The notes beneath the pieces are model-generated. The model saw only the letters and a list, made by a program, of their open reading frames with translations, did no database searches and was not told where the DNA came from. A stretch of DNA of 64,000 nt from an uncultured Candidatus Saccharibacteria bacterium (GTDB taxonomy: Bacteria; Patescibacteriota; Saccharimonadia; Saccharimonadales; Saccharimonadaceae). Below are positions 1 to 64,000 of the stretch, one piece after another. A program made the translations under genes and the position numbers. The DNA lies in NCBI GenBank assembly GCA_964454245.1, contig CAYVSX010000001.1:7379-71378 (forward strand), read 5' to 3'. How positions within the stretch are numbered: position 1 is the first letter of the stretch; every line of letters starts with the position of its first letter.

Positions 1-3000
1 GAACCGACGCCTCCCGAGCCAGAAGCCCCAGAGCGGCGCCCATTAGTATTGAGCTTTGTGGATGAAACGCATGATGCGCTGGCGGCAGCCCGCGATGCCG
101 CCGAGGCTAGGTTGCGTAACGAAGTTCAGGCCGAGCCAGAGGGTGGTAATCGCTTTACGCGTGGCTTCAAGCGCTTTATCCGTAATATATGGAAGGGCGA
201 GCACGGCCTAGCGCGCGCCTACTACCGCGAAAAGTACAAGCAAGAGGCGCTAGAGCAAATTCAGCAGCAAAATGATGTATTGGCGCACGAAACCGGCGAC
301 ATGGATGCGCGCACCAGGGCGCAATTGGCCACCATCGATCGCTTCCAGTCTGAATACGACGAATCTATCCATAATGAGGCCGGTGAGCAGCGCAAAGAAG
401 TTGCCCATAATACCGAATTTGCCCGCCGCACCAAAGAGCTTATCGCACGCTACGTTAGTGGTGAAATTACCGATGCCGGTGCGTTAGAGGAAGAGCGTGG
501 CCGCATGTTGCAAGAGTTGCAAGATAGGGGCAACGAACAGCTGATTGGCGAAGGTAAGGTGCGCATAGATAACCTACTGGCGATTGCCGATCAAGTGAAA
601 GCGATGGTCGACCATGGTGAAAGCATTGAGCGCGTGCTAGAAGGTATGAAGATTTATAGCGGCGAGGCGCGCTCAAACGTGCGTACCGAAGCGCATATAA
701 CCAAGGCAGAGCAAATAATTGATAAACTACAGCGTCGCACGGTGCTGGGTGGGTTAATTGGCCCAGTTGGCTTAGGTGCGGCAGTGGCCGGCGTGATGGG
801 CGTATTCTCTCTTGGGCGCGGCACTATCGCTAGGGCTACGGCAGTTACCGGCATACCAGGTGTGGTAACGGGCGGCTTGGCCGGCTACCGTGAGTGGACA
901 CGCTTAAAGGAAGAGCGCGCCCTACACTCGCGTGAAATGGCACAGGGCAAGCGTTACAACGAAGGCGACAAGCGCCGCACGCAGATGGAAGCAACACGCT
1001 ACGAGACTAAGCAAGCCTCGGCAGTTACTTCACAGCTAAATGAGCTATTACGTGGCGAGGGTGAGCCAGGTGCTGACGCGGTGCAGGCGGCGTATCATGC
1101 GATTGCTAAAATCGAGGCGAACATTAGTCGGTCGGATAAGGAAAAGATAGACTTTTTGGAGTTTTCGGACGTGGCGAGCGTCGAGCAAGAGCGCCGCGAC
1201 CTTGATGTGGCGCGGGCAACTGCTAAGGTGCGGCTAAAGAGTAATTTAGCCAAGCTGCCAGCTGAATTCCGCACTAAGTTTGGTATCGATGAAAGCAAGC
1301 CAATCAATGCCAGCCTAGCGGCCTATATGGCTGAAATGGATAAAGATATTACTAGCGAAGTCACTGCTAAGGACAAGGTTTATAATAAGTTGCGTAACCG
1401 ACGGGTAGCGACAGCCGTTGCGATTGGTGCGGTAGGTGGCTTTACTGCCGGGCTGGCAGCGCAAGAGATAGTGGCATCCGTCAACAGCAATTACGATGGA
1501 TTGATTGAACATATGATACACGGCGGCGCGCCATCTGCTGATGGCCGACAAACCGTGCTAGAGGGCTGGTTCCATGGCCAGCCGGGTGAACACATTACCG
1601 CATCAGATAAATATGTGCCGCACAGCATAGGGGCAAATAAAAATAACATTGATTTGCCCGATAATTACAAGGTGGTTAATAACCCAGACGGTAGCTTTGG
1701 AATTGAAGCGCCAAATGGCACTAAGGTTGCTGATAATCTAGAGCTAAATAAGAGCGGCAAGCTAACCAAAGATAGCTTGGCTATACTGACTGATAAAAAA
1801 ATTGAAATGCATCAAAACATGGTGGACAGCGGCAAAACCGAGAAAGTATCGGTGAAGGAATACTTGAAGCTGCATAAAGATGATGTAACGCATGTAAAGC
1901 GTGATTTCTGGTACGACCAGAATACGCCAAAGCCAAAGTTCGATAAAAACGAGCTTGGTCTCGATTGGGGCGGCAAAGACCACACTGGCGTTGGCAAAAA
2001 CGGTAGCATTAAGATGACGATTAGTGGTATGACAGCCGATGGGTCGTACCATGGTGATAAAAATGCGGCATGGAATAGCCTAGCTAAAAAGGGTGACATG
2101 GCGTTGGCGGTATCGGCTACACGTGGCACGCAAACCGATGTATTTTTGATAAAAGTAAAACCAAATGGTAGTATAAATATCCCCGAAGATAGACCAGCTC
2201 GTAAGTTCTTTAGTATTAAGAACGGCCACGCGGTATTTAAGGGCGCATTTGCTGAGGCGGTAGAGGTACGCGAAACAAAGGATGGCACCACTCATATTGC
2301 GCCGCTAGCTACCATTACTGGTGAAAACTCAGTAAAGAGTATAGACCAAACCGTAAAAGTACCACACATCAAGCTAACTCCACCAGAAATCAACACCCCT
2401 GGCCGCGAGGTAGAGGGCTTTGGTGTGCCGGTATGGACACATCGCCGCCCGCTTGAGAGAATAAAGCGCGAGGCCATGGGTAATGGTTACGGATATGGGT
2501 ATGGCTCGGCATACTCTTTCGAGCGAAACTTTGCAGAGAAATGGCTGACTGAACGCTCGCCTAGCCTAAACAGCAACCCGGATGTCGATCTTAACACGGG
2601 TAAAGAGCTTAAGTGGTACAAGAACCAGCAAATAAAAATACGTGGTGAGTCTTACATCAAAGAGCTTGACGGGTATATTGATAATAGTAAAGAGCTACAG
2701 TCTATTGGTAATGAAACGAAAGCAATTGTTTGTATCCCTGTAGCGGCAGCAAATGAGTCGGAAAATATTTATCGCACGCTATCCATGTTTGGTCGCCAAG
2801 ACATTGAGTCACAGAAAGCCAGCGTTATATTCCTTAATGTCAACTGGAAGCAGTCGCTTGAGAATGACCCGGCAGAGAAAGCTAAGATTCAAAAAACATT
2901 GGCCGAGATTGAGCGGGCTAGACAGGACTTTCCGGATCTTCGCATCGCAACTTTTGAGAAAGTATGGTCTGATCAATTTGTAAAAGAGAAACAGGGTAAG

Positions 3001-4014
3001 ATATACGGTGAAGTGATAAAGGTCTTGTATGACACTGCGGCCTTTGCCATGGAAAGAAGTATTGCCGAAGGTAGACGCGATTCGAGCGCGGAAGCATTGT
3101 TGATTACGAATGATGCAGATACCGAAGGTATGAGCTATAAATATTTGAAAAACTACATAAAATCCATGGAAGAAAATCCAAAGCAAGATACCTTTACTGC
3201 AACCATTCGGCGAGGAGTAAGCGCGTACGAAGACTATCCTGGCTATGCTATGGTTTCTAACTTTTATGCGAATACAAGCATGGCTATGCTTCACCATCAG
3301 GCAAAAGGTGATGGCGGAGTTTCGACGGATGGTCCGAATTCTGCATTCCGTATGTCTTTGTACGCCGCGATGGGTGGCGTGGAAGCCGAAATTGGCGGTG
3401 GCGCTGATGGTGCGTTAGCGCAACGTGCATGGATTGCACGCTTTAGCCCTGGAAAACAAACTATATGGCGCAAAATTCAAGGTAAGAAAGAAGCGGCTGG
3501 TTCAAACCGTGTTTTGGGTAAGTTTGTATCTGGCGCTTCGGTTGACACGATGCCTGACCGGCTTTTGGGCGCGTATCGTCAAGGCAAATGGGTTGCGAGT
3601 GGATGGGACGGGTTTGATAACGGTGGTTATGAAAGTCGTGAGGCAGTGGCGCAGGCTGGTACGATTGGGCCAGAAAACCCTGAAACAGAGATCGACGATA
3701 TTGCGAAACGAATTGAAATATCCATTTCTGCTTTTGGCTCTCGATGGTGGCGCAAGCCATCGGCTATTGCTACGTCATTAAGAACGACATTCGGCCCGAA
3801 TAAGCCTGGGCATGAGCTGTATCGCTATACTTGGGACTTCTCAAAGAGTAGTGACGGCGCCTTTGTCTTTGAGTTTACAGATGAGGGCAAGAAGGAATTA
3901 CAGAAACGCATGCTATATGACCGTAAAGGGAACCGCTCAAACATTGGCGCACGCATGCGACATCATCTTTATGATAAGCTAAAGAGTGATAGAGAGCCTG
4001 TATTACTAAGCTAG
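1..4014 (+). CDS. Large multidomain protein (>1336 aa, 5'-truncated): Pro/Glu-rich start, helical region, Gly/Ala hydrophobic segments, beta-rich middle, C-terminal GT-A (GT2-like) glycosyltransferase domain
   Basis: Frame is open from base 1 (EPTPPEPEAPERRPLVLSF...), so the true start lies upstream of the window. GT2-like motifs: AIVCIPVAAANESENI (~2722), LLITNDAD (DxD at 3112-3120), GPNSAFR...YAAMGG. Confidence 0.75.
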   Translation, partial: EPTPPEPEAPERRPLVLSFVDETHDALAAARDAAEARLRNEVQAEPEGGNRFTRGFKRFIRNIWKGEHGLARAYYREKYKQEALEQIQQQNDVLAHETGDMDARTRAQLATIDRFQSEYDESIHNEAGEQRKEVAHNTEFARRTKELIARYVSGEITDAGALEEERGRMLQELQDRGNEQLIGEGKVRIDNLLAIADQVKAMVDHGESIERVLEGMKIYSGEARSNVRTEAHITKAEQIIDKLQRRTVLGGLIGPVGLGAAVAGVMGVFSLGRGTIARATAVTGIPGVVTGGLAGYREWTRLKEERALHSREMAQGKRYNEGDKRRTQMEATRYETKQASAVTSQLNELLRGEGEPGADAVQAAYHAIAKIEANISRSDKEKIDFLEFSDVASVEQERRDLDVARATAKVRLKSNLAKLPAEFRTKFGIDESKPINASLAAYMAEMDKDITSEVTAKDKVYNKLRNRRVATAVAIGAVGGFTAGLAAQEIVASVNSNYDGLIEHMIHGGAPSADGRQTVLEGWFHGQPGEHITASDKYVPHSIGANKNNIDLPDNYKVVNNPDGSFGIEAPNGTKVADNLELNKSGKLTKDSLAILTDKKIEMHQNMVDSGKTEKVSVKEYLKLHKDDVTHVKRDFWYDQNTPKPKFDKNELGLDWGGKDHTGVGKNGSIKMTISGMTADGSYHGDKNAAWNSLAKKGDMALAVSATRGTQTDVFLIKVKPNGSINIPEDRPARKFFSIKNGHAVFKGAFAEAVEVRETKDGTTHIAPLATITGENSVKSIDQTVKVPHIKLTPPEINTPGREVEGFGVPVWTHRRPLERIKREAMGNGYGYGYGSAYSFERNFAEKWLTERSPSLNSNPDVDLNTGKELKWYKNQQIKIRGESYIKELDGYIDNSKELQSIGNETKAIVCIPVAAANESENIYRTLSMFGRQDIESQKASVIFLNVNWKQSLENDPAEKAKIQKTLAEIERARQDFPDLRIATFEKVWSDQFVKEKQGKIYGEVIKVLYDTAAFAMERSIAEGRRDSSAEALLITNDADTEGMSYKYLKNYIKSMEENPKQDTFTATIRRGVSAYEDYPGYAMVSNFYANTSMAMLHHQAKGDGGVSTDGPNSAFRMSLYAAMGGVEAEIGGGADGALAQRAWIARFSPGKQTIWRKIQGKKEAAGSNRVLGKFVSGASVDTMPDRLLGAYRQGKWVASGWDGFDNGGYESREAVAQAGTIGPENPETEIDDIAKRIEISISAFGSRWWRKPSAIATSLRTTFGPNKPGHELYRYTWDFSKSSDGAFVFEFTDEGKKELQKRMLYDRKGNRSNIGARMRHHLYDKLKSDREPVLLS

Positions 4015-4024
4015 GGAGGGATAT

Positions 4025-4360
4025 ATGAATAGCGACGAGAAACTACAGCAACTTGAAGAATATCGAGCGCAAGCGCTGGAAAGCCTAGTAGGTATAAGTG
4101 ATTACCTTGTGAATAGCGAAAATGCTGATTATCAGACGATAATTACACTTGCGCATTCAACAGGTAATACTACACTATTTGGTAAGGCGCTTGAAATGAT
4201 TGACAAGATAGACGATCGGGAAGAGCGTAGCGAGGCTTTATTGGCGTTTCTTGATGGTATTGAGTATGCTATTGCTGATAATGTGGGGGGTGATAAGGAG
4301 GTCGACGTAACTCGCGAAGGCGATACTAGGGACACCGAGGAAAAGCTGCCAACGACGTAG
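4025..4360 (+). CDS. Small acidic helical hypothetical protein (111 aa)
   Basis: GGGAGGG RBS before ATG; 10 nt after the preceding gene; amphipathic helices. Confidence 0.8.
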   Translation: MNSDEKLQQLEEYRAQALESLVGISDYLVNSENADYQTIITLAHSTGNTTLFGKALEMIDKIDDREERSEALLAFLDGIEYAIADNVGGDKEVDVTREGDTRDTEEKLPTT

Positions 4361-4515
4361 AGGTGGTATACTGTAAGTAAGGAGAGTCTACAGATATGAA
4401 TGAAGACGACCAGACCAACTAGACGCTAAGAGTATCATTATTTCGTCAGCGTAAAACCCTTGTGCTTTACACCAGTGTGATGTATACTGCAAACAAAAGT
4501 TATAAAAATAAATAA

Positions 4516-7041
4516 TTGGAACAAACAATGGCAGAAGGACTCCCTAAAAAAAGCAATGAAGGTAGCGGTGAAGAGGTGCTGTCGCTTGATGAGGCGCGCA
4601 AAAGATTGCTAGAACAAGCGGCGGCTGGCGATACTGAGCCGTCGATTCTTGAAGATGAGCGGGTCGTGGAGCCTGTTGCGGAAACCAATGAACCAGAGAC
4701 GGTTGGGGTTAGTGAGGCGACCGCTCCAGAAGTTGCAGCCGACCAAGCTGAGAACGATCCATACAATGAACTATCTTTTGCCCAACTAGAAAAGCGATGG
4801 CATGACCTAACCGTTGCCTATAGTACTAGCTATGGAGATGCAACATCCAAAAAACTAGCCACCGATGCTTACGAGAAACTAAAATCACCCGAATTGACTG
4901 AACGACTAAAGCGTGAGCTGCAAGACGCCAGAAATAAATACGGTAAGCTATTCGATAAGTCATCAGAAGCATCGCGTTTGGTGGCTGCTGATGTAACGGC
5001 TAGATATGATGACCTAAATAACCTAATTGCATGGCAAGCTAAAGAGGCCGAAAAGGCTCCTGCTAGAGGTGAAATAAATGAAGCTACGGATACTAGCGAG
5101 CCTGCTGAGCCTACTAAAACTAGCGAGCCAAGCGAACCTGCGGAACCTATAGAGCCAGCAGAGCCTGTGGTGCCGCTAGAGCAACCCATGGAACCTTCAG
5201 GTTCTGTAGAGACACCTGCTGAACCTATAGCGGAAGCTAGTGCTGGCGAGGAGACCGAGAGCGGCGAGCCCAACCCTGCAGAAGATATCGACGACAAGCA
5301 AGGCCCCATAGACAAGCATTTTGAAGCCTACAAAAAGGCCATAGGTGACGAGGCAGAAGAGCAGCGCGCAGCCTATGATGCTATGACCGATGAAGAAAAA
5401 GTGGCCTATCATGAAAACGCGCAAACAAACGATTTGGCAGACAAAATCTTAGAAAACCTGCAAAAGCCAGGTGACGAAGCTGAGCCTGTTGGCGCAGACG
5501 GCGCACCAGACAATACGCCACCGACCCACGAGTCTGAACCGCCTACCGAACCAACGGTGGATCCAACTACTACCGAACCAGGTGAGCCAACTACCGATCC
5601 AACTGCCGAGCCATCACCAGAGCCGCTATTGCCGTACGACGAAGCCGAGCTAGAGCGCTTGCGCCGAGCATACATTGAATCGCCAACCGCCGAAACCAAG
5701 CAAGCCTTGAGCGACTATGTCGAGACTCATACTGTCGAGAAAATGCCGCTAAACGAAGCCTATGATAAAGCCTACAACGAGCGAATTAGTGAAATTCGTG
5801 CCGAAGTATCGGCGCTAGAGGGCGAGGGTGGCGTGAAGTATGGCGACCGGCTAGATGCGGCACTGCGCAGCTATGCCGAGCTAAAGGCTAATGATGAAAC
5901 CTACAATGGCAATATACGTATAGGCAAGTGGACGGTCTATCGTGGCCGTGCTAAGCGCGAAGCCAAGCTAAAAGAACGCGAAAGCGAGCTGATGGCGGCG
6001 AAAATCGCCTACGAACTAGCTGTTCAGTCAAAAATCGAGGCAGCCCAGCTGTACTTTGGCAATGAGCAGCAGGTAAAAGCTCAGCGGCGCAACGACCTAC
6101 TAACACGAGTACGTGAGCTAGATAAACAAACGCGCGACGCCACTAACGATGTGCTTGATGCGCGTCAAGATAGGGGCGGCTGGTTGAGAAAAGCAGCCAT
6201 AGGTATAGGCAACTGGCTACGTGGCGGCGGCAAGGTGAAAAAATGGCTAAAGGCTGGCGGCACCGGCCTAGTGGTAACTGGCGGTACCAAGATATTGGCT
6301 TCGGTGGCTGGAGCTGGCTTCCCAATAGGTACACTACTAGTTGCGGGCGTAGGTGCGGGTGCTAGCCTGGCGGTGCGTACTAGTGCCAAGACGGCGGCGT
6401 TAAATGACCTACGCAAGGAAAGTCAGGGCCGGACGGCTATGAGTGACGCCGAATTTGAGGAATTACGAGCATCTACAGAGCGTAATGAAGAGAGTGGTGA
6501 GAGAGGCTCTGAGTATATTATTAAGAAGATTTTTGAAAACTCTAGAGAACAAGGGCGCGAAAGGGTGGATAAGGCTAATAAAGAAGCTCGTGACGTGATG
6601 CTACGATACGGTGTTGGCGCGGCTGCTGGTACACTGGCATCACTTGGCTGGGATTTGGTTAACCAACAGCTATCGGGTACTCACCCACCAGATGGAGCGG
6701 GCAATGATAAGCTGGGCAAGCCTGCGGTCGTTGATGGCTCGGGTGTAGGCGCCGATATGGGTAATGGCGGAGGCAGATTTGAGTGGCCGCGCGGCGCCAG
6801 TAAAATCACAAGTGACGAAGGTTGGTATCACCAGTTCCAAGACATGGGCATGAGCAGTAAAGAGGCTCAGGCGCTATTTGCCGATAAAGATGTTATGAAG
6901 CAATTGGTGAAGATTGATGCAGCCTATGTAGACAATTCGTCGACCATTGGCGGCTATGGCATCAATATGCCAGCCAACGGACATTTGTCTAAAAAAGCCA
7001 TGGAAATCATCGGTACGGCTATGAAAGCTAAGGGATTTTAA
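4516..7041 (+). CDS. Large acidic Pro/Glu/Thr-repeat protein with coiled-coil region and Gly/Ala hydrophobic segments (start may be ATG 4528)
   Basis: 841-aa ORF; EP/TEP repeats; hydrophobic stretches GGTGLVVTGG...GASLAV (~6253-6375) and YGVGAAAGTLASLGWDLV (~6607-6660); upstream TATACT box. Confidence 0.8.
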   Translation: MEQTMAEGLPKKSNEGSGEEVLSLDEARKRLLEQAAAGDTEPSILEDERVVEPVAETNEPETVGVSEATAPEVAADQAENDPYNELSFAQLEKRWHDLTVAYSTSYGDATSKKLATDAYEKLKSPELTERLKRELQDARNKYGKLFDKSSEASRLVAADVTARYDDLNNLIAWQAKEAEKAPARGEINEATDTSEPAEPTKTSEPSEPAEPIEPAEPVVPLEQPMEPSGSVETPAEPIAEASAGEETESGEPNPAEDIDDKQGPIDKHFEAYKKAIGDEAEEQRAAYDAMTDEEKVAYHENAQTNDLADKILENLQKPGDEAEPVGADGAPDNTPPTHESEPPTEPTVDPTTTEPGEPTTDPTAEPSPEPLLPYDEAELERLRRAYIESPTAETKQALSDYVETHTVEKMPLNEAYDKAYNERISEIRAEVSALEGEGGVKYGDRLDAALRSYAELKANDETYNGNIRIGKWTVYRGRAKREAKLKERESELMAAKIAYELAVQSKIEAAQLYFGNEQQVKAQRRNDLLTRVRELDKQTRDATNDVLDARQDRGGWLRKAAIGIGNWLRGGGKVKKWLKAGGTGLVVTGGTKILASVAGAGFPIGTLLVAGVGAGASLAVRTSAKTAALNDLRKESQGRTAMSDAEFEELRASTERNEESGERGSEYIIKKIFENSREQGRERVDKANKEARDVMLRYGVGAAAGTLASLGWDLVNQQLSGTHPPDGAGNDKLGKPAVVDGSGVGADMGNGGGRFEWPRGASKITSDEGWYHQFQDMGMSSKEAQALFADKDVMKQLVKIDAAYVDNSSTIGGYGINMPANGHLSKKAMEIIGTAMKAKGF
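5092..5630 (+). repeat. Degenerate coding micro-repeats (EP / SEP / TEP)
   Basis: TSEPAEPTKTSEPSEPAEPIEPAEP and TEPTVDPTTTEPGEPTTDPTAEPSPEP; actagcgagcc occurs twice. Confidence 0.7.
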
Positions 7042-7056
7042 TAAAAGGGGTGGGCA

Positions 7057-7482
7057 ATGTTTGATATAGATGATGACTTTTTAACCAGTATTGGCTACGA
7101 TGTCAGTGTGCTAACGCCAGAGCAGCGCCAGCAATATAGCGGCGAGATACAAGAAGAAATGAACCAGCGGCTATCGGAGCGCTTGGCTATGGAGCTGACT
7201 GAGGAGCAAGCTGCGGATATGCAAACGATTCAAGATAGCCATGAGCGGGCCGAACAGTGGCTATACGAATTTCATAGCGATTTTGCTAGCCGAGATGACT
7301 ATCAATCACTGGTACAGGCGCTGGGCGAGCTAGATGCCAAGCAATTTTACGCTACAGCGCTGTGGATGCAAGATGCCGTGCCGGGCTATGGGGTAATAGC
7401 CCAGGAATTGCTAAACGAGTACCAGGCTGAGCTAATAGAAAAGGCTAAATTGGTGGACACGGCACTGGGCGATGTGGCGTAA
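7057..7482 (+). CDS. DUF5663-like small acidic protein (divergent paralog 1)
   Basis: MFDIDDDFLTSIG...RLSERLAMELTEEQ...QWL aligns by eye with the next gene; AAGGGG RBS. Confidence 0.7.
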   Translation: MFDIDDDFLTSIGYDVSVLTPEQRQQYSGEIQEEMNQRLSERLAMELTEEQAADMQTIQDSHERAEQWLYEFHSDFASRDDYQSLVQALGELDAKQFYATALWMQDAVPGYGVIAQELLNEYQAELIEKAKLVDTALGDVA

Positions 7483-7519
7483 AGTGGTACAATAGATTTA
7501 GTAACCATACGGAGGAACT

Positions 7520-7963
7520 ATGTTTCAATTAGACGATAAATTTTTGCAAGATGTAGGCCTAGGCGGCCTGCCCGAGGATCAGAAGAAGTTATTTTTAGAC
7601 CATTTTCGTGAGCAGCTAGAGCTGCGTGTGGGGACGCGCCTGAGTGAAGGCCTAAGTGACGCTCAGCTAGAAGAGTTTGAAAGCTTTATCGACCGCAAAG
7701 ATGACCGCGTAAATGCGTGGCTAGCGGCTAATGTGCCAAACTACGAGGAAGATTCGATCTACCAGCAGCTAAAGGCTGGTGCGCCCGAGCAAATCCCACA
7801 AAACGTAGTGTTGGCCGAATACGCCAGCCTAAAGTGGCTCGGCCTCAATCGCCCCGACTATAAAGATGTCGTTACGGCGACTATGAACGAGCTAAAAAGC
7901 GAAATTATCGCCAACCGCGATGCTATTTTGGGTGCCGATACTGGCGCTCAGCCAGCTGCATAA
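7520..7963 (+). CDS. DUF5663-family protein (paralog 2)
   Basis: MFQLDDKFLQDVGLG...HFREQLELRVGTRLSEGLSDAQLEEF, recalled as a typical CPR DUF5663 signature; own TGGTACAAT box and GGAGG RBS. Confidence 0.75.
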   Translation: MFQLDDKFLQDVGLGGLPEDQKKLFLDHFREQLELRVGTRLSEGLSDAQLEEFESFIDRKDDRVNAWLAANVPNYEEDSIYQQLKAGAPEQIPQNVVLAEYASLKWLGLNRPDYKDVVTATMNELKSEIIANRDAILGADTGAQPAA

Positions 7964-8856
7964 CCGCGCAAAAAGTCAGCCCCACTCATAGTTTTACCAC
8001 TTGGGGCAATCACTTCGTCAATTGAAAGGAACGCACCGTTCGCACACTCTAGGTCGAGCGGTGTTTCTTTTGTCATCACACCATGGGCTTTGGTGACTAT
8101 TACGGTATGTTGGCCGATGGTAACACGCGAGCGGGGGAAGCCTAGGTAGGCGCGGATGTGGGCTTCGGCCTCACCCGGTGTTAGTTTGGCGAGGTCTAGC
8201 TGGCTCATGTCTTTTGTCAGAAGCGAACAGTAGGTGGCTGCGGGCTCATCTTGTGGTGTGGCTTGCAGCACGCCAGATACAATTTTCGGCAAGTTACTCA
8301 CGAGCAAGTTAGCACCAAGCGTGAAGAGTGTGTCGTACAGTTCGGGCTTGGTTTCGGTAAAATCTAGCGCGTAGGGCACCTGGGTGTATATTGGGCCGGC
8401 ATCCATGGCGTATTCCAGCTTCATGATGGTCACGCCGGTTTTGCTATCGCGGTTAATAATCGCCGATTCGATAGGCGATGGCCCGCGGTACAGCGGCAGC
8501 AGCGATGGGTGCACGTTAATGATGCCGGGCGTAAATAAATCTAGCGTGGCCTGGGGGATGATTTTGCCAAAGCTCACCAGTACGCCCACTGGGCTGCCTA
8601 GCTGTTTTATGTCAGCGGTAATATCTTTTAGCTTGGCCGGTTGCCACACTGGTATATTATTTTCCACCGCGTAGGTTTTTACGGCTGGGGCGGTTAGCTT
8701 GTTACCGCGACCCTTGGGCGCGTCAGGCTTGGTCACCACGGCCGCTACTGGGTAGCCGGCGTTCACTAGGGCTTTTAGCGCCAGCAAACTATGGTCTTCG
8801 GTGCCAAAAAATACTATCGGGCTATTAATCCCACAGGTCGGCGTTGTCTTTGACAT
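7948..8856 (-). CDS. fmt: Methionyl-tRNA formyltransferase
   Basis: IVFFGT, VVTKPD, INVHPSLLPLYRGPSPI, MDAGPI motifs; downstream of def. Confidence 0.95.
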   Translation of the reverse strand: MSKTTPTCGINSPIVFFGTEDHSLLALKALVNAGYPVAAVVTKPDAPKGRGNKLTAPAVKTYAVENNIPVWQPAKLKDITADIKQLGSPVGVLVSFGKIIPQATLDLFTPGIINVHPSLLPLYRGPSPIESAIINRDSKTGVTIMKLEYAMDAGPIYTQVPYALDFTETKPELYDTLFTLGANLLVSNLPKIVSGVLQATPQDEPAATYCSLLTKDMSQLDLAKLTPGEAEAHIRAYLGFPRSRVTIGQHTVIVTKAHGVMTKETPLDLECANGAFLSIDEVIAPSGKTMSGADFLRGYAAG

Positions 8857-9400
8857 GCGTGTCGTAATCCAGCGGGTCTAGCTCGCCCTTATCGTTTAGT
8901 CGGTAAAAGGCATCGGTTTGGTCACGTATATGGTCTATAAACACGATGCCGTTGGTGTGGTCGATCTCGTGCTGCAATACGCGCGCCAAAAATCCTTCGG
9001 CCTTTATGCGCACTTCCTGGCCGTTTATGTCCATCGCTTTTACGCGCACCTTGCCATAGCGCGGTACTTTGCCATAAAAGCCGTTGACGCTTAGGCAGCC
9101 TTCGTAATCCTCGATCATTGGGCCTTCGCCCTTAACAATTTCGGGGTTGATTAGCGGTATAAATTCCTGGTTGGTTTTGTCGTCAAAGTCGCCGCGCACT
9201 ATCACTACGCGCTCTAGGTGGTCTACCTGCACTGCGGCCAGGGCAGCGCTAATTTCGTGCGGACGTGATGCCTCCCAGTCAATGCTGGCGGCGGTCATAT
9301 CGGCAATGAGTGTTTTTACGTCGTCGGTAATGACGTGCACGCGGGTTGATTTTTGCCGCAAGTGCGGGTTGGGTAGGGTGATTATGTTTTCTTTTTTCAT
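8825..9400 (-). CDS. def: Peptide deformylase
   Basis: EGCLS and QHEIDH motifs; the first motif is atypical (AALAAVQV instead of GxGLAAxQ). Confidence 0.95.
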   Translation of the reverse strand: MKKENIITLPNPHLRQKSTRVHVITDDVKTLIADMTAASIDWEASRPHEISAALAAVQVDHLERVVIVRGDFDDKTNQEFIPLINPEIVKGEGPMIEDYEGCLSVNGFYGKVPRYGKVRVKAMDINGQEVRIKAEGFLARVLQHEIDHTNGIVFIDHIRDQTDAFYRLNDKGELDPLDYDTHVKDNADLWD

Positions 9401-9431
9401 TGGTAATTATTATATCACATAACAGGGGTTA

Positions 9432-11369
9432 TTATAAAAGCGAAGCTGGGTCGATATCATATTGCCAGCCGCGGGGTGGTAGGGCGGCGATGATATCTAG
9501 CAATCGGCTACGCTGGGACGATTTAACGGTAATTTGCCAGCGGTAGGTGTCGCGCACGCGTTCGTAAAATGCCGGGGTAGGGCCGAGTATTTGCACATCT
9601 TTATATTCACGGCGCAGTTGGCCGGCTAATAATTTAGCATTGCGGATAGCTGCTGCTTCGGTTTTGTACACGCAAGTGAGTTTTAGCAGGTATGAAAAGG
9701 GCGGAAAGTGTCCGCGCTGGCGCTGGGCTATGGTATCGGTGTAAAAATCGCTGTAGTTTTGGGCGATGCCATACTGTACGGCTGGTGCGGTGGGCTGGTA
9801 GCTTTGCACTATTACTTCGGTGGCGTGGGACGATCGCCCTACACGCCCGACTACCTGGGCTAATAGCTGAAAGGTACGTTCGCTGGCCGCAAAATCGGGC
9901 AAGCTCAGCCCGGCATCGGCTTGCACTACACCCACCGTGCGCAAGTGGGGCAGGTCTAGCCCCTTGGCGATTACTTGGGTGCCAACGATTATTTTTATGT
10001 CGCCATCGTACAGCGCTTGGTACTGCGATTCCACAGTTTTATCGTCGTCGCTATCGCCATCAAACCGAGCAATTTTGTAGTTCGGGAATAGCTTGGCTAG
10101 CTCGGATTCTATCAGCTTAGTGCCGATGCCTTTATGGATGATATCGGTTGATTGGCAGGTTGGGCACGAGGTTGGCACGCGTTCGCGGTTGTCGCAAATG
10201 TGGCAGCGCAGCTGGTGAATATCGGCGTGCAGGGTGTAGGGTACAAAGCAGCGCGGGCAGGTGGCCGACCAGCCACAGGCTTCGCACAGCGTGGTACTGG
10301 CACTGCCGCGACGGTTATGAAACACCAGTACTTGCTCGCCGCGCTCTAGCGTGGCGGCCATAGTATCGAGCATGTTGTCAGAAAAGAAACGGTGGCGCAC
10401 AAAGCCAATTTTTTTAGTCATATCTACAACGGTGACTTTGGGTTTAATCGTATCTTTACGCGCTTTGGCGGCCAGGGTAATTATTGGCCGCCCGTAGTGC
10501 TGGGCTAGGTAATATTCGCTCACCAGCGGTGTAGCCGTACCTTGCACTACCACACAGCCATGCTCGCGCGCCAGTACGCCAGCCACGCGCAGGGCCGAAT
10601 AGCGCGGCGCTTTATCTTGCTTAAAGCTCGGTTCGTGGGCTTCATCTATGATGATAGCGCCGATGCTGGGCAAAGGTAAGAACAGCGCCGAGCGTGGGCC
10701 AATCACTACCATTGGCGTGGTGCTGGCGGCTACCTGCTGCCAGCACAGGTGGCGCTCGGCCTCGGTTTGGCGCGAGTGGGTGAGCACGATGTCGCTAAAA
10801 TGCTGCTGAAACTCAGCCACTAGCTGCGAGGTCTGGGCAATCTCTGGCACTAGCATAACTACTGACTTACCGCTGGCCAGTACCTGTTTGGCGTATTCAA
10901 TGTAGATGGCCGTTTTGCCGCTACCAGTGATACCATGCAACAGTACTGTACCGGGGGAGGCTTTAGATATTACCGCTAGTGCTGCAGCCTGATCTTTATT
11001 GAGTAAAAAATGTGTTCGGTCGCGTTGTAACTGGGGTGTGGCCTTTTTGCTAGCCCGGCGTTGTTTGGTGATGCCGCGTGGCAGCACCGTCTGTAGCACG
11101 GTGGCAATATGGGTGCTGTAATATTCACTCATCCACAAAATCGTCGCCACCAGCTGGGCGGGCAGCGGTGGTATGGCTAGTACACCGCTAATTTCTTTGG
11201 TGGCGTAGGCCGGCTTCGCTACTTCGCTCATCACCACGCCAGTTAGGGTAGTTTTGCCCACAGACACCTCTACAAAACTACCAACCTCTAGTGACGTACT
11301 ACTAGCATAGCTAAAGGTGCCGCTGTTGGCGCGGACAATCTTCAGCGGTGCTACCTCGTAATACTGCAT
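9432..11369 (-). CDS. priA: Primosomal protein N' (replication restart helicase)
   Basis: HGITGSGKT, DEAH, CxxC clusters, GTQVIAKGLD, QVVGRVGR. Start moved to ATG 11369 because a TATAAT box lies 7 nt upstream. Confidence 0.95.
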   Translation of the reverse strand: MQYYEVAPLKIVRANSGTFSYASSTSLEVGSFVEVSVGKTTLTGVVMSEVAKPAYATKEISGVLAIPPLPAQLVATILWMSEYYSTHIATVLQTVLPRGITKQRRASKKATPQLQRDRTHFLLNKDQAAALAVISKASPGTVLLHGITGSGKTAIYIEYAKQVLASGKSVVMLVPEIAQTSQLVAEFQQHFSDIVLTHSRQTEAERHLCWQQVAASTTPMVVIGPRSALFLPLPSIGAIIIDEAHEPSFKQDKAPRYSALRVAGVLAREHGCVVVQGTATPLVSEYYLAQHYGRPIITLAAKARKDTIKPKVTVVDMTKKIGFVRHRFFSDNMLDTMAATLERGEQVLVFHNRRGSASTTLCEACGWSATCPRCFVPYTLHADIHQLRCHICDNRERVPTSCPTCQSTDIIHKGIGTKLIESELAKLFPNYKIARFDGDSDDDKTVESQYQALYDGDIKIIVGTQVIAKGLDLPHLRTVGVVQADAGLSLPDFAASERTFQLLAQVVGRVGRSSHATEVIVQSYQPTAPAVQYGIAQNYSDFYTDTIAQRQRGHFPPFSYLLKLTCVYKTEAAAIRNAKLLAGQLRREYKDVQILGPTPAFYERVRDTYRWQITVKSSQRSRLLDIIAALPPRGWQYDIDPASLL

Positions 11370-11420
11370 TACACTCATTATACCTTGCGATAGGCCTAGA
11401 AACACTGCTACACTATACAT

Positions 11421-12077
11421 ATGTATTTTGAAAGCCGATCACATGCTGGGCAGGTACTGGCCGCCGAACTGTTAGAAAAGTACCGCTACGAGGATTGTGC
11501 GGTAGTGGCGCTTTCTGATGGTGGCGTATTGGTGGGCGAGCAAATTGCCGCTCAATTGCACTGCGTGCTTACCATGCTAGTTACCGAAACTATTGATGTG
11601 CCGGGCGAAAGCCTAAGCATGGGTGCGGTATCGCAGGCTGGCAACTTTACCTACAACAGCGAGTTTTCTACTGGCGAGATTGAAGAATATGCCAGCGAGT
11701 TCCATGGCTACCTAGATGACCAAAAGCGCCAGGCCTTTAGCCGCATTAACCGCCTAGTGGGCGATGGCGGTATCATTAGCCGCGATCTACTGCGCGAGCG
11801 GGTAATTATACTGGTGTCAGATGGCTTCACCGACGGCGCAATCATTAGCGTGGCGCTAGATTACCTAAAACCCATCCACACTAAAAAACTAGTGGTAGCC
11901 GCGCCTGTGGCTACCATCCCAGCCGTCGACCAGCTGCATGTAGTGGCCGACGAGCTACATATTTTAGATGTAAAAGAGAACTTTATGGGCACTGATCACT
12001 ACTTTAACGACAACAATGTGCCATCGCGTGAAGATTCGATAGCCAAAATTAACCAGATAATATTGAACTGGCAGTAG
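11421..12077 (+). CDS. Phosphoribosyltransferase-family protein
   Basis: F.SRSHAGQVLA start, VILVSDGFTDGA PRPP-loop variant, VVAAPV. Confidence 0.8.
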   Translation: MYFESRSHAGQVLAAELLEKYRYEDCAVVALSDGGVLVGEQIAAQLHCVLTMLVTETIDVPGESLSMGAVSQAGNFTYNSEFSTGEIEEYASEFHGYLDDQKRQAFSRINRLVGDGGIISRDLLRERVIILVSDGFTDGAIISVALDYLKPIHTKKLVVAAPVATIPAVDQLHVVADELHILDVKENFMGTDHYFNDNNVPSREDSIAKINQIILNWQ

Positions 12078-12155
12078 ACTCGCGCAGCTTGGCACATTTT
12101 GCTCGGTTTGCCTGCGGTGCTCATCAACCGCTGCGTAAGCAGCGGCTTTAAGGCC

Positions 12156-12256
12156 GGGTGAGAATTGCCCGGGGCAATTCGCAAGGAAACCTTCCCTTGA
12201 AAGCTATGCTTTCATAGGCGAAGTTTCGGGGTCGCGGGATGTGACGGTCCACCCCT
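12156..12256 (-). repeat. Structured ~100-nt dispersed element, copy A
   Basis: Reverse complement aligns with 61357-61454 (ccgaaacttc...gaag.tttccttgcgaa...ttctcaccc) with compensatory stem changes. Confidence 0.8.
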
Positions 12257-12368
12257 TGAGAGCTCGACTTATGTTGAGCTCGGGTTATATTAGGGCTTGC
12301 AAATGCTGGCGAGTAAATGTAGAATAAAAAGCAACAGTATATAAGGGAAGTGAACTAAAGGAATCATA

Positions 12369-12680
12369 GTGTTAGACGTTTTTATTACATCTAGAGTGCG
12401 ACGAAAGATTGTTGTTGTCTACGCTAAATACCCTGATTTTCATACCCACGTTCGTGGTCTAGCTAAGCTGATTAAAGAAGACCCGGGCAACATCCAGCGT
12501 GAACTAAAGCGGCTAGAAAAGGTTGGTTTTTTGCTAGGCGAAAAGCAAGGTAATACCAAGATTTACTCTACCAACAAGCAATTCCCAATCTTTAAAGAGC
12601 TACAAAGTATCGTTATTAAGTCGCAGCAGCAATCTAGTGCGGGGCGACCGCGCCGTACTACTACTGATATACAGCCGTAA
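12369..12680 (+). CDS. Winged-helix DNA-binding protein (ArsR-like)
   Basis: HVRGLAKLIKEDPGNIQRELKRLEKVGFL HTH and wing; stop overlaps the recJ start (TAATG). Confidence 0.75.
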   Translation: MLDVFITSRVRRKIVVVYAKYPDFHTHVRGLAKLIKEDPGNIQRELKRLEKVGFLLGEKQGNTKIYSTNKQFPIFKELQSIVIKSQQQSSAGRPRRTTTDIQP

Positions 12681-14365
12681 TGACGTTATTTGATAAAATC
12701 CTACAAGCGCGTGGCCTAACTGGCGAGCGCGCTAAAACTTTTTTGCACCCCGATTACAGCGCCGGGCACGACCCGTTTTTGCTGCCTGATATGCTGCCAG
12801 CGGTAGAGCGGCTAGTTGCCGCCCGTGAGCGCCAAGAGCACATCACTATTTACGGCGATTACGACATCGACGGCCTAACCGCCACTACAATTTTGCTAGA
12901 TGCCTTCGCCAGCTTTGGCTTTAGATTTATCGAAACCTTTATACCCAACCGGTTTATCGAAGGCTATGGCATGACAGTCGACGCCGTAGAGCGCATAGCC
13001 GCAGCCGGTGCCACACTAATAGTGACGGTAGACTGCGGCAGCCTAAGCGAAGAGCCGATACGGCGCGCCAAAGAGCTGGGCGTGGATGTAATTGTAACCG
13101 ACCACCACAACGTAGCGCCGGTGCAGCCGCCAGCCGTGGCGGTAATCAACCCTAAGCGGCTGTTGCAAGATCACCCCACGCGCTATACCAATTTTGTACT
13201 TACCAAGCATGTAAAAACCAAGCCGCTATACCCATTTTTGGACCTACCGGGCTGTGGCGTGGCCTTTAAGCTAGTGCAGGCGCTGCAAACCCGGCTAGAT
13301 GGCCTGGGTGTGGGGCAAGAAAAGTGGCTATTAGACCTAGTGGCGCTGGGTACGGTGTGCGATGTGGTAACGCTGGTAGATGAAAACCGCACCCACGTGT
13401 ACTGGGGGTTGCAGGTGCTGGCGCAAACGCGCTGGCCGGGGCTGAAGGCGCTAATGGCGGTGAGCGCCGTAGAGCCAAGCAAGCTAAATGCTCGCAGCTT
13501 GGGCTTTGCGCTGGGCCCGCGTATGAACGCCGCCGGCCGGCTAGAAACCGCCAAATATGCCCAAGATATGCTACTGGCGCGCAAGGGCGACGAGGCGCTG
13601 CAGCTAGCCCAGCAGCTAGACGAAATGAACGCTGCCCGCCGCGCCGAGCAAGATGTTATATATAAAGCGGCGGTAGGGCAGGCCGAAAATTATGCGGCCG
13701 ACCCGGTGCTGGTGCTAAGCGCGCCCGATTGGAACCACGGCATTGTTGGCATTGTGGCCGCCAAAATACTAGAAAAGTATAAAAAGCCGACTTTTGTATT
13801 GCAAGAAATGGGTGAAGAGGCTAAAGGCTCGGCCCGCAGCTACGGCGACTTCAGCGCCGCCGATGCCATCCGGGCTAGCGACGATATTATCACCAAAGGC
13901 GGTGGCCACAAGCTAGCCGCTGGCGTAACGCTGCCAACTAAAAATATCGCTAGCTTTCGCCAGCGCGTAAATAGTTACTACCAATCGCTTAATTTGCCGC
14001 CGCAGTTATCGCATTTACTACCCAAGGCCGATGTGGTAATTGCCGATTTTAGCGAAGTTACCGAAGATTTGCTAACTCAATTAGCCCAGCTAGAGCCTTT
14101 TGGCAGCGGCAACCCCGAACCGGTGCTGCAAATTAACGGTGTAACCGTAATTAGTAGCCGCACCATGGGCGCGGGTGGCCAGCACGTTAAGCTTGCCGTG
14201 CAAGACACCACTGGCAAAACGTTAGAGCTTTTAGCCTTTAACGCCCCGGCCGAGTGGTTTGCCCAGCCCGGCGCGCAGGTAAATGTGTGGCTGCACCCCA
14301 CGCTAAACGAATGGCAGGGCCGCCGCGGCGTTGAGGGGCGACTACTGCACCTAGTGGCTGCATAA
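12680..14365 (+). CDS. recJ: Single-stranded DNA exonuclease RecJ
   Basis: YGDYDIDG, TVDCG, TDHH, GGGHKLAAG (DHH/DHHA1). Confidence 0.95.
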   Translation: MTLFDKILQARGLTGERAKTFLHPDYSAGHDPFLLPDMLPAVERLVAARERQEHITIYGDYDIDGLTATTILLDAFASFGFRFIETFIPNRFIEGYGMTVDAVERIAAAGATLIVTVDCGSLSEEPIRRAKELGVDVIVTDHHNVAPVQPPAVAVINPKRLLQDHPTRYTNFVLTKHVKTKPLYPFLDLPGCGVAFKLVQALQTRLDGLGVGQEKWLLDLVALGTVCDVVTLVDENRTHVYWGLQVLAQTRWPGLKALMAVSAVEPSKLNARSLGFALGPRMNAAGRLETAKYAQDMLLARKGDEALQLAQQLDEMNAARRAEQDVIYKAAVGQAENYAADPVLVLSAPDWNHGIVGIVAAKILEKYKKPTFVLQEMGEEAKGSARSYGDFSAADAIRASDDIITKGGGHKLAAGVTLPTKNIASFRQRVNSYYQSLNLPPQLSHLLPKADVVIADFSEVTEDLLTQLAQLEPFGSGNPEPVLQINGVTVISSRTMGAGGQHVKLAVQDTTGKTLELLAFNAPAEWFAQPGAQVNVWLHPTLNEWQGRRGVEGRLLHLVAA

Positions 14366-14396
14366 AATCACCCGTTACAAACGTAGCGGGTGATTT
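14365..14396. terminator. Hairpin between convergent genes (probable bidirectional terminator)
   Basis: aaatcacccg-ttac aaac gtag-cgggtgattt. Confidence 0.65.
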
Positions 14397-14416
14397 AGTA
14401 TGCAGGTTGCTAATAA

Positions 14417-15103
14417 TTATCGATCACGTTCGATATGAAAACCAAACGGCAAGCCACTGTCGTCTGATTCGTCATCGCCATTGCTATCAACAGAATCAAA
14501 CTTTCCGTCCGGGTTGCGTACCAATTCGCCGTTGTATAGTTCTTCCGCCTGTTTGGCTATGATGTCCTTTTCATCCACCGTAAACTCAGCTTTGGCAGCG
14601 GCTAGCTGGGCATCGCGCTCAGCATCTCCGCTATCGTTATGGTGGCCAAAGTAGGGCTCATCATCTTCAAAATCATTAATCTCAATACCATCTTGCTCTG
14701 CGTCAGCTGCTTGATCGGCAACTAGGGCAGCTAGTTCGGCGCCACGACTATCAACTTCTGGATATTCAGATGTGCTAACATCTGCCGATTCCTCTGTGGC
14801 TGAGGTGGCGGGTTTATTTTCAATCTTTCTTCGCTGGATAGCTGCATAAACTGCCTTCATGCCGACCTTGGCATCGGTAGTAACAGGCGCTGGAACTATC
14901 TTGGGTTTTTCGGCATCTGCGGCAGCTTTAGCGGCTTTTTTAGTTATCGATTCACGCAATGAAGCGTGGAAAGCAGCCCTCTTATTATCGTTGGCGGGGC
15001 GGTTAGTCTCTAATAGGCTAGCAGTGCGCTCGGCATTATCAGCTGCTACTTGGGCGTTAATTGCTTCAACTCGTGCGCTAGGAACATAGTTATGCTTATT
15101 CAT
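14417..15103 (-). CDS. Acidic low-complexity hypothetical protein
   Basis: Ala/Asp/Glu-rich ORF; start moved to ATG 15103 (TATAAT 7 nt upstream). Confidence 0.65.
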   Translation of the reverse strand: MNKHNYVPSARVEAINAQVAADNAERTASLLETNRPANDNKRAAFHASLRESITKKAAKAAADAEKPKIVPAPVTTDAKVGMKAVYAAIQRRKIENKPATSATEESADVSTSEYPEVDSRGAELAALVADQAADAEQDGIEINDFEDDEPYFGHHNDSGDAERDAQLAAAKAEFTVDEKDIIAKQAEELYNGELVRNPDGKFDSVDSNGDDESDDSGLPFGFHIERDR

Positions 15104-15174
15104 ATCTTCTATTATACACATTTTTGCAAAAAAGTCAATGTTATTCTTAAAATACCACTGTAAATTGCTTAACC

Positions 15175-15606
15175 TTGCCAATTTTTGCTGGGCTGCTAAA
15201 CTTACCTATACGCTACGCAAGTTCACAATCGAATCGAGGTAAAATGCTCCAAAAGGTGAACGGCGCAAAGGTGTCGGTGATGGTGCTGGCGTGTCCCAGC
15301 TACCAAGACATCGCCCGTGCCATGCAAGACTGCACCCCTGTGGTGCTAGAGACCGCCAGCTACGCCAACTGTGTCAAATCGGTTGGCAAGTTCGAACTGG
15401 TGGATATCCGCAACCTGCGCTTTACCAAAGATGGATTCAGCTTTGGCGGATCGATCGTCGGCATAGAGGTTGACGCCGACCCCAATGATGATCAGCGATC
15501 GGTGGTGTATGCCAAATCTGGCCGAGCGGTAGTCGTGGCTGATGATCGGCCAGGCGGCGGCGCCAGCATCCAGTTCATCATTAACCTGTCGCTGCACGTC
15601 ATGTAG
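15175..15606 (+). CDS. Hypothetical beta-rich protein (start may be ATG 15244)
   Basis: Fills the intergenic gap, followed by a terminator; no recognisable motif. Confidence 0.5.
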   Translation: MPIFAGLLNLPIRYASSQSNRGKMLQKVNGAKVSVMVLACPSYQDIARAMQDCTPVVLETASYANCVKSVGKFELVDIRNLRFTKDGFSFGGSIVGIEVDADPNDDQRSVVYAKSGRAVVVADDRPGGGASIQFIINLSLHVM

Positions 15607-15634
15607 CCAACCCATCCTCGCCCCCAGCAGGTCG

Positions 15635-15679
15635 AGTACCCACTCCTTGCTGTGGCGGCAGGGGTGGGTACTTTATTTT
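15635..15679 (+). terminator. Rho-independent terminator
   Basis: agtacccactcc...ggggtgggtact followed by ttatttt. Confidence 0.6.
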
Positions 15680-15722
15680 CGGGTATTGCCAAGCGGTGGC
15701 TTCTCTGTTACAATACATACAT

Positions 15723-15938
15723 ATGGTACAAGTAACACGTAAAGACGAACGCGAAGCGAACGAAAACTTAATTCGCCGCTTCAACCGCAAGGTTTTGCAA
15801 AGGGGTTTAATTGCCGAGGCTAAGGCCGGTATGCGATTTGCCAAGCCACTTTCTAAGCCAGAGCGCCGCGCCAAGGCGATTATTCGCCGCGAGCGCAAAG
15901 CAGATAAATTGGCCAAAATGCGCCTAGGAATCCGTTAG
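15723..15938 (+). CDS. rpsU: 30S ribosomal protein S21
   Basis: MVQVTRK...ENLIRRFNRKV...FAKP; sits directly upstream of yqeY, the usual arrangement. Confidence 0.85.
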   Translation: MVQVTRKDEREANENLIRRFNRKVLQRGLIAEAKAGMRFAKPLSKPERRAKAIIRRERKADKLAKMRLGIR

Positions 15939-15944
15939 GAGACT

Positions 15945-16406
15945 ATGGTGGGAGCGCTAAGTCAGCGCATTGCCGATGAAATGAAAGCCGCCCTTCTTGG
16001 CGGCGATCGTTTTGTTGGCGAAACATTGCGCAACCTACGGGCAGCAATATTAAATGAAGAGGTAGCCACCGGCCAGCGCGAGACCGGCCTTAGCGACGCA
16101 GATGTCGAAAAGGTGATTGCGCGCGAGGTAAAAAAGCGCGGTGAAAGCGCCAAGCTATACCGCGAAAACAATCGGCCCGAACTAGCCGAGCCCGAAGAGG
16201 CCGAGGCGTCGGTGCTAAAAAAGTTTTTGCCCGAGCAACTGGGCGAGGCCGAGCTGCAAAAAATTGTGGACGCAAAAATCACCGAACTGGGTGTAAGTGG
16301 GCCAGCCGCTATGGGGCAGGTAATTGGCGCTGTAAAAGCGGCGGTAGGCAACGCGGCCGATGGCGCGACGCTAGCAAATATTGTTAAAACAACACTAAGT
16401 AAGTAA
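15945..16406 (+). CDS. GatB/YqeY domain protein
   Basis: MKAALLGGD...REVKKRGESAKLY...MGQVIGAV. Confidence 0.9.
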   Translation: MVGALSQRIADEMKAALLGGDRFVGETLRNLRAAILNEEVATGQRETGLSDADVEKVIAREVKKRGESAKLYRENNRPELAEPEEAEASVLKKFLPEQLGEAELQKIVDAKITELGVSGPAAMGQVIGAVKAAVGNAADGATLANIVKTTLSK

Positions 16407-16425
16407 CGAAGGGTAAAAAGTAGCA

Positions 16426-16971
16426 ATGATTTTATTGTTTGGTGCCACCGGCGCGGGTAAAAGTATGCAGGGGCAAATGCTCGCCGTGCGCCAGGGGTGG
16501 AAGTGGCTGAGTACTGGCGAAATGCTACGCCAAAGTACCGACCCAGAGGTAATTGCCACCCTAAAATCTGGTGACCTAGTGAGCGACGAGCAGACCTACC
16601 AGGTGTTTGAGGCCGCCGTGCAAGAGGCGCGCGACAAACAATATGGCAACATCATCATCGACGGCTTTCCGCGCACCAAGGCGCAGGCGGCGTGGCTAGA
16701 TGATTACATGACCAAAATGGGCGAAAAAATCGATATTGTAGTAGCGCTAGAAGTGCCCGAAAGCGAAATTATGGCTCGCCTAGAAAAGCGCCACCGCATG
16801 GAAGATACGCCCGAAACCATCGCCAAGCGCATGACAATTTACCGCCAAAAAATGTACCCAGTGTTAGGGATATTTGCCGAAGCCGGCGTGCGGATTGTGC
16901 ACCTAGATGGCACCGGCACGGCGGGCGAAGTGCACGACCGCATTTACGACGAGGTAATGGGGGCAATTTAG
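16426..16971 (+). CDS. adk: Adenylate/nucleoside monophosphate kinase (short LID)
   Basis: GATGAGKS P-loop, STGEMLR, IDGFPRT, R.ED; upstream of map. Confidence 0.85.
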   Translation: MILLFGATGAGKSMQGQMLAVRQGWKWLSTGEMLRQSTDPEVIATLKSGDLVSDEQTYQVFEAAVQEARDKQYGNIIIDGFPRTKAQAAWLDDYMTKMGEKIDIVVALEVPESEIMARLEKRHRMEDTPETIAKRMTIYRQKMYPVLGIFAEAGVRIVHLDGTGTAGEVHDRIYDEVMGAI

Positions 16972-16974
16972 CCT

Positions 16975-17745
16975 ATGCCACAGCAAGATTTGATTACGGG
17001 GCGCAAAACCCCCGAACAAATCCAGGCTATGCGCGACGGCGGCAAGCTGCTGGCGCGCATTTTTGCCGATCTGCGCGCCTATGTGCAGCCGGGGCAAACT
17101 GAGCAGCAAATTGATGCTTTTGTGGCTGGTAAAATTACCGAATACGGCGCGGTGGCCACCTACAAAACGAGCGAAGTTAACTTTCCGGGCGTAATTTGCA
17201 TCAGCACTAACGACGAAGTTGTGCACGGCGTACCAACCGATTACACCCTGCGCACCGGCGATGTAGTTAGCTTTGACCTAGTAATTACTTATAAAGACAT
17301 GAAAACCGACGCCGCTTTTACCATGGTGGTGGGCGAACCAGCCAAGGGCGCAATTAAGCACCTGCTAAGCCTGACCGAGCGCAGCCTGTATGCCGGCATA
17401 GATGCCATAAAAGGCCCAGTATACACCGGCGATATTGCTGCCGCGGTAGAGCAGGTGCTAGCCAAGGCAAAATTAGGCATTATACGCGAACTAGTAGGCC
17501 ACGGCGTGGGGCTAAAAATGCACATGCCGCCCGATGTGCCAAATTACGGCCAAAAGGGCAGCGGCGTATTGCTAAAACCGGGTGACACCATAGCCATAGA
17601 GCCCATGGCCACCCTTGGCGGCGAAGGCATTGTAGAGCTAGATGACGGCTGGACAATCGCCACCCGCGACGGCAGCCTAGCCGCCCATTTTGAACACACG
17701 GTGCTGATTACTGAAGACGGTGCGGAAGTTTTAACGCAGTTGTAG
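16975..17745 (+). CDS. map: Methionine aminopeptidase type I
   Basis: NDEVVHG, GHGVG, IAIEPM, AHFEHTV. Confidence 0.95.
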   Translation: MPQQDLITGRKTPEQIQAMRDGGKLLARIFADLRAYVQPGQTEQQIDAFVAGKITEYGAVATYKTSEVNFPGVICISTNDEVVHGVPTDYTLRTGDVVSFDLVITYKDMKTDAAFTMVVGEPAKGAIKHLLSLTERSLYAGIDAIKGPVYTGDIAAAVEQVLAKAKLGIIRELVGHGVGLKMHMPPDVPNYGQKGSGVLLKPGDTIAIEPMATLGGEGIVELDDGWTIATRDGSLAAHFEHTVLITEDGAEVLTQL

Positions 17746-17752
17746 TAATGGC

Positions 17753-18379
17753 ATGTCAGAGATAATTTTAGCAAGCCAGTCGCCGCGCCGTAAGCAGTTT
17801 TTGACCCAAATGAAAGTGTCGTTTACCGCTATACCTAGTGATTTTGACGAACAATTAGATGAAAATCGCAGCATAAAAGAGGTGGCTATAGAATTGGCGC
17901 TGGGCAAGGCCGGGTCAATTGCCGCGGAATATCCTGATGCGATTGTAATTGGATCTGACACAATCGTGGGCGTGGCCGGCAGGCAGCTAGCCAAGCCAGC
18001 CGATATAGCCGAGGCGCGCGCTATGCTACTTTCGCTCAGCGGGCAGCGTAGCACAGTAACTACTAGTAGTGTGGTAGTGCATACTGCCAGTAATACCGTA
18101 CTTAGCGATGCCGACACAACTACCGTGGTGTTCAAGAAAGATAGCGACGAAGTGACAAAGCTGCGCGAGGAATATTTGGCTAGCGGCGACTGGCACGACA
18201 AGGCCGGCGGCTACGGCATACAAGGTGGCGCCGCACCACTGATAGACCATATAGAGGGGTCGTACGACACGGTTGTTGGATTGCCGACAACCTTATTGGC
18301 CGCCCAATTGGAGAGTTTGGGTGTAACTGCCCAGCCGGTGGTAGAGCCGGCGCCTGTGCCGCAACTGCCGAAAAGTTAG
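17753..18379 (+). CDS. maf: Maf-family nucleoside triphosphate pyrophosphatase
   Basis: ILASQSPRR, IGSDTIV, DKAGGYGIQ, VVGLP. Confidence 0.93.
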   Translation: MSEIILASQSPRRKQFLTQMKVSFTAIPSDFDEQLDENRSIKEVAIELALGKAGSIAAEYPDAIVIGSDTIVGVAGRQLAKPADIAEARAMLLSLSGQRSTVTTSSVVVHTASNTVLSDADTTTVVFKKDSDEVTKLREEYLASGDWHDKAGGYGIQGGAAPLIDHIEGSYDTVVGLPTTLLAAQLESLGVTAQPVVEPAPVPQLPKS

Positions 18380-18443
18380 CTGTAAACTGTAGGTAATTAA
18401 ATTACCATAACCACCTAAGCCAAATATGGTACAATAAATATAT

Positions 18444-19682
18444 ATGCAAGAACAATCTCGATATGCAGTCGGTATTGATGTCGGTACAACGACCGTTCGT
18501 TGTGTGGTGGGGCATGTCGATCCGGCGACCGGTACGCCCACTATAGTTGGCGTGGGGCAGGCGGCCAATAGCGGTATGCGCAAGGGTACAGTGGTTAATT
18601 TAACAGGCCCAGCCCAGGCTATAGATACCGCGCTGGGCGAAGCCGAGCGTATGAGCGGCTACGAAGTAAACGCTGCGGCCATTAGCATTAACGGCTCGCA
18701 CATACTTAGTACCAAGGCCGATGGCATGATAGCTGTGGGCATGGCCGACCACGAAATTAACCAAGAAGATCTGCACCGGCTAGAAGACGTGGCTACCACC
18801 GGCAAAGTGCCAGCAAACCGCGAAATTTTAGAAGTAGTACCATTTAGCTACATGCTAGATGGCCAGGGCGGCATAAAAGACCCAATTGGCATGACGGGCA
18901 CGCGCCTAGAAATTAACGCCAATGTGGTATCGGCCATGGGTCCATACGTAACCAACCTGCAAAAAACCAGCGAAATGGCGACTGTTGCGCCCAACGCCAC
19001 CGTGCCATCGGTAATTGCCGCCGCCAAGGCGGTGCTAAGTGAGGCGCAAATAGAAAGCGGCGTGGCGGTAATAGATTTTGGCGGGGCTACCACCAGTGTA
19101 GCGGTGTTTGAAGAAGGTGATTTGCAATATGTGGGCGTGGTGCCAGTGGGTGGCGCTAACATCACCAACGACCTAGCAATTGGCCTAAAAACCGACCCCG
19201 AAATTGCCGAAAAGGTAAAATTGCAGCATGGCAGCGCCGTGGCACGCGGTGGCAACGAGGGCGTGAGTGTAAAGCAAGATAAAGATGTGCTAACATTTAA
19301 CACCGAAGAAATCGACGAAATTATAGAGGCAAGGCTCGAAGAAATTTTCGATGCCGTAAATAAAGAGCTAAAAAAAGCTGGCCGCGCTGGGCGATTGCCT
19401 AGCGGTGTGGTGCTGGTGGGCGGTAGCGCCAACCTAAAGGGCATTGCCGAATTTGCCAAAAACCACTTGGGTGTAGCGGCACGTGTGGGCAAAGCCACTG
19501 GCTTTGGTGGCGTGGCTGACGATATAGACAAGCCACAATACGCTACGGCAGTGGGCCTAATGCTAATAGATGCCGAAAGCGCCGGCCCAGCCGCTGGCGG
19601 CAAGGGCAAAAAGCCACAGGGTGATGGCTTGAAGCGGGCTGGTGGGTTTTTGAAGAGTATTTTTGGTAAGCTGAAGGCTTAA
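18444..19682 (+). CDS. ftsA: Cell division protein FtsA
   Basis: GIDVGTT, IDFGGATT, VLVGGSANL; precedes ftsZ. Confidence 0.95.
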   Translation: MQEQSRYAVGIDVGTTTVRCVVGHVDPATGTPTIVGVGQAANSGMRKGTVVNLTGPAQAIDTALGEAERMSGYEVNAAAISINGSHILSTKADGMIAVGMADHEINQEDLHRLEDVATTGKVPANREILEVVPFSYMLDGQGGIKDPIGMTGTRLEINANVVSAMGPYVTNLQKTSEMATVAPNATVPSVIAAAKAVLSEAQIESGVAVIDFGGATTSVAVFEEGDLQYVGVVPVGGANITNDLAIGLKTDPEIAEKVKLQHGSAVARGGNEGVSVKQDKDVLTFNTEEIDEIIEARLEEIFDAVNKELKKAGRAGRLPSGVVLVGGSANLKGIAEFAKNHLGVAARVGKATGFGGVADDIDKPQYATAVGLMLIDAESAGPAAGGKGKKPQGDGLKRAGGFLKSIFGKLKA

Positions 19683-19779
19683 CAAATCTTTTATCCATAT
19701 AATGACATCTACACCCGTAGCGTGGTACAATGGGTACAAGATAGTTATTCAGCGCGAATAAAGGGGAGTGATAGGACTA

Positions 19780-20991
19780 ATGCCAGAAGTAAAACCAAGT
19801 GAAATCCAAAGCTTTGCCAGCATTAAAGTTGTTGGTGTTGGTGGGGCGGGCGGCTCGGCGGTAAACCGCATGAAAGATGCCGGCCTAGTGGGCGTGCAAT
19901 TTATTGCCATGAACACCGATGCCCAGGCATTGCATAATTCTAAGGCCGATATTAAAATCCACCTGGGCCACAACACCACTAACGGCCTTGGTGCTGGCGC
20001 TGACCCATCGGTGGGCGAGGCTGCTGCCCGCGAATCGATAGATGAAATCCGCGATGCAATTGACGGCGCTGACATGGTGTTTGTAACCATTGGTGCTGGC
20101 GGTGGCACCGGTAGTGGTGCTGGTCACGTGGTAGCCGAAGTCGCCCGTGACCTAGGTATTTTGTGCGTAGGCGTAGCCACCAAGCCATTTAGTTTTGAGG
20201 GCGAAAAACGCCGCACCAACGCCGAGTGGGCCGTTGCCCAGCTGGGTCGCCAGGTAGATACGCTCATCACCATCCCGAACGATCGCTTGTTACACACCAT
20301 CGATCGCCGCACGCCACTGCTAGAAACCTTTAAAATCGCCGATGATGTATTGCGCCAAGGCGTGCAGGGCATTAGTGAACTAATTACCGAGCACGGCCTG
20401 ATTAACCTAGACTTTGCCGACGTAAAGGCGATTATGAGCAACGCCGGTAGCGCCCTAATGGGCATTGGCCGCGCTAGTGGTGACGACCGTGCTGCCCAAG
20501 CTGCACAGCAGGCGATTGAATCACCGCTGATCGAAGTGTCGATAGACGGCGCTAAGGGCGTACTATTTAACGTTACTGGCGGCTACGACATGAGCATGAG
20601 TGAAATTCAGGAGGCGGCCGAAATCATTACCAGCGCTGTTAGCCCTGATGCCAACATCATATTTGGTGCCACGCTTAAGCCCGAGCTGGAAGATGAACTG
20701 ATTATTACTGTGATTGCCACTGGCTTTGACAGCGCATACTTTCACCAGCAGGCGGCCGAGCTAGAGCGCCCTGGCAACACGCCAGCGGCCGACGTGGAGC
20801 CAGCCACAGGTGACGATATCGACAAAGCAGTAGACGATGTGGATATGAACCTAGACCAAACCAACGCGGCCGAGCACTTTGCGGCTGAGCCATCGAACGA
20901 CATGTGGAACCAGCCCACCGAGGAAGAGGAAGACGACGACACGCCAGCCTTTTTGCGCCGCCGCAAGAAAAAACAATCAGACGAATCCTAA
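19780..20991 (+). CDS. ftsZ: Cell division protein FtsZ
   Basis: [24 protein letters not shown]-terminal DTPAFLRR. Confidence 0.97.
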
Positions 20992-21009
20992 AAGGAGAAA
21001 TGAGGCCAA

Positions 21010-21465
21010 ATGGCACATAATTTTAAAATCGGTGATAGCCGCGTGCTAGAATCGCGCGAATCGGCCGACGGTATAACCATCCGCCGCCGCCGCGAAACCA
21101 TGGATGGCAGCCACCGCTTTACCACCTACGAACGTATCGAGCACCCCAACCTAGCGGTGATTAAAAAAGATGGCACTCGCGAGCTGTTTGACCGCGAAAA
21201 ACTGGCTAGCAGTATCCGCCGCTCGGTGGGCAAGTTCTTTAAATCGGAAGTAGAGGTGGAAGAGGTGATTGACACCGTAGAAAGCCGCTTGTACGAGCTG
21301 GGTGAAAGTGAAGTTTCGTCGCACACCATTGGCGAATTTGTACTAGACGCCCTGGCCGAAAAGAACGAAGTAGCGTATGTGCGCTTTGCCAGCGTGTTCC
21401 ACAAATTTGAAACCCTAAACGACTTTGTGCAAATACTAGAGCAGCGCAAAAAGAGCGAGCAATAG
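21010..21465 (+). CDS. nrdR: Transcriptional repressor NrdR (no Cys residues)
   Basis: SR....G..IRRRRE....RFTTYE, ATP-cone VIKKDGTRELFDREKL, VAYVRFASV. Confidence 0.9.
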   Translation: MAHNFKIGDSRVLESRESADGITIRRRRETMDGSHRFTTYERIEHPNLAVIKKDGTRELFDREKLASSIRRSVGKFFKSEVEVEEVIDTVESRLYELGESEVSSHTIGEFVLDALAEKNEVAYVRFASVFHKFETLNDFVQILEQRKKSEQ

Positions 21466-21466
21466 C

Positions 21467-21733
21467 ATGCTGGTAGTGGTGGTGACAAAAGACAATACCG
21501 ATTACGCCCGCGGCGTGACGATGTTTATGGAAGATTTTGCGCGCCAAACTGGCCGCACGTTAGAAACGCTGGATCCAGAAACGCCCGATGGCGCTAGCTT
21601 TTGCCGCACCTACGATATAGTAGAATACCCCAGTATTGTGGCGTTAAGCAACGACGGTCAATTACAAAATATGTGGCGCGGCACCACCTTACCAACCATT
21701 AGCGAGGTAGATTATTATGCTTCACAAAATTAA
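21467..21733 (+). CDS. Small hypothetical protein, possibly thioredoxin-like fold without CxxC
   Basis: YDIVEYPSIVAL resembles the cis-Pro loop of thioredoxins; overlaps the VKOR start. Confidence 0.55.
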   Translation: MLVVVVTKDNTDYARGVTMFMEDFARQTGRTLETLDPETPDGASFCRTYDIVEYPSIVALSNDGQLQNMWRGTTLPTISEVDYYASQN

Positions 21734-22349
21734 GAACTTTTTTACGCACGAGGACGAACGCTTGCGCGATAACCGCTGGATATTTATTAGTATGCTGGTG
21801 GGGGCGATTGGTAGCCTGATTGCATCGTTTGTGCTGTCGGTAGAGGCGGTAGAATTAGCCCGTAACCCCGATGCCGTGCTGGCCTGTAGTATAAATGTGG
21901 TGCTAAACTGCGCTACGGTGGGCGTGCACTCGTCGGCGCATTTACTAGGGTTTCCTAATAGCTTTTTGGGGCTAATGGCCGAGCCGGTGGTGATAACCGT
22001 GGCCATAGCTGGCCTGGCTGGTGTTAAGTTTCCGCGCCAGTTTATGTTTGCTGCACAAATTGTTTATACAATCGGCTTTTTGTTTGCGCTGTGGCTATTT
22101 GGTACTAGCTATTTTGTAATTGGCGCGCTGTGCCCGTGGTGCTTGCTGGTTACGGCCACTACCACCTTTGTATGGTTTGCGATTACCCGCTACAATGTGC
22201 GCGAAAATAACCTGTACTTGCCGGCACGCACCGAAAGGGCAGTTAAAAAGTTTATCCAAAAAGATTACGATAAAGTTGTGCTGTTTAGCATTGTAATAAT
22301 ACTAGTAGCGGCGATATTGCTAAAGTACGGCCCATACCTATTTGGCTAA
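21717..22349 (+). CDS. Vitamin K epoxide reductase (VKOR) family protein
   Basis: LAC...LNCATV loop cysteines, GFPNSFLG, LCPWC active site, several TM helices. Confidence 0.9.
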   Translation: MLHKIKNFFTHEDERLRDNRWIFISMLVGAIGSLIASFVLSVEAVELARNPDAVLACSINVVLNCATVGVHSSAHLLGFPNSFLGLMAEPVVITVAIAGLAGVKFPRQFMFAAQIVYTIGFLFALWLFGTSYFVIGALCPWCLLVTATTTFVWFAITRYNVRENNLYLPARTERAVKKFIQKDYDKVVLFSIVIILVAAILLKYGPYLFG

Positions 22350-22357
22350 ATGCAGCC

Positions 22358-22386
22358 CGTCATTCCGCACTTGATGCGGAATCCAG
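22358..22386 (+). repeat. CGTC-type palindromic REP-like repeat
   Basis: cgtcat-tccgc-acttgat-gcgga-atccag. Confidence 0.7.
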
Positions 22387-22421
22387 TGGAAAATATTTAT
22401 CATATAGTGTATACTTGTGCC

Positions 22422-22612
22422 ATAAGCGCCCCTCTAAGGGATAGCGGCTATCACCCGCAAATGCTAGAGGAAAGAAAGGCTACGCACCAATTAGACTCCT
22501 CCGCGAACGCTGCGACAAAGCGGTAAATCAAGCGCTGAATAGAGTAATCTCTTCGGAAGTCAGATGGTAACACCCACACCTGGGCTCTGACATAACCGAA
22601 GAGATTTTTATT
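22422..22612 (+). promoter_or_regulatory. T-box-like riboswitch leader of ileS
   Basis: TATACT at 22410-22415; aaAUCa specifier-like Ile codon at 22527-22529 followed by UGA; gtcaga-TGGTAAC-a-ccca/tggg-c-tctgac antiterminator-like fold at 22559-22591. Confidence 0.65.
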
Positions 22613-22637
22613 TTGGAGAAAAGGAAGGAGCAAGGCA

Positions 22638-25574
22638 ATGAAATTTAAACACGGAACACGCCGCAGGGCGCTGGAGTACGAAAAAGACTGGGTGCAGAAG
22701 TGGAAGCAGGATAAGACATTTGAAAAGTCAGTCGAAAACCGACCGGTCGACAATAGCTATGTATTCTACGATGGGCCACCATTTATCACTGGTGTGCCGC
22801 ATCACGGAACCTTGTTGAGCAGTATCGTTAAAGACGCGGTGCCACGCTACTGGACAATGAAAGGCAAGCGCGTCGAGCGCGTATGGGGCTGGGATACACA
22901 CGGACTGCCGGCAGAGAACTTCGTCGAAAAGCAGCTCAATATTACTGATCGCCGCCAAATCGTTACCACTACTGATGCGGAAGCGCCGCTTGATAAAGAC
23001 GGCAACGAACTGCCAACGATTAGCCTAGAGCAGTACATCACCAAAGCTCGCGAATCAATGGTGGCAAACGCCGAAACATGGGAAGATGTCGTGGATCGGG
23101 TGGGTCGCTGGGTCGACTTCAAGGGCGCCTATAAAACCATGGACAAAGACTACATGGAATCTATCTGGTGGGCGTTTAAAACTCTGTACGAGCAGGGCAA
23201 AATCTACGAAGGCGAAAAGGTGTTGATGTTTGATACCAAATTCGCCACGCCGGTGAGCAAAAACGAAGTCACGATGGATAATGATGCGTATCAAACGGTG
23301 ACTGATCCGAGTGTGTATGTAAAGTTTAAGTTGGAAAATGGACTTACTCTGCTTGCTTGGACGACGACACCATGGACACTGCCTGGCAATACGGCGCTGG
23401 CCGTAAACAAGGAGCTTGATTACGTAGAAGTTAAGCTAGGTGACGAACGCTTCATCCTTGCTAAAGCTCTTGTCGAAAAAGTGTTGGTAGATGAGAAAAA
23501 GCAACCACTCCAGTACGAAGTGTTACGCGAACTGAAGGGGAGTGAGCTTGTAGGGTTAGAGTATGAACCACTGTTTGCACGCCAGGGCGAAAATGCCCAT
23601 AAAGTGTGGGCAGCAGATTATGTCGAAGCTGAAGCCGGTACGGGTATCGTGCACCTGGCGCCGATCTACGGTGAAGAGGACTTTGTGCTCGCACAGGCCA
23701 ACGATATACCTAGGGCGCATGTGCTCGACGATAACGGCTACTATTACCCTGAAGTTGCAGCTGAGTTGTACAAGCTCATGCCATGGGTGGATAGCAGTAA
23801 GCCACTTGAAGTGTGGGAGAACAACAAAAACATCGCGAAAGGGTTAGAAAAAGCTGGTATCGTTTGGAAAACCGAATACATCCAGCACGAATACCCATTT
23901 AACCCTCGCTCGAAGCAGCGCATCATGTACCGGGCAATCCCGAGCTGGTTCTTTGATATTCAGGGTTCAAAACCACTGATGCTCGAGCAAAACGAAAATA
24001 TCAACTGGTTTCCAGAGCATTTGAAGCATGGTCGGTTTGAAAAGAATATCGAGCAAGCGCCAGATTGGAACCTAAGCCGCGACCGTTTTTGGGCCACGGC
24101 GATGCCGGTGTGGAGGGGAGATAAAGGCACGGTAAAAGTGATCGGTAGCTATGCCGAACTAAAAGAACTCAGCGGCGTAGAATTGGAAGATTACCACCGC
24201 CCATGGGTAGATGACATCACTTTTGAAATCGACGGCGAAAAATTTACGCGCATAGAAAAGGTGCTCGACTGCTGGTTTGAAAGCGGCAGCATGCCATTTG
24301 CGCAGTTCCACTATCCGTTCGAAAACAAAGAAAAGTTTGAAGCCAACTACCCCGGCGATTTTATAGTGGAATACGTGGGGCAGGTGCGGGCGTGGTTTTA
24401 CTACGTGCACGCCGTAAACACGGCGCTGTTTGGCCAGCAGGCGTTTAATAATGTTATTACCACCGGCACACTGGCCGGCAACGACGGCCGCAAAATGAGC
24501 AAAAGCCTAGGTAACTACACCGACCCGAACGAGCTGATGGATAAGTTTAGTGCCGATAGCCTGCGCTTTTTGTTGCTGGGCAGTCCGCTGCTAAATGGTG
24601 AGGACTTTAGCCTGCAAGATAAAGATGTAGGCGACGTGGCCCGCAAACTAAGTATGGCCTGGAACATGTATGACTTCTTTACCATGTATGCCGAAGTCGA
24701 CGACTGGGAATATGACGGAACATTTGAAGACCCTCTGGCAAACCTGACGAACCCGCTGGATATTTGGATTGTTAGCCGCGTGCACCAGCTGGTAGCCGAG
24801 GTAGAAAAACACATGGATACCTATAATTTGCCCGATGCGCTAAGCCCGATACTGCCGTTCATAGACGACGCCAGCAACTGGTTTGTGCGCCGTAGCCGCC
24901 GCCGCTTCTGGAAGAGCGATGACGATAGCGACAAAAATGATGCCTACAAAACATTGCATTACGTGCTGGTGCGCCTAGCCTATGTGCTAGCGCCATTTAC
25001 GCCGTTTTTGGCCGAGGAGCTGTACCGCAATTTAACCGGCGATACCGAATCGATCCACCTAAAAAACTGGCTACCAGCTGGTAGTATAAACCAGCAGGTA
25101 ACAGATGAAATGGAGCAGGTGCGCGACTACGTAAACCAAGGCTTAGGCCTGCGCGCCAAGGCCGGCCTAAAGGTGCGCCAGCCGCTATCTTGCGTGACCG
25201 TGCCGAGCCTGGGTCAGCAGGTGGATTTTGTGGCTATACTTACCGACGAGCTAAATGTGAAGCAAGTAAAGCAGGGTAGCGAAGTGGCGATCGACGAGCA
25301 ACTAACGCCAGAACTGCAGCGCGAAGGTATGATGCGCGAGGTTATTCGCCACGTGCAAGCGGCGCGTAAAGCGGCCGGGCTAAATGTTGATGACCGGATA
25401 GTGCTAACCGTGCTAACTGAAGATGAAATGCTGGGCGATGCCATGGAGGAACACCGCAAAACCATCGCCGAAGAAACCCTGGCTGAAGAATATAAACTGC
25501 TAGATGACGGCTACGAAACTACCGTGCAGGTAGACGGTGCCGAGCTGGTGATACGGCTTAAAAAGTCTAGCTAA
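22638..25574 (+). CDS. ileS: Isoleucine--tRNA ligase (type 2 / eukaryote-like)
   Basis: FYDGPPF, HHGT (HIGH variant), WTTTPWTLP, KMSKS, C-terminal LKVRQPL and EG..RE.IR.VQ..RK. Confidence 0.95.
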   Translation: MKFKHGTRRRALEYEKDWVQKWKQDKTFEKSVENRPVDNSYVFYDGPPFITGVPHHGTLLSSIVKDAVPRYWTMKGKRVERVWGWDTHGLPAENFVEKQLNITDRRQIVTTTDAEAPLDKDGNELPTISLEQYITKARESMVANAETWEDVVDRVGRWVDFKGAYKTMDKDYMESIWWAFKTLYEQGKIYEGEKVLMFDTKFATPVSKNEVTMDNDAYQTVTDPSVYVKFKLENGLTLLAWTTTPWTLPGNTALAVNKELDYVEVKLGDERFILAKALVEKVLVDEKKQPLQYEVLRELKGSELVGLEYEPLFARQGENAHKVWAADYVEAEAGTGIVHLAPIYGEEDFVLAQANDIPRAHVLDDNGYYYPEVAAELYKLMPWVDSSKPLEVWENNKNIAKGLEKAGIVWKTEYIQHEYPFNPRSKQRIMYRAIPSWFFDIQGSKPLMLEQNENINWFPEHLKHGRFEKNIEQAPDWNLSRDRFWATAMPVWRGDKGTVKVIGSYAELKELSGVELEDYHRPWVDDITFEIDGEKFTRIEKVLDCWFESGSMPFAQFHYPFENKEKFEANYPGDFIVEYVGQVRAWFYYVHAVNTALFGQQAFNNVITTGTLAGNDGRKMSKSLGNYTDPNELMDKFSADSLRFLLLGSPLLNGEDFSLQDKDVGDVARKLSMAWNMYDFFTMYAEVDDWEYDGTFEDPLANLTNPLDIWIVSRVHQLVAEVEKHMDTYNLPDALSPILPFIDDASNWFVRRSRRRFWKSDDDSDKNDAYKTLHYVLVRLAYVLAPFTPFLAEELYRNLTGDTESIHLKNWLPAGSINQQVTDEMEQVRDYVNQGLGLRAKAGLKVRQPLSCVTVPSLGQQVDFVAILTDELNVKQVKQGSEVAIDEQLTPELQREGMMREVIRHVQAARKAAGLNVDDRIVLTVLTEDEMLGDAMEEHRKTIAEETLAEEYKLLDDGYETTVQVDGAELVIRLKKSS

Positions 25575-26245
25575 TCCAACGTCTGCAACGTGCGCGCCAG
25601 GCCAGCTCCGGCCACGCGCATTTGCAGTACGGTTAGCGATTCGCCGCGCACTTCGCCCATATGCACCACCACTTCGTAGGTGTTAGGGTATTGCTGGGGC
25701 AGTATGCTGTGCCTTTCGGTAAATACCTTTTCGGCATCGCCGCGGCTATCGCTAGTGTCGATACCCAGAATTTCTTGCATGTCGGGCGTTAGCGCCATGC
25801 GGTATGCGCCATCGTAGGTGCCGTTGTGGCTGATAGTTTCGTTTTGATCGGTGCCGGTAAGTAGCCCATCAAGCGCAACGTCCATTTCGTCGCGAGTGTC
25901 AATCAAAAACTGCTCGGCCCGCAGGCGTGCCACCTCGGCATTATATATGCGTGGCGGGTGCACCAGGTCGCTAATGGTTTCGAACCCAGCAAAGCCATGG
26001 CCAAAGGCAAATTTGGCGGCAGGTGACAGCTCATTTTTCACCCCCATTATATATAGTGCCCGGCTAGCTACTTGCATTAAGTAGCGCTGGCGTGTGCGCA
26101 AAGTTTCGGCCTGCGCCATCACGCCGCCCTCGCTAGCCATTAGGTATTTTAGCCAGTGGGTGTTGTCATCGCTCAAATCTTCGTTAGGGAAGGCCGGCTG
26201 TTCGTGTAGCCGGGTGATGTGGCGGGGCGGTAGGTGGATGTTCAT
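25571..26245 (-). CDS. Hypothetical protein
   Basis: ORF converging on ileS; start moved to ATG 26245; no motif recognised. Confidence 0.6.
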   Translation of the reverse strand: MNIHLPPRHITRLHEQPAFPNEDLSDDNTHWLKYLMASEGGVMAQAETLRTRQRYLMQVASRALYIMGVKNELSPAAKFAFGHGFAGFETISDLVHPPRIYNAEVARLRAEQFLIDTRDEMDVALDGLLTGTDQNETISHNGTYDGAYRMALTPDMQEILGIDTSDSRGDAEKVFTERHSILPQQYPNTYEVVVHMGEVRGESLTVLQMRVAGAGLARTLQTLD

Positions 26246-26304
26246 GGTAAATTTATACACTAGTTTGGGCGTGCTGACAAGCATAACCAAATTAAACATA
26301 GTAA

Positions 26305-26333
26305 TTGACATATAAGCAATTTCGTGCTACAAT
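26305..26333 (+). promoter_or_regulatory. Sigma70 promoter
   Basis: TTGACA-17 nt-TACAAT with extended TG. Confidence 0.7.
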
Positions 26334-26387
26334 GGAGCGCAAATCATAATTTTGCGGGTGGAACCGCAGAAAGAGGTGTTGAAGAGT

Positions 26388-28223
26388 ATGAAGATTAAAA
26401 AGTTAATGTTTACTGGCTTAGCAGTAGCCGCGATTATTGCACAGCCATTTTACGCTGTGTTGCAGGGGGGGGTCGCCCACGCAGCTAGCGGTGTGGTTAC
26501 TAATATTAATCCAGACGGCTGGGAATGGGGTGGCGCGGCATGGCCGGCTGGCGTTCCTGGTACAGCAACAATCAAAGCCGAAACGGGTACCGGTGGTAAT
26601 GGCGCATTGTTGCTTTCTACACCAGCTGACGAAAGCTATATATGGACGGTAAAGCAGGTTAATGAAACGCTAGCCAGTGTAAATACATTATCTTACAAAA
26701 CTAAGCACGTTGCAGGGCCTGCATATACAGCACCTGCATTACTACTTGGTATTGATGCAGATGGTGACACCGCAACTACGGCGGACGGTTTCTATGCTTT
26801 TTTTGAACCTGTGTACAACCATCCGACGCCAAGCACTATAGGTGCTGGCTGGAACACTTGGAATATTGATGCAGCCACATCTAATTTTTGGAGCTTTAGC
26901 ACGGTGGGTTCTAAGGGTGGTGCGAATGGCGCTAATATGTTTACCATTGATTATGTAAAGAGTGTTTATCCTTCAGCATCTGTTGTTGAGTATTACCTAA
27001 ACATGGGCACCTACAACACCGGCTGGAACGCTTGGGCCGACCAGATTACTGTCAACGGCACTATGATCGCTGATTTTGAACTTGAGGAAGTAGTAACAAA
27101 TGTAACAACCGGCGCCGTGTATGAAGACCTACAGTCTGCCGTGGATGCTGCAAGTGCAGGTGATGAACTACGCCTCAACCAGAACATTACGCTGAGTGAT
27201 GATGTTGATATAATTAAACCTTTGACTATTGACGGCAACGGAAAAACCATCACAGCAAGCTTTAATAAAACTGGCAACGATAATAACTCGGCGCTAGCCG
27301 TTTCAGCAAATGACGTGGCTATTAAAAATGTTAAACTCGTAGGCAACAATCTTGATTGGCCTCTTGGCTTGCATGGCATAAATGCTTACCAAGTGACCAA
27401 CCTACTAGTTGATGGCGTAACCGCAGAAAACTTTTTGACTGGTATCTTGTATAATGGCTCAACTGGCACGATTCAAAACGTCCATACAATCAACAACAAG
27501 TGGCACGGTATAAATATCGATAAGGTTGGCTCAAATGTACAAGTGCTTGGTACAAATACTCACACCGAAACCCTTAATATCTATGCCGAAGATATTAACA
27601 CAGTAACGATTTATGCTCCCGCATATGAATCTAGCCATCCTGGGTTGATAGACCCTAACACTTTACTGCCTCGTCCAAGCGACCGCGTTTACACACTTAA
27701 AGTTGTAGATAACGGCGACGGTGATGACAAAGAAGCCGACAATACCGGCAATGGTGGTAGTACTTCAGCCTCTGCTAATGCTAACAACGGCGAAACCATT
27801 GCAACCACCAGCACCAGTGCTACGACTGTAGCCGACGAAGCAGTAGTTGCCGTAGCCGGCGCAACCGATACAAAAACTGCTACTAGCGACAAAGACGTCG
27901 ACGTACTAGGCGACGACCAAGCCACCGATACATCTAGCACACAAGATAGCAAAAAGCACTGGTCGCTAGTAAACCTACTGCTAGCAGCTGCCGCAACCGT
28001 AATGTCTGTCATTACACTTGCTGGTATCCGTGGTAGCCAGGGCAAGCAGCGCAACCTACGCCTACTAACCCTAGTACCTGCCGTAGTTGCAATCGTAGCA
28101 CTGCTACTAGTAGAGGACTTTACGGCTAAGCTAGGCTGGGTAAACGGCTGGACACTACTGTTCGCCCTAATCGCCATCGGCCAAATCGCCCTAGTAGCTG
28201 GCAACAAAACTACTGAAGAATAA
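26388..28223 (+). CDS. Secreted, membrane-anchored surface protein with parallel beta-helix (pectate-lyase-like) module
   Basis: Signal peptide MKIKK...AHA; KPLTIDGNGKTIT and GINID repeats; Thr/Ala stalk; three C-terminal TM helices. Confidence 0.8.
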   Translation: MKIKKLMFTGLAVAAIIAQPFYAVLQGGVAHAASGVVTNINPDGWEWGGAAWPAGVPGTATIKAETGTGGNGALLLSTPADESYIWTVKQVNETLASVNTLSYKTKHVAGPAYTAPALLLGIDADGDTATTADGFYAFFEPVYNHPTPSTIGAGWNTWNIDAATSNFWSFSTVGSKGGANGANMFTIDYVKSVYPSASVVEYYLNMGTYNTGWNAWADQITVNGTMIADFELEEVVTNVTTGAVYEDLQSAVDAASAGDELRLNQNITLSDDVDIIKPLTIDGNGKTITASFNKTGNDNNSALAVSANDVAIKNVKLVGNNLDWPLGLHGINAYQVTNLLVDGVTAENFLTGILYNGSTGTIQNVHTINNKWHGINIDKVGSNVQVLGTNTHTETLNIYAEDINTVTIYAPAYESSHPGLIDPNTLLPRPSDRVYTLKVVDNGDGDDKEADNTGNGGSTSASANANNGETIATTSTSATTVADEAVVAVAGATDTKTATSDKDVDVLGDDQATDTSSTQDSKKHWSLVNLLLAAAATVMSVITLAGIRGSQGKQRNLRLLTLVPAVVAIVALLLVEDFTAKLGWVNGWTLLFALIAIGQIALVAGNKTTEE

Positions 28224-28242
28224 ATAAGGCTACTGACCAACC

Positions 28243-28271
28243 AATAGACCCCGCAAACTGCGGGGTCTATT
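28243..28271 (+). terminator. Hairpin terminator
   Basis: aatagaccccgc aaact gcggggtctatt. Confidence 0.7.
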
Positions 28272-28422
28272 ATGTTGTGGGTAAAATGTCACTGTAAAAT
28301 ATGTTGTAGTGGTTCCTGAAATTTTCCCTAAAACGCTTGATTTTTTGACAAAAGTGTAGTATAATTGTGTAAAGATCATAAAGCTGGTGTGGAGACCAGC
28401 AGTGAGGTGAGAGGAATATTTT

Positions 28423-30708
28423 ATGGCACTACAGCTACGCGGGGGACATACTTCGGGCTTTGGCAAGGCATTATTAACATCTGCAGCAGTGCTAGCGTTA
28501 ACGGCTCAACCGTTTAGCGGCGCAGTACTTAACGGGCAGTTGTCGCAGCAAGCAAGTGCTGCTGCAGTACAGAACGGCTACACATGGGAAGTGTCAAACG
28601 CTGCTGATTTCCAGGCAGCACTCAACGACCCTGCGGTGAATCATATTACACTAACAGCTGATATTGATGCATCTGCTGGTCCATCACTACTGCTTACTCG
28701 TAGCAATGTTACTATCAATGGTAATGATAAAACGCTTATCGCGCCTAACCTCGGCGGTGTATGGGTGAGTAATGGTAATAACTATGGCCTCAAAATCTAT
28801 CAAGCTTCAAATATCACCATCAACAGTCTAAAGGTACGTGGCGGTAATGCAGCTATTCTGGTTAACGGTTCAAGTGTTAAGCTGACTGGTAATACGCACG
28901 TGTCGGATAACACATTTGGCGGCATTGAAGTATCTCGTGGCGGCGGTGTAGCAGCTAACTCGCAGCTAACTCTGCAAGGTGTACTATGGGACGAGCAGCA
29001 CAAAGAAAGCGCCACTCGCCCAGCCGTATGGGTAGTTGATGGCCAAGGTAGTGTAGACGTGAGCGGACTTCACCCTAGCTATACATTATCACTTGCGACA
29101 CATGTTAAGCCAGGTCAAACGCAGTACTATGTCCACCAAGAAAACAGCGGCACAGTCGCAACTAATGTAACGCAGTCAAAAACATATGCCACCCTTACCG
29201 GTGCTGTAACGGCTGCTAATGCTAACGATGTTATCGAGCTAAATCAAGACATCATCACTCCTAATATGGTAACCATTGATAAGCCGCTTACCATTGACGG
29301 TAAGGGTAAGACAGTGACGGCTAGCTATAGCTTTACTACCAATGGTGTTGATAACGCAGTATTTACGATAACTGCTAATAACGTAACGCTAAAAAACCTA
29401 ACCACTACCAATACTTCTACCGGTGCAAAGCCGCACGGCGTCGTAGTGCAACAGGTGACAGGTGCCAAGCTTGATACGGTAACACTACGAAATGGCCGCG
29501 CTGGCTTAATTGTCAACAGCTCGAATGTAGAGGTAAACAATATTACTACAAGTGGTAATAGCTGGTACGGCATTAACGTCGATAACAAATACGCACCAGC
29601 TAAATTAACGGTGCTTGGCGTATCAAACCATGAGGAGGCTAGCCACATTGCCATCGATGATCGCGCTATGACTACTGCAACAGTGAGCGACCCGAACTTG
29701 CAGTACGTCCGCTACTGGGCGGGTGCTGGATACAGCTACGTACTTGACCGCGCAGCGCCTACTGTTTCGCTATCGGTTACCGCTTATAATCCTACGTCGT
29801 TTGATGTAGCTGCGGCTGATGATCACAGCGTAACGCGCATTGATTATTCTATCTGGGCAGATGGTAACACAAGGCAAATTGGGGTGTGGGGTAACAACAT
29901 CAATTTGCAACCAACCTACAACCAAACCGTCACCCAGTACTGCGAGCGTGTACCTGATGGTACTACAACGAAATGCGTCTGGCATCCTTTCTCCGACCTA
30001 GCCGAGGGTGAATACACGCTGCGCGCTACCGTAAAAGATGTACGGGGCAAGGTAACCAATGCAACTAGCCAGAATTTCATTATCGATAAAACGGCGCTTA
30101 CCGTAACAGCCAATGATATTGCTGTGATTGTAGTTGGTCAAAAGGCGATTGTAACTGGCACTGTTAACAAGCAAAATATTACCAGCATCAAGGCATCGGT
30201 CACGGTAAACGGTACACTGTATGAAGCGGACGGTACACTAATCGGCCAAGATTTCGGCTTTGAAATTGAAGATCTGCCAGTCGGCCAGCACAATGTAGTG
30301 ATAACAGTAAAAGATGCTGCCGGTAACGAAGTGCAAATAACAAAGGTTGCTAAGGTGAACGCTGGTACGTCACCTACAGTCGTCACCGATGCGACTAGCT
30401 CAAATAGTGATGGTGAAGTACCTGCCAATTTGGCCGAAGAGGCTGCACCCCAGATATTTATAGCGCCAATCGTTGCTTTGGGCGACAACGATGTGCTAGG
30501 GCAGCAGGATACAACGGCTAGCCAGCCAATGCAGGCGAATGTCAGTGACCAATCTGGCGAAGAAGTTAAGGGCGCAACCGACGAAAAAGACGGCACATTT
30601 AGCCCACTAGGCTTTGCCTGGTACTGGTGGTTGGTGGCACTGGCCGCAATCGCTGGCCTGTGGTGGCTGCTAGCTGCACTGCGTAAACGCGGCAACGAAG
30701 AAGGATAG
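28423..30708 (+). CDS. Surface protein with two beta-helix modules, Ig-like domains and a C-terminal WYWW membrane anchor
   Basis: Signal peptide; NVTINGNDKTL and KPLTIDGKGKTVT modules paralogous to the upstream gene; GFAWYWWLVALAAIAGLWWLLAALRKR tail. Confidence 0.8.
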   Translation: MALQLRGGHTSGFGKALLTSAAVLALTAQPFSGAVLNGQLSQQASAAAVQNGYTWEVSNAADFQAALNDPAVNHITLTADIDASAGPSLLLTRSNVTINGNDKTLIAPNLGGVWVSNGNNYGLKIYQASNITINSLKVRGGNAAILVNGSSVKLTGNTHVSDNTFGGIEVSRGGGVAANSQLTLQGVLWDEQHKESATRPAVWVVDGQGSVDVSGLHPSYTLSLATHVKPGQTQYYVHQENSGTVATNVTQSKTYATLTGAVTAANANDVIELNQDIITPNMVTIDKPLTIDGKGKTVTASYSFTTNGVDNAVFTITANNVTLKNLTTTNTSTGAKPHGVVVQQVTGAKLDTVTLRNGRAGLIVNSSNVEVNNITTSGNSWYGINVDNKYAPAKLTVLGVSNHEEASHIAIDDRAMTTATVSDPNLQYVRYWAGAGYSYVLDRAAPTVSLSVTAYNPTSFDVAAADDHSVTRIDYSIWADGNTRQIGVWGNNINLQPTYNQTVTQYCERVPDGTTTKCVWHPFSDLAEGEYTLRATVKDVRGKVTNATSQNFIIDKTALTVTANDIAVIVVGQKAIVTGTVNKQNITSIKASVTVNGTLYEADGTLIGQDFGFEIEDLPVGQHNVVITVKDAAGNEVQITKVAKVNAGTSPTVVTDATSSNSDGEVPANLAEEAAPQIFIAPIVALGDNDVLGQQDTTASQPMQANVSDQSGEEVKGATDEKDGTFSPLGFAWYWWLVALAAIAGLWWLLAALRKRGNEEG

Positions 30709-30724
30709 ATTATTCCAGAATACC

Positions 30725-30757
30725 AAAAGCGAGAGCGGGCTAAACGCTCTCGCTTTT
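30725..30757 (+). terminator. Rho-independent terminator
   Basis: aaaagcgagagcg ggctaaa cgctctcgctttt. Confidence 0.75.
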
Positions 30758-30789
30758 ATTTGCAAATAAGTGTATACTTGTAGCTATAA

Positions 30790-31692
30790 ATGCCAGCCAA
30801 ACAAACACGCAAAACACCAGTGGCAAATAGCTTAAAAAAGCGCGTGCATAAACGCGTTAAATTAGCTGTGGTGCCACATAAGGCCAATCAGTTTCGCCCG
30901 CATGCGGTTAGCCGCTATGGCATTGCTATAATAGTGGCCTTTGTGTTGCTGGCGCAAGGGATGTACAACAGCATCACCAGCGGCAACATACTAGGCACCG
31001 AGGCACAAATTACCAGTAGCGGGCTGCTGCAGGCCACTAACGATGCGCGTAAAGCCGATGGCGAGCAGCCGCTAACTATAAATGCTAAATTATCTGATGC
31101 CGCCAACCGCAAAGTACATAATATGTTTGATCAGCAATATTGGGCGCACACCGCACCCGATGGCACAACGCCGTGGCATTGGTTTGGTGAGGTAGGCTAT
31201 GTGTATGCCGATGCCGGTGAAAACCTGGCCAAAAACTTTACCACCGACGACAGCACGGTGGCGGCCTGGCTGGCATCGCCCACCCACCGCGCCAATGTGC
31301 TAAAGCCACAGTATACCGAAGTTGGCTTTGCCGTGATGAGCGGCACGCTAGGCGGCAAGCCCACCACGCTGATAGTGGCGCTGTATGGCAAGCCCGATAC
31401 CGCCATGGTGCAAGGCGCAGCTAGTACGCAAAGTTCGGATATTAACATGCCGGTAAGTGTGATGGCGCAAATTGGCCTGGGATTGCAGGCGCTCACACCG
31501 GCCGCTATTGCTAGTATAGTGGTGCTGGCTGTGGCCGCCAACATCGCCTTTATAGCCCATATGTACCGCCGCAAGCTACCGCTGGCATTACGCCGTAGCT
31601 GGTACCGCCACCACGGCATGTACAAGGCAATCGGTTTTACCGGCCTGGCAATTGTGATTGTGTTTGCTTATGGCGGGGTGGGGCAGATTTAA
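30790..31692 (+). CDS. CAP (SCP) domain membrane protein
   Basis: YWAH, AGENLA, WLASPTHRANVL; N- and C-terminal TM helices. Confidence 0.9.
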   Translation: MPAKQTRKTPVANSLKKRVHKRVKLAVVPHKANQFRPHAVSRYGIAIIVAFVLLAQGMYNSITSGNILGTEAQITSSGLLQATNDARKADGEQPLTINAKLSDAANRKVHNMFDQQYWAHTAPDGTTPWHWFGEVGYVYADAGENLAKNFTTDDSTVAAWLASPTHRANVLKPQYTEVGFAVMSGTLGGKPTTLIVALYGKPDTAMVQGAASTQSSDINMPVSVMAQIGLGLQALTPAAIASIVVLAVAANIAFIAHMYRRKLPLALRRSWYRHHGMYKAIGFTGLAIVIVFAYGGVGQI

Positions 31693-31693
31693 A

Positions 31694-32362
31694 CTTGTTC
31701 TTTTAAGTAAAAGAACCAAAACTCTTCTCTTTTTCGATAAGAGAAGCAGAAGATCGACTTGGGATATCCCCCTCACGCCCATAACTAATATCTAGGCAGC
31801 CATAGGTCAAAAAAGGACTCCCGTTGGTCGGCCCACAACAATATCTCTAATGTTGGTTGTGGGCAGACTTTTTTGAATTACTCCTATGCCCACCTAGCTT
31901 ACTTATGAGGTTCGGCGGCTCCCAAGACCCATCAACTGTATCGGCAAAGCCGATAAATTATCTACTGGATGCTGAAATAAATTCAGCATGACAATGCGTT
32001 AATTAAAGGCTACTTTACTCCGTTGTCATGCTGAATTTATTTCAGTATCCAGTAAAAAATAATCAAAATGACCGTGCCTAATAGCCACTAACCCTTCCGC
32101 CCGGAATAACTCAAAAAACTCTGTTCACAACCATCATTAGAGATATTGTTGTGAACCGATCCCCCTTGTGGGGTCGTTGTTTTTTGACCGGGTGGGAGCA
32201 GGGGGTGCTAAACCCAGTGCTAATGCACTTTGGTTTATCCTTCGGGCGATCTTTTGCTTCTTTTATCGCAAAAAAGAAGATTCTTAGCTTCTTTCTTTTA
32301 AAGAAAGAAGTCGCTGGTTCTGCGAAAGAGAACATTATTTTGTTTCTTTTGAAAAAAGAAAC
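31694..32362. repeat. Nested inverted-repeat intergenic structure (MITE/REPIN-like)
   Basis: Outer homologous inverted copies at 31694-31880 and 32106-32362; inner 34-bp inverted repeat at 31963-31996 / 32021-32054 (32/34 match). Confidence 0.8.
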
Positions 32363-32465
32363 ACATATAAATAACAGGGGTTAAAAGGGGAGTATCAGAA
32401 TACCCTTGACTTTTTAACACGTTTGTGCTTAAATAGAACAGTAAACAAATTTACACACAAAAACT

Positions 32466-32702
32466 ATGCTACATTTAAAAACCCACAAATTTACCTTCCC
32501 GCGCAGCAACACGGCGGCGCTGCATTTAAGCCCGGTGGTTAGCGATGTCGACGAATTGATACAGGCCATAGAGGCCGATAACGATGTTTGGCAGCTAGAT
32601 GCCGTGCCCGATACCAACGCCCTAGACCAGTTTTGGAGTGGCGTGGAAGACGATATAAAGCACGACCCTAGTTGGTTTACCTTTGCAGCCGACGACGAGT
32701 AA
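32466..32702 (+). CDS. Small acidic hypothetical protein
   Basis: 78-aa ORF ending DPSWFTFAADDE; TTGACT promoter-like sequence upstream. Confidence 0.65.
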   Translation: MLHLKTHKFTFPRSNTAALHLSPVVSDVDELIQAIEADNDVWQLDAVPDTNALDQFWSGVEDDIKHDPSWFTFAADDE

Positions 32703-32725
32703 ACCCGGCGTGCTAAAATAGTACT

Positions 32726-33550
32726 ATGACTGTAACTAAAGCAATTATTCCCGTAGCAGGCTGGGGTACCCGCATGCTACCAATTACTAAAGCGATAGAG
32801 AAGTGCATGTTGCCGATAGGCAACCGTCCGGTAATTGATTTTGTAGTGCAAGACATTATAAAGGCTGGCATAAAAGATATTTATTTTGTAGTGGGCGAGC
32901 AAAGCCAGCAACTACAAAGTTACTATCGCAGCAATATTCCGCTAAACGATTACTTAAAACGTACCGGCAAGAGCGACATGCTGCCACTAGTGGCGCCGCT
33001 AAAAGGTGTAAACATTCACTTTATAACCCAGCCTAGCACTGGTGGTTATGGAACTAGTGTACCAGTAGGGATGTGTAGTGAGTTCCTCGATGATGATGAA
33101 TCAGCTTTAGTGATGTCTGGTGATCAATTTTTTCATCGTAAAGATGATGGTTCGAACACTACTGACTTGCTGGAACTTGTGGCTCGCGATGGTGCTGAGG
33201 CTGGTATGTTTGGCGTGCCAATGCCACAAGATAATATAGATAGCAGTATTGAGGTGGATGATCAGCACCACTTCGTAAGTGTGATAGAGAAGCCAGCACC
33301 AGGCGAAGCGCCAACTAACCTGCAAAATGCCAGTTTTTACCTGCTGCCCAAAGCGGTTTTTGAGCTAGCGCGTACCTTGCCGGCCAACCCACGCCGTGGC
33401 GAATACGAACTAACCGATGCCTTAAACGCCTATGTGGCCGATGGCGGTAAAATAGCCGTAGGCGCGGTAAAGGGTGAGTACATGGAATGCGGCAGTGTAA
33501 GTGGTTGGCTGCAATCCAACAATCGCATACTAACTGGTGTTGTAAAATAA
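32726..33550 (+). CDS. Sugar-phosphate nucleotidyltransferase (GalU-like)
   Basis: KAIIPVAGWGTRMLPITKAIEKCMLPI, EKP, EYELTDA. Confidence 0.88.
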   Translation: MTVTKAIIPVAGWGTRMLPITKAIEKCMLPIGNRPVIDFVVQDIIKAGIKDIYFVVGEQSQQLQSYYRSNIPLNDYLKRTGKSDMLPLVAPLKGVNIHFITQPSTGGYGTSVPVGMCSEFLDDDESALVMSGDQFFHRKDDGSNTTDLLELVARDGAEAGMFGVPMPQDNIDSSIEVDDQHHFVSVIEKPAPGEAPTNLQNASFYLLPKAVFELARTLPANPRRGEYELTDALNAYVADGGKIAVGAVKGEYMECGSVSGWLQSNNRILTGVVK

Positions 33551-33601
33551 CACCACATCTGTTACAATACATACTTAGTACAATTTAATGTAAGGAAACT
33601 T

Positions 33602-33907
33602 ATGAAAGCAGTCGTGAAAATCGGTGGCAAGCAATATCTTGTGGCCGAAAAAGAGACCCTCCTGGTGGACCTCCTCCCTGAAGGCACAAAAGCGCTCGAT
33701 CTCGACGCACTCCTAGTGGTAGACGGTGACAAAACAACCGTTGGTACGCCACTTGTGAAGGGTGTGAAGGTGAAGGCTAACATCGTTGACGAAAAAGTCG
33801 CCGGTGATAAAATCCGCGTTATTCGCTACAAGTCGAAGAAACGCGTGAATACGCAAACCGGACACCGTCAAAAATATACGAAGATTGAAATCACTTCAAT
33901 CAAGTAA
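33602..33907 (+). CDS. rplU: 50S ribosomal protein L21
   Basis: GGKQYLV...YKSKKR...GHRQKYT. Confidence 0.95.
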   Translation: MKAVVKIGGKQYLVAEKETLLVDLLPEGTKALDLDALLVVDGDKTTVGTPLVKGVKVKANIVDEKVAGDKIRVIRYKSKKRVNTQTGHRQKYTKIEITSIK

Positions 33908-33913
33908 CGAACT

Positions 33914-33935
33914 ACCGCCCGAAAGGGCGGTTTTT
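33914..33935 (+). terminator. Rho-independent terminator
   Basis: accgccc gaaa gggcggt tttt. Confidence 0.75.
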
Positions 33936-33978
33936 CTATGTACCAACCGAAAAGTGAATATGGTATAATTATAAGCAC

Positions 33979-34761
33979 ATGCAGGGGAAACAGACAGAGG
34001 CAACCGTGATAGCGGTGACGAACCAGAAGGGTGGGGTAGGCAAAACTACCTCGGCTATTAATATTGCCTACTACCTGGCCAAGGCTGGGCATAGCACGCT
34101 GTTGATAGATTTTGACCCGCAGGGCAACGCCACGAGTGGCCTAGGGATTGAAAAGCAATCGCTAGACGGCACGATGGCCGAGGTGATAAAGGGCGAAAAA
34201 AAGCTGGCCGAAGTGGTGGTGAGTACCGAATTTAAAAACCTAGCCGTGGCGCCCACCGAGCCAACCCTGGCCAACGCCGAGGTAGAGCTGGCGCAGGTGC
34301 AGCACAAATTTAGCCGCCTAAAGTACGCTATTCAGTCGCTGCCCATGCCGTATGAATTTATAGTGATTGACTGCCCACCATCGCTTAGCTTGCTGACGGT
34401 TAACGCCCTGATAGCCGCGCGCTATGTGCTGCTGCCGGTGCAGGCCGAATTTTATGCACTTGAGGGCTTGGGCCAGCTGCTAGAAACCATGAAATTGGTG
34501 CGCAAAAACCTTAACCCAACACTCGATTTAATTGGCGTACTGCCCACCATGGTAGATAGCCGCACCTCGCTAAGCACCCAGGTGCTGGCTGAGATTTCGA
34601 AGCATTTCCCGGCTAAGGTATTTACGGCCACCATCCCGCGCAACGTGCGCCTGGCCGAAGCGCCTAGCCACGGTGTGCCGATTGGCGAATACGATAGGTT
34701 TAGCAAGGGTGCGCGGGCTTATAAGGCAGTAACTAAGGAGGTGATTGATCGTGTCGGCTAA
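33979..34761 (+). CDS. parA: ParA/Soj partitioning ATPase
   Basis: NQKGGVGKTT, DFDPQGNAT, IDCPPS, IPRNVRLAEAPSHG. Confidence 0.95.
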   Translation: MQGKQTEATVIAVTNQKGGVGKTTSAINIAYYLAKAGHSTLLIDFDPQGNATSGLGIEKQSLDGTMAEVIKGEKKLAEVVVSTEFKNLAVAPTEPTLANAEVELAQVQHKFSRLKYAIQSLPMPYEFIVIDCPPSLSLLTVNALIAARYVLLPVQAEFYALEGLGQLLETMKLVRKNLNPTLDLIGVLPTMVDSRTSLSTQVLAEISKHFPAKVFTATIPRNVRLAEAPSHGVPIGEYDRFSKGARAYKAVTKEVIDRVG

Positions 34762-35638
34762 AAAAACTGGGCTAGGGCGGAGCTTTGCCTCGCTAATACC
34801 AACCGATGTGCTGGACGAATCGTTTGACCCAACGGCCGAGCAAGACGGCCACGTGAGCGACCTGCGCCAAATTAAATTAACCGAAATTGTACCCGACCCC
34901 GATCAGCCGCGCCGGCAATTTGACGATGGTTCGCTAGACGAATTGGCGACATCGATAAAAGAGCACGGCGTGATACAGCCAATTGTGGTGACGCCACACA
35001 AGGGCGGCTACATGATTGTGGCTGGCGAGCGCCGCTACCGTGCCACCGAGCGGGCTGGGCTAGATAAAATCCCGGCGCTGGTGCGTACGCTAAGCGACCA
35101 ACACAAGTTAGAGGTCAGCCTGATAGAAAATCTGCAACGCCGCGACCTAAACCCACTAGAAACCGCCACGGCCTACCTAAAGTTGCGCGACCAATTTAAC
35201 CTAACGCTTGATGAAATTGGCGATAGGGTAGGTGGGCGTTCGATGGCTAGCATCAGCAACACTTTGCGCTTACTGCGCCTACCAGCGGCGGCGCGCGAGG
35301 CGCTGGCGGCAGGGCAAATCCGCGAGGGGCAAATTCGCCCACTAATTAACCTAGACGCCGAAATTATAGAGGCGGTACTACCCCGGATGATTAAAGAAGG
35401 CTGGAGTGCCCGCACCGCCGAAGATTATGCCGCGCGCGTAAAGCGGGGCGATGTGGTAAAACCGGCTAAGCAACCGGTGGTGGTGCCAACCACTCATGAG
35501 CAATATGGCGTAAAGCTAGCCAAGCGGCTAAACACTGCCGTGCGTGTAAAAGAAACTGCCAAGGGCGCCGGGCAGATTGTGATTAGTTATAAGACCGCTG
35601 AAGAATTTGAAAGACTAGCTAAACTACTAGAAAATTAG
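34751..35638 (+). CDS. parB: ParB/Spo0J partitioning protein
   Basis: PDQPRR, GVIQP, AGERRYRA, ENLQRRDLNP. Confidence 0.95.
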   Translation: MSAKKTGLGRSFASLIPTDVLDESFDPTAEQDGHVSDLRQIKLTEIVPDPDQPRRQFDDGSLDELATSIKEHGVIQPIVVTPHKGGYMIVAGERRYRATERAGLDKIPALVRTLSDQHKLEVSLIENLQRRDLNPLETATAYLKLRDQFNLTLDEIGDRVGGRSMASISNTLRLLRLPAAAREALAAGQIREGQIRPLINLDAEIIEAVLPRMIKEGWSARTAEDYAARVKRGDVVKPAKQPVVVPTTHEQYGVKLAKRLNTAVRVKETAKGAGQIVISYKTAEEFERLAKLLEN

Positions 35639-35696
35639 CTGTATCGGCAGAGCCGATAATTACTCGACTGGATCCCGCAACAAGTATGGGATGACG
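35639..35696. repeat. Composite hairpin + CGTC-type REP repeat
   Basis: ctgtatcggcagagccgataa-8 nt-ctggatcccgcaacaagtatgggatgacg; homologous to 31936-31992. Confidence 0.75.
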
Positions 35697-35718
35697 GTTG
35701 TGCTGGTGGGGGTCGAGC

Positions 35719-36330
35719 CTAAAATGTAGATATTTTAGTAAACGGAAAAATGCGCATGCTGACTGGGCCGACGATGTCGAAGGTGGGGATGGTGCCTAGG
35801 CCGCTGCGTGAATCGTACGAATTGCTACCGATGCGGTTGTCGCCGCTCACGAACACCGAGCCTTCGGGTACGGTCACATCAACGCCCTCGCCGCTGGTGG
35901 GCGACTGCGGGCCAACGCCATCTTTGCGCCACTCGTCGTCGGGCTGGTAGCCAGTGGGGTGCTCGGCGTTATACACGGTTAGCACGCCGTCGTCTACGGT
36001 TACGCGCTCGCCAGGGTAGGCAATCACACGCTTAACTATGTATTCGTCGGGCGAGCCGGCGATGTAACGCGGGTTTTTAAACACGATAATCTCGCCACGC
36101 TCGGGTATGTACTGCTTGTTGGTCAGCTGGGCGGCGGTAATTGGCAGCCGGTTGACAATCAGGCGCTCGCCATCGGCCAGGGTGTAGTCCATACTGTGGC
36201 CCTGCACTGAAAAGCTGCGGAACACGAAGGTATTAATCAGCAATGTACCAATAAATACTAAGATAATAAATAAGCCAAAATTAAAGGCATCTTTAAGGCG
36301 GGGGTGGCGATCAAAATAACTTGGCTGCAT
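35719..36330 (-). CDS. lepB: Signal peptidase I
   Basis: SVQGHSM (Ser), IVKRVIA (Lys), GDNR..SYDSR. Confidence 0.95.
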   Translation of the reverse strand: MQPSYFDRHPRLKDAFNFGLFIILVFIGTLLINTFVFRSFSVQGHSMDYTLADGERLIVNRLPITAAQLTNKQYIPERGEIIVFKNPRYIAGSPDEYIVKRVIAYPGERVTVDDGVLTVYNAEHPTGYQPDDEWRKDGVGPQSPTSGEGVDVTVPEGSVFVSGDNRIGSNSYDSRSGLGTIPTFDIVGPVSMRIFPFTKISTF

Positions 36331-36429
36331 TTACCTTACTATACTCTGTATTTGGGGATAAGTAAATGAAAAGCATAAGCGATTTAGTATGCATTTTTTG
36401 GCAAAATCAGCTATAATAGGCGGAAGTAT

Positions 36430-38112
36430 ATGACAAAGCGACCTGTTATTGATGGTTTTGTGCCGCGCCGCTCGCCAACTAGTGTGGGGAGTGATGTTAA
36501 CCGTACGCTGCCGCCGGCCGACCTAACTAATTTTCAGCGCACCATTGCGGGCCAAAGCGCGGCTAAGGTAAAAAAGAGCCACCAGCCAATCGAGCCCGAG
36601 GCGAGTACCTTAAAGCCGGTAGAATCGCACGGCCTAAGCCGCAGTGATATCGACGAATCGCTGCGTGAAATAGACGAAAAGCCCGAAGAGAAGAAGCGTG
36701 GCCGTGGCCGCAAGGCGGGCAAAGGTAAGCACCCGCGCCGCCGCAAAATCATCAAGTGGGTGATCATTGCTATCTTGTTGGCGCTGCTGGGCGTGGGTAT
36801 ATATGTGGGTGTTAAGGCTGTGTTGGCTAGCAACTCAGTATTTAACGGCGATATATTTGGCCTAGTGCAACATAAAAAACTGCAGCAAGACGAAGGTGGG
36901 CGCACCAACATATTGGTATTTGGCACCAGCGAGGACGACCCTGGCCACGAGGCGGCTTGGCTGACGGATTCGATAATGGTGCTGAGTGTGAACCAAGAAA
37001 CCAAAGATGCCTACATGGTGAGTATACCGCGCGATTTGGAAGTAAAATACGGTCAGGCCTGCCTGTCGGGCTATGCTGGCAAAATAAACGGTGTGTACGG
37101 CTGTAACTACGAAGATGGCGAAAACGAAGCGGCTGGCGCCAAGGCGTTGATGGCGCAGGTGAGCGATATAACTGGGCTAGAGATTCCGTATTACGCGCAT
37201 GTTAACTACTCGGTGGTACGCGATGTGGTGGGCGCACTGGGCACGATTACGGTGAACATAGAAGGCAGCGGCGGCGCGCCAGGCGTGATGGACAGTAACT
37301 TTGACTGGAAGTGTAAGGCTGGCAATGCCTATGCTAGCAAGGCAACCATGATACAAAACTGCCCACCTAACGGCCACTTTATTGATTACCCCAATGGCCC
37401 AGCCGAGCTGGATGCCGAGCACGCGCTGTACTTGGCGCAAGCCCGCGGCGATATTGAGCCAACTTACGGCCTAGGTAATTCTAATTTTGACCGCGAGCAA
37501 AACCAGCAAAAAATTATTGTGGCTATAAAAGATAAGGCCCTAAGCACTGGTACGCTAACCAACGTCACTAAAGTAACCGGGCTCATCGATGCGGTGGGTA
37601 ACAACCTACGCACTAACTTTGAAACTACCGAAATCCGCACCTTGATGGATTTGGCACAGGGCATACCCAACGATTCTATCCAGCGGATTAACCTGCTAGA
37701 CGAAAAGATTTTGACGGCCAACGCCCAGCCAGCACTTGGTAAATATAACTTTACCGACCTACGAGCGTTTATAAAAAAGAAGCTATATGCTACCGGCATA
37801 ACTAAAGAAGAGCCGGTAGTGATGGTGCTAAATGGCACTGGAGTAGCCGGTGTAGCGCAAGAGCAGGCCGACGTACTAACCGAGTTAGGCATGACGGCAA
37901 TAGCTGGCAATGCACCCGAAGGCAACTTTACTGGTAACAAGATTTACCGCGTGGGCGATACTAAAAAAGAAAAAACCGCCGCCAAGCTAAAAGAGCTTTA
38001 CGGTGCCGAGCCGACGTATTCGGAAACAGTGCCAGGCGTAACTATAGACGACACAGTGGATTACGTGGTTATACTAATTACTCAGCCAAAAACAACCACG
38101 ACTACCCAGTAA
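36430..38112 (+). CDS. LCP (LytR-CpsA-Psr) family protein with LytR_C-like tail
   Basis: TM helix; NILVFG, TDSIMV, SIPRD, KIN, R..NQQK; VLNGTGVAGVA. Confidence 0.9.
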   Translation: MTKRPVIDGFVPRRSPTSVGSDVNRTLPPADLTNFQRTIAGQSAAKVKKSHQPIEPEASTLKPVESHGLSRSDIDESLREIDEKPEEKKRGRGRKAGKGKHPRRRKIIKWVIIAILLALLGVGIYVGVKAVLASNSVFNGDIFGLVQHKKLQQDEGGRTNILVFGTSEDDPGHEAAWLTDSIMVLSVNQETKDAYMVSIPRDLEVKYGQACLSGYAGKINGVYGCNYEDGENEAAGAKALMAQVSDITGLEIPYYAHVNYSVVRDVVGALGTITVNIEGSGGAPGVMDSNFDWKCKAGNAYASKATMIQNCPPNGHFIDYPNGPAELDAEHALYLAQARGDIEPTYGLGNSNFDREQNQQKIIVAIKDKALSTGTLTNVTKVTGLIDAVGNNLRTNFETTEIRTLMDLAQGIPNDSIQRINLLDEKILTANAQPALGKYNFTDLRAFIKKKLYATGITKEEPVVMVLNGTGVAGVAQEQADVLTELGMTAIAGNAPEGNFTGNKIYRVGDTKKEKTAAKLKELYGAEPTYSETVPGVTIDDTVDYVVILITQPKTTTTTQ

Positions 38113-38133
38113 ATGGTATACTAGTAGGTACAT

Positions 38134-38922
38134 ATGGATTTGCTAAAAATGCACAAACGCCGCTCGCGCCTAAGCGAGGTGGCCTACATAGCCCTAAACG
38201 TTGCGCTAGCGGCAGCCGTATTTGTGATTGTAAAATGGACTAATTCGCCCTGGCTGGCTGTGGCATTGGTGCTGCTAAGCAAGTGGCGGGTGATGGCTGT
38301 GCGGCCCCGCTTTTGGTATGCCAACCTAATAGCCAACATGGTGGATATTATTGTGGGCGTGGGCGCAGTGGCGCTACTGGTGGCGGCTGGCGCCGGTGAT
38401 GGCAGCGTGGCGGCGCAGGTGATAATTTCGGTGTTGTATGTTGGCTGGCTGCTATTTATCAAGCCACGTTCGCGCCGCTCTTACGTGGCCCTACAGGCGC
38501 TGATGGCGGTTTTGGTGGGTATTACGGCGCTATCACTGGTATCGTATGCCTGGGATCCGTTCTTTTTTGTGCTGGCTATGTGGGGGCTGGGCTATGTGGC
38601 GGCGCGCCATGTGCTGGGTAGCTACGAAGAGCCTCATGCCACGTTATACAGCATGATAATCGCCTTTATGTTTGCCGAATTTGGCTGGATTAGTTTCCAC
38701 TGGCTGATGGCCTATCCGCTGCCTGGCTCAGGCAATCTTCAGTTGTCGCAATTAGCATTATTAACATCGCTACTGTGCTTTGTGGCCGAGCGCTCGTACG
38801 CTAGCTACCACAAGTACGGCATGGTACGCCGGGCAGATGTACTGCCATCTATAGTGCTAGCAATCGCACTAGGCGTAGTGATGTATATATTTGCGCGGCT
38901 ATTTGGTACCGACGCACTATAA
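38134..38922 (+). CDS. Polytopic membrane hypothetical protein
   Basis: About 8 hydrophobic helices. Confidence 0.75.
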   Translation: MDLLKMHKRRSRLSEVAYIALNVALAAAVFVIVKWTNSPWLAVALVLLSKWRVMAVRPRFWYANLIANMVDIIVGVGAVALLVAAGAGDGSVAAQVIISVLYVGWLLFIKPRSRRSYVALQALMAVLVGITALSLVSYAWDPFFFVLAMWGLGYVAARHVLGSYEEPHATLYSMIIAFMFAEFGWISFHWLMAYPLPGSGNLQLSQLALLTSLLCFVAERSYASYHKYGMVRRADVLPSIVLAIALGVVMYIFARLFGTDAL

Positions 38923-38943
38923 AAAACTGCCAAGGAGGATATA

Positions 38944-40098
38944 ATGGCGCAGCAAAACACACAACCAACAGTAACTCATAAGCCTAAACACCCAGTAGCT
39001 ATATTGGTGATTGCTATTGTGGTGGCACTAGGTGTGGGCGGCGCGGCCTACTGGTATGCCAACACCAACCTGGCGCCAGTTACCGAGCGTCAAACCGTGC
39101 AAAATGATGGCAATCTAACGCCAACCAGTACTGAAAGCTCGATAACTAATGTGGTAGATAAAGTCTCGCCTAGTGTGGTTTCTATTGTAATAAATACAAC
39201 AAAACAGACAATATTTGGTGCCGCCGAGCAGCAAGCGGCTGGTACGGGCATCATTTTGAGCAAAGATGGCTATATATTGACCAACCACCACGTGGTATCG
39301 ACGGCCAGCAAGGCGCAGGTGGTTACCAGCGACGGCACAACCTATGATGACGTGCAGGTGGTGGGTTCGGACCCGCTGAACGACATTGCGTACCTAAAGA
39401 TTGACGGTGTGGATGATTTAACGCCGGCCGAACTAGGTGATTCGTCGACCACGCGGGTTGGCCAGCAAGTGGTGGCAATCGGTAATGCGCTGGGGCAGTT
39501 CCAAAACACGGTGTCTAGCGGTATTGTATCGGGCAAGGGGCGGCCACTATCGGCTAGTAGCGATAGCGACAGTAGCGATAGCGAATCGCTGAGCGATTTG
39601 CTGCAAACCGATGCGGCGATTAACCCTGGTAATTCGGGTGGCCCGTTACTGAACTTTAGCGGTCAGGTGATTGGTATCAACACCGCCGTGGCGTCGGATG
39701 CCGAAGGTATCGGCTTTGCCATACCTGTAAATGCCGCCAAGGGTACGATAAAAACCGTGCTGGCCGGCAAGGGTGTGCAGCGTGCCTACCTAGGCCTGCG
39801 CTACCTAGAAATCACGGCGGCCGTGGCTAAGCAGTACGATTTGCCGGTAAAGCAAGGCGCCTACGCGTTAGCGAGTGGCAACGCCTCGGCGGTGGTAGCT
39901 GGTGGGCCAGCCGACAAAGCCGGGCTAAAAGATAAAGACATCATCACCAAAATTAACGACCAAGCGGTTGGTGCGGCCGGTGGTGTATCCACGCTGGTGG
40001 GCCAGTATGCGCCGGGCGATACCATAGAAGTGACATACCTGCGCGACGGCAAACAGGCCACGACCAAGGTGACGCTAGAGGCGTTTGCGAGCGATTAG
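38944..40098 (+). CDS. htrA: HtrA/DegP-like serine protease with PDZ domain
   Basis: TNHHV, DIA, QTDAAINPGNSGGP, PADKAGL. Confidence 0.92.
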   Translation: MAQQNTQPTVTHKPKHPVAILVIAIVVALGVGGAAYWYANTNLAPVTERQTVQNDGNLTPTSTESSITNVVDKVSPSVVSIVINTTKQTIFGAAEQQAAGTGIILSKDGYILTNHHVVSTASKAQVVTSDGTTYDDVQVVGSDPLNDIAYLKIDGVDDLTPAELGDSSTTRVGQQVVAIGNALGQFQNTVSSGIVSGKGRPLSASSDSDSSDSESLSDLLQTDAAINPGNSGGPLLNFSGQVIGINTAVASDAEGIGFAIPVNAAKGTIKTVLAGKGVQRAYLGLRYLEITAAVAKQYDLPVKQGAYALASGNASAVVAGGPADKAGLKDKDIITKINDQAVGAAGGVSTLVGQYAPGDTIEVTYLRDGKQATTKVTLEAFASD

Positions 40099-40887
40099 TT
40101 ACCCAAAACGACAATATAGCCGCTGGTAGCAATGTGCCGGAGGCTATATTTTTTGGCGGCCGATAGTATTGCGGCGTGCTGTTGGGGGTCGGCCTCTAGC
40201 AGGGTGATGCCGCCCGGCGCTAGGGCGCTAGGTAGCTGGCTAAGCAGGCGGTAAATTAGTTTTAGGCCGCCGTCATCGGCAAATAGTGCTAGCGCCGGTT
40301 CGTGATTAGTTTCGGGCGATCGCTGCCACGATTCATCAACGTAGGGCAGGTTGGCGATGACGATATCGTAGCGCTCGCGGGTTGATTCTAACAAGTCACT
40401 TTTTATGGTCGCAACAGTCGCCTGTAGATTTTGGGCATTAGCCTGGGCCACCTTTAGGGCGTGGTGGCTAATATCGGCTAGGGTAACGTGTAGCTGCGGC
40501 AGCTCCAGCTTGGCGGTAATGCCTAGGCAGCCGCTACCGGTGCCAACATCAATCAGTGTTTTGGCGCCGGTGGGCAAATGCTCTTTCAGCAAGCTAATAA
40601 TTTCTTCGCTTTCGGGGCGCGGTATTAGCACGCTAGGTGTTACCTTAAATTGCCGGCCGTAAAATTCTTTGTGGCCGATGATATAGGCAATTGGCGTGCG
40701 ATCGAGCCGCAGCTGGCCGCGGGCGTTGGCGATATCCTCCATACGCGGGTCTAGTGGGTCGTCGCTGTGGGCGTGCAGCCAGGTGCGGCTACGGTGCAAA
40801 GTATGCGCCAATATAATTTCGGCATCTAATAAAGCGCTGGGTATGCCGGCATTAGCAAACTCTTCAGCGGCACCTTTCAGCCAGTGC

Positions 40888-41958
<1,071 letters not shown>

Positions 41959-42002
41959 ATGTAATAATTATAGCAGACAAGCACCTAAGATAACAGGGGT
42001 AG

Positions 42003-42344
42003 CTATACCTTTTGGCGGGTAGTAAGCAAGATAATGCCGACGATAATGCCAGGTAGCCAGGTCATCACCGCGATAGCACCGACCGCGAATAGGATAACAT
42101 TACCAATTGTTCGCAGAGGGGACGCTCCCGCTTCGGAGAAGAGAGAATCGCTCGCTACCTGGGCCGTCTCTTGCGAGCCGGCGATAAGGTTAATGACAGC
42201 ATAGGCAAGGATAGATACGATGACTAGGGTTGTAGGGGCAACCAAGCAAATAATGCCCCAGGTTGTCTTGAGTTTATTGGTTTTTTGGATACTTGTCGCA
42301 TTATTCGCGGGTGGTGTTGGTATGGGTGATGTGTTTGGTTGCAT
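42003..42344 (-). CDS. Small membrane hypothetical protein (2 TM)
   Basis: Two hydrophobic helices; TGGTATACT 6 nt upstream. Confidence 0.7.
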   Translation of the reverse strand: MQPNTSPIPTPPANNATSIQKTNKLKTTWGIICLVAPTTLVIVSILAYAVINLIAGSQETAQVASDSLFSEAGASPLRTIGNVILFAVGAIAVMTWLPGIIVGIILLTTRQKV

Positions 42345-42358
42345 GGTGCTAGTATACC

Positions 42359-42382
42359 AAAAACCGCCCTGGTATGGGCGGT
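42359..42382 (-). terminator. Terminator downstream of rpmE2
   Basis: accgccc atacca gggcggt tttt on the minus strand. Confidence 0.6.
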
Positions 42383-42401
42383 AATCTGACCATCTGTACG
42401 G

Positions 42402-42722
42402 CTACTTGTCTGCTTTAGTAGCTTTTTTAGCGTTAGCCTTCTTTGCCTTGGCGGCAAGGGCGGCCTTGCGCTCTTCGGCAGCCTTTAGGCGTGCCGCAAA
42501 GCGGTCAACACGGCCTTCGGTGTCGATAATCTTTTCCTCACCAGTAAAGAACGGGTGAGATTTGCTTGATATGTGAACCTTTACAAGTGGGTACTCGTTG
42601 CCGTCTTCCCATTTGATGGTATCACTCGTTTGCGCGGTTGACTGAGTCAAGAACGCAAACCCCGCTACATCGTCGCTAAATACGACCGGGCGGTATGTTT
42701 GTGGGTGAATACTGCTTTTCAT
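42402..42722 (-). CDS. rpmE2: 50S ribosomal protein L31 type B (Zn-free)
   Basis: [15 protein letters not shown]...[23 protein letters not shown]. Confidence 0.93.
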
Positions 42723-42780
42723 AACTACCCATTTTATCAGATGTGAGCCGATATGTAAAGAGGTGAGCTGGTTAACTATT

Positions 42781-43296
42781 TTATTTAGGCAAGTTGTCGT
42801 CTCTAGGCTCTTTGCCGGTAAACGCATCGGCCACTTTATCTAGGTGCAGCGACGGCATATGCAGGTGTGTTGTGTCTTTTTTGCGCTGTTCGCGGGCGGC
42901 GGCGATGGTGTCTTGCAGGTGCTGGATAGCGCGGGCGCTGCTAGGCCTCGCAGCGATTTCCTTCACTTGGCGGTCAAGTTCGGCTAGTTCATCATCGGTT
43001 AAATCTTCTAGCCCCATGTAGTATTGGCGCGCACCCTTGGTTGCGCGGATGAGTTCGTCGAGCTTGATTTGCACGGCTTTGCCATCGCGATTTTGCGTAT
43101 TTTGAATCAGGAATACCATCAAAAAGGTGATGATGGTGGTACCAGTATTGATAACCAGCTGCCACGTATCGCTATAGTGGAAGATTGGCCCACTAGACGC
43201 CCAAATAAGTACGATTAAAATTGCCCCTAAAAACACGCCAGCCGAACCCGCCCAAGTGGACACGCGGCCTGCTACGACTCTAAATACGTTTTTCAT
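42781..43296 (-). CDS. Low-affinity iron permease (Fet4-like) family protein
   Basis: [38 protein letters not shown]. Confidence 0.88.
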
Positions 43297-43417
43297 AATA
43301 AGCCTAGTATACCACAAGCGAAAATAGGGAAGGATGCTATAAATTAGCATAATGCTATTGACTTTTTAGCAACTTTTTGCTACTATAATGAATAGTAATA
43401 AAAGTCAAAAACAAACA

Positions 43418-45184
43418 ATGCCGCGCGAAAAATATCCTTTACAAACATCCGATAGTACAGAAGCTCCGGCTCCGCGAGAGTTTCAGTTTACTTACGGTGC
43501 TATCCCCGAAAGGAATAGCAAGGATCCCGAAATGAGCGACTTCGATTGGTACAGCAAGCTTATTACAACGACGACCACCGACTTTCTTGCCGAAGAGTAT
43601 GGGAGTCACGAGCTGAGCCTAAAGAGCAAACTAAAGGAAATAACTACCGCGGTAGAGGACTATTTTGCTACCGACAGCGAACTAACCCCAGAAAAGGCTA
43701 TAGAAATGGTCGATTTGCTGGCTCGCATGCACTCGGCTACGGTGTTCAGTCGCTACTCTATTAGTTCCACCACTGTAGGAGCAGGTATTTTGCCGCAGCT
43801 ACTGGCACTACCACGAGAAACACTTGCTGCAATGCGGCAACTGCCAAAAGATGAGCGTGGCACCCTAGATATGATATTGATGGCGTGTGAAGAAAATATC
43901 GATATGCGATGTAAGTATACAAACAGCGTAGGTCGTATTGAGCAGCAGAACAAAAAAGCGAAACTGCAGGGCTACGAGAATATACAGGAAAAACACGCTG
44001 ATATTATAGCTGGTAAAATCCAGAACGACGGCTTGCAAACGCTTGACGTGCTACTAGATAGCACCAGTGAGCTGCAACCGGATACTGAACCTACGAAAAC
44101 CAAGGACGTGATGTTTGCCTGTATGGAGGCGATGGATCTACCGGCAGAGCTGTCTGAGGTTATTGCTAGTGCGGTGCTGGCGCGGTGTTACCAAAAGAGT
44201 GAAGAAGGCGGCGACAAGGAGCAACTAAAACCCTACTACCCCCAAGCTATACTGGTAAATTTGGCCGATAAGGTAAAGGACGTGGGTGTGAGCACTATGA
44301 CGCGGCTACATGAAGAGTGTGGCATTGTGAATTTTACTGACATCACTTACGGTATGCTGGCGCGTATGATGAAATTCATCGATCGCGACCCAGAGCTGAT
44401 GGAGCACCTGCGGAATCATGAGGTTTGTGTGGTAATAAAAGACGCTAGTAATGACTATAACGGCGCGTTTACTCATGAGGATAGTACTTTTGAAACGGTG
44501 GATAAAGCAACGCTGTTGTTTGAGGTGTATCGCTCGAATAATGGTAACGATGAGACGCAGCAAATTACATCCATGGGGGATCTGCTTGCCGAGCGAGATA
44601 TCCATCCTTCATTGGTGGTGTATAGTGCACATGGTAACATAGGGTTTATGAATATGGGCTGGGTAACTGTTGGCGCAAAGGGTAAACTTGCGTTTAGCGA
44701 CACAGGCTTTATGCGAATTATACAAGCGATGAAGCCCGATCGCGACGGCAATTGCAGTGTGTTTATTAATTCGTGCCTACAAGATGCTCCTATAGACGGA
44801 AATAAAGACGATACGATGCTGACGCAAATCGCAGCCGATCTGCAGGAAGTGGTCAAAGAGAGTGCCGGGAATGGTACCGCGCCGCGAACCTATATGCTGT
44901 ATGGCGTAGAGCAGTCTTACAGTTTTGGCAAAGTGTGGTTGGAAGGTTTTACGGCTTCGTCTACTGTAGCTAATGCGACCGGAACACCAAATGGCGAGAC
45001 TGAAGTGCCACAACGGGAGAAAACATATATTGAACGCGTGATCGTAACTGACGAAGGCAATGTGTACAGAGACCTGCAAACAGAGCTACCAGACAGCTGG
45101 ACAAAAGATGCCGGAATTCCTACCGAGCCACTGCCTAAGACGCTGCAGCTACCGATGTATCAGAGGGATGCAAAGTTTATGTAG
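43418..45184 (+). CDS. Large hypothetical protein with candidate clan-CD (caspase-like) peptidase domain
   Basis: LVVYSAHG (His at 44630) and VFINSC (Cys at 44774). Start moved to 43418 because ATG 43388 overlaps the TTGACT-17-TACTAT promoter. Confidence 0.6.
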   Translation: MPREKYPLQTSDSTEAPAPREFQFTYGAIPERNSKDPEMSDFDWYSKLITTTTTDFLAEEYGSHELSLKSKLKEITTAVEDYFATDSELTPEKAIEMVDLLARMHSATVFSRYSISSTTVGAGILPQLLALPRETLAAMRQLPKDERGTLDMILMACEENIDMRCKYTNSVGRIEQQNKKAKLQGYENIQEKHADIIAGKIQNDGLQTLDVLLDSTSELQPDTEPTKTKDVMFACMEAMDLPAELSEVIASAVLARCYQKSEEGGDKEQLKPYYPQAILVNLADKVKDVGVSTMTRLHEECGIVNFTDITYGMLARMMKFIDRDPELMEHLRNHEVCVVIKDASNDYNGAFTHEDSTFETVDKATLLFEVYRSNNGNDETQQITSMGDLLAERDIHPSLVVYSAHGNIGFMNMGWVTVGAKGKLAFSDTGFMRIIQAMKPDRDGNCSVFINSCLQDAPIDGNKDDTMLTQIAADLQEVVKESAGNGTAPRTYMLYGVEQSYSFGKVWLEGFTASSTVANATGTPNGETEVPQREKTYIERVIVTDEGNVYRDLQTELPDSWTKDAGIPTEPLPKTLQLPMYQRDAKFM

Positions 45185-45190
45185 CGGGTA

Positions 45191-45310
45191 TTTACACCAG
45201 ATAGATAAAATGATACAATACCTAAGTAATAAATTTTAACGAAACAATCCCGCACCTTCTATGTCGTATCCTGCCAAAATGGTAAAAGACATAAAAGTAA
45301 AAGGTGCTGG
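45191..45310 (+). promoter_or_regulatory. rpsB promoter and structured 5' leader
   Basis: TTTACA-17-TACAAT; nested stems gcacctt/aaggtgc, tatgtc/gacata, tgcca/tggta. Confidence 0.5.
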
Positions 45311-45329
45311 ATGAAGGGAGAAGGATATC

Positions 45330-46025
45330 ATGGCAGTTGCTGTTGATATTAAGGCTTTGCTCGAGGCCGGTGTCCATTTTGGTCACAAAACGAGCCGTTG
45401 GCACCCAAAAATGGCGCCATACATTCATAGCAAACGTCAGGACAGCCACATTATTGACCTGACCAAAACCGTAGAGCAGCTAGAAAAAGCCCTGCCGGTG
45501 ATTACCAAAGTTGCTGCTAGTGGCAAGCAGGTGCTGTTTGTGGGCACTAAAAAGCAGGCTAAAGATGTAGTAAAAGCTGCTGCCGAAAAGGCTGGCCAGC
45601 CCTACGTAACCGAGCGCTGGATTGGCGGTATGTTAACCAACGTAACCACCACCACAGCGCAGATCAAAAAGCTGAAAGACCTAGAAAAGCGCATGGCCAG
45701 CGGCGACCTAGAAAAGCGCTACAACAAGCTAGAAGTCCAGCGTTTCCAGGAAGAGATTGACCTGCTGAACACCAAGTACGGCGGTATTAAAGACCTAAAC
45801 GGCCGCCCCGGGCTAGTTATCGTAATTGACACCCTAACCGACAAAAACGCTATTGCCGAGGCTAAAAACCTAGGCGTGCCAGTGGTGGGTGTGGTAGACA
45901 CTAATGTTGACCCAAGCGTGGTGGACTACGCCGTGCCAGGTAACGACGATGCAATTAAGGGTACTGAACTATTGCTAAGCTACTTTGTAGCGGCAGTAGC
46001 TGAAGGCAAAGTAAAGGAGGCCTAA
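45330..46025 (+). CDS. rpsB: 30S ribosomal protein S2
   Basis: AGVHFGH, RWIGGMLTN, PGNDDAI. Confidence 0.97.
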   Translation: MAVAVDIKALLEAGVHFGHKTSRWHPKMAPYIHSKRQDSHIIDLTKTVEQLEKALPVITKVAASGKQVLFVGTKKQAKDVVKAAAEKAGQPYVTERWIGGMLTNVTTTTAQIKKLKDLEKRMASGDLEKRYNKLEVQRFQEEIDLLNTKYGGIKDLNGRPGLVIVIDTLTDKNAIAEAKNLGVPVVGVVDTNVDPSVVDYAVPGNDDAIKGTELLLSYFVAAVAEGKVKEA

Positions 46026-46026
46026 G

Positions 46027-46623
46027 GTGGCGGTTTCGATAGAAGATATTAAAAAACTGAAGGAACTAACTGGTGTGGGCCTGACCGACGCCAAGGTAGC
46101 GCTGGTAGAAGCCGACGGCAACTTTGACAAAGCCCTAGAGGCGATGCGCAAAAAAGGCCTGACTAAGGCTGAGAAAAAGGGCGACCGCGAAACCCGCGAA
46201 GGTGTGATTGATAGCTACGTGCACTCAAACCGCATTGGTGTGGTGGTAGAGGTAAACTGCGAAACTGATTTTGTGGCCCGACTGCCCGAATTTAAAGAAT
46301 TTGCCCACCAAATTGCGATGCAAATTGCGGCTATGAACCCAACCTACAGCACTATGGAAGATATCCCAGCTGAGGCTTTGGAGGCTAAAAAGCAAGAGCT
46401 ACTAGCTAGCGACAGCCTAAAAAACAAGCCCGAAAACATGCGCGAGCAAATAGTGGAAGGTCAGCTGAAAAAGCATTTTGCCGAGCAAGTGCTAGCCGAG
46501 CAAGCCTTTGTGCTAGATGATACTAAGACGGTTGGTGAACGTATTAAAGAGCAGATTGCTTTGAGTGGCGAGAACATTCGCGTGAGTCAGTTCAAGAGGA
46601 TTGAGCTAGGCGTAACCGAGTAG
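46027..46623 (+). CDS. tsf: Elongation factor Ts (short form)
   Basis: EVNCETDFVA; follows rpsB. Confidence 0.95.
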   Translation: MAVSIEDIKKLKELTGVGLTDAKVALVEADGNFDKALEAMRKKGLTKAEKKGDRETREGVIDSYVHSNRIGVVVEVNCETDFVARLPEFKEFAHQIAMQIAAMNPTYSTMEDIPAEALEAKKQELLASDSLKNKPENMREQIVEGQLKKHFAEQVLAEQAFVLDDTKTVGERIKEQIALSGENIRVSQFKRIELGVTE

Positions 46624-46650
46624 ACGCACGCCTTGGGCGACGGTAAGCGC

Positions 46651-46679
46651 AAAACGCCGCGAGCATATCGCGGCGTTTT
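46651..46679 (+). terminator. Hairpin terminator
   Basis: aaaacgccgcga gcata tcgcggcgtttt. Confidence 0.7.
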
Positions 46680-46716
46680 ATAGTACACTAGTAATAGAAC
46701 TAACAGCGAGGAAACT

Positions 46717-47271
46717 ATGTTTGATACTGATGAATATGAACTAAAAATGCAAGCGGCCGTAGAGCATTTTGAGGGCGAGCTGGGTAAGATCCGTACAGGC
46801 CGGGCCCACCCAGGCATGCTAGATGGCATAAAGGTCGAGGCTTACGGCACGGCTATGCCACTAAACCAAGTGGCAAATATTACCGCCCCCGAGGCGCAGC
46901 TGCTACAAATTACACCATTTGACCCTAGTAATATCCAGGCGATTACCGCCGCTATACGGGGCGACCAAGGCCTAGGCCTAAACCCTAGCGATGATGGCCG
47001 CGTGGTGCGCGTGCCCGTGCCGCCACTCACCGAAGATCGCCGTCGCCAGCTGGTAAAGCAGGCCAGTGAAAAGGTAGAGGAGGCCCGGATTGCCCTACGC
47101 AATGTGCGCCAAGATGGCCTGAAAGACGCTAAGGCTAAAAAAGAGGCCAAAGAGCTATCAGAAGATGACCTGAAGCTGGTAGAAAAAGAGTTTGACCGCT
47201 TGATGCAAGAATTTAACAGCAAGTTAGAGCAAGAGTTTAAGGCTAAAGAACAGGACATCTTAAAGATATAA
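46717..47271 (+). CDS. frr: Ribosome recycling factor
   Basis: IRTGRA, PPLTEDRR, RIALRNVR. Confidence 0.96.
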   Translation: MFDTDEYELKMQAAVEHFEGELGKIRTGRAHPGMLDGIKVEAYGTAMPLNQVANITAPEAQLLQITPFDPSNIQAITAAIRGDQGLGLNPSDDGRVVRVPVPPLTEDRRRQLVKQASEKVEEARIALRNVRQDGLKDAKAKKEAKELSEDDLKLVEKEFDRLMQEFNSKLEQEFKAKEQDILKI

Positions 47272-47957
47272 TGGCGGATGTGCCAGCCCATATAGGGTAT
47301 ATTTTAGATGGCAACCGCCGCTGGGCAAAAAAGCATGGCCTGCCCACCTACGAGGGGCACTTGGCGGGCTACAATGCCTTGCACGAGGTAATTGATGCTA
47401 CGGCTGAGGCCGGCGTGAAGTATATTTCGCTGTATACATTTTCTACCCAAAACTGGAACCGCGCCGCCGAGGAAGTGAAGGGGATTATGAGCCTGGTCCG
47501 CCGGCTGTTCAAGAGTGACATTAAACGGCTGGTTAGTGATGGCTACCGCGTGGTGGTGCTGGGCGAGCGCGATGGTGTGCCGGCCGATATCGTAAAATAT
47601 ATCGACCAAGCCGAGCAAGATAGTAAAGATGGTACCAAAGCTACACTAGCCGTTTGCTTTAACTACGGTGGGCAAGAGGAAATTGTGCGTGCCGCCCGCC
47701 GGCTAGTACAGCAAAATACCGCCGCTAGCGATGTGACATTAGAATCATTTGCTGCGGCCATCGACCACCCCGAAGTGCCGCCCTGCGATGTAATTGTGCG
47801 CACCAGCGGCGAGCTGCGGCTGAGTGATTTTATGCTGTGGCGGGCGGCCTATAGCGAGTTTATATTCCTAGAAAAGTACTGGCCCGAGATGACAAAACAA
47901 GACGTAACCGCTATACTAAAAGAATATTCAGGGCGCAAACGCCGATTTGGAGGATAA
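47271..47957 (+). CDS. uppS: Undecaprenyl diphosphate synthase
   Basis: ILDGNRRWA, FSTQNW, RTSGELRLSDF. Confidence 0.95.
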   Translation: MADVPAHIGYILDGNRRWAKKHGLPTYEGHLAGYNALHEVIDATAEAGVKYISLYTFSTQNWNRAAEEVKGIMSLVRRLFKSDIKRLVSDGYRVVVLGERDGVPADIVKYIDQAEQDSKDGTKATLAVCFNYGGQEEIVRAARRLVQQNTAASDVTLESFAAAIDHPEVPPCDVIVRTSGELRLSDFMLWRAAYSEFIFLEKYWPEMTKQDVTAILKEYSGRKRRFGG

Positions 47958-49115
47958 ATGTTACTAACGGGGATTTTGATTGGTGTAATAGTATTAACGC
48001 TGCTAGTGGCCGCGCACGAGCTGGGGCATGCGCTGGTGGCCAAAAAGTACGGCACGGTGGTGGAAGAATTTGGGATTGGCTTTCCGCCTAAAGCCTGGAG
48101 CAAAAAGGTCAAAAATAGCTTTTTGGGCAAAAATGTTGAGTACAGCATAAACTGGCTGCCGCTAGGCGGCTTTGTGCGCATGCAGGGCGAACACGATGAT
48201 GCCGCCAAAAAAGGTGACTATGGTGCCATGACCTTTTGGCAAAAAACCCAAGTGTTGCTAGCTGGCGTGGCGGTGAACTGGCTGTTGGCGGCGGTGTTGA
48301 TATCGGTGCTGGCGGCGGTGGGTTTGCCAAAGATATTGCCAAATCAATTTACGGTCGCATCTGACACCGTAACTATTAAGCGGCCGGTAGAGCTAGTGAC
48401 TGTGGCGCCCGATATGCCAGCCGCCAAGGCAGGCTTAAAAGAGGGCGACCAGATAGTCCGCTTTGCGGGGCAAGTGGTGGCCACACCAGAAGATTTGGCA
48501 ACGCTAGCGGCCGAAAGGGCAGGCCAGACTGTACAAGTGATTTATTCACGACACGATGTAGAAAACACAACAAAAGTTACCTTGCGGGCTAACAATGACG
48601 ATAAAAAAGGCTATTTGGGCGCTGGGCCGGCCCAGCGCGAGCTGACGCGCTCGACTTGGTCGGCGCCAATTGTAGGCGTGGTGACCACGGCGCAGGCAAC
48701 CTGGGCAACGCTAGAGGGCCTAGGTCAGCTACTGGCTAACACCGTGACAGGGGTGGCTATGAAGCTAGTACCAAATGACGCCACCCAGCAGCAAGCCAAC
48801 CAGCGCCTAGGTGAGGCTGGTGCCAGCGTGGCTGGGCCGCTAGCCATATTTGGCGTGATATTCCCAGCCGCCGAAAAGGCCGGGCCAACCTACGTGATAA
48901 TGATTGCCGCCGTGATATCGCTGACGCTAGCCGTGATGAACGCCCTGCCGATACCAGCGCTAGATGGTGGCCGATGGTTTGTGACGGCTGTTTACAAGCT
49001 GCTAAAAAAGCCACTAACTAAAGAGCGCGAGGAAAAGATTCATGGCACCGGCTTTATAGCATTATTGCTGCTAATTGCGGTAGTGACGATTGCTGATATT
49101 GGGAAGTTGATGTAG
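47958..49115 (+). CDS. rseP: RseP-like M50 metalloprotease with PDZ domain
   Basis: HELGH, NALPIPALDGG. Confidence 0.92.
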   Translation: MLLTGILIGVIVLTLLVAAHELGHALVAKKYGTVVEEFGIGFPPKAWSKKVKNSFLGKNVEYSINWLPLGGFVRMQGEHDDAAKKGDYGAMTFWQKTQVLLAGVAVNWLLAAVLISVLAAVGLPKILPNQFTVASDTVTIKRPVELVTVAPDMPAAKAGLKEGDQIVRFAGQVVATPEDLATLAAERAGQTVQVIYSRHDVENTTKVTLRANNDDKKGYLGAGPAQRELTRSTWSAPIVGVVTTAQATWATLEGLGQLLANTVTGVAMKLVPNDATQQQANQRLGEAGASVAGPLAIFGVIFPAAEKAGPTYVIMIAAVISLTLAVMNALPIPALDGGRWFVTAVYKLLKKPLTKEREEKIHGTGFIALLLLIAVVTIADIGKLM

Positions 49116-49117
49116 CG

Positions 49118-49834
49118 ATGGCTAAAAAAACGCTAGTAAAAAACATTGGCATGGGCGCGGTGTGGGTGCTGGTGTTCGCGACCTGTTATGTGGCGGCCAA
49201 TTTGCTGGCGAGTGTGACGTTTGGGCGGATATTGCGCCCGCAAATGCCCACCGAATTACTGACGTATCGGCTGTCGATTTATTTGCTGATGGCGGCTCTA
49301 CTAGCCGGCGCCTTTTGGTTATACCACCGCGCCCGCCCAGCATGGGCTGATTTTGGCATGCCATGGTGGCCGCGCTGGAAGGAGCTGGGCTTAGGGCTGA
49401 TTGGTGTGGCGATTTACATCATCGGCACGATGATTGTGCAGTATGTAGCCACGCTAGCCTTTGGGCTAAATGCTGCCCAAGATCAAGATTTGGGGCTATC
49501 GAGCCTGTATGGCGGCGAGATGCTAGTTGCTTTTGTGGTACTGGTGGGGCTAACACCGCTGTTTGAAGAACTGCTGTTCCGCGGCTTTTTGTATGGCCGC
49601 TTGCGAGCGCTGGTAAAAAAGGCCTGGTGGCTGCCAGCCCTAATCGTTAGTGCGCTGTTCGGCCTGGCGCACGGCCAATGGAATGTGGGCTTGGATGTGT
49701 TTGTGCTAAGCATGGTGGCCTGCACGCTGCGCGAAATGACCGGGAGTATATGGGGTGGTGTGGTGCTACATATGATAAAAAATATGGTGGCCTTTATGTT
49801 CACCTTTGTGTTTATTAATGGGATTGGCGGCTAG
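49118..49834 (+). CDS. CPBP (CAAX/Abi) intramembrane protease
   Basis: EELLFRG, FGLAH, HMIKN. Confidence 0.9.
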   Translation: MAKKTLVKNIGMGAVWVLVFATCYVAANLLASVTFGRILRPQMPTELLTYRLSIYLLMAALLAGAFWLYHRARPAWADFGMPWWPRWKELGLGLIGVAIYIIGTMIVQYVATLAFGLNAAQDQDLGLSSLYGGEMLVAFVVLVGLTPLFEELLFRGFLYGRLRALVKKAWWLPALIVSALFGLAHGQWNVGLDVFVLSMVACTLREMTGSIWGGVVLHMIKNMVAFMFTFVFINGIGG

Positions 49835-49835
49835 T

Positions 49836-50582
49836 ATGGCTAAGCCGATATTGGTGGTAAAGGTTGGTACTAGCACCCTGCTAGGTACCGACGAGCAGCC
49901 AAGCGTGACGTTTGATTACGTGGCCGAAAGTATTCGCCAGCTACGCACCGATTACGATATTGTGTTGGTGACATCGGGTGCGATTGGCTTTGGCGTGCGG
50001 CAGATTGGCTTGCCAGAGCGGCCCAGTAAGGTATACGACCTGCAGGCCCTGAGCATGATTGGGCAGGTGGGGTTGCTGCGCCGCTGGCGCGAGGCCTTTG
50101 AGGGTATAACGGTGGGGCAGGTGCTGGTGACACGCCAAGACCTAGAGCGCACCACTACGGCTGGGCATTTTCGCGATAGCGTGGGCGCGGTGTGGGGCTA
50201 TAACGCACTGCCGATTATTAACGAAAACGATGCCGTGGGCACCGAAGAGATTAGCTTTGGCGATAACGACCGCCTGGCGGCCGAAGTGGCCGTGGCGCTG
50301 GGGGCGGAAAAATTAGTGATACTAACCGACCAAGATGGTATTCAGGCTGATTTTGGTACGGCGAATCAGCGCCGGCTGGAGCGGGTGAGTATCGGCGAAA
50401 TCGATACCCATATCCAGGCGACAAAATCTACCATGGGCAAGGGTGGTGCTAGTAGCAAAGTGCAGGCCGCACGCGTGGCGCTAGAGGGCGACGTGGCGGT
50501 ATTTATCGCCCATGCGGCCAAGCCTGGCTCGGTACAGGCAGCTTTGGCTGGCAAAGTGGGTACAAAAGTTGTACAATTATAG
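49836..50582 (+). CDS. proB: Glutamate 5-kinase (no PUA domain)
   Basis: VVKVGTS, VTSGAI, PIINENDAV, FGDNDRLAA. Confidence 0.9.
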   Translation: MAKPILVVKVGTSTLLGTDEQPSVTFDYVAESIRQLRTDYDIVLVTSGAIGFGVRQIGLPERPSKVYDLQALSMIGQVGLLRRWREAFEGITVGQVLVTRQDLERTTTAGHFRDSVGAVWGYNALPIINENDAVGTEEISFGDNDRLAAEVAVALGAEKLVILTDQDGIQADFGTANQRRLERVSIGEIDTHIQATKSTMGKGGASSKVQAARVALEGDVAVFIAHAAKPGSVQAALAGKVGTKVVQL

Positions 50583-50587
50583 CTAAT

Positions 50588-51826
50588 ATGCGATTATCAC
50601 AAAATTTTACCAAAACACTTAGAGATGCGCCTGCTGATGAGGTGGCGCTGAACGCCCAGCTGCTGATACGGGCTGGCTATGTATATAAAGTTATGGCTGG
50701 CGTGTATGCCTATACTCCACTTGGCCTAAAAGTGCTAGAAAATATTAAGCAAATTGTGCGTGAAGAAATGAACGCCATTGGTAGCCAAGAGCTAGTTATG
50801 AGCACGCTACAAAACAAAGAAATTTGGCTAGAAACCGGCCGTTGGAGCGACGAAGTGGTTGACGTGTGGTTTAAGTCGGCCCTACAAGACGGCACCGAGG
50901 TTGGTTTTGGCTGGACGCACGAAGAGCCAATTGTCGACCTAGTGCGCCACTACCTAAAAAGCTACAAAGATTTACCTATCAGCGTATATCAGTTCCAAAA
51001 TAAAATGCGTAACGAACTGCGGGCTAAAAGCGGCATTATGCGTGGCCGTGAATTTATTATGAAGGACATGTATTCGGTGCATGCTACGGCCGAAGCATTG
51101 GAAGATTATTACAATCAGGCTATCGAGGCCTACAAACGCTGTTACGACAGGTTTGGGATTGGCGATGAAACTTACGTAACCTTTGCTAGCGGTGGGGCGT
51201 TTACCAAATTTAGCCACGAGTTCCAAACGATTTGTGATGCCGGCGAAGACTATATTTATTTACATCGCGGCAAAAACATTGCCATTAACGAAGAAGTGAT
51301 TGACGACGCTGTGGCTGAACTGGGTGTAAATCGCGATGAGCTAGAAAAGGTAAAAACCGCCGAAGTGGGTAATATATTTAATTTTGGCACCCAAAAGTCT
51401 GAGGAGATGAACCTGGTGTTTGCCGGCGAAGACGGCCAACAGCACTACGCTTACCTGGGTAGTTATGGTATCGGTATCACCCGTGTAATGGGTGTGGTGG
51501 TAGAAAAATTTGCCGACGAAAAGGGCATTGTGTGGCCAGAAAACATCGCGCCGGCTAAGGTTTACCTGGTGCAAATTGGTAAAAAATCGGTGGCATTGGC
51601 TGACGAACTGTACGCCGAATTGCAAAGCAAGGATATAGAGGCGATTTACGATGACCGCGATGAGCGCCCCGGCACTAAATTTGCCGACGCCGAACTGATG
51701 GGCATACCGTACCGTGTGACGGTGAGCGATCGCCTGATGGCCGATGGTAAATTTGAATTTACCAACCGAGCAACTGGCGCCACTGAGCTATTGACCCGCG
51801 ACGAATTACTTGCTAAAATGAGCTAA
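50588..51826 (+). CDS. proS: Proline--tRNA ligase (short, no INS editing domain)
   Basis: GRW, YQFQNKMRNELR, RGREFIMKD, GSYGIGITR, G.KFADAEL.G.P. Confidence 0.92.
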   Translation: MRLSQNFTKTLRDAPADEVALNAQLLIRAGYVYKVMAGVYAYTPLGLKVLENIKQIVREEMNAIGSQELVMSTLQNKEIWLETGRWSDEVVDVWFKSALQDGTEVGFGWTHEEPIVDLVRHYLKSYKDLPISVYQFQNKMRNELRAKSGIMRGREFIMKDMYSVHATAEALEDYYNQAIEAYKRCYDRFGIGDETYVTFASGGAFTKFSHEFQTICDAGEDYIYLHRGKNIAINEEVIDDAVAELGVNRDELEKVKTAEVGNIFNFGTQKSEEMNLVFAGEDGQQHYAYLGSYGIGITRVMGVVVEKFADEKGIVWPENIAPAKVYLVQIGKKSVALADELYAELQSKDIEAIYDDRDERPGTKFADAELMGIPYRVTVSDRLMADGKFEFTNRATGATELLTRDELLAKMS

Positions 51827-51909
51827 ATTAGAGAAAACTCGGAGGGGAAATAACGCTAGTCAAATAGACTTTGGTCCTTCCACGGGGCTCTAATTAAAGA
51901 GGTAAAATT

Positions 51910-52362
51910 ATGAAAAAAGCATACCAAATTACAGAAGATGGACGCAAAGAACTAGAAGCTGAGCTTGTAGAATTGAAAGGCCGTCGTGGCGAAATCGCCG
52001 ATAAAATCGCCGAAGCCCGCGACTATGGTGACCTAAGCGAGAACGCCGAATACGACAGCGCCCGCGAAGAGCAGGGGCTGGTAGAAACGCGCATTGCCGA
52101 AATTGAAGATATTTTGATGAACGCCGAAATTATCAAGGCACGCAAATCTAGCAAGGTGAGCGTGGGTAGTACGGTAGAAATCAAAAACGGCAAAGCGGTT
52201 ACCTACAAAATTGTTGGGCCGGTAGAGGCCGACCCAATGAATGGCAAAATCAGTAACGAATCGCCACTTGGTGTAGCGCTGATGGACAAAGCAGTTGGCG
52301 ACAAAGCCACCCTTACCACGCCAAAGGGCGATACCACCTACACAATCGTAAGTATTTCGTAG
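51910..52362 (+). CDS. greA: Transcription elongation factor GreA
   Basis: GDLSENAEY, ISNESPLG. Confidence 0.96.
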   Translation: MKKAYQITEDGRKELEAELVELKGRRGEIADKIAEARDYGDLSENAEYDSAREEQGLVETRIAEIEDILMNAEIIKARKSSKVSVGSTVEIKNGKAVTYKIVGPVEADPMNGKISNESPLGVALMDKAVGDKATLTTPKGDTTYTIVSIS

Positions 52363-52375
52363 TTAGCCAGTTAAT

Positions 52376-52409
52376 AAAACTCCCCCGAAGAACGCTCGGG
52401 GGAGTTTTT
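52376..52409 (+). terminator. Rho-independent terminator
   Basis: aaaactcccccga agaacgc tcgggggagtttt. Confidence 0.8.
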
Positions 52410-52595
52410 ATTGTAAAAAATAATCACCCTACCACCCCTATATTTAGTGTAGTATTGTGTATTTTACACCCACATGCCACTAGCGCTAGCGGTATATCGT
52501 GATATTATAAAAGCAAGAAGGCGCTTGGCGCTGGAGGGTAAAAAGTAACGAGTAGTGCCACAACTGTGCAGCACACCATTTTAAGAGGGAGTAGT

Positions 52596-54929
52596 ATGGC
52601 AGAACGACGTCCACGAGCGCCAAAGGCAGGAGAAGAAACTGATAAAGAGGCGCTTGACCCGGCGGCAGTGAACGCCTTTGATTTCCTGACCAATAAGCGC
52701 GACTACACCGGCATGAGCTACGACGAGATTATGGCTGATGGTGCCAATAACGATAAGCTGCAGCAGGTGGAGCGCCGCCGCGGCCGCAACAAGTCTGAAC
52801 ATACGCTATTTATGTCGGAGCTACTGGTTGGTAGCCAGTATAGTGACAACGAATTTTTTAATACTCTCGTAGATCAAGTCAGTGAGTTGCCGGCAGAGGC
52901 GAAGCCCGACCAAATTGTGATGAGTGGCCTATACATGGGCGACTTTGGCGGCCGGCAAAAAAATGCCAGGTGGACGCTGCAGCCGGGGCTGCGCACTCTC
53001 GACGAGCAGTTCCACCACGGTAAAGCCAAGCTAGACCAACTGCGTGAGCTGGGTATACCTGTAGTGTATACGATGAGCGATAATGACGCGGCGATTGTGG
53101 ACGAAATGACATTTGAGGCCTTTGAACAATTGCATAAATTGGCTAAAAAGCACGCTCGCGAAAATGATGATAGTGATGATGTGAAGCGCCAGCTATCGCG
53201 CATAGAAAAGGCCAAGGCAAACCCAAACTGGCCCGAATATTATCGCTTTACTCAGGTTGTGGCGTTTCCATACTGCGTGCGTAGTGGCCGAGCCTTGCGT
53301 AGTGCCGAGGCGATTTCTGCGCTGACACAAGGCGAGTACAGCGAGCCAGAGCGCGAAGTGCTGTACGACGCCTACAAGCGCGTGGCCAACGGCCAGCGGC
53401 TAACTGCTAAGCACCGCGCCATACTAGATATCGACGCGCTGAAGGATAGTAAGGACCTGCAGGTGGTGGAAGATTTTGAAATGACCACCAAAACCCGCGG
53501 TAGCGAGTACACCGACCTAGTTCGCCATCGCTTTCAGACAACTAAGCAACCGATTTCTAATTACTTCGCTACGCCTAAAAAAATTCGCGGTATGTTGGCC
53601 GCTGATGGACGCGACCCGTACGACAATATCGTGATTACCGGGCAGCGCGAGGCGGCTGGCGTATTCGGCCCCGACAACGAGTCGATTCATTCGATTGGCG
53701 GCTTACAAGATCCGCACAAAGCTCTTCAAAGCAAGGGTCATATCCTAACTTCGCCGGCTAACGTGGTTGGCCGTGAGATTTTGGGTCGCAAGCGCTTTCA
53801 CCCGGCAAGTGCAACTTCTATAGAGCGTAGCGATGATGGGCGGACGCGCGTAAATATCTATAGCAAGCACCTCATGGAGGTGTCGGAAAGTATCCCCGAG
53901 CGCACCACGATTTTCTTGCAGTGCGACTGGCAGGCGGGCAATATCGCTTCACGCCCAGATTACCAGCTAAAGCAGCTCGATATCGTCAACCGCCAGCTTA
54001 GCCGCAATGCTGTGTTTTTGTCGCTGGGCGGCGACACTGCCGAGGGTCGTAACTATAGCGATTTCCCACGCGAAAGCGGCCGTACTGGCCTAATGGGCAT
54101 GGATCAGCAGTTCGAATTTGTGCGCATGATGGTGGAAGGTTCGCTAGAACAACTATCGCCAGCTCAGATGCGAAACTTGTTTGTCCGCGCAACCATCGGC
54201 AACCACGAGTATAATAGTGGAACACTAAAATGGAACGGCTATTCGTTTGTTGAGCCAATTATTGATCCATATCGCCAGGCCTTTGCTGGCCGCGGTTTTA
54301 GCAATGATGAAATCGCTGACCGTGTGCAGTTCCAAGATACGTTGGTGTCGCAACGCGGTGAACCGTTTAAGACCTACGAAACGGTATTCCGGATCGGTGA
54401 AATGGGCGTTGCACTGAGCCACTTCTTTGGCGCAGGCAAGGGAACTGGTGGCCAGCCACCAGCCTTTACTGGCCTAAACCAAACTACCGGCCTAGGCGCA
54501 CTGCGCGATGGTATTGACGTTGGTATTTTTGGCCACTATCACCACGCCTCGTATTTGCTAGGTGGAGATAAGTTGTACATGGGTGCCGGCTCGCTAAACG
54601 GTATTACAGGGTTTGAATACGAACGCGGCTTGCGAGCGGCCAACTCGATTGTCGCCCTACATGTTGGTGGTGGCTTGCCTCCACAAATAGAGGTAATAGG
54701 TGAGCAAGCCTTGCAAACTTACAAGATTCCAGACGGTCCATTTAGCGATAAATCGCTCCGCGAAAATCATGGCCTGCGCACCGATAGTAACTTTGATCCA
54801 ACCAAGCATACGCCATACCTTGGCCGACAATCGCCAAAGGATGCACTGCAAAAGCGAGTTCGCGAATTGACTATGGACGCTGCCTTTAGCGAAGGTCGCA
54901 CCGGCTACCTACCTGTCAGAGAGTCGTAA
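52596..54929 (+). CDS. Tandem calcineurin-like metallophosphoesterase protein (degenerate N-terminal plus near-intact C-terminal domain)
   Basis: C-domain motifs CDWQAG, GGDTAEG, IGNHE, LSH, GHYH; N-domain remnants SELLVG, SGLYMG, SDND. GAGGGA RBS before ATG 52596. Confidence 0.65.
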   Translation: MAERRPRAPKAGEETDKEALDPAAVNAFDFLTNKRDYTGMSYDEIMADGANNDKLQQVERRRGRNKSEHTLFMSELLVGSQYSDNEFFNTLVDQVSELPAEAKPDQIVMSGLYMGDFGGRQKNARWTLQPGLRTLDEQFHHGKAKLDQLRELGIPVVYTMSDNDAAIVDEMTFEAFEQLHKLAKKHARENDDSDDVKRQLSRIEKAKANPNWPEYYRFTQVVAFPYCVRSGRALRSAEAISALTQGEYSEPEREVLYDAYKRVANGQRLTAKHRAILDIDALKDSKDLQVVEDFEMTTKTRGSEYTDLVRHRFQTTKQPISNYFATPKKIRGMLAADGRDPYDNIVITGQREAAGVFGPDNESIHSIGGLQDPHKALQSKGHILTSPANVVGREILGRKRFHPASATSIERSDDGRTRVNIYSKHLMEVSESIPERTTIFLQCDWQAGNIASRPDYQLKQLDIVNRQLSRNAVFLSLGGDTAEGRNYSDFPRESGRTGLMGMDQQFEFVRMMVEGSLEQLSPAQMRNLFVRATIGNHEYNSGTLKWNGYSFVEPIIDPYRQAFAGRGFSNDEIADRVQFQDTLVSQRGEPFKTYETVFRIGEMGVALSHFFGAGKGTGGQPPAFTGLNQTTGLGALRDGIDVGIFGHYHHASYLLGGDKLYMGAGSLNGITGFEYERGLRAANSIVALHVGGGLPPQIEVIGEQALQTYKIPDGPFSDKSLRENHGLRTDSNFDPTKHTPYLGRQSPKDALQKRVRELTMDAAFSEGRTGYLPVRES

Positions 54930-54952
54930 ATGTGGTACACTAGTAGCTAGTT

Positions 54953-56461
54953 ATGGCTACAATGAAAGAACTGCGCTCGGAGCGCCTACGAAAACTAGAG
55001 GAACTAAAAGCGCTGGGCGTGAACGCGTACCCGGCCGAGGCGTCGCGGACGCATACTATTGCTGACATCACCGATAAGTTTGGCGAGCTGGAGGGCCAAA
55101 CAGTAACGGTGGTGGGGCGGCTAATGACCACCCGCAAATTTGGCAAACTGGCTTTTTTGGTGCTGCGCGATATGAGCGGGCAGGTGCAACTATTTTTGAA
55201 GGCTGATACCGTGGCGCCGCTTGATGCCGCTACATCGCAACTGGGTATGGGTGAGCTGAACCTGCTAGACCCAGGCGATTTTGTAGAGGCCACTGGGCCG
55301 GTTATCCGCACTAAAACCGGTGAGATTAGCGTTGATGTGCGTAATTTACGCCTGCTAACTAAGAGCCTGCGTGGCATGCCTACCAGCCAAGAGGGCTTTA
55401 CTAATAAAGAAGAGCGCTTTAGGCGTCGCTATGTTGATATGAATGTGAATACCGAAGTGCGCGACCGTTTTGTGCGCCGCAGTAAGTTTTGGCAAGCCAC
55501 ACGTAAGTACCTAGATGACCACGGGTTTTACGAGGTAAATATACCTGTACTAGAACACACCACTGGTGGGGCCGATGCCAACCCGTTTGTGACCCATATG
55601 GACGCGCTAGACCAAGATTTTTACCTGCGCATTAGCCACGAATTGCCGCTAAAACGCCTGCTGGGCGCCGGCTTTGAAAAGGTATACGACCTTGGCCCAC
55701 GCTTCCGCAACGAAAACTACAGCGATGAGCACTTGCCTGAACACATTGCCACAGAGTGGTATTGGGCTTACGCCAACTGGCAAGATGGCATGAAATTTAT
55801 GGAAGACATGTACAAATATGTGTTGCAAGAGACCTTCGGCACACTGCAATTTAAGGTGCGCGGGTTTGAGGTAGATATGAGCGGCGAGTGGGAAGTGTGG
55901 GATTACGCGACCGTCATCCGCGACCATTATGGTATTGATGTATATAATACAACAATAGATGAAGTTAGCGCCAAGCTAAAAGAAAACAAGCTAGAGGTAG
56001 AAAAAACCGATAGTATACCGCGCGGCATAGATAAGTTATGGAAGAACATCCGTAAAGACGTGGTAGGGCCAGTGTGGCTGATTAACACGCCTAAATTTAT
56101 ATCGCCGCTAGCTAAAAGTAGTGTTGATGACCCCAATACCGTGCAACGTTTCCAGCCGATTATACTGGGTAGCGAACTGGGCAACGGCTTTAGCGAGCTA
56201 AACGACCCAATCGACCAATACAACCGTTTTGTCGAGCAGCAACAAATGCGCGACAGCGGCGACGATGAGGCGATGATGCTCGATATCGACTACGTAGAAA
56301 TGCTAGAATACGGCATGCCGCCAGCCTGTGGTTGGGGCCATAGCGAGCGTGTATTTTGGATGTTTGAAGGTGTAACCGCCCGCGAAGGCGTGCCGTTCCC
56401 GCAGCTACGCCACGAAATCGACGATGTGACGCGCAGTTTGTATCCCGACGCCAATTTGTAG
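54953..56461 (+). CDS. lysS: Lysine--tRNA ligase (class II)
   Basis: KTGEISV, GGADANPF, FRNE, ELGNGFSELNDP, YGMPP. Confidence 0.97.
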   Translation: MATMKELRSERLRKLEELKALGVNAYPAEASRTHTIADITDKFGELEGQTVTVVGRLMTTRKFGKLAFLVLRDMSGQVQLFLKADTVAPLDAATSQLGMGELNLLDPGDFVEATGPVIRTKTGEISVDVRNLRLLTKSLRGMPTSQEGFTNKEERFRRRYVDMNVNTEVRDRFVRRSKFWQATRKYLDDHGFYEVNIPVLEHTTGGADANPFVTHMDALDQDFYLRISHELPLKRLLGAGFEKVYDLGPRFRNENYSDEHLPEHIATEWYWAYANWQDGMKFMEDMYKYVLQETFGTLQFKVRGFEVDMSGEWEVWDYATVIRDHYGIDVYNTTIDEVSAKLKENKLEVEKTDSIPRGIDKLWKNIRKDVVGPVWLINTPKFISPLAKSSVDDPNTVQRFQPIILGSELGNGFSELNDPIDQYNRFVEQQQMRDSGDDEAMMLDIDYVEMLEYGMPPACGWGHSERVFWMFEGVTAREGVPFPQLRHEIDDVTRSLYPDANL

Positions 56462-56473
56462 TACTATGGAGAT

Positions 56474-57130
56474 ATGAAATCTTCACTATCTCAACTCACA
56501 GCTGGCGTGTGTATTGTGGCCGTCGGCGTACTAGTACTACTTGATACATTGCACATCACCAGTGGCGCGCTAGGCACCTGGTGGCCACTATTACTAGTGG
56601 TGGCGGGCGTGGTAACGCTGGCTAATGACACTCGCAACTACTTGTGGGGCGGGGCGCTACTTATCGCCGGTATACTGTTTCAGCTGCGGGCGCTCGATAT
56701 CGTTGATATCAATCCATGGCAATTCTTTTGGCCAGTTATTATCATTTTGGTTGGCTTATCGATAATTGTAAATCGTAACAGCTCGCCAAAGGTAAGCAAG
56801 GTCGAGCGCGAGGATGTTTCGGCTATCCTTAGCGGCGTGGACCAAATTACTTCATCGAGCGACTACAAGGGCGGCAGCGTAACCACGGTATTTGGCGGCG
56901 CCAAGCTAGATTTGCGCAAGGCGGTTATTAAAAAAGAGGCTACGCTGCAGGTATTTGCGCTATGTGGCGGTATCGAACTAATTATCCCCGAGGATGTGGT
57001 GGTTAAATCGCAAGCCACTTGCATACTGGGCGGTATCGAAAACAAGCAGCCAGCCAGCAAATCTAAGGCCGCACCAGTGCTATACATCACCGGCACTATC
57101 GCCATGGGCGGCATAGAAGTAAAAGTCTAA
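56474..57130 (+). CDS. LiaF-like membrane protein (DUF5668/DUF2154-like)
   Basis: Four TM helices with WWP/FWP; C-terminal FGGAKLDL, GGIEL, GGIEV repeats. Confidence 0.8.
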   Translation: MKSSLSQLTAGVCIVAVGVLVLLDTLHITSGALGTWWPLLLVVAGVVTLANDTRNYLWGGALLIAGILFQLRALDIVDINPWQFFWPVIIILVGLSIIVNRNSSPKVSKVEREDVSAILSGVDQITSSSDYKGGSVTTVFGGAKLDLRKAVIKKEATLQVFALCGGIELIIPEDVVVKSQATCILGGIENKQPASKSKAAPVLYITGTIAMGGIEVKV

Positions 57131-57131
57131 A

Positions 57132-57425
57132 TTATTGTAGCGCTTCGCTGCTATCGGCTAGTTCGCCCAGTAGTATATCGATTTCGTCGGTTACGATGTC
57201 GGTGAGGTCGGGCACGTTGGCTTGTAGCCATTGTAGTACCGCGCCATCGTCGGATTGTTGCAGGCTGGCCAGCTGTTCAGCCTGCTCTGGGCTTAGTTCT
57301 AGTACAATTTCGTTGATTACGCGCTCATCGAGCGTGGTTTCAAAGTGCTCGGCCAGCGATTGGTAATCTGGTTCGCTTAGCTGAATACCGAGGTCGGTGA
57401 GTAGTTGGGGGGTAAGTAGGGGCAT
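57132..57425 (-). CDS. DUF5663-like small acidic protein (paralog 3)
   Basis: LLTDLGI...HFETTLDERV...ELSPEQ...WLQANVPD matches the pattern of 7520-7963. Confidence 0.7.
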   Translation of the reverse strand: MPLLTPQLLTDLGIQLSEPDYQSLAEHFETTLDERVINEIVLELSPEQAEQLASLQQSDDGAVLQWLQANVPDLTDIVTDEIDILLGELADSSEALQ

Positions 57426-57437
57426 ATGGTTGTTCCT

Positions 57438-58820
57438 TTAATTCTTTAATGCTTCTTGGGCGGCTTGTTTGGTAGCGATTCTGTCGCTACCCGACACGAA
57501 CTGTTGTTGATAGGTGTCGACGCGGGCATGCATGGTGGCCTGGGCTTGCTCTTGCTGCTTGGTTTGTAACGTAGTTACCTCGGCGCGCAGCTGCTCGGCA
57601 CGGGCTTTGTTGCGGGCGGCTACCGATTGCCAGTAGGGGATTTCGCGTTGTTCTAATATGGCAACTTTTTGTTTGGCTTCGTCTATCTGGGCTAGCAGTT
57701 GGGTGCGGTTTGGATTATCTTCACTCAATTCCTCTAGTTGCGCCTGCAGGGCCTCGACATGCTGGTTGGCTTCGGGCAAGCCAGTACCTTGAATTTCGGC
57801 GAGGGTTTGCTCGGCCTGGGCGGCCTCGACGTCGTGCTGTTCGGCTAGCCGGCCATTGTTTTCTATGGCGCCGGCAATTTTTACCTCTTGCTTGCGCGAT
57901 TTTGCCTCGGTTTTTTCGGCACGGTTAGTAATGCGCCTAGATACCTCGGCCTGGGCGGCCAGCTTGCCTACGCGTAGTAAATGTTCGCGCGGGATGTCCT
58001 TCATGATGGCCTGGCGCTCTAGCAGCGACGCGCCTTGAGTCTTTAATTCGCGGCGCATGGTACGGCGGGCTAGGGCCTGCTCGCGCTTATTTTTTAGTTC
58101 GCTAATATATTCGGCACGGCGCTTTTCGGCATTTTCGTGTACGGCTTTGTTGCGGTTTTCCATGCGGTTGGCGCGCTCGGCTACAGCTTTGTTGGCGTTT
58201 TGCAATTTTTCGTGGGCACGCCGGAACATAGCTTGGTTGCGGGCAAACTTTTTTTGGCGCAGGTTTTTTAGCCGGCCTTCTGGCATGTCTTTAAGGTTTG
58301 CCAGTTCTAGCTTTAATTTCTCTAGCTTTTTATCGCGGCTCTTTTGGGCAAAATATTGCGAAAACCTACGTGTCGCTAAACCGGGTGTATCTAGGGCATT
58401 TTTCCAGTTCGCCTTAGTGCTTTCTATCGCTTTGATATATTGCGCACCAGTTTCGCGTACAAATTGCCGTACCGGGTAGTTGCGGCCTAATATTTCAGCA
58501 TCTTTGTAGCGGATTTCAGCATCAGGTAGGGCAGCAATTTCTTGCTTGGTAACCTCGGCTTCGGCGACTACCGGAGCGGGTGTTTCCACCGTATTTTCGG
58601 CGGTTTCTATCGGTGTCGTCTCGGGCGTTGGCACTGCGGCAGAGTAGGGCAGCTCGGTATCTTGTGGGGTGACATCGGCGGCATCAAGTGGCAAAGTATC
58701 TTGCGCCTCGCCAACCGCCATTTCTTGCTCCCACAGTGCAAAATCGTCGGCATGCTCGGGGTCGATACCGGTATTAACTTCCGGCTGGAGTGGGGGAGCG
58801 GTGCGTAGCTTCTCGGACAT
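57438..58820 (-). CDS. Coiled-coil hypothetical protein with acidic Pro/Glu/Thr-rich N-terminus and basic core
   Basis: 460-aa ORF; TPETTPIETAENTVETPAP; long heptad helices; directly upstream of the DUF5663-like gene. Confidence 0.75.
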   Translation of the reverse strand: MSEKLRTAPPLQPEVNTGIDPEHADDFALWEQEMAVGEAQDTLPLDAADVTPQDTELPYSAAVPTPETTPIETAENTVETPAPVVAEAEVTKQEIAALPDAEIRYKDAEILGRNYPVRQFVRETGAQYIKAIESTKANWKNALDTPGLATRRFSQYFAQKSRDKKLEKLKLELANLKDMPEGRLKNLRQKKFARNQAMFRRAHEKLQNANKAVAERANRMENRNKAVHENAEKRRAEYISELKNKREQALARRTMRRELKTQGASLLERQAIMKDIPREHLLRVGKLAAQAEVSRRITNRAEKTEAKSRKQEVKIAGAIENNGRLAEQHDVEAAQAEQTLAEIQGTGLPEANQHVEALQAQLEELSEDNPNRTQLLAQIDEAKQKVAILEQREIPYWQSVAARNKARAEQLRAEVTTLQTKQQEQAQATMHARVDTYQQQFVSGSDRIATKQAAQEALKN

Positions 58821-58942
58821 TGTTTGTTTCCTTGTATTTTATAGTGCAATTATAGTATAAGCGGTATAGAATTGCAATCAAATGTACCAGCCGTGGCGTA
58901 CGAGCGGTAAAATAGTATGAATAAGGGTGAAACGGAGGGGTA

Positions 58943-59236
58943 ATGAAATCAGCTGATATTTTACGGCGGGCGGGGCGAAATTTACGCCAGGCCAAGGCGC
59001 GGACAATTTTAACCAGCCTAGCGATTGGCGTGGGCTTGGCGTATTTGGTGACACTACTAAACCCAGCTATCACTGGCGCGCTTAACCTAGAGTCTGGCAC
59101 GCAGCAGTTGCAGCTACGGTGGCTGCCGTGTGTGGTGTTGGTGGCGGGGCTGATGCTAGTAGCCGTGATTTCTGACTGGTTCCCAAGCCGCAAAGCAGCG
59201 AAACTAGACCCCATTGAAGCCTTGCGTACAGAGTAA
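58943..59236 (+). pseudogene. Internally deleted ABC permease (in-frame remnant of a paralog of 59979-61358)
   Basis: N-terminus RRAGRNLRQAKARTILTSLAIGVG is fused directly to the C-terminus ...FPSRKAAKLDPIEALRTE. Confidence 0.8.
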
Positions 59237-59262
59237 CATAAGTATACAATAAGGATCATAAA

Positions 59263-59970
59263 ATGATTGAGCTTAAAAATATTACCAAAACCTATGGTAA
59301 AAAAGACCATCTGTTTACGGCTCTAAAAGACGTCAACTTTGCCATCCCCGATGGCACTAGTGTGGCGATTTTGGGCAAGTCGGGCAGTGGTAAATCTACC
59401 CTTATGCACGCCATGAGCGGCCTCGACCGGCCACAAAAAGGCGAAGTACTCATTAACGGCCAAGATATCTTGCGCTTAAAAGCCAAAGAGGTCGATAAGT
59501 TCCGCGCCCGCACCATCGGCTTTATATTCCAGAGCTTTTTTGTGCAGGGCAACGAAAGTGTGGCCGATAATGTTAGTCTGCCGCTAGAAATCGCCGATGT
59601 GCCGCGCGGCCAGCGCAAAGCCAAAATCACGGCGGCGCTAGAGAGCGTGGAGTTGCTAGACAAAATCAATAGCAAAGCTAAAAACCTATCGGGTGGTCAA
59701 AAGCAGCGCCTCGCCATCGCGCGCGCCATCGTGAACGAGCCGCAAATTATTTTTGCCGACGAACCTACCGGTAACCTGGATAGCGTCACTGGCGAAAAGG
59801 TCGAGGACATGCTATTTGGCTACAACAAACAAAATGGCGTCACGCTGATTATCGTCACCCACGACCCCGACCTAGCCGCCAAGTGCGATATGCAAATTAA
59901 AATTAAGGATGGTCAAATTGAATCAATTCGTGATTCAAGCGCGGCCAAGCCTGTTAGAAAGGTGCAATAG
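59263..59970 (+). CDS. ABC transporter ATP-binding protein (LolD/MacB-like)
   Basis: [30 protein letters not shown]. Confidence 0.95.
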
Positions 59971-59978
59971 CCTACACA

Positions 59979-61358
59979 ATGAAAATAACCGACACCATCC
60001 GAAGAGCTGGCCGGAGCCTCCGCCAAGCTAAAGCGCGCACGTTACTTACTAGTCTGGCAATTGCGGTGGGCGGGTTTACGCTTACGCTGGCACTCGCGGC
60101 TGGAGCCGGTTCGCGCCAATACGCCGATAAGATTATCTCTAGCAATATCGACCCGCAAATGCTGATGGTGGTGAAGGATAAAACGTTATTTGGTGATACT
60201 GGCTCGGGAGCGACTAATCTTGGGGGCGGCTTACGCGAATATTCTGAAACAGCCACATCGTATGCTGGTATGACATTGAAAGCCTTATCCAGTGATGACC
60301 TGAAAATTATCGAGAATAACCCTAATATTGAAAAGGTCACACCCACTTATTTGGTTAATGCTCAATATGTTGCCTTTGCTGCTAAATCTGATAAAAAATA
60401 TACCACCGACATCACGGTATTTGATACGTCGGTTCGGCCCGAAATCATTGCTGGTAGCCTGCCCGGCGATAAGCGGCAAATTGCCGATGACGAAGTGGTC
60501 GTGCCAGAGGCATTTCTATCGACATTGGGCGTGGGCGATGCACAAAAATTTGTCGGTACTAATGTAACTGTACGTCTTGCCAAGGCACCGGCGCAGTTAA
60601 GCGAGCAGCAAGTGCAAGAGATTATTGCCAAAGAGGGCATGGCGGGACTAGAAAAGTACACTAAGCCCGAAACACGCGATGTTACACTGAAGGTCCGTGC
60701 CGTCAGCAAGCAGTCCGTTACATCGCTGAGTGCCAGTAGTGCGCTATTCATTGCTGAAAACACCGCGCGCGATTTATCAGATTATCTTACCAAAGGCACC
60801 AGCCAATATCGCAGCTACATCACGGTTATGGCACTGGTAAAGCAGGGGGTAGACCCAGCACACGTTAAAGCGCAGCTGGCCGACAAAGAGATTTATGCCA
60901 TGACCGCCAAAGATGTGCAGGGTATGCTGTTTACCATCGTAAACCTTATTCAGGGTATTGTGATTGGTTTTGGCGTGTTAGCACTTATTGCGAGTATTTT
61001 TGGTATCATCAACACCCAGTACATTAGCGTACTAGAGCGTACGCAGCAAATCGGCCTCATGAAAGCTCTTGGCATGCGCGGGCGCGATGTTAGCAAGCTG
61101 TTCCGCTACGAAGCCGCCTGGATAGGCTTTTTGGGCGGCGTGATTGGCGCTGTGCTAGCTTGGGGTGCAGGAACGGCGCTGAACCCTTGGATTACCGATA
61201 CAATCGGCCTTGGTGAAGGGAACTATTTGTTACTCTATCAACCCTTGCCAATCGCGATATTGATTACGACACTTGTTATTGTCGCCATTGCTGCTGGTTA
61301 CTTCCCGGCACGTAAAGCCGCCAAGCTAGATCCGATCGAAGCCTTACGAACTGAGTAG
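59979..61358 (+). CDS. ABC transporter permease (MacB/FtsX family)
   Basis: RTLLTSLAI, large extracellular domain, SVLERTQQIGLMKALG, PARKAAKLDPIEALR. Confidence 0.92.
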   Translation: MKITDTIRRAGRSLRQAKARTLLTSLAIAVGGFTLTLALAAGAGSRQYADKIISSNIDPQMLMVVKDKTLFGDTGSGATNLGGGLREYSETATSYAGMTLKALSSDDLKIIENNPNIEKVTPTYLVNAQYVAFAAKSDKKYTTDITVFDTSVRPEIIAGSLPGDKRQIADDEVVVPEAFLSTLGVGDAQKFVGTNVTVRLAKAPAQLSEQQVQEIIAKEGMAGLEKYTKPETRDVTLKVRAVSKQSVTSLSASSALFIAENTARDLSDYLTKGTSQYRSYITVMALVKQGVDPAHVKAQLADKEIYAMTAKDVQGMLFTIVNLIQGIVIGFGVLALIASIFGIINTQYISVLERTQQIGLMKALGMRGRDVSKLFRYEAAWIGFLGGVIGAVLAWGAGTALNPWITDTIGLGEGNYLLLYQPLPIAILITTLVIVAIAAGYFPARKAAKLDPIEALRTE

Positions 61359-61454
61359 GGGCTCCGCCACGTTCCGCGGCTCCGAAACTTCACGATTGAA
61401 AACAAGTTTTCATCGGAAGATTTCCTTGCGAACAGCCACCGGCTGTTCTCACCC
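61357..61454 (+). repeat. Structured ~100-nt dispersed element, copy B
   Basis: Homologous to the reverse complement of 12156-12256; followed by a hairpin at 61458-61489. Confidence 0.8.
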
Positions 61455-61530
61455 TCCAATCGTTTGCGGAATAAATCCGCCAAACGATTTCCACCCCGCT
61501 AAAGCTCGGCTAACGCCTCGTTAGTAGGGG

Positions 61531-62388
61531 CTATTTGCCGTATTGCTGGCTGTAAAGTTCGCGTACCAGCTTAGTGAAGTCGGCAGCATAATCATCTGAC
61601 ACGCCTAAAATATCAGCAACCTTGCCGGCATTATAATTTTGCAGCACAAGCGTTTTGCTGCGTGGGCGAATACCTAGCTCGCGTAGGGCTAGCGCACCCA
61701 CCACCTTTTTCATCGAAAATGGGTCTGGCTGCAGTAAAGATATTTCGGTGTTGGCACGGGCGGTAGTGTCTAGCAAGCTGGCAATTTTGCCAAAGCCACC
61801 ACGCCAATCTTCAGTGATTGCGCCACCAGTCGGGAATATGGCTACAGCGCCGCCATCGGCTACCGTGTTTGCGGCATTGTTTAAGGCATCGCTATTTATT
61901 TGGCGCAGTGTATCCACTGGCAGGTTAAATGCCCCGGGGAACTTGTGCTTATAGTAATAGGCGTGCGGGTTTTCAGCCAGTGTTGGCTGGTATTGGTCAG
62001 ATAAGCCAGTGTGCATGACTGGTATGATGCTATCGACGCCGGCGGGGCCGGAATCTTGCATTAGCCGCCCAGCAAACGAATCGGGCTGGGCGATAACGCG
62101 CATCGAATCACGCCCGGCCTTGCTGGCAAGGGCCTGTACTAGTAATGGTTCGATCCTTTGGCTATGGTCGCCGGCGAGTAGTAGGCCGCCATTTGTAGAG
62201 GGCAAATCGCCTTCGATTTCAACCTTTATGCCACTGTCCTCTAGTGTAGACGTAACCGCATCGGCAAAGCACATAGTTTCAGCAGCGCGGCCCAACCGCT
62301 TAGCGAACCCAGGGGTGAAGCTAAAGGGTAGGTGGAGTTGATCGCGATTGTATGGTGGTTGCTCGCGGCTGGATGTTTGTTTTTTCAT
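61531..62388 (-). CDS. PlsC/GPAT-like acyltransferase (divergent)
   Basis: LLLAGDHSQRIE (HX4E instead of HX4D) and AIFPTG (instead of FPEG). Confidence 0.6.
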   Translation of the reverse strand: MKKQTSSREQPPYNRDQLHLPFSFTPGFAKRLGRAAETMCFADAVTSTLEDSGIKVEIEGDLPSTNGGLLLAGDHSQRIEPLLVQALASKAGRDSMRVIAQPDSFAGRLMQDSGPAGVDSIIPVMHTGLSDQYQPTLAENPHAYYYKHKFPGAFNLPVDTLRQINSDALNNAANTVADGGAVAIFPTGGAITEDWRGGFGKIASLLDTTARANTEISLLQPDPFSMKKVVGALALRELGIRPRSKTLVLQNYNAGKVADILGVSDDYAADFTKLVRELYSQQYGK

Positions 62389-62462
62389 GTTTACTCTTCT
62401 ATTATAGCAAATTTATGCAAAAAAGTCAATAGCGGCCGGGGCAGATATGATATAATGATGAC

Positions 62463-63758
62463 ATGTTAGACATCCGATTCATCAGGGAAAATCCCGAGCG
62501 TGTCCAAGAGGCCGCTGCACAAAAAGGTTATAAGGTAAATATACCAGAGCTTTTGAGTGCCGATGAATCGCGCCGTGAGCTGCAGACTAAGGCGGATGAG
62601 CTGCGCACTAAGCGTAACGAAATCTCAGGGCAAATGAAGGGCGGTAAGCCCACACCAGAATTGATAGAGCAGGGTAAGGCGATCAAGACCGAACTGGCTG
62701 AAGTAGAGGATCATTTACGCGTCGTCGATGAAACGTATACTGCTTTACTGAAAGCAGTGCCCAATATGCCTGCAAGCGACGTGCCGGTGGGCAAGAGCGA
62801 AGACGAAAACGTTGAGGTAAAGGTAGTGGGCAATATCCCTCAGTTTGCTTTTACGCCGAAAAATCACTACGAAATCGCCGAGGCAAAAGGCTGGCTAGAT
62901 AAGAACCGGGCCGCTAAAGTATCGGGCGCGCGCTTTGCCTACGTTATGGGCGACCTCGTACTGCTGCAGCAAGCCATTATTCAGTTTGTTATGGCAACGC
63001 TTTCTAGCCCTGATAAAATCAAAGAAATCGCAGAGGGCGCCGGCTTGGATATCGATACCAAAGCATTTGTGCCTGTTTTGCCACCGCTAATGATCCGCAC
63101 TGAGCCGTACGACCAAATGGACCGCCTAGAGCCACGCGACGACCGCTACAAAATTGAGGGCGAGGAGCTGTGGCTGCAAGGTAGTGCCGAGCATGTGCTA
63201 GGTAGTATGCACGCTGGCGAGATTTTTGACGCCAAGCAGCTGCCGCTACGCTACCTAGGGTTTGCCACTAGCTTTCGTAAAGAGGCCGGGACTTACGGTA
63301 AAGACATGGAAGGCTTGATACGCATGCATCAGTTCGACAAGCTGGAAATGGAGAGCTTTGCTGAGAGCAAAGATAGTTATAACGAACATTTGCTGTTTGT
63401 GGCGATTCAGGAATATTTGCTGCAACAGCTGGGGCTGCCATACCATGTGCTGATGAAGTGTACGGCTGATATTGGCAAGCCAAACGCCCGCGGTGTAGAC
63501 ATGGAAGTGTGGCTGCCAGGGCAGGGAAAATACCGTGAAACCCACACCGCCGACTATATGACCGATTACCAAGCGCGGCGTTTGCAAACCCGCGTACGTA
63601 CCGATAGCGGAGTTGAGCTGATTCATACTAACGATGCCACCGCCTTTGCGCTGGGCCGCGCCATGGTGGCGATTATAGAAAATTACCAAACCGCCGAAGG
63701 TGATGTGGTAGTGCCAATGGTATTGCGCCCATACTTTGCTGGCCACGAAAAAATTTAG
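62463..63758 (+). CDS. serS: Serine--tRNA ligase
   Basis: MLDIRFIRENP, FRKEAG, HQFDKLE, TAFALGR. Confidence 0.97.
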   Translation: MLDIRFIRENPERVQEAAAQKGYKVNIPELLSADESRRELQTKADELRTKRNEISGQMKGGKPTPELIEQGKAIKTELAEVEDHLRVVDETYTALLKAVPNMPASDVPVGKSEDENVEVKVVGNIPQFAFTPKNHYEIAEAKGWLDKNRAAKVSGARFAYVMGDLVLLQQAIIQFVMATLSSPDKIKEIAEGAGLDIDTKAFVPVLPPLMIRTEPYDQMDRLEPRDDRYKIEGEELWLQGSAEHVLGSMHAGEIFDAKQLPLRYLGFATSFRKEAGTYGKDMEGLIRMHQFDKLEMESFAESKDSYNEHLLFVAIQEYLLQQLGLPYHVLMKCTADIGKPNARGVDMEVWLPGQGKYRETHTADYMTDYQARRLQTRVRTDSGVELIHTNDATAFALGRAMVAIIENYQTAEGDVVVPMVLRPYFAGHEKI

Positions 63759-63822
63759 TACCTAGTATCTAGCGCTTGTGCTATAATAAAAGTACAAAAC
63801 GGTTAAACGAAGGAGGTCAAAC

Positions 63823-63999
63823 GTGATCGAAAATGTTGATATAACCGGAGTCGGCGCTTACAAGCTAGACGATACTACTAGTAAATACATCCGCAAAAAA
63901 ATCGGTAGCCTAGATAGGCTGGCGCCGCGCCATGCGCGCAAGAGTATGCGAGCCGAGGTAAAGGTGGCTGAGGTTAATCGCGACAAGGGTAATAAATAC
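63823..63999 (+). CDS. hpf: Ribosome hibernation factor HPF/RaiA (3'-truncated; absent from the ORF track)
   Basis: AGGAGG RBS, GTG start, translates MIENVDITGVGAYKLDDTTSKYIRKKIGSLDR..., like the RaiA N-terminus. Confidence 0.7.
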   Translation, partial: MIENVDITGVGAYKLDDTTSKYIRKKIGSLDRLAPRHARKSMRAEVKVAEVNRDKGNKY

Positions 64000-64000
64000 G

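Follow-up and report, generated by a model that had tools for sequence, protein, structure and literature searches.

In Saccharibacteria, genes for small DUF5663 proteins lie systematically beside, and in the same orientation as, genes for large, fast-evolving proteins, as a survey of gene neighbourhoods (the check proposed in the first-pass annotation) bore out. The pairing has been kept throughout the group, and a cultivated relative needs it to grow. We tentatively propose that the DUF5663 proteins act in the cytoplasm as chaperone- or adaptor-type partners, binding those parts of membrane proteins that lie there. The proposal builds on gene order, family membership, conservation, unequal divergence rates and published fitness phenotypes, and extends these to a predicted topology, a putative physical binding and a candidate chaperone or adaptor activity.

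Layout of the cassettes and the DUF5663 family

The window, i.e. the whole 64,000-nucleotide stretch of DNA that was analysed, comes from a wastewater Saccharibacteria genome. The layout described in the first-pass annotation, a large gene closely followed by one for a small acidic partner, is real: in the list of open reading frames A/B, C/D and F/G are co-oriented pairs at the positions originally given (Table 1), with gaps of 10, 15 and 12 nt, respectively, and the small partners are indeed acidic (pI 4.1-4.4).

Table 1. Positions of the cassette genes and their features in the window
Feature	Position	Strand	Size or residues	Description
A	1(49)..4014	+	at least 1337 aa in window	A-family giant, open at left edge
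A hairpin	736..900	+	aa 246-300 (window frame)	Gly/Ala-rich, hydrophobic; predicted by Kyte-Doolittle scan
A last hydrophobic segment	1402..1479	+	aa 468-493	predicted; positive-inside rule
A C-terminal module	2401..4011	+	537 aa	variable
B	4025..4360	+	111 aa	B-family acidic helical protein, pI 4.1; not DUF5663
C	4516..7041	+	841 aa	C-family membrane protein (predicted)
C repeat region	5095..5613	+		degenerate tandem peptide repeats (SEPAEPT..., PTEPT...), acidic, Pro-rich
C hairpin	6265..6387	+	aa 584-624	Gly/Ala-rich, hydrophobic
C last hydrophobic segment	6679..6741	+	about aa 722-742	predicted; weaker than hairpin
C C-terminal domain	6775..7038	+	~75-85 aa	conserved; alignment A4
D	7057..7482	+	141 aa	divergent DUF5663 paralog; proposed cognate partner of C
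E	7520..7963	+	147 aa	conserved DUF5663 protein
F	57438..58820	-	460 aa	
G	57132..57425	-	97 aa	short DUF5663 paralog

E matches Pfam DUF5663 with 62 bits (cut-off 23.7, E = 8e-17), G falls just under the cut-off with 23.4 bits, and D has no Pfam match. With a family HMM built from 69 diverse DUF5663 members, both D (72.9 bits, 1e-20) and G (48.6 bits, 4e-13) are matched, and B is not; BLASTP gives 2e-10 for D-E, 6e-8 for G-E and 0.34 for B-E. Two of the three partners, D and G, are therefore true paralogs of E, which is the conserved DUF5663 copy, both as had been claimed, and B is unrelated to the family. G lacks about 30 central residues of E. The AF2 model of E is an all-alpha, compact domain of eight helices (pLDDT 95), and the protein has neither a transmembrane segment nor a signal peptide. 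At its 3' end the gene overlaps the convergent fmt by 16 nt. The promoter of its own with which E had been credited is represented by one TGGTACAAT extended -10-like motif at ~7486-7494, the sole basis for the claim, and a consensus promoter scan was empty there.

A conserved locus, needed for growth in Southlakia

E has 1962 close homologs; clusters at 50% identity gave 1099 representatives, and 380 genome loci were gathered. The conserved order is infB, a variable insert, E, and then the convergent fmt, def and priA. As insert, most Saccharibacteria have a C-family protein in the interval between infB and DUF5663, encoded by a single, syntenic, vertically inherited gene. The region is a conserved Saccharibacteria locus and not a mobile effector island. 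A + strand reading frame of at least 450 aa immediately precedes E or a small paralog in 30 of the 40 dereplicated lineages with infB in view; all small DUF5663 paralogs in the surveyed loci adjoin the gene of a large protein on the same strand. These adjacency counts are biased because most loci were sampled through E, but at loci sampled via the C-family C-terminal domain, hence independently of E, DUF5663 lies directly downstream in 10 of 10, and since the large/DUF5663 pairing also recurs in about 50 dereplicated lineages, it is not due to chance. Two observations count against the chaperone proposal: in 9 of the 40 lineages E directly follows infB with no large neighbour, and many C-family genes have no D-type paralog.

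The genes of the locus diverge at unequal rates. Between the window and lineage L008, identity is 95% for E, 88% for def, 86% for fmt, 81% for priA, 54% for D and 32% for C; both there and in L031 (44% identity to D) an ortholog of the same size as D sits at the position of D. The divergence of D thus follows that of C, and E stays conserved.

In Southlakia epibionticum, where orthology to C, D and E was assigned by position plus Pfam, published Tn-seq data score the gene at the C position, SEML1_0161, as GD/ES/ES (insertions 99, 12, 0 and 0 in succession), the D-type SEML1_0162 as GD/ES/ES, i.e. essential, and the E-type SEML1_0163 as NE/GD/GD, a growth defect (PMC10633639, Table S1). Both SEML1_0162 and SEML1_0163 are flagged as core and Patescibacteria-enriched (PMC10633639). 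SEML1_0161 could be scored essential through a polar effect on SEML1_0162. A third DUF5663 gene, SEML1_0221, lies near serS in a position comparable to G, and the G-type cassette is dispensable in Southlakia, which counts against the chaperone proposal.

The same study likens the Southlakia DUF5663 orthologs to trigger-factor C-terminal domain proteins and the LTXXQ/Spy-like family, with Foldseek TM-scores of 0.85-0.87 and a DPAM score of 0.864, DPAM placing SEML1_0163 in the LTXXQ motif family (Table S2). The likeness to chaperone folds rests on that table, because our own searches matched none: Foldseek with the E model against the PDB returned nothing (best E = 1.9), solved secretion chaperones included, the DUF5663 family profile matched no trigger factor, SurA or Spy chain, and D resembles LTXXQ and Spy very weakly (E = 0.14 and 0.057). 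Southlakia also has a normal trigger factor, which is dispensable.

The third pair differs in its large member. F starts with an acidic, Pro-rich stretch and has long helices rich in K/R/E/Q; the hydropathy scan finds no hydrophobic segment in it, which counts against a membrane client. In three lineages (L017, L023, L059) the G ortholog (33-44% identity) follows an unrelated charged protein, and no mutual sequence similarity was detected among the partners of G-type paralogs. This last point bears on a different role, in which the DUF5663 proteins are not chaperones but stoichiometric structural or regulatory subunits of an envelope complex around the C-, A- and F-type proteins (for example, a cell-surface, attachment or division-related scaffold). 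The conserved pairing, the essential genes at the C and D positions and the large proteins rich in repeats and coiled-coil-like charged helices all agree with such a role, as does E, whose conservation above that of its housekeeping neighbours is as expected for a hub subunit. However, no known scaffold domain was detected, dissimilar G-type partners are unusual for a fixed complex, and sequence data alone do not separate subunit from chaperone; we regard a subunit role as rather unlikely.

Predicted topology of the large proteins

No N-terminal signal peptide is present, as the first-pass annotation had it for C and F, but the Gly/Ala-rich hydrophobic, transmembrane-like segments of A and C were missed there. 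A hydropathy scan is the sole basis of every transmembrane and topology call. C-family proteins consist of an acidic N-terminal region of tandem repeats, one to three hydrophobic segments and a conserved C-terminal domain of ~75 aa. In C, which starts at ATG 4528 in the public gene call (837 aa), TRF reports one array at 5095-5165 and another at 5543-5613; at least 23 MAG assemblies are broken at the corresponding repeats. The last hydrophobic segment of C lies below the hydropathy thresholds used and was read from the sequence, aligned to family members with a single transmembrane segment. The C-terminal domain carries the motif GEGW..F.EMGI..W..L..GP.L...Y...GEWRIS.PG.L; its HMM scores 70 bits at aa 754-841 of C, the sole match within the window, and it has no Pfam or PDB match.

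A basic K/R cluster precedes the last hydrophobic segment of both C and A, and neutral or acidic residues follow it, which predicts N-in/C-out anchoring in the cell's own membrane. The acidic Pro-rich repeat region of C is accordingly predicted to be cytoplasmic and its C-terminal domain extracytoplasmic. In A, the KLRNR before the last hydrophobic segment makes it a predicted signal-anchor, leaving the C-terminal ~846 aa outside the cell.

Effectors, fusions and the conflict-system context

The idea that DUF5663 is a chaperone or adaptor family for host-targeted effectors is borne out in its first half by adjacency, D-C co-divergence, the published chaperone folds and a link to HerA/TrwB-like ATPases. 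The effector half is not borne out: injection of the T3SS, T4SS or T7SS type is not supported for the large proteins. C and A have a predicted anchoring in the cell's own membrane, and the C-family gene is single, syntenic and, in Southlakia, at an essential position. If the large proteins were delivered into the actinobacterial host, for instance via a T4SS, the DUF5663 proteins would be dedicated secretion chaperones or adaptors that hand them over to a coupling ATPase. Small acidic partners beside large proteins, the exchangeable C-termini of the A-family and the essential T4SS of Southlakia fit this, as do the many VirD4-like genes away from virB4 in CPR genomes, a DUF5663 fusion to a TrwB/TraG/HerA-like ATPase (P0267) and a DUF5663 gene directly after such an ATPase gene (L087); hydrophobic hairpins are also found in translocated membrane effectors. 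Yet the fused ATPase scores best as HerA or a defence-type ATPase, neither T4SS genes nor those of other secretion systems were seen to adjoin the cassettes, whether in the window or in the surveyed loci, no solved secretion chaperone resembles the DUF5663 model, and the VirD4 homolog of Southlakia is reported not to be essential, unlike the genes at the C and D positions. Together with the core-locus synteny and K/R-flanked segment of C, this makes delivery into the host improbable.

Other fusions join DUF5663 to TIR_2 (P0154, P0179), AAA_16-wHTH-TPR STAND-like NTPases (P0229, P0261) and TPR (P0224), and tandem DUF5663 repeats occur (P0124, P0127). At L087 a TIR-DUF5663 gene adjoins nSTAND1, a second TIR protein and a zeta-toxin gene. 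Conflict or immunity systems might on these grounds use DUF5663 as a homotypic adaptor domain, with D, E and G linking their neighbours into a signalling or defence assembly. But the fusion clusters are rare (1-2 members each), L087 looks actinobacterial rather than Saccharibacteria (56-60% G+C), PADLOC finds nothing among the window proteins, and the E gene of Saccharibacteria lies among housekeeping genes (infB, fmt, def) and matters for fitness without phage challenge; we doubt this role strongly.

The A-family cassette

A begins with an acidic Pro-rich N-terminus followed by charged helices, its true start lying roughly 170-240 codons left of the window. It is nearly full-length 36-42% identical to proteins of 1336-1572 aa in L086, L017 and L026, while five other family types (L056, L073, L021, L060, L003/L004/L007) match only residues about 56-800. 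The C-terminal module has an N-D-x-D motif (nt 3109-3120) with N237, D238 and D240 invariant in an alignment of 6 homologs, and no Pfam or PDB sequence match. Its AF2 model (pLDDT 48.7) has a beta-alpha-beta core at residues 70-236 and weak Foldseek matches to glycosyltransferases only (E >= 0.02), so that it is possibly a GT-A-like enzyme domain.

The cassette order is a ~102-aa DUF5663-like gene (hhalign probability 91%, E = 1e-6), the A-family giant and a B-family gene. BLAST relatives of B (26-32% identity) follow the A-family genes of L003, L004, L007 and L026, further A-family genes also have similar small acidic reading frames after them, and the B-family gene may lie on either strand. 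It is very improbable that A is a surface toxin whose C-terminal enzyme domain can be exchanged, with B conferring immunity: the conserved N-terminal ~800 aa, at least two unrelated C-terminal types, a standalone homolog of the window-type module (P0275, 516 aa) and the small acidic gene directly downstream would suit it, but B-family genes occur whatever the C-terminal type, some A-family genes have theirs on the other strand or have none, searches for a toxin domain came back empty, and the module is glycosyltransferase-like at best.

Proposed mechanism and comparison with known systems

Under the chaperone or adaptor proposal, DUF5663 proteins would be small, acidic, all-helical, cytoplasmic and ATP-independent binding partners of the cytoplasmic parts of their clients, namely the acidic repeat region, the K/R/E-rich helices and the Gly/Ala-rich hydrophobic hairpin. 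The clients, having no N-terminal signal peptide, would insert N-in/C-out by a late signal-anchor and display their C-terminal part on the cell surface: the conserved ~75-aa domain in the C-family, and a region of ~850 aa with the exchangeable module in the A-family. D would be the co-evolving cognate partner of C, and G that of F; A would pair with the ~102-aa DUF5663-like protein whose gene should lie immediately to the left of the window, with B as an additional, unrelated small subunit, and E may be the slowly evolving general member.

Such proteins resemble trigger-factor C-terminal/SurA-N modules and the Spy/CpxP-like LTXXQ family in being small, all-helical and, as proposed, ATP-independent, and E neighbours two genes for functions on nascent chains, fmt and def, a setting that recalls trigger factor. 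Unlike the periplasmic Spy and CpxP, however, they are cytoplasmic, and neither sequence profiles nor Foldseek link them to solved trigger factor, SurA or Spy structures. Small partners are also known for LXG toxins (the Lap proteins) and T4SS substrates (the adaptors or chaperones VirE1 and IcmS/IcmW). The A-type cassette has the LXG/Lap arrangement of a small helical protein, a large one with a variable C-terminus and a small acidic one, and the TrwB/HerA-like ATPase link recalls T4SS adaptors, but LXG and WXG domains are missing from the cassette proteins, B and the C-terminal module do not vary together and secretion genes are not adjacent. Bacterial conflict systems have effector-associated or Death-like adaptor domains, which DUF5663 resembles in its terminal position on TIR, STAND-like NTPase and HerA-like ATPase proteins in contexts like defence islands; in Saccharibacteria, by contrast, it is stand-alone, core and fitness-relevant in a housekeeping locus. 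Finally, hydrophobic clients have known chaperones in the T3SS class II type (SycD/IpgC) and in Eag, which serves T6SS prePAAR effectors. No T3SS or T6SS is known from Saccharibacteria, the DUF5663 fold is neither TPR nor Eag-like, and the clients here are encoded by syntenic core genes and should, by prediction, remain in the membrane of the cell that makes them. Nevertheless, as with SycD/IpgC and Eag, the gene of a small acidic protein adjoins that of a large one with coiled coils and a hydrophobic hairpin, and by analogy it is plausible that DUF5663 proteins likewise shield a hydrophobic region in the cytoplasm.

Gene layout and DUF5663 membership

The first-pass annotation had described a recurring layout in which a large protein is followed closely, on the same strand, by a small acidic one, and this layout is real: all three pairs of ORFs are present where they were placed, with gaps of 10, 15 and 12 nt for A/B, C/D and F/G, respectively. 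The small proteins B, D, E and G are 97-147 aa long with a pI of 4.1-4.4. The N-termini of the large proteins A, C and F are acidic and rich in Pro and Thr, and C also has tandem peptide repeats that are short and degenerate. C and F have no N-terminal hydrophobic signal sequence, as the claim of no classical signal peptide had held, and the same is true of A as far as it is visible. The G+C content of the window is 51%; its sequence is present in wastewater metagenomes and comes from a genome of the Candidatus Saccharimonas type.

ORFs of the large proteins and their small acidic neighbors, in window coordinates
ORF	Position	Strand	Type
A	left edge (first start codon at 49)-4014	+	large
B	4025-4360	+	small acidic partner
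C	4516-7041	+	large
D	7057-7482	+	small acidic partner
E	7520-7963	+	conserved DUF5663 copy
F	57438-58820	-	large
G	57132-57425	-	small acidic partner

A candidate promoter lies 5' of C at 4459-4489 (TTGTGC, 17 nt, TATACT), and a candidate extended -10-like element, TGGTACAAT, is found at 7486-7494, 26 nt before the start of E; both were missed by a sigma-70 consensus scan. Elsewhere in the window, two more large envelope-type proteins are encoded at 26352-30708, the first (623 aa) with no Pfam match and with hydrophobic segments at its N- and C-termini, the second (761 aa) carrying a pectate-lyase-like adhesive domain and ending in a hydrophobic anchor. Large proteins without a Pfam match are also encoded at 43388-45184 (598 aa, pI 4.7, acidic N-terminus) and 52566-54929 (787 aa), and no small acidic gene follows either of them.

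E is a member of DUF5663 (PF18908), scoring 62.1 bits in the Pfam scan against a gathering threshold of 23.7, and we agree with the first-pass annotation both that it is the conserved copy and that two of the three partners, D and G, are its paralogs. The evidence for D and G comes from BLASTP and from an HMM derived from alignment A1, which holds 69 diverse DUF5663 representatives from an exhaustive family search. With this HMM, G scores 48.6 bits (23.4 bits in Pfam, 0.3 below the threshold) and D 72.9 bits (no match in the Pfam scan, 'weak' in the precomputed data); pairwise BLASTP of D against E (2e-10) agrees with the HMM result. B was rejected as a member, as it gave no signal by BLASTP or with the same HMM. 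The genes of ~102 aa found upstream of A homologs (the A-family) in other Saccharibacteria are DUF5663-like, since hhalign of alignment A8 against A1 covered 65 columns of the N-terminal core with a probability of 91% (E = 1.1e-6).

A conserved locus between infB and fmt

A scan with one genome per species yielded 380 E orthologs, every one in Saccharibacteria-type records. We analyzed 80 of these loci, dereplicated to 51 E clusters; most loci were sampled via E, and their genes were called as greedy longest ORFs. The core order is ROK (minus strand), S1, infB, a variable insert and E, followed by convergent fmt, def and priA. Among the 40 clusters in which infB is visible, E comes directly after infB in nine, the insert looks degraded in one (locus L059), and a plus-strand ORF of at least 450 aa stands just before E or a small DUF5663 paralog in 30. 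In the window, the 3' ends of E and minus-strand fmt overlap by 16 nt at 7948-7963, and their convergent order is maintained in nearly all examined loci.

Three kinds of cassette can be distinguished. In the C-type, a 400-1000-aa protein precedes E, either directly or with a D-type paralog in between; in the A-type, a ~102-aa gene comes first, then a protein of 1100-1700 aa and often a gene of ~100 aa homologous to B (B-family), on either strand; in the G-type, a DUF5663 paralog of ~100 aa stands behind a charged protein of 130-460 aa. Because A-type cassettes carry the ~102-aa gene, window A probably has one, preceded by infB, just beyond the left edge.

To escape the bias of sampling via E, metagenome contigs were searched with a ~75-aa C-terminal domain that is common to the C homologs (the C-family) and that occurs within the window in C only. 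Eleven loci were recovered, always in the infB-to-fmt setting, and DUF5663 is immediately downstream in all ten that have downstream sequence, three of them with the D+E pair. The layout and its conservation are established. A mobile effector island was rejected, the synteny being fixed.

The F/G cassette (57132-63758 region) lies ~3.6 kb from serS. In Southlakia epibionticum, a cultivated relative, the G-type gene SEML1_0221 (101 aa), the third DUF5663 gene of that genome, follows two hypothetical genes directly beside serS, and all three are non-essential (PMC10633639). From this shared proximity to serS, the second cassette also seems to be positionally conserved.

Divergence and fitness

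Identities between the window and a second locus, L008, are 95% for E, 88% for def, 86% for fmt, 81% for priA, 54% for D and 32% for C; for L031, a distant, oral-type locus, the corresponding values are 70%, 78%, 66%, 61%, 44% and 25%. Judged by these identities, E is constrained at least as much as housekeeping genes, and D is an old paralog, diverging in step with C. A cognate pair accompanied by a general family member would look like this.

The same locus in Southlakia reads SEML1_0160 (infB), 0161 (hypothetical, 767 aa), 0162 (142 aa, weak DUF5663), 0163 (144 aa, DUF5663), 0164 (fmt) and 0165 (def) (PMC10633639). The Tn-seq calls are growth defect/essential/essential for both SEML1_0161, at the C position (insertions 99, 12, 0, 0), and the D-type SEML1_0162, and non-essential/growth defect/growth defect for the E-type SEML1_0163, with 0162 and 0163 both listed as core and Patescibacteria-enriched (PMC10633639); orthology here is by position and Pfam, and the calls are open to polar effects. 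The term DUF5663 is absent from the searchable main texts and appears in the supplementary tables of Wang et al. 2023, who do not discuss SEML1_0161, 0162, 0163 or 0221 (PMC10633639).

Predicted topology of the C-family

Of the 61 large proteins encoded upstream of D or E, 51 fall into one BLAST family by their C-terminal 320 aa. The ~75-aa C-terminal domain has no counterpart in Pfam or PDB, and a LysM or SPOR identity, suggested by its motif pattern, was dropped because 21 members gave no Pfam match at E ≤ 1. When whole-length C was used as the query, low-complexity words dominated and it matched only itself, the homologs coming from the fetched loci; PDB sequence searches with A and C returned nothing meaningful.

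Hydropathy alone gives A and C Gly/Ala-rich hydrophobic hairpins and one further hydrophobic segment, and many C-family members have that last segment only; F has no hydrophobic segment. In both the A- and C-families, the last segment is preceded by a cluster of K/R and followed by neutral or acidic residues, from which, by the positive-inside rule, we infer that the N-terminal part is cytoplasmic and the C-terminal part extracytoplasmic. This predicted topology fits a membrane-anchored surface protein better than a soluble injected effector. Ahead of the membrane segments, the C-family proteins differ greatly from one another in both length and sequence. At least 23 independent MAG assemblies (L027-L030, L032-L039, L041, L042, L044-L052) have a contig that breaks off inside the C-family gene, at ~1.3-2 kb 5' of the D-type gene, in tandem peptide repeats with several copies of units such as QPGQSGTTPNY or PRPADDGTNPDA. 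This hypervariable repeat region interrupts assembly from short reads.

The A-family and its exchangeable C-terminal module

A aligns over nearly its whole length with its homologs in L026, L017 and L086, and just over residues ~56-800 with those of five other types (L056, L073, L021, L060 and L003/L004/L007). Because the latter alignments stop at ~800, the C-terminal ~500 aa of A form an exchangeable module, of which a standalone homolog exists (P0275, 516 aa). In the window, this module (2401-4011) has two invariant motifs, N-D-x-D (3109-3120) and G-x-G-x-D, after a predicted beta-alpha-beta core, which suggests a possible GT-A-like enzyme. However, it has no Pfam or PDB sequence match, an AF2 model built from three input sequences is of low confidence (pLDDT 48.7), and the glycosyltransferase matches that Foldseek gave for this model are weak (E ≥ 0.02). 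By topology prediction, the module would be located outside the cell.

If A and B are a polymorphic toxin-immunity pair, one expects the N-terminal region to be conserved and the C-terminal modules to be exchangeable, as they are in the A-family. However, B does not co-vary with the module: BLAST-detectable B-family relatives follow A-family genes with either C-terminus (L026; L003/L004/L007), which argues that B is not a module-specific immunity protein, and the B-family gene may be on either strand or absent. Similar small acidic ORFs follow other A-family genes. The B-family gene is opposite in strand to its A-family neighbor in L003/L004/L007 (9557-9880) and L056 (7494-7862), showing that the association does not depend on co-transcription.

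DUF5663 outside Saccharibacteria

In some of 150 representatives, DUF5663 forms the C-terminal module of another kind of protein: TIR_2 proteins, AAA_16-wHTH-TPR (STAND-like) NTPases, a TPR protein or a TrwB/TraG/HerA-like ATPase (P0154, P0179, P0229, P0261, P0267, P0224). One TIR fusion lies on L087, an actinobacterial-looking contig with 56-60% G+C, in a defense-island-like neighborhood that includes nSTAND1, a second TIR protein and a zeta-toxin gene; the contig also encodes a HerA/TrwB-like ATPase, and a stand-alone DUF5663 comes immediately after it. The regions concerned are 8001-9326 and 14416-17326. Although rare, the fusions show DUF5663 acting as a portable module for protein interaction. 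A, C, E and F have no PADLOC match to known anti-phage defense, and A-G have no PHROG match below E = 0.009.

Proposed role of the DUF5663 proteins

The most economical mechanism would be that DUF5663 proteins bind cytoplasmic parts of their neighbor proteins, as chaperones or adaptors, with D, G and the ~102-aa type as client-specific paralogs and E as the general member. Sequence data do not separate this chaperone role from one in which DUF5663 is a structural subunit.

A secretion-related reading of DUF5663 and the large proteins, to which the HerA/TrwB link and the exchangeable heads of the A-family lend some weight, has a low probability. Injection of the large proteins as host-targeted effectors, the idea put forward in the first-pass annotation, is not supported: they are predicted to be anchored in the cell's own membrane, the synteny of their loci is fixed, the gene at the C position is essential in Southlakia, secretion genes are not adjacent, and the small proteins do not resemble known secretion chaperones; moreover, the Southlakia VirD4 homolog is reported to be dispensable. 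No T4SS/VirD4 genes were found in the infB-fmt loci or among the annotated window genes (about two-thirds of the total), and the large and small proteins have no Pfam or NCBIfam match at E ≤ 1 to the WXG100/LXG domain of T7SS. We consider it improbable that DUF5663 proteins are dedicated cytoplasmic chaperones or adaptors, in Patescibacteria and Actinobacteria, that capture giant surface proteins devoid of signal peptides at their charged-helix and hydrophobic-hairpin region and pass them on, either to an ATPase of the HerA/VirD4-like kind or to the T4SS that is essential in Saccharibacteria. If this were true, the C- and A-family proteins would be the cargo or contact apparatus long sought for the epibiotic lifestyle, and the exchangeable enzymatic heads of the A-family would target the envelope of the host.

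In Saccharibacteria, which live as obligate epibionts, the majority of the essential genes with no known function are unexplained. Three core, Patescibacteria-enriched DUF5663 families are now tied to specific fast-evolving membrane proteins, and at least one pair, at the C/D positions, is scored essential in the group's only genome-wide fitness screen, where it was passed over. The putative client proteins have a hypervariable, predicted cytoplasmic region of tandem repeats alongside a conserved domain that is probably exposed at the surface, the pattern expected under host-driven or phage-driven diversification. The analysis yields candidate partner pairs (C-D, F-G, and A with its upstream small gene) and a concrete route to the role of the uncharacterized, widespread DUF5663 domain.

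Comparison with known systems

The model of E has eight helices (pLDDT 95), and its Foldseek search against PDB (best E = 1.9) and viral models found no match and no chaperone. E therein differs from T3SS chaperones, matching the fold of neither class I (CesT/SycE-like) nor class II (TPR), and the NCBIfam hits to SycN (E = 0.14) and to FliJ (E = 0.051) fall well short of their cut-offs. The comparison with T4SS effector/adaptor systems finds a linkage to HerA/TrwB-like ATPases just in non-Saccharibacteria contexts. As for the trigger-factor C-terminal/SurA-like modules, the PDB Foldseek search of E and a search of PDB sequences with the DUF5663 family profile, which gave nothing meaningful, found no counterpart, and a likeness is reported in published Table S2: the AFDB neighbors that it lists for SEML1_0163 and SEML1_0221 include trigger-factor C-terminal/SurA-like entries with TM-scores of 0.85-0.87, and DPAM places SEML1_0163 in the LTXXQ motif family (PMC10633639). 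This published annotation of the Southlakia orthologs provides a lead to a possible ATP-independent chaperone-like fold.

Follow-up and report, generated by a model that had tools for sequence, protein, structure and literature searches.

The window analyzed here, a 64,000-nucleotide stretch of DNA, begins inside a gene on the + strand. Frame 1 is open from base 1 (the ORF lister gives 49..4014) to a stop codon at 4012-4014, and a database protein of 1,910 aa, P0001, is 100% identical to the encoded product. Positions 1..4014 hold the 3′ 4,014 nt of this gene, which is cut by the left window edge; 1,337 codons lie inside the window and, since frame 1 is open from base 1 and the full protein has 1,910 aa, ∼573 N-terminal residues lie off it. 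Position 739, given as the start of the feature in the first-pass annotation, therefore falls mid-gene. Residues are numbered below by the window ORF (ORF residue n is P0001 residue n+589). Short metatranscriptome contigs match the gene. Saccharibacteria are very small and live attached to other bacteria, and the window ORF is most of a Saccharibacteria-specific core protein, in which >800 residues without known relatives precede a hitherto unrecognised, apparently intact sugar-transferring enzyme domain.

The ORF begins with a conserved helical region (49..738, + strand, aa 1-230), whose helices were modelled with pLDDT 70-90. An occupancy and identity profile of the homologues revealed that family-wide conservation begins exactly here; the upstream part of P0001 is variable and mostly missing from homologues. 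Structure and sequence searches with the 49..738 region gave no match. A Gly/Ala-rich hydrophobic helical hairpin follows (742..885, +), formed by segment A (aa 232-256), an Arg-rich turn, RGTIAR (aa 257-262), and segment B (aa 263-279). It is seen in the translation (739-891, frame 1, + strand: TVLGGLIGPVGLGAAVAGVMGVFSLGRGTIARATAVTGIPGVVTGGLAGYR) and in the hydrophobicity (Kyte-Doolittle values of 1.2-1.9, 19-residue window), and it is kept in homologues. A basic, highly charged region (886..1404, +; pI 9.2), with long helices in the model and cytoplasm-like composition, separates the hairpin from a third Gly/Ala hydrophobic helix, VATAVAIGAVGGFTAGLAAQ (1405..1464, +), for which frame 1 of the + strand reads VATAVAIGAVGGFTAGLAAQEI at 1405-1470. 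RNRR precedes this helix, and an invariant Q-E pair (Q472, E473) follows it. The helical N-half with Gly/Ala segments described in the first-pass annotation was thus borne out by the frame-1 translation and the AlphaFold2 secondary structure.

The Gly/Ala helices are real, conserved and unusual, and they are far less hydrophobic than the true transmembrane (TM) anchors of the same genome. The summed Hessa dG of the hairpin was +3.4 to +7.1, compared with −3.4 to +0.2 for the true anchors of the window. The best segment, the third helix, reached +2.4, a moderate hydrophobicity that lies under the inner-membrane targeting threshold, as in secretion-system transmembrane effectors. In the 232 long homologues, no segment falls below 0 in summed Hessa dG (median +3.25), so that spontaneous Sec/SRP insertion is not expected.

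Downstream of the helical half lies a beta-rich domain (1576..2403, +; ORF aa ∼510-785) with >20 strands by DSSP and a highly conserved motif with invariant residues, RDFWYDNNTP...NELGL.WGG. The AlphaFold2 secondary structure is strand-rich at ORF residues ∼514-783, which agrees with the beta-rich middle read earlier from the sequence. Its fold had no PDB or BFVD match with E <0.08. A conserved RRPLE motif (consensus PRRPLE) then leads into a disordered Gly/Tyr-rich linker (2440..2511, +; pLDDT <50), in which the expected GYGYGYG is present at 2485-2505 in frame 1.

The C-terminal part (2512..4011, +) comprises a predicted GT-A (GT2-like) glycosyltransferase (GT) domain with an additional C-terminal subdomain of ∼130 aa and a tail rich in Arg. 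The AlphaFold2 model of the last ∼500 aa is alpha/beta (pLDDT 86.7, pTM 0.88). When it was compared with the PDB by Foldseek, the top 30 matches were all GT-A glycosyltransferases, mostly GT2 synthases (probability 1.00), and 24 matches had E ≤1e-3; hyaluronan, chitin and cellulose synthases, PcManGT, K4CP and TarP were matched with E 3e-6 to 4e-3. Searches of the domain by Pfam, NCBIfam and PDB HMM gave nothing above threshold, and the window protein had no match above the gathering score of the curated GT2 models PF00535, PF13641, PF13632 and PF13506. Sub-threshold GT2-clan Pfam matches were found in 4 of the 46 family members scanned (Glyco_transf_21 with E 0.0025 in two members, Glyco_trans_2_3 with 0.0033 and Glyco_tranf_2_3 with 0.17). 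The GT2-like assignment therefore comes from the predicted fold; sequence methods do not show it. The first-pass claim of a GT2-like domain with an intact DAD stands for the fold and the motif and fails for recognition at the sequence level, and the possibility raised there that the domain is not GT-A is contradicted by the Foldseek matches. As modelled, the last ∼500 residues are a divergent GT2-type GT-A domain that has kept the DxD, which binds metal and nucleotide in such enzymes, and active-site-type Asp and Arg residues.

The DxD motif (D1022-A-D1024; 3112..3120, +) lies in LLITNDADTEG, immediately behind strand 4 of the Rossmann-like sheet (E212-215 of the model). It is invariant in alignment A1 and ≥90% conserved in A3. 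D1120 (D315 in A1; 3406..3408, +), in G-x-G-x-D(D) where a helix begins, is fully or almost fully conserved in both alignments; we infer, rather than superpose, its equivalence to the GT2 "ED" region, which makes it a candidate catalytic base. R1171 (R366 in A1; 3559..3561, +), in IDT...R-L-L, is invariant in both alignments and also lies at a helix start. It is a possible counterpart of the Arg in the GT2 (Q/R)xxRW motif, although a Leu rather than a Trp comes next and no Gln is conserved. The conserved block G-x-N-x-A-x-R...GG...G-x-G-x-D-D...R reads like a GT2 catalytic-base region, and, in A1 numbering, D217, D219, D242, D315, R326 and R366 are all invariant or almost invariant, a pattern that extends to relatives of different architecture. 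Conservation of the hydrophobic segments, the DAD and four further active-site-type residues in hundreds of homologues indicates more than chance.

The GT-A domain might nevertheless be a pseudo-enzyme, a structural or sugar-nucleotide-sensing module of a large scaffold protein, with the real role residing in the helical and beta-rich parts. It escapes recognition by sequence methods, conservation is stronger in the N-half than in the GT domain (mean column identity 59% vs. 38%), and strand 2 is followed by an invariant Asn-Trp where many GT2 enzymes have a base-binding Asp. We consider this very unlikely, because both DxD Asp residues, D315, R326 and R366 are invariant or nearly so in several architectures and at least 1,156 clusters, which points to a catalytic site under purifying selection.

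The GT2-family GT-A structures compared (hyaluronan synthase 8smn and 7sp8, chitin synthase 7wjo and 7stl, BcsA 5ej1, PcManGT 6yv7, K4CP 2z86 and TarP 6hnq) have in common with the large protein the predicted fold, a DxD right after strand 4 and the base-region-like block. In contrast, identity is 9-13%, no Pfam GT2 model scores above threshold, and the large protein adds the ∼130-aa subdomain, the basic tail and >800 residues in front. Unlike the GT2 synthases, it ends with the GT domain, and neither a membrane channel nor TM helices follow. A processive membrane-integrated GT2 synthase (hyaluronan, chitin or cellulose type) was rejected, since no hydrophobic segment follows ORF residue 472.

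With a composition classifier trained on 24 proteins only, the GT domain fell within the range of the window's cytoplasmic proteins and below all extracytoplasmic domains; the Asn/Thr/Gly-rich beta-rich domain was borderline, at the extracytoplasmic boundary. The mean charge of the third-helix flanks in 34 homologues was +2.8 before and −1.9 after, with K+R of 5.4 before vs. 0.1 after. If the third helix spans the membrane, these flanks would place the beta-rich and GT half outside the cell: the hairpin would re-enter the cytoplasm, the third helix would serve as a type-II signal anchor, and the protein would be a surface-displayed enzyme or adhesin that binds or remodels glycans of the epibiont's own wall or of the host. 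The positive-inside rule at the third helix and the composition of the beta-rich domain fit such a display, as do the capacity of glycine-zipper helices to oligomerise in membranes and the essential glycan-binding surface proteins of Saccharibacteria. However, we know of no nucleotide-sugar donor outside a bacterial cell, and the bacterial extracytoplasmic glycosyltransferases known to us are GT-C, not GT-A/DxD. Furthermore, a helix with dG +2.4 that lies ∼1,040 residues into the protein would be a poor Sec/SRP anchor, the GT domain has cytoplasm-like composition and the relatives lack signal peptides. Surface display is thus unlikely.

Clustered at 50% identity, the family has at least 1,156 clusters, and almost all of them are from Saccharibacteria. 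All but one of the 120 homologues listed cover 86-100% of the query, and occupancy is 0.9-1.0 over the entire C-terminal domain. In nearly all of the best 150 representatives the position of the GT domain is the same; the architecture variants among them carry a tail or a second GT domain in addition, and the GT domain is never replaced. The large gene is a core gene, vertically inherited with the same architecture across the lineage. The same GT domain (∼33% identity over ∼470 residues, with the same invariant residues) occurs without the helical, hairpin and beta-rich N-half in pyruvyl transferase fusions and stand-alone members (P0180, P0216, P0191, P0159 and P0242). The stand-alone proteins (494-547 aa) have no signal peptide and no TM segment, a soluble double-GT protein is among the relatives, and the fusion partner is the cytoplasmic Polysaccharide pyruvyl transferase (PF04230, E 7e-21). 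A 554-aa relative has a true N-terminal anchor followed by RKRK, which predicts a C-in orientation. One relative lies on a contig of 69% GC and is therefore not from a Saccharibacterium; others adjoin sulfotransferase and PRK-like kinase genes.

A three-gene cassette is conserved at the locus: a DUF5663 gene, the large gene and a small acidic gene, usually adjoining fmt-def-priA. In the window, the downstream partner (4025..4360, +) encodes a small acidic helical protein of 111 aa (pI 4.1) with no Pfam match. An ORF of ∼97-117 aa comes after the large gene in 24 of 30 loci; the downstream ∼107-aa gene is one family conserved from locus to locus, and phmmer links the window protein to it. Upstream, an ORF of ∼103 aa was found in 26 of 30 loci, and three of the five tested matched DUF5663, two above the cut-off. 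This third DUF5663-type gene, directly upstream of the large gene in other genomes, is off the window, which itself holds a 147-aa DUF5663 protein (7520..7963, +; pI 4.4; Pfam E 7.8e-17), syntenic with the large gene and fmt, and a 141-aa paralogue (7057-7482). The flanking ∼100-aa helical proteins, conserved on both sides, have a median pI of 4.3-4.4. The large gene was never seen in a polysaccharide or teichoic-acid locus among the loci examined; its neighbourhood is that of the housekeeping genes, not the polysaccharide biosynthesis locus that the first reading had set against a toxin. Neither the window nor 36 related loci showed a link between it and T4SS genes. Genes for an LCP wall-polymer ligase and a sugar nucleotidyltransferase are present in the genome.

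The first-pass annotation had called the protein toxin-like and had asked whether homologues swap their C-terminal domain, as polymorphic toxins do. None of the 120 homologues listed or the best 150 representatives had swapped it, and the full-length homologues show the single, constant architecture that the same annotation had counted against a toxin. No immunity-type gene was evident, since the downstream ∼107-aa family is as constant as the C-terminal domain. One architecture and a conserved cassette near fmt-def-priA rule out both a polymorphic toxin and a polysaccharide locus. Like TcdA/TcdB-type toxins, the large protein is giant and has a DxD GT-A domain in the same chain as a hydrophobic, helix-rich region. 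Those toxins have an N-terminal GT domain of the GT44 type, a cysteine autoprotease and C-terminal receptor-binding repeats, whereas here the GT domain is C-terminal and Pfam finds no protease or repeat domain; a large clostridial-type glycosylating toxin was therefore rejected. No glycosylating toxin chain was present in the top 50 Foldseek matches of the GT domain. With vertical inheritance beside housekeeping genes, these results do not bear out the toxin pattern.

The protein could still be an exported, host-inserted glycosylating effector, the main idea of the first-pass annotation applied to a bacterial host, a possibility that we rate as rather unlikely. In the epibiont, the acidic partners would maintain its solubility, and export would be by a contact-dependent system, e.g., the Saccharibacteria T4SS. 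The weak Gly/Ala helices would insert in the membrane of the host bacterium, and the GT domain would modify a host target with host NDP-sugars. Charge at the C-terminus fits export: VirB/D4 substrates have positively charged C-terminal signals, and the Arg-rich last 30 residues carry a net charge of +4.8, compared with −0.8 ± 2.8 in other window proteins. The GT domain has a putatively intact NDP-sugar site, judged from conserved residues, and cytoplasm-like composition. In the S. epibionticum annotation, DUF5663 proteins are labelled chaperone-like by structure (trigger-factor C-terminal, LTXXQ/Spy-like), and they are essential or give a growth defect. Transmembrane effectors of type III/IV secretion systems have dedicated chaperones, and their helices are few and of moderate hydrophobicity, under the threshold for inner-membrane targeting (PMC6110835). 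The large protein resembles them in its few conserved helices just under insertion-competent hydrophobicity and in its small acidic helical neighbours, but the likeness is functional only: no homology was found, no export signal or secretion system is linked, and the gene belongs to the conserved core rather than to the accessory genes of a monoderm organism of the CPR (Candidate Phyla Radiation). Saccharibacteria are obligate epibionts with an essential T4SS without known substrates (PMC10633639), which would suit delivery into a host; the S. epibionticum T4SS, however, has no recognisable coupling protein. Against export also stand the absence of T4SS linkage noted above, an invariant architecture and housekeeping synteny, which are unusual for effectors, and the lack of glycosylating toxins or effectors among the top structural matches. 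Moreover, each hint has a mundane reading; the basic tail, e.g., may bind an anionic membrane.

The best reading, to which we assign a probability of about 0.4, is a membrane-associated GT2 enzyme that works at the producer's own membrane, on the side that faces the cytoplasm. The protein would be held there, without Sec-type insertion, by its weak hydrophobic helices together with the Arg/Lys-rich sequences that flank them, and the GT domain would glycosylate a membrane-proximal acceptor with inversion, using an NDP-sugar and a divalent cation. The acceptor could be a precursor linked to polyprenyl phosphate, an intermediate of a wall glycopolymer or a protein of the envelope. Nucleotide sugars, the donors of GT-A/DxD enzymes, occur only inside a cytoplasm. 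We favor the cytoplasmic face because (i) the GT-A fold and the conserved DxD, Asp and Arg residues need these donors; (ii) the relatives of the GT domain look cytoplasmic, and its composition is cytoplasm-like; (iii) the hydrophobic segments are too weak when compared with true anchors; (iv) the gene is core, vertically inherited and of constant architecture, and the metatranscriptome matches indicate expression; and (v) the LCP ligase and the sugar nucleotidyltransferase make the substrates plausible. The charge asymmetry across the third helix, the borderline composition of the beta-rich domain and the absence of the gene from polysaccharide or teichoic-acid loci speak against it, and it leaves the small acidic neighbours, the Arg-rich tail and the conserved sub-threshold hydrophobicity without explanation.

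As an enzyme of the cytoplasmic face, the protein would not be a toxin but would serve envelope biogenesis in a housekeeping-type role, on an unusual scaffold. It is doubtful, but conceivable, that the family is the first conserved contact-delivered Saccharibacteria effector, with chaperones of the DUF5663 type and of the type of the 111-aa acidic protein that keep it competent for export, delivery into the host actinobacterium, perhaps by the T4SS, glycine-zipper insertion and glycosylation of a host envelope precursor or protein with host sugars. If this were true, glycosylation by the large protein would be part of the epibiont's takeover of its host.

The big ORF on the + strand (49..4014, 1,321 aa; frame 1 is open from window base 1) encodes part of a 1,910-aa database protein (P0001), ~573 N-terminal residues of which lie outside the window. 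A protein search returned 210 homologues, including Candidatus Saccharimonas aalborgensis L336_0707; every one was unnamed or "hypothetical", and none had a Pfam domain. A profile of the C-terminal domain recovered at least 1,156 clusters (50% identity), of which 480 had E ≤1e-30; their names carried no functional information, and searches of the big ORF against Pfam, NCBIfam and PHROGs gave no match. The family is uncharacterised. Almost all loci with the gene are labelled Saccharibacteria or Saccharimonadales. Family-wide conservation extends from P0001 residue ~590 (window base ~49) to the C-terminus, with an occupancy of 0.9–1.0; the ~590 residues before it vary and are largely lacking in homologues. 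The window's own sequence is present in wastewater and activated-sludge metagenomes, and short metatranscriptome contigs matched the big gene, suggesting that it is expressed. Elsewhere, in the def-priA intergenic region (9401–9451), one RNA-run contig lacked 49 bases and had 67 unrelated letters instead, probably strain variation.

The first-pass annotation had described a toxin-like fusion with a C-terminal GT-A glycosyltransferase. In the translation, the Gly/Ala segments that it listed were found at 739–891 and 1405–1470, the GYGYGYG linker at 2485–2505 and the DAD motif at 3112–3120. The C-terminal domain was unrecognised in Pfam, NCBIfam and PDB sequence and profile searches; neither half of the protein gave a glycosyltransferase or anything significant when searched against the PDB by phmmer and by profile HMM, and three GT2-clan Pfam models gave sub-threshold matches in 4 of the 46 members scanned. 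The AlphaFold2 model of this domain (pLDDT 86.7, pTM 0.88, 21-sequence alignment) was graded confident. When it was compared with the PDB by Foldseek, 24 matches had E ≤1e-3, and the top 30 were GT-A glycosyltransferases without exception, with GT2 synthases in the majority. The GT-A call of the first-pass annotation was right. The matches included hyaluronan, chitin and cellulose synthases, PcManGT, chondroitin polymerases and TarP.

In the model the DAD motif sits after the fourth strand. Six residues were invariant in the alignment of the domain (A1), namely D217, D219, D242, D315, R326 and R366 (ORF D1022, D1024, D1047, D1120, R1131 and R1171), and their conservation was still at least 90% once relatives of other architectures joined the alignment. 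We propose D315 as a candidate catalytic base. Set within a novel architecture, it is probably an active GT2-type enzyme domain, new and very divergent; that it is a pseudo-enzyme, with these residues kept at such levels, appears very improbable. At the end of strand 2 (window 2842–2847, ORF N932-W933) an Asn is invariant and the following Trp nearly so. At this position many GT2 enzymes carry a base-binding Asp, and the Asn-Trp pair might indicate an unusual nucleotide-sugar donor; donor and acceptor are here putative.

The N-terminal half was modeled (pLDDT 74.8) in three parts: a helical region, a hydrophobic hairpin (low confidence), and a 60-residue helix, which contains the third hydrophobic segment and leads into a stretch of >20 strands. 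No significant likeness to this model was found in the PDB or a viral structure library, and a PDB profile search was empty. The best matches (PDB E 0.14, BFVD E 0.087), among them tape-measure and minor tail proteins and a cyanophage pre-ejectosome, were all dropped as helical look-alikes of no significance.

The three Gly/Ala segments had Kyte-Doolittle values of 1.2–1.9 and summed Hessa free energies of +2.4 to +7.1 (19-residue window), whereas the genuine anchors and transmembrane helices encoded in the window (signal peptidase, LCP, HtrA, RseP, FtsX and surface-protein anchors) had values of 2.0–2.75 and −3.4 to +0.2, respectively. Not one of the 232 homologues with a length of ≥1,250 aa had a segment with a Hessa value <0 (best-segment median +3.25). 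Because these 232 homologues share it and the anchors of the same window differ, weak hydrophobicity is a trait of the family rather than of the organism.

On which side of the membrane would the enzyme act? The third helix alone is strongly charge-asymmetric (net +2.8 before, −1.9 after); were it membrane-spanning, the C-terminal half would lie outside. Surface display of that half is unlikely. Other forms of the same GT domain point to a cytoplasmic working site. The domain occurs stand-alone in proteins of 494–547 aa with no signal peptide or transmembrane segment, as two copies in a soluble protein, fused to a Polysaccharide pyruvyl transferase (L039 1953–4511, L044 1233–3644), and in a 554-aa protein in which a real N-terminal anchor is followed by RKRK and stop codons lie upstream of the start. 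A further protein (P0243), considered as a "beta domain + GT" form without a transmembrane segment, was set aside as evidence because only 18 nt separate the start of its gene from the end of a contig. A simple amino-acid log-odds score, a weak classifier with 17 cytoplasmic and 7 extracytoplasmic window proteins or domains as its training set, gave cytoplasmic-range values for both helical regions and for the GT domain; the beta-rich domain fell at the cytoplasmic/extracytoplasmic border. We infer, with a probability of roughly 0.4, that the big protein is a membrane-associated GT2 enzyme at the cytoplasmic face of its producer.

Two of these related loci have features of their own. One stand-alone GT-domain gene adjoins genes for a sulfotransferase and a PRK/uridine-kinase-like P-loop protein (L040 3–7137, and L041), with a VirD4/TraG-type coupling protein gene ~1.7 kb upstream on a 47% GC contig. 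In the pyruvyl transferase fusions the GT domain is about 33% identical to that of the window. The fusion of L039 lies on a 69% GC contig that cannot be of Saccharibacterium origin, perhaps a sign that genes have passed between the epibiont and actinobacteria-like lineages.

An exported glycosylating effector that inserts into the host is a less probable reading. One hint of it is an Arg-rich C-terminal tail: the last 30 residues (window 3922–4011) have a net charge of +4.8 in the alignment, and 77% of 120 homologues reach at least +3, when other window proteins average −0.8 ± 2.8. The ending, of the R..R.LYG...P-[LA]-V-[AS] type with a net charge of about +4 to +5, is conserved family-wide. 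Effectors of type III/IV systems with transmembrane segments have just-sub-threshold hydrophobicity and are chaperone-shielded (PMC6110835), and Saccharibacteria have an essential T4SS for which no substrates are known (PMC10633639). Glycosylating toxins were absent from the top 50 Foldseek PDB matches of the C-terminal domain, a polymorphic-toxin pattern was rejected for the family, and the toxin framing of the first-pass annotation was left unsupported.

The window is core chromosome (fmt, def, priA, recJ, adk, map, maf, ftsA, ftsZ, ileS, parAB, signal peptidase, LCP ligase, HtrA, prfA, prmC, RseP and tRNA synthetases) and contains no polysaccharide locus. In 26 of 30 related loci an ORF of ~101–111 aa lies a few bases upstream of the big gene; it matched DUF5663 in three of five tested, two above the cut-off. 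Downstream, 24 of the 30 have an ORF of ~97–117 aa, the family to which the window's 111-aa protein (4025..4360, +) belongs. Both small families are acidic (median pI 4.3–4.4). DUF5663-fmt-def-priA comes next after this cassette in many genomes, inverted blocks included. In one clade of shorter homologues (~1,320–1,365 aa) the cassette lies between rpsJ and rplC, inside the S10 ribosomal-protein operon, as small gene, DUF5663-like gene, big gene and small acidic gene (L002 9300–14314, and L006–L013).

DUF5663 paralogues of 141 aa (7057–7482, +) and 147 aa (7520–7963, +) are encoded in the window, and a further DUF5663-type ORF of ~103 aa lies directly upstream of the big gene in other genomes (L001–L037). 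This family, too, is uncharacterised; none of the literature searched mentions it. In S. epibionticum, Tn-seq scored the DUF5663 genes that precede fmt as essential or growth-defect, and members were given the structural labels trigger-factor-C or LTXXQ (Spy-like); the tables of that study list no big-gene orthologue before DUF5663-fmt or between rpsJ and rplC (PMC10633639).

Two genes downstream of the big gene (4516–7041, +), an 841-aa protein has a similar general build, with a long, disordered and acidic N-terminus rich in Pro/Glu/Thr, a Gly/Ala hairpin of marginal hydrophobicity (aa ~584–624, dG +3.2 to +5.7) and a C-terminal part of ~190 aa. Homology to the big protein was rejected (hhalign probability 0.2); the 841-aa protein had no Pfam match and is not in the syntenic loci of other Saccharimonadales. 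The essential 767-aa hypothetical gene SEML1_0161 of S. epibionticum occupies the equivalent position. Further along, a lower-GC stretch (0.45–0.47; 26352–31692, +) encodes several probable surface proteins in a row. One, of 623 aa, has a signal-like segment at the N-terminus and transmembrane helices at the C-terminus; another, of 761 aa, combines a pectate-lyase-like adhesive domain with a C-terminal anchor; a third is a CAP-domain protein.

Saccharibacteria, like other CPR bacteria, live as obligate epibionts, and little is known of their envelope biology or of how they interact with their hosts. Most of their lineage-specific core genes are without annotation, and the big gene is one of the largest. 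These data (i) give it a testable enzymatic activity, that of a GT2-type glycosyltransferase for which candidate catalytic residues are named; (ii) define a conserved three-gene cassette that includes the uncharacterised DUF5663 family; and (iii) reveal an unusual conserved property, hydrophobic helices kept below membrane-insertion strength, which sets apart three concrete models that experiments could distinguish. Were the protein active on or inside the host, this would make it an inter-bacterial effector of a new kind; activity in the producer would define a new envelope-glycosylation scaffold, near-universal in the phylum.

Follow-up and report, generated by a model that had tools for sequence, protein, structure and literature searches.

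Two stretches of about 90 bases in the analysed window, 64,000 nucleotides of a Candidatus Saccharibacteria contig, are copies of a hairpin-rich miniature mobile element, hereafter named E, which is apparently undescribed so far, no description of it having been found in full-text searches of the literature. E is probably a mobile DNA element of Candidatus Saccharibacteria, non-autonomous and dependent on its structure, which is served in trans by an enzyme whose gene is not linked to it. Its defining feature, which goes beyond what a first-pass annotation of the window had noticed, is that it sits in the loops of tRNA genes, mostly in the T-loop of partial tRNA copies. The genomes of Saccharibacteria are tiny and streamlined, with a size of about 1 Mb, and the lineage is thought to be poor in mobile DNA.

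Identification and limits of the two window copies

The two copies, A and B, share the 18-mer GGAAGRTTTCCTTGCGAA, which occurs twice in the window compared to 0.05 occurrences expected by chance, and they form the second-longest inverted repeat pair of the window according to a repeat finder. A covariance model of 88 positions and 33 pairs (R1), built on 94 family members, was run over the window with filters off and returned exactly two copies, the next best score in the 64 kb being 12 bits. The first-pass annotation had placed two related stretches here, and both are recovered by R1 (98 and 106 bits); the limits it gave, 12156-12256 and 61357-61454, were roughly right, except that their outer bases are target-derived and the cores are shorter. 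It had also placed both copies just after the 3' end of a gene, among flanking hairpins, which holds once it is read on the folding strand, each copy being preceded there by a hairpin and, about 77 nt upstream, by the end of a same-strand gene. No tRNA gene is near either copy, and none was found within the 64-kb window. The cores and the genes that precede them are the following.

Positions 12157-12245, + strand: core of copy A, matched over its full length by R1 (98.2 bits, E-value 2.4e-21) and aligned with 93 homologues (alignment A4).
Positions 61366-61453, - strand: core of copy B, matched by R1 (105.8 bits, E-value 3.8e-23).
Positions 11421-12077, + strand: gene upstream of copy A on the folding strand.
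Positions 61531-62388, - strand: gene upstream of copy B on the folding strand.

The conserved core of E measures about 88 nt. In copy A it is made, in order, of GGTGAGAA, a first hairpin (Pa), UUCGCAAG, a long hairpin (Pb, GAAAC..GUUUC), GGG and a last hairpin (Pc). The element therefore begins with GGTGAGAA... and ends with ...GTGAC, and these ends are not inverted repeats of each other. The whole window gave no match to Rfam 15 at gathering thresholds, in agreement with the earlier statement that the element belongs to no recognised RNA family, and a search around copy A with E-values up to 10 gave chance-level scores only (RNaseP_arch with 10.3 bits for a threshold of 84, P5 with 14.5 bits for a threshold of 60). 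A tmRNA or a tRNA cloverleaf with acceptor stem was rejected, the 5' strand of the acceptor being missing and Rfam giving no match. The core of a hammerhead or hairpin ribozyme was rejected as well, on account of unlike core motifs and, again, no Rfam match.

Covariation and strand preference of the fold

In an alignment of 100 copies on the tRNA-sense strand (A2), covariation supports three hairpins which are joined by invariant linkers.

Hairpin Pa: 5 variable pairs stacked on 5 invariant pairs.
Hairpin Pb: 17 pairs.
Hairpin Pc: 7 pairs, closing a GAA triloop.

Within these hairpins 97.3% of the A2 cells are paired, compared to about 45% in controls with slid partners, and compensatory changes were found at 22 of 34 pairs (523 cells versus about 45 in the slid controls). 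Selection on the fold, which had been proposed from the two window copies, is thereby strongly supported by covariation over about 100 copies. The covariation described for the ttgcc/ggcaa versus cagcc/ggctg hairpin and for the long cct..tgaaagc hairpin was upheld across about 100 homologues. The stem ggggt/acccc, which had been taken for the first one, joins bases of the element to bases of the flank and is not a hairpin of E; the true third hairpin is GTCGC-N-GAA-N-GTGAC, on the opposite strand to that of the first-pass annotation. The strand assigned there was wrong, as the reverse complement folds best (+ for A, - for B).

The conserved G.U pair of Pc is G.U in 79 of 94 copies (83 G.U, 13 G-C and 3 A-U in A2), and overall 111 G.U are seen versus 18 A.C. 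With DNA parameters the tRNA-sense strand is predicted to be the more stable of the two strands in all 94 copies, with RNA parameters in 75 of 94. Several linker motifs are 100% conserved, among them TTTCG, whose presence had not been forced by the search pattern. It is solely from the strand asymmetry of the fold that we infer single-stranded DNA as the putative active form, and the G.U pairs and fully conserved linkers would be just as much in keeping with an RNA.

Distribution of E

A census of one genome per species with the pattern TTTCCTTGCGAA-N(9-25)-TTCTCACC gave at least 118 loci. About 18 of these at least 118 loci were chance matches, for example in pyruvate-phosphate-dikinase-like coding sequence in Planctomycetes, and once the chance matches in coding sequence had been taken out, 98 copies were left among the matches listed, or 100 with the window copies. 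The family thus counts at least about 100 true copies at one genome per species. Nearly all hosts among the matches listed are Candidatus Saccharibacteria / Saccharimonadia MAGs, often with several copies per assembly, and R1 applied to 100 loci gave 117 matches, with a maximum of six in one 8-kb locus (L096). Two E-bearing contigs, L005 and L033, carry Parcubacteria and Burkholderiaceae MAG labels and are probably mis-binned Saccharibacteria contigs, a true spread outside the phylum being the less likely reading. One 17-mer match in viral contigs was discarded as a chance match, lying within a phage portal gene with the other conserved blocks missing.

In wastewater and sludge metagenomes, contig depth amounts to 240-295 over the element region of copy A compared to about 20 or less in its flanks, and many different sequences meet copy A at 12156 and at about 12245. 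High depth and many joins at the edges are together the pattern of a dispersed repeat.

Insertion of E in tRNA gene loops

The 3' flank of E is the remainder of a T-loop in 81 of 95 copies among the matches listed, and the T-stem is kept (at least 4 of 5 pairs) in 66 of the 81 T-loop-flanked copies. The arrangement can be read at locus L031, where a complete tRNA-Gln and its terminator are followed, about 75 nt further, by a second, partial copy of the same tRNA, in which the variable loop, the T-stem 5' strand and T54 precede E while TCGAAT, the T-stem 3' strand, the acceptor 3' strand and CCA come after it. The usual position of E is between T54 and T55/C56 of the T-loop; in every case the GG on the 5' side of the loop comes immediately before it, one or two bases of the loop have been replaced, and the stem of the target is predicted to form a four-way junction with the three hairpins of E. 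Each interrupted tRNA copy lacks either its 5' two-thirds or its 3' acceptor strand and is the neighbour of an intact gene for that tRNA.

Two classes of tRNA-linked copies were distinguished among the matches listed. In class 1 (59 of 100 copies) an intact same-strand tRNA ends 56-92 nt upstream of E, and the spacer contains a terminator hairpin, a piece made of the local T-loop, T-stem and variable region in inverted orientation, and finally the variable region with the T-stem 5' strand in direct orientation. In class 2 (12 of 100 copies) an intact same-strand tRNA starts about 125-141 nt after the first base of E, which is preceded by tRNA positions 1-54, making up a complete 5' part, and followed by the T-loop remainder, a short inverted T-loop piece, a TATAAT-like box and then the intact gene. 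The orientation of E is that of the tRNA in 71 of these 71 tRNA-linked copies, and the tRNAs found at E loci have the specificities of at least 15 amino acids. The tRNA 3' end is present as a direct repeat at about 50 loci among the matches listed. The class-1 pseudo-copies are 5'-truncated with CCA kept, those of L014, L002 and L010 keeping the whole 3' trailer with its terminator, and the inverted T-arm pieces carry no E.

Insertions were also found in other tRNA loops.

tRNA-Pro(GGG) copies at L005, L027 and L033: insertions in the anticodon loop.
tRNA-Leu(TAG) copy at L096: insertion in the anticodon loop, with a second E in the T-loop.
tRNA-Ser copy at L119: insertion in the D-loop.

The remaining copies lie in other hairpins, including a terminator-like one. 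Tandem or nested copies occur at L096 (the six R1 matches), L088, L104, L105, L075 and L013.

The window loci compared with close relatives

Both window copies are missing in close relatives, so that the empty-site alleles which the first-pass annotation had suggested looking for do exist, and presence/absence polymorphism of E is directly observed. For copy B, two relatives (L120 and L121; FtsX-like permease 81% identical in the relative) share the flanks without E. The indel is a clean 84 nt (61369-61452, with an ambiguity of 1 nt), the flanks being otherwise identical in these relatives, and it consists of E alone. On the + strand the empty site reads GAGTAGGGGCTCCGCCCCTCCA, with the junction located between ...GAGTAGGGGCTCCGC and CCCTCCA.... 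This site is itself a hairpin on the folding strand, AGGGGC-GGA-GCCCCT, and E stands after GG in the 5' strand of that hairpin. The exact limit of copy B is ambiguous because Pc ends on three bases that the target has as well, and positions 61357-61368, which had been counted as part of the element, are also found in a relative without it.

Positions 61354-61368, - strand: target-derived flank of copy B, corresponding to the 3' half of the hairpin by comparison with the empty site, and overlapping the stop codon of the FtsX-like permease on the other strand.
Positions 61458-61489, - strand: hairpin just upstream of copy B on the folding strand, where tRNA-linked copies have their terminator hairpin; the hairpin found here in L120 differs in sequence.

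The interval from the FtsX-like permease to the seryl-tRNA synthetase (window 61359-62462) was compared in L120, L122, L123 and L124 and is a strain-variable slot, occupied by 17 nt in L123, by a 109-aa ORF in a 98%-identical relative, by a MFS transporter gene in L120, and by a 285-aa gene of unknown function together with E in the window.

At locus A, the flanking genes are separated by 77-102 nt in four relatives, whose neighbouring PRTase-like protein is 82-94% identical, compared to 291 nt in the window. Consequently, a block of about 200-215 nt is extra at this locus, which comprises 78 nt with a hairpin, E, a possible decayed 3' fragment of tRNA-Gln (TCCACCCC) and a terminator-like hairpin.

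Positions 12078-12156, + strand: left part of the block, with the hairpin CCGCTGC-GTAA-GCAGCGG (12128-12145) and the GG that precedes E.
Positions 12246-12292, + strand: right part of the block, with GGTCCACCCC and then the terminator-like hairpin at 12260-12281 (terminator scan and alignment with relatives).

When compared with TCCACCCCAGCCA in L031, GGTCCACCCC may be a decayed tRNA-Gln 3' fragment, and the block resembles a class-1 unit whose tRNA has been lost.

Probable mobility of E and proposed mechanism

Between genomes, the cores of E at the same tRNA type have a mean identity of 0.749, equal to that of any other pair (0.749). Vertical inheritance together with the tRNA locus was therefore rejected, copies at the same tRNA type being no closer than background. 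Within one genome the identity of the cores reaches 0.92-1.00 even at different tRNAs (Lys versus Leu 0.93, Ser versus Lys 0.92), and the flanks of such near-identical cores derive from the local tRNA. It follows that the core is copied between loci and that the tRNA-like flanks come from the target. Combined with the empty sites, with the nesting of copies and with the strictness of the target rule, this copying supports a mobile element. Of the two possibilities that had been raised at first, an ncRNA or a mobile element, the second, in a non-autonomous form, is therefore better supported, also by the multiple and tandem copies and by the occurrence of near-identical copies at unrelated tRNA loci.

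In the proposed mechanism, E would enter hairpin loops in one orientation, directly behind a GG on their 5' side. The cell would not survive such an event in an essential single-copy tRNA gene, and the visible copies would be those lying in partial, redundant tRNA copies, which adjoin an intact gene on its downstream (class 1) or upstream (class 2) side, the intact gene having a terminator or promoter of its own. By analogy with IS200/IS605-PATE, REP-RAYT and integron attC, which are established systems of single-strand recognition, the folded single strand of E could be the substrate of an unlinked enzyme acting in trans. No terminal inverted repeats and no target-site duplication were found in the ends of E or in the filled versus empty B site, and the junctions are imperfect, with one or two target bases usually lost. 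The partial tRNA duplications, including the inverted T-arm piece, are not explained by simple insertion.

Transcription and RNA-based alternatives

Transcription of E is weakly indicated. A 234-nt contig of a run annotated 'RNA?' (X8) spans only the A unit (12072-12305), at a depth of 2.2, with no strand information and a run type that was guessed; this run has just two contigs in 40 kb of the window, of which the A unit is one. The other, at window 19617-19812, spans intergenic sequence ahead of the gene at 19768, possibly a highly expressed leader or a small RNA. One metatranscriptome contig covers the E copy of another genome. Promoter and terminator scans around both window copies gave nothing above shuffled expectation that would make E a transcription unit of its own.

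An RNA intermediate is an unlikely vehicle for the movement of E. In such a route the transcript would enter exposed RNA loops, for instance by reverse splicing or ligation, then be copied into DNA and recombined beside the source gene, which is consistent with the strict co-orientation of E and tRNA (71 of 71 linked cases) and with the fact that all targets are hairpin loops in RNA, be it the T, anticodon and D loops of tRNAs or terminator hairpins. The 5'-truncated class-1 copies with CCA (L014, L002 and L010, with the terminator in addition) resemble truncated retro-copies of a primary transcript, and the G.U pairs, the invariant single-stranded linkers and the weak transcript evidence point in the same direction. 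However, there is no reverse transcriptase among the genes linked to E in the 8-kb loci and no match to an Rfam ribozyme or intron family, class 2 keeps the 5' part and loses the 3' end, which is the reverse of a 5' truncation, and the E-less inverted T-arm pieces are not accounted for by simple snap-back copying. The same strand is, moreover, favoured with DNA parameters too.

It appears equally doubtful that E is chiefly a functional small RNA, or a guide/bridge-like RNA of a mobile system, kept for its function with transposition being secondary. The very strong covariation and strand asymmetry, the invariant linker sequences, the 234-nt 'RNA?' contig limited to the A unit and the metatranscriptome contig over the copy of another genome would all be expected of such an RNA, but close relatives lack both window copies, the copy number is variable, pseudogene loops containing copies in nested or tandem arrangement, the scan for promoters upstream of E gave none, the hairpins are without large internal loops for guide sequences, and the RNA evidence consists of a contig with a depth of about 2 in a run of guessed type.

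That E is itself an RNA-level mobile element, possibly catalytic, which would enter the exposed loops of tRNAs and of other hairpins and return as DNA, leaving truncated tRNA retro-copies next to the parent gene, is regarded as quite improbable. If true, the reduced genomes of Saccharibacteria would harbour a bacterial retro-mobile 'loop intron', which would be of a new kind.

Genes linked to E and other T-loop inserts

ORFs of at least 120 aa were clustered across about 100 loci of 8 kb. No transposase, integrase or reverse transcriptase family recurs near E in these 8-kb loci, where only housekeeping families do. Likewise, the HUH, GIY-YIG or reverse transcriptase genes whose linkage had been suggested as a check by the first-pass annotation were not found in the 8-kb pieces around the copies.

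L044 contains a 4.2-kb island which encodes a 569-aa serine recombinase and is bounded by an intact tRNA-Gln on one side and an E-bearing tRNA-Gln 3' fragment on the other. The arrangement of L006 is similar; among the matches listed, an integrase between tRNA repeats is found only at these two loci. Members of this large serine recombinase family (about 520-570 aa) are present in L044 (1888-3597, - strand) and in L129-L135. The end of the recombinase gene always adjoins or overlaps a tRNA 3' end (Gln, Glu, Leu or Arg), indicating that these homologues are members of small tRNA-integrating islands in Saccharibacteria.

It is very unlikely, and largely refuted already, that E is immobile alone and represents the arm or attachment-site end of such islands, its short units being decayed islands. 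The recombinase island beside the E-bearing fragment of L044, the similar layout of L006 and the constant contact of recombinase homologues with a tRNA 3' end agree with this, but the recombinase is present at only 2-3 of about 100 E loci among the matches listed, the recombinase loci L135 and L133 have 3.6-5 kb of island sequence and no E, in L132 the tRNA stands between E and the recombinase, L006 has the look of an island placed upstream of a pre-existing E unit, the indel at copy B is limited to the element, and near-identical E copies have unrelated flanks which derive from the local tRNA. The large serine recombinase was thus rejected as an obligatory partner, E not being its regular companion, and the E-less islands and the layouts of L132 and L006 make the link appear as a shared target and not as a partnership.

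Unrelated short inserts were observed at the same T-loop junction in L017 (3571-3762), L097 (6592-6673), L113 (5790-5940) and L077 (2117-2249), and a variant insert with an E-like first hairpin (Pa) in L039 (3795-3985). These other T-loop inserts share the spacer layout of terminator, inverted T-arm and direct T-stem 5' strand, and they amount to at least two further element families besides E. The presence of several unrelated inserts at one junction implies that in these genomes the T-loop is a general insertion hot spot, of which E is the commonest occupant.

Implications and other features of the window

The finding of at least about 100 copies in species representatives suggests that E is an active small parasite or a tool in Saccharibacteria. 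Its target is an unusual one, E entering tRNA gene loops while an intact tRNA gene is always retained next to it. The element makes arrays of tRNA pseudo-fragments, which will mislead tRNA annotation, island prediction and MAG binning, and the covariance model R1 provides an immediate means of annotating the family. The loop and GG specificity and the strand-specific fold point to a structure-reading recombinase or to an RNA-based mechanism, either of which would be new biology and could yield a site-specific insertion tool for Saccharibacteria, a group that has become genetically tractable only recently.

Two further features of the window were observed. The region 31690-32730, about 1 kb long, contains no gene but has long inverted repeats nested in one another (57-nt arms at 31828-31884 and 32103-32159; 38-nt arms at 31957-31994 and 32023-32060) and no Rfam match; a 62-nt piece of it (31931-31992) recurs at 35634-35695 with 74% identity, and either a structured RNA of large size or a further palindromic element could lie here. 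The motif TTGACTTTTTA(A/G)C...N...TA(A/T)A(A/T)T is found upstream of several genes (7074-7101, 32393-32434, 43345-43387 and, inverted, 62388-62433) and is probably the strong promoter consensus of the organism.

Comparison with known systems

Among short dispersed repeats, MITEs and intergenic repeats such as Correia, ERIC, BOX and RUP resemble E in being non-coding, about 100 nt long and endowed with stable predicted folds, in being often co-transcribed with their neighbours and in their presence/absence polymorphism between strains. The target choice of E (tRNA loops) and its single orientation are far stricter, and a classical MITE was rejected in view of the missing terminal inverted repeats and target-site duplication.

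Fujishima and colleagues are said to have described, in 2010, archaeal tRNA introns that transpose and occupy non-canonical positions. As with E, related short inserts are found in the T, anticodon and D loops of different tRNAs, in the orientation of the tRNA, which implies movement, but here the host is bacterial, with no splicing endonuclease known. The tRNA copies that E interrupts are truncated pseudogenes with an intact gene next to them and so do not require splicing. A tRNA intron was rejected, E interrupting truncated copies only and no complete functional tRNA.

Integron attC and CTX-type Xer sites are, like E, recombination sites made of a folded single strand with covarying stems and strand specificity, and attC sites share with it the tandem stacking at one site and the usual location just after the 3' end of a gene. 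In contrast, E has neither RYYYAAC / GTTRRRY nor the one long imperfect hairpin with extrahelical bases, and its receiving site is a tRNA loop and not attI or dif. An attC site was rejected on the grounds of three separate hairpins, no R''/R' core sites and no integrase family recurring nearby in the 8-kb loci.

Close in form are the IS200/IS605-derived PATEs and the REP-BIME elements (RAYT, Y1 HUH), which are also short and non-coding, with hairpin structure conserved above sequence, without terminal inverted repeats or target duplication, and specific in strand and orientation. Both insert just 3' of a short specific sequence and are presumed to be mobilised in trans on single-stranded DNA. 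E differs in having three dissimilar hairpins and not matching left-end and right-end ones (its hairpins do lie at both ends, but are unlike each other), in its target, GG at the 5' side of a hairpin loop and chiefly of the tRNA T-loop, in the partial tRNA duplications alongside, in having no TnpA/RAYT gene found near it in the 8-kb loci, and in the usual loss of one or two target bases, which is untypical of those families.

The genomic setting recalls the islands targeting tRNA genes, for which Williams reportedly described, in Nucleic Acids Res in 2002, a preference for sublocations in the T-loop or the anticodon loop. There too a displaced 3'-end copy comes after the intact tRNA, the junction falling in the T-loop, and several occupants may stand in tandem at one tRNA locus; serine-recombinase islands occur at the same loci as E. 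The usual E unit, on the other hand, is only about 200 nt long and gene-free, E lies exactly at the loop junction and is also found away from any tRNA, and class-2 units displace the 5' part of the tRNA. Taken together, E acts most like the small, hairpin-defined elements that are moved as single strands (PATEs, REPs and attC), and it shares its genomic setting with tRNA-targeted islands.
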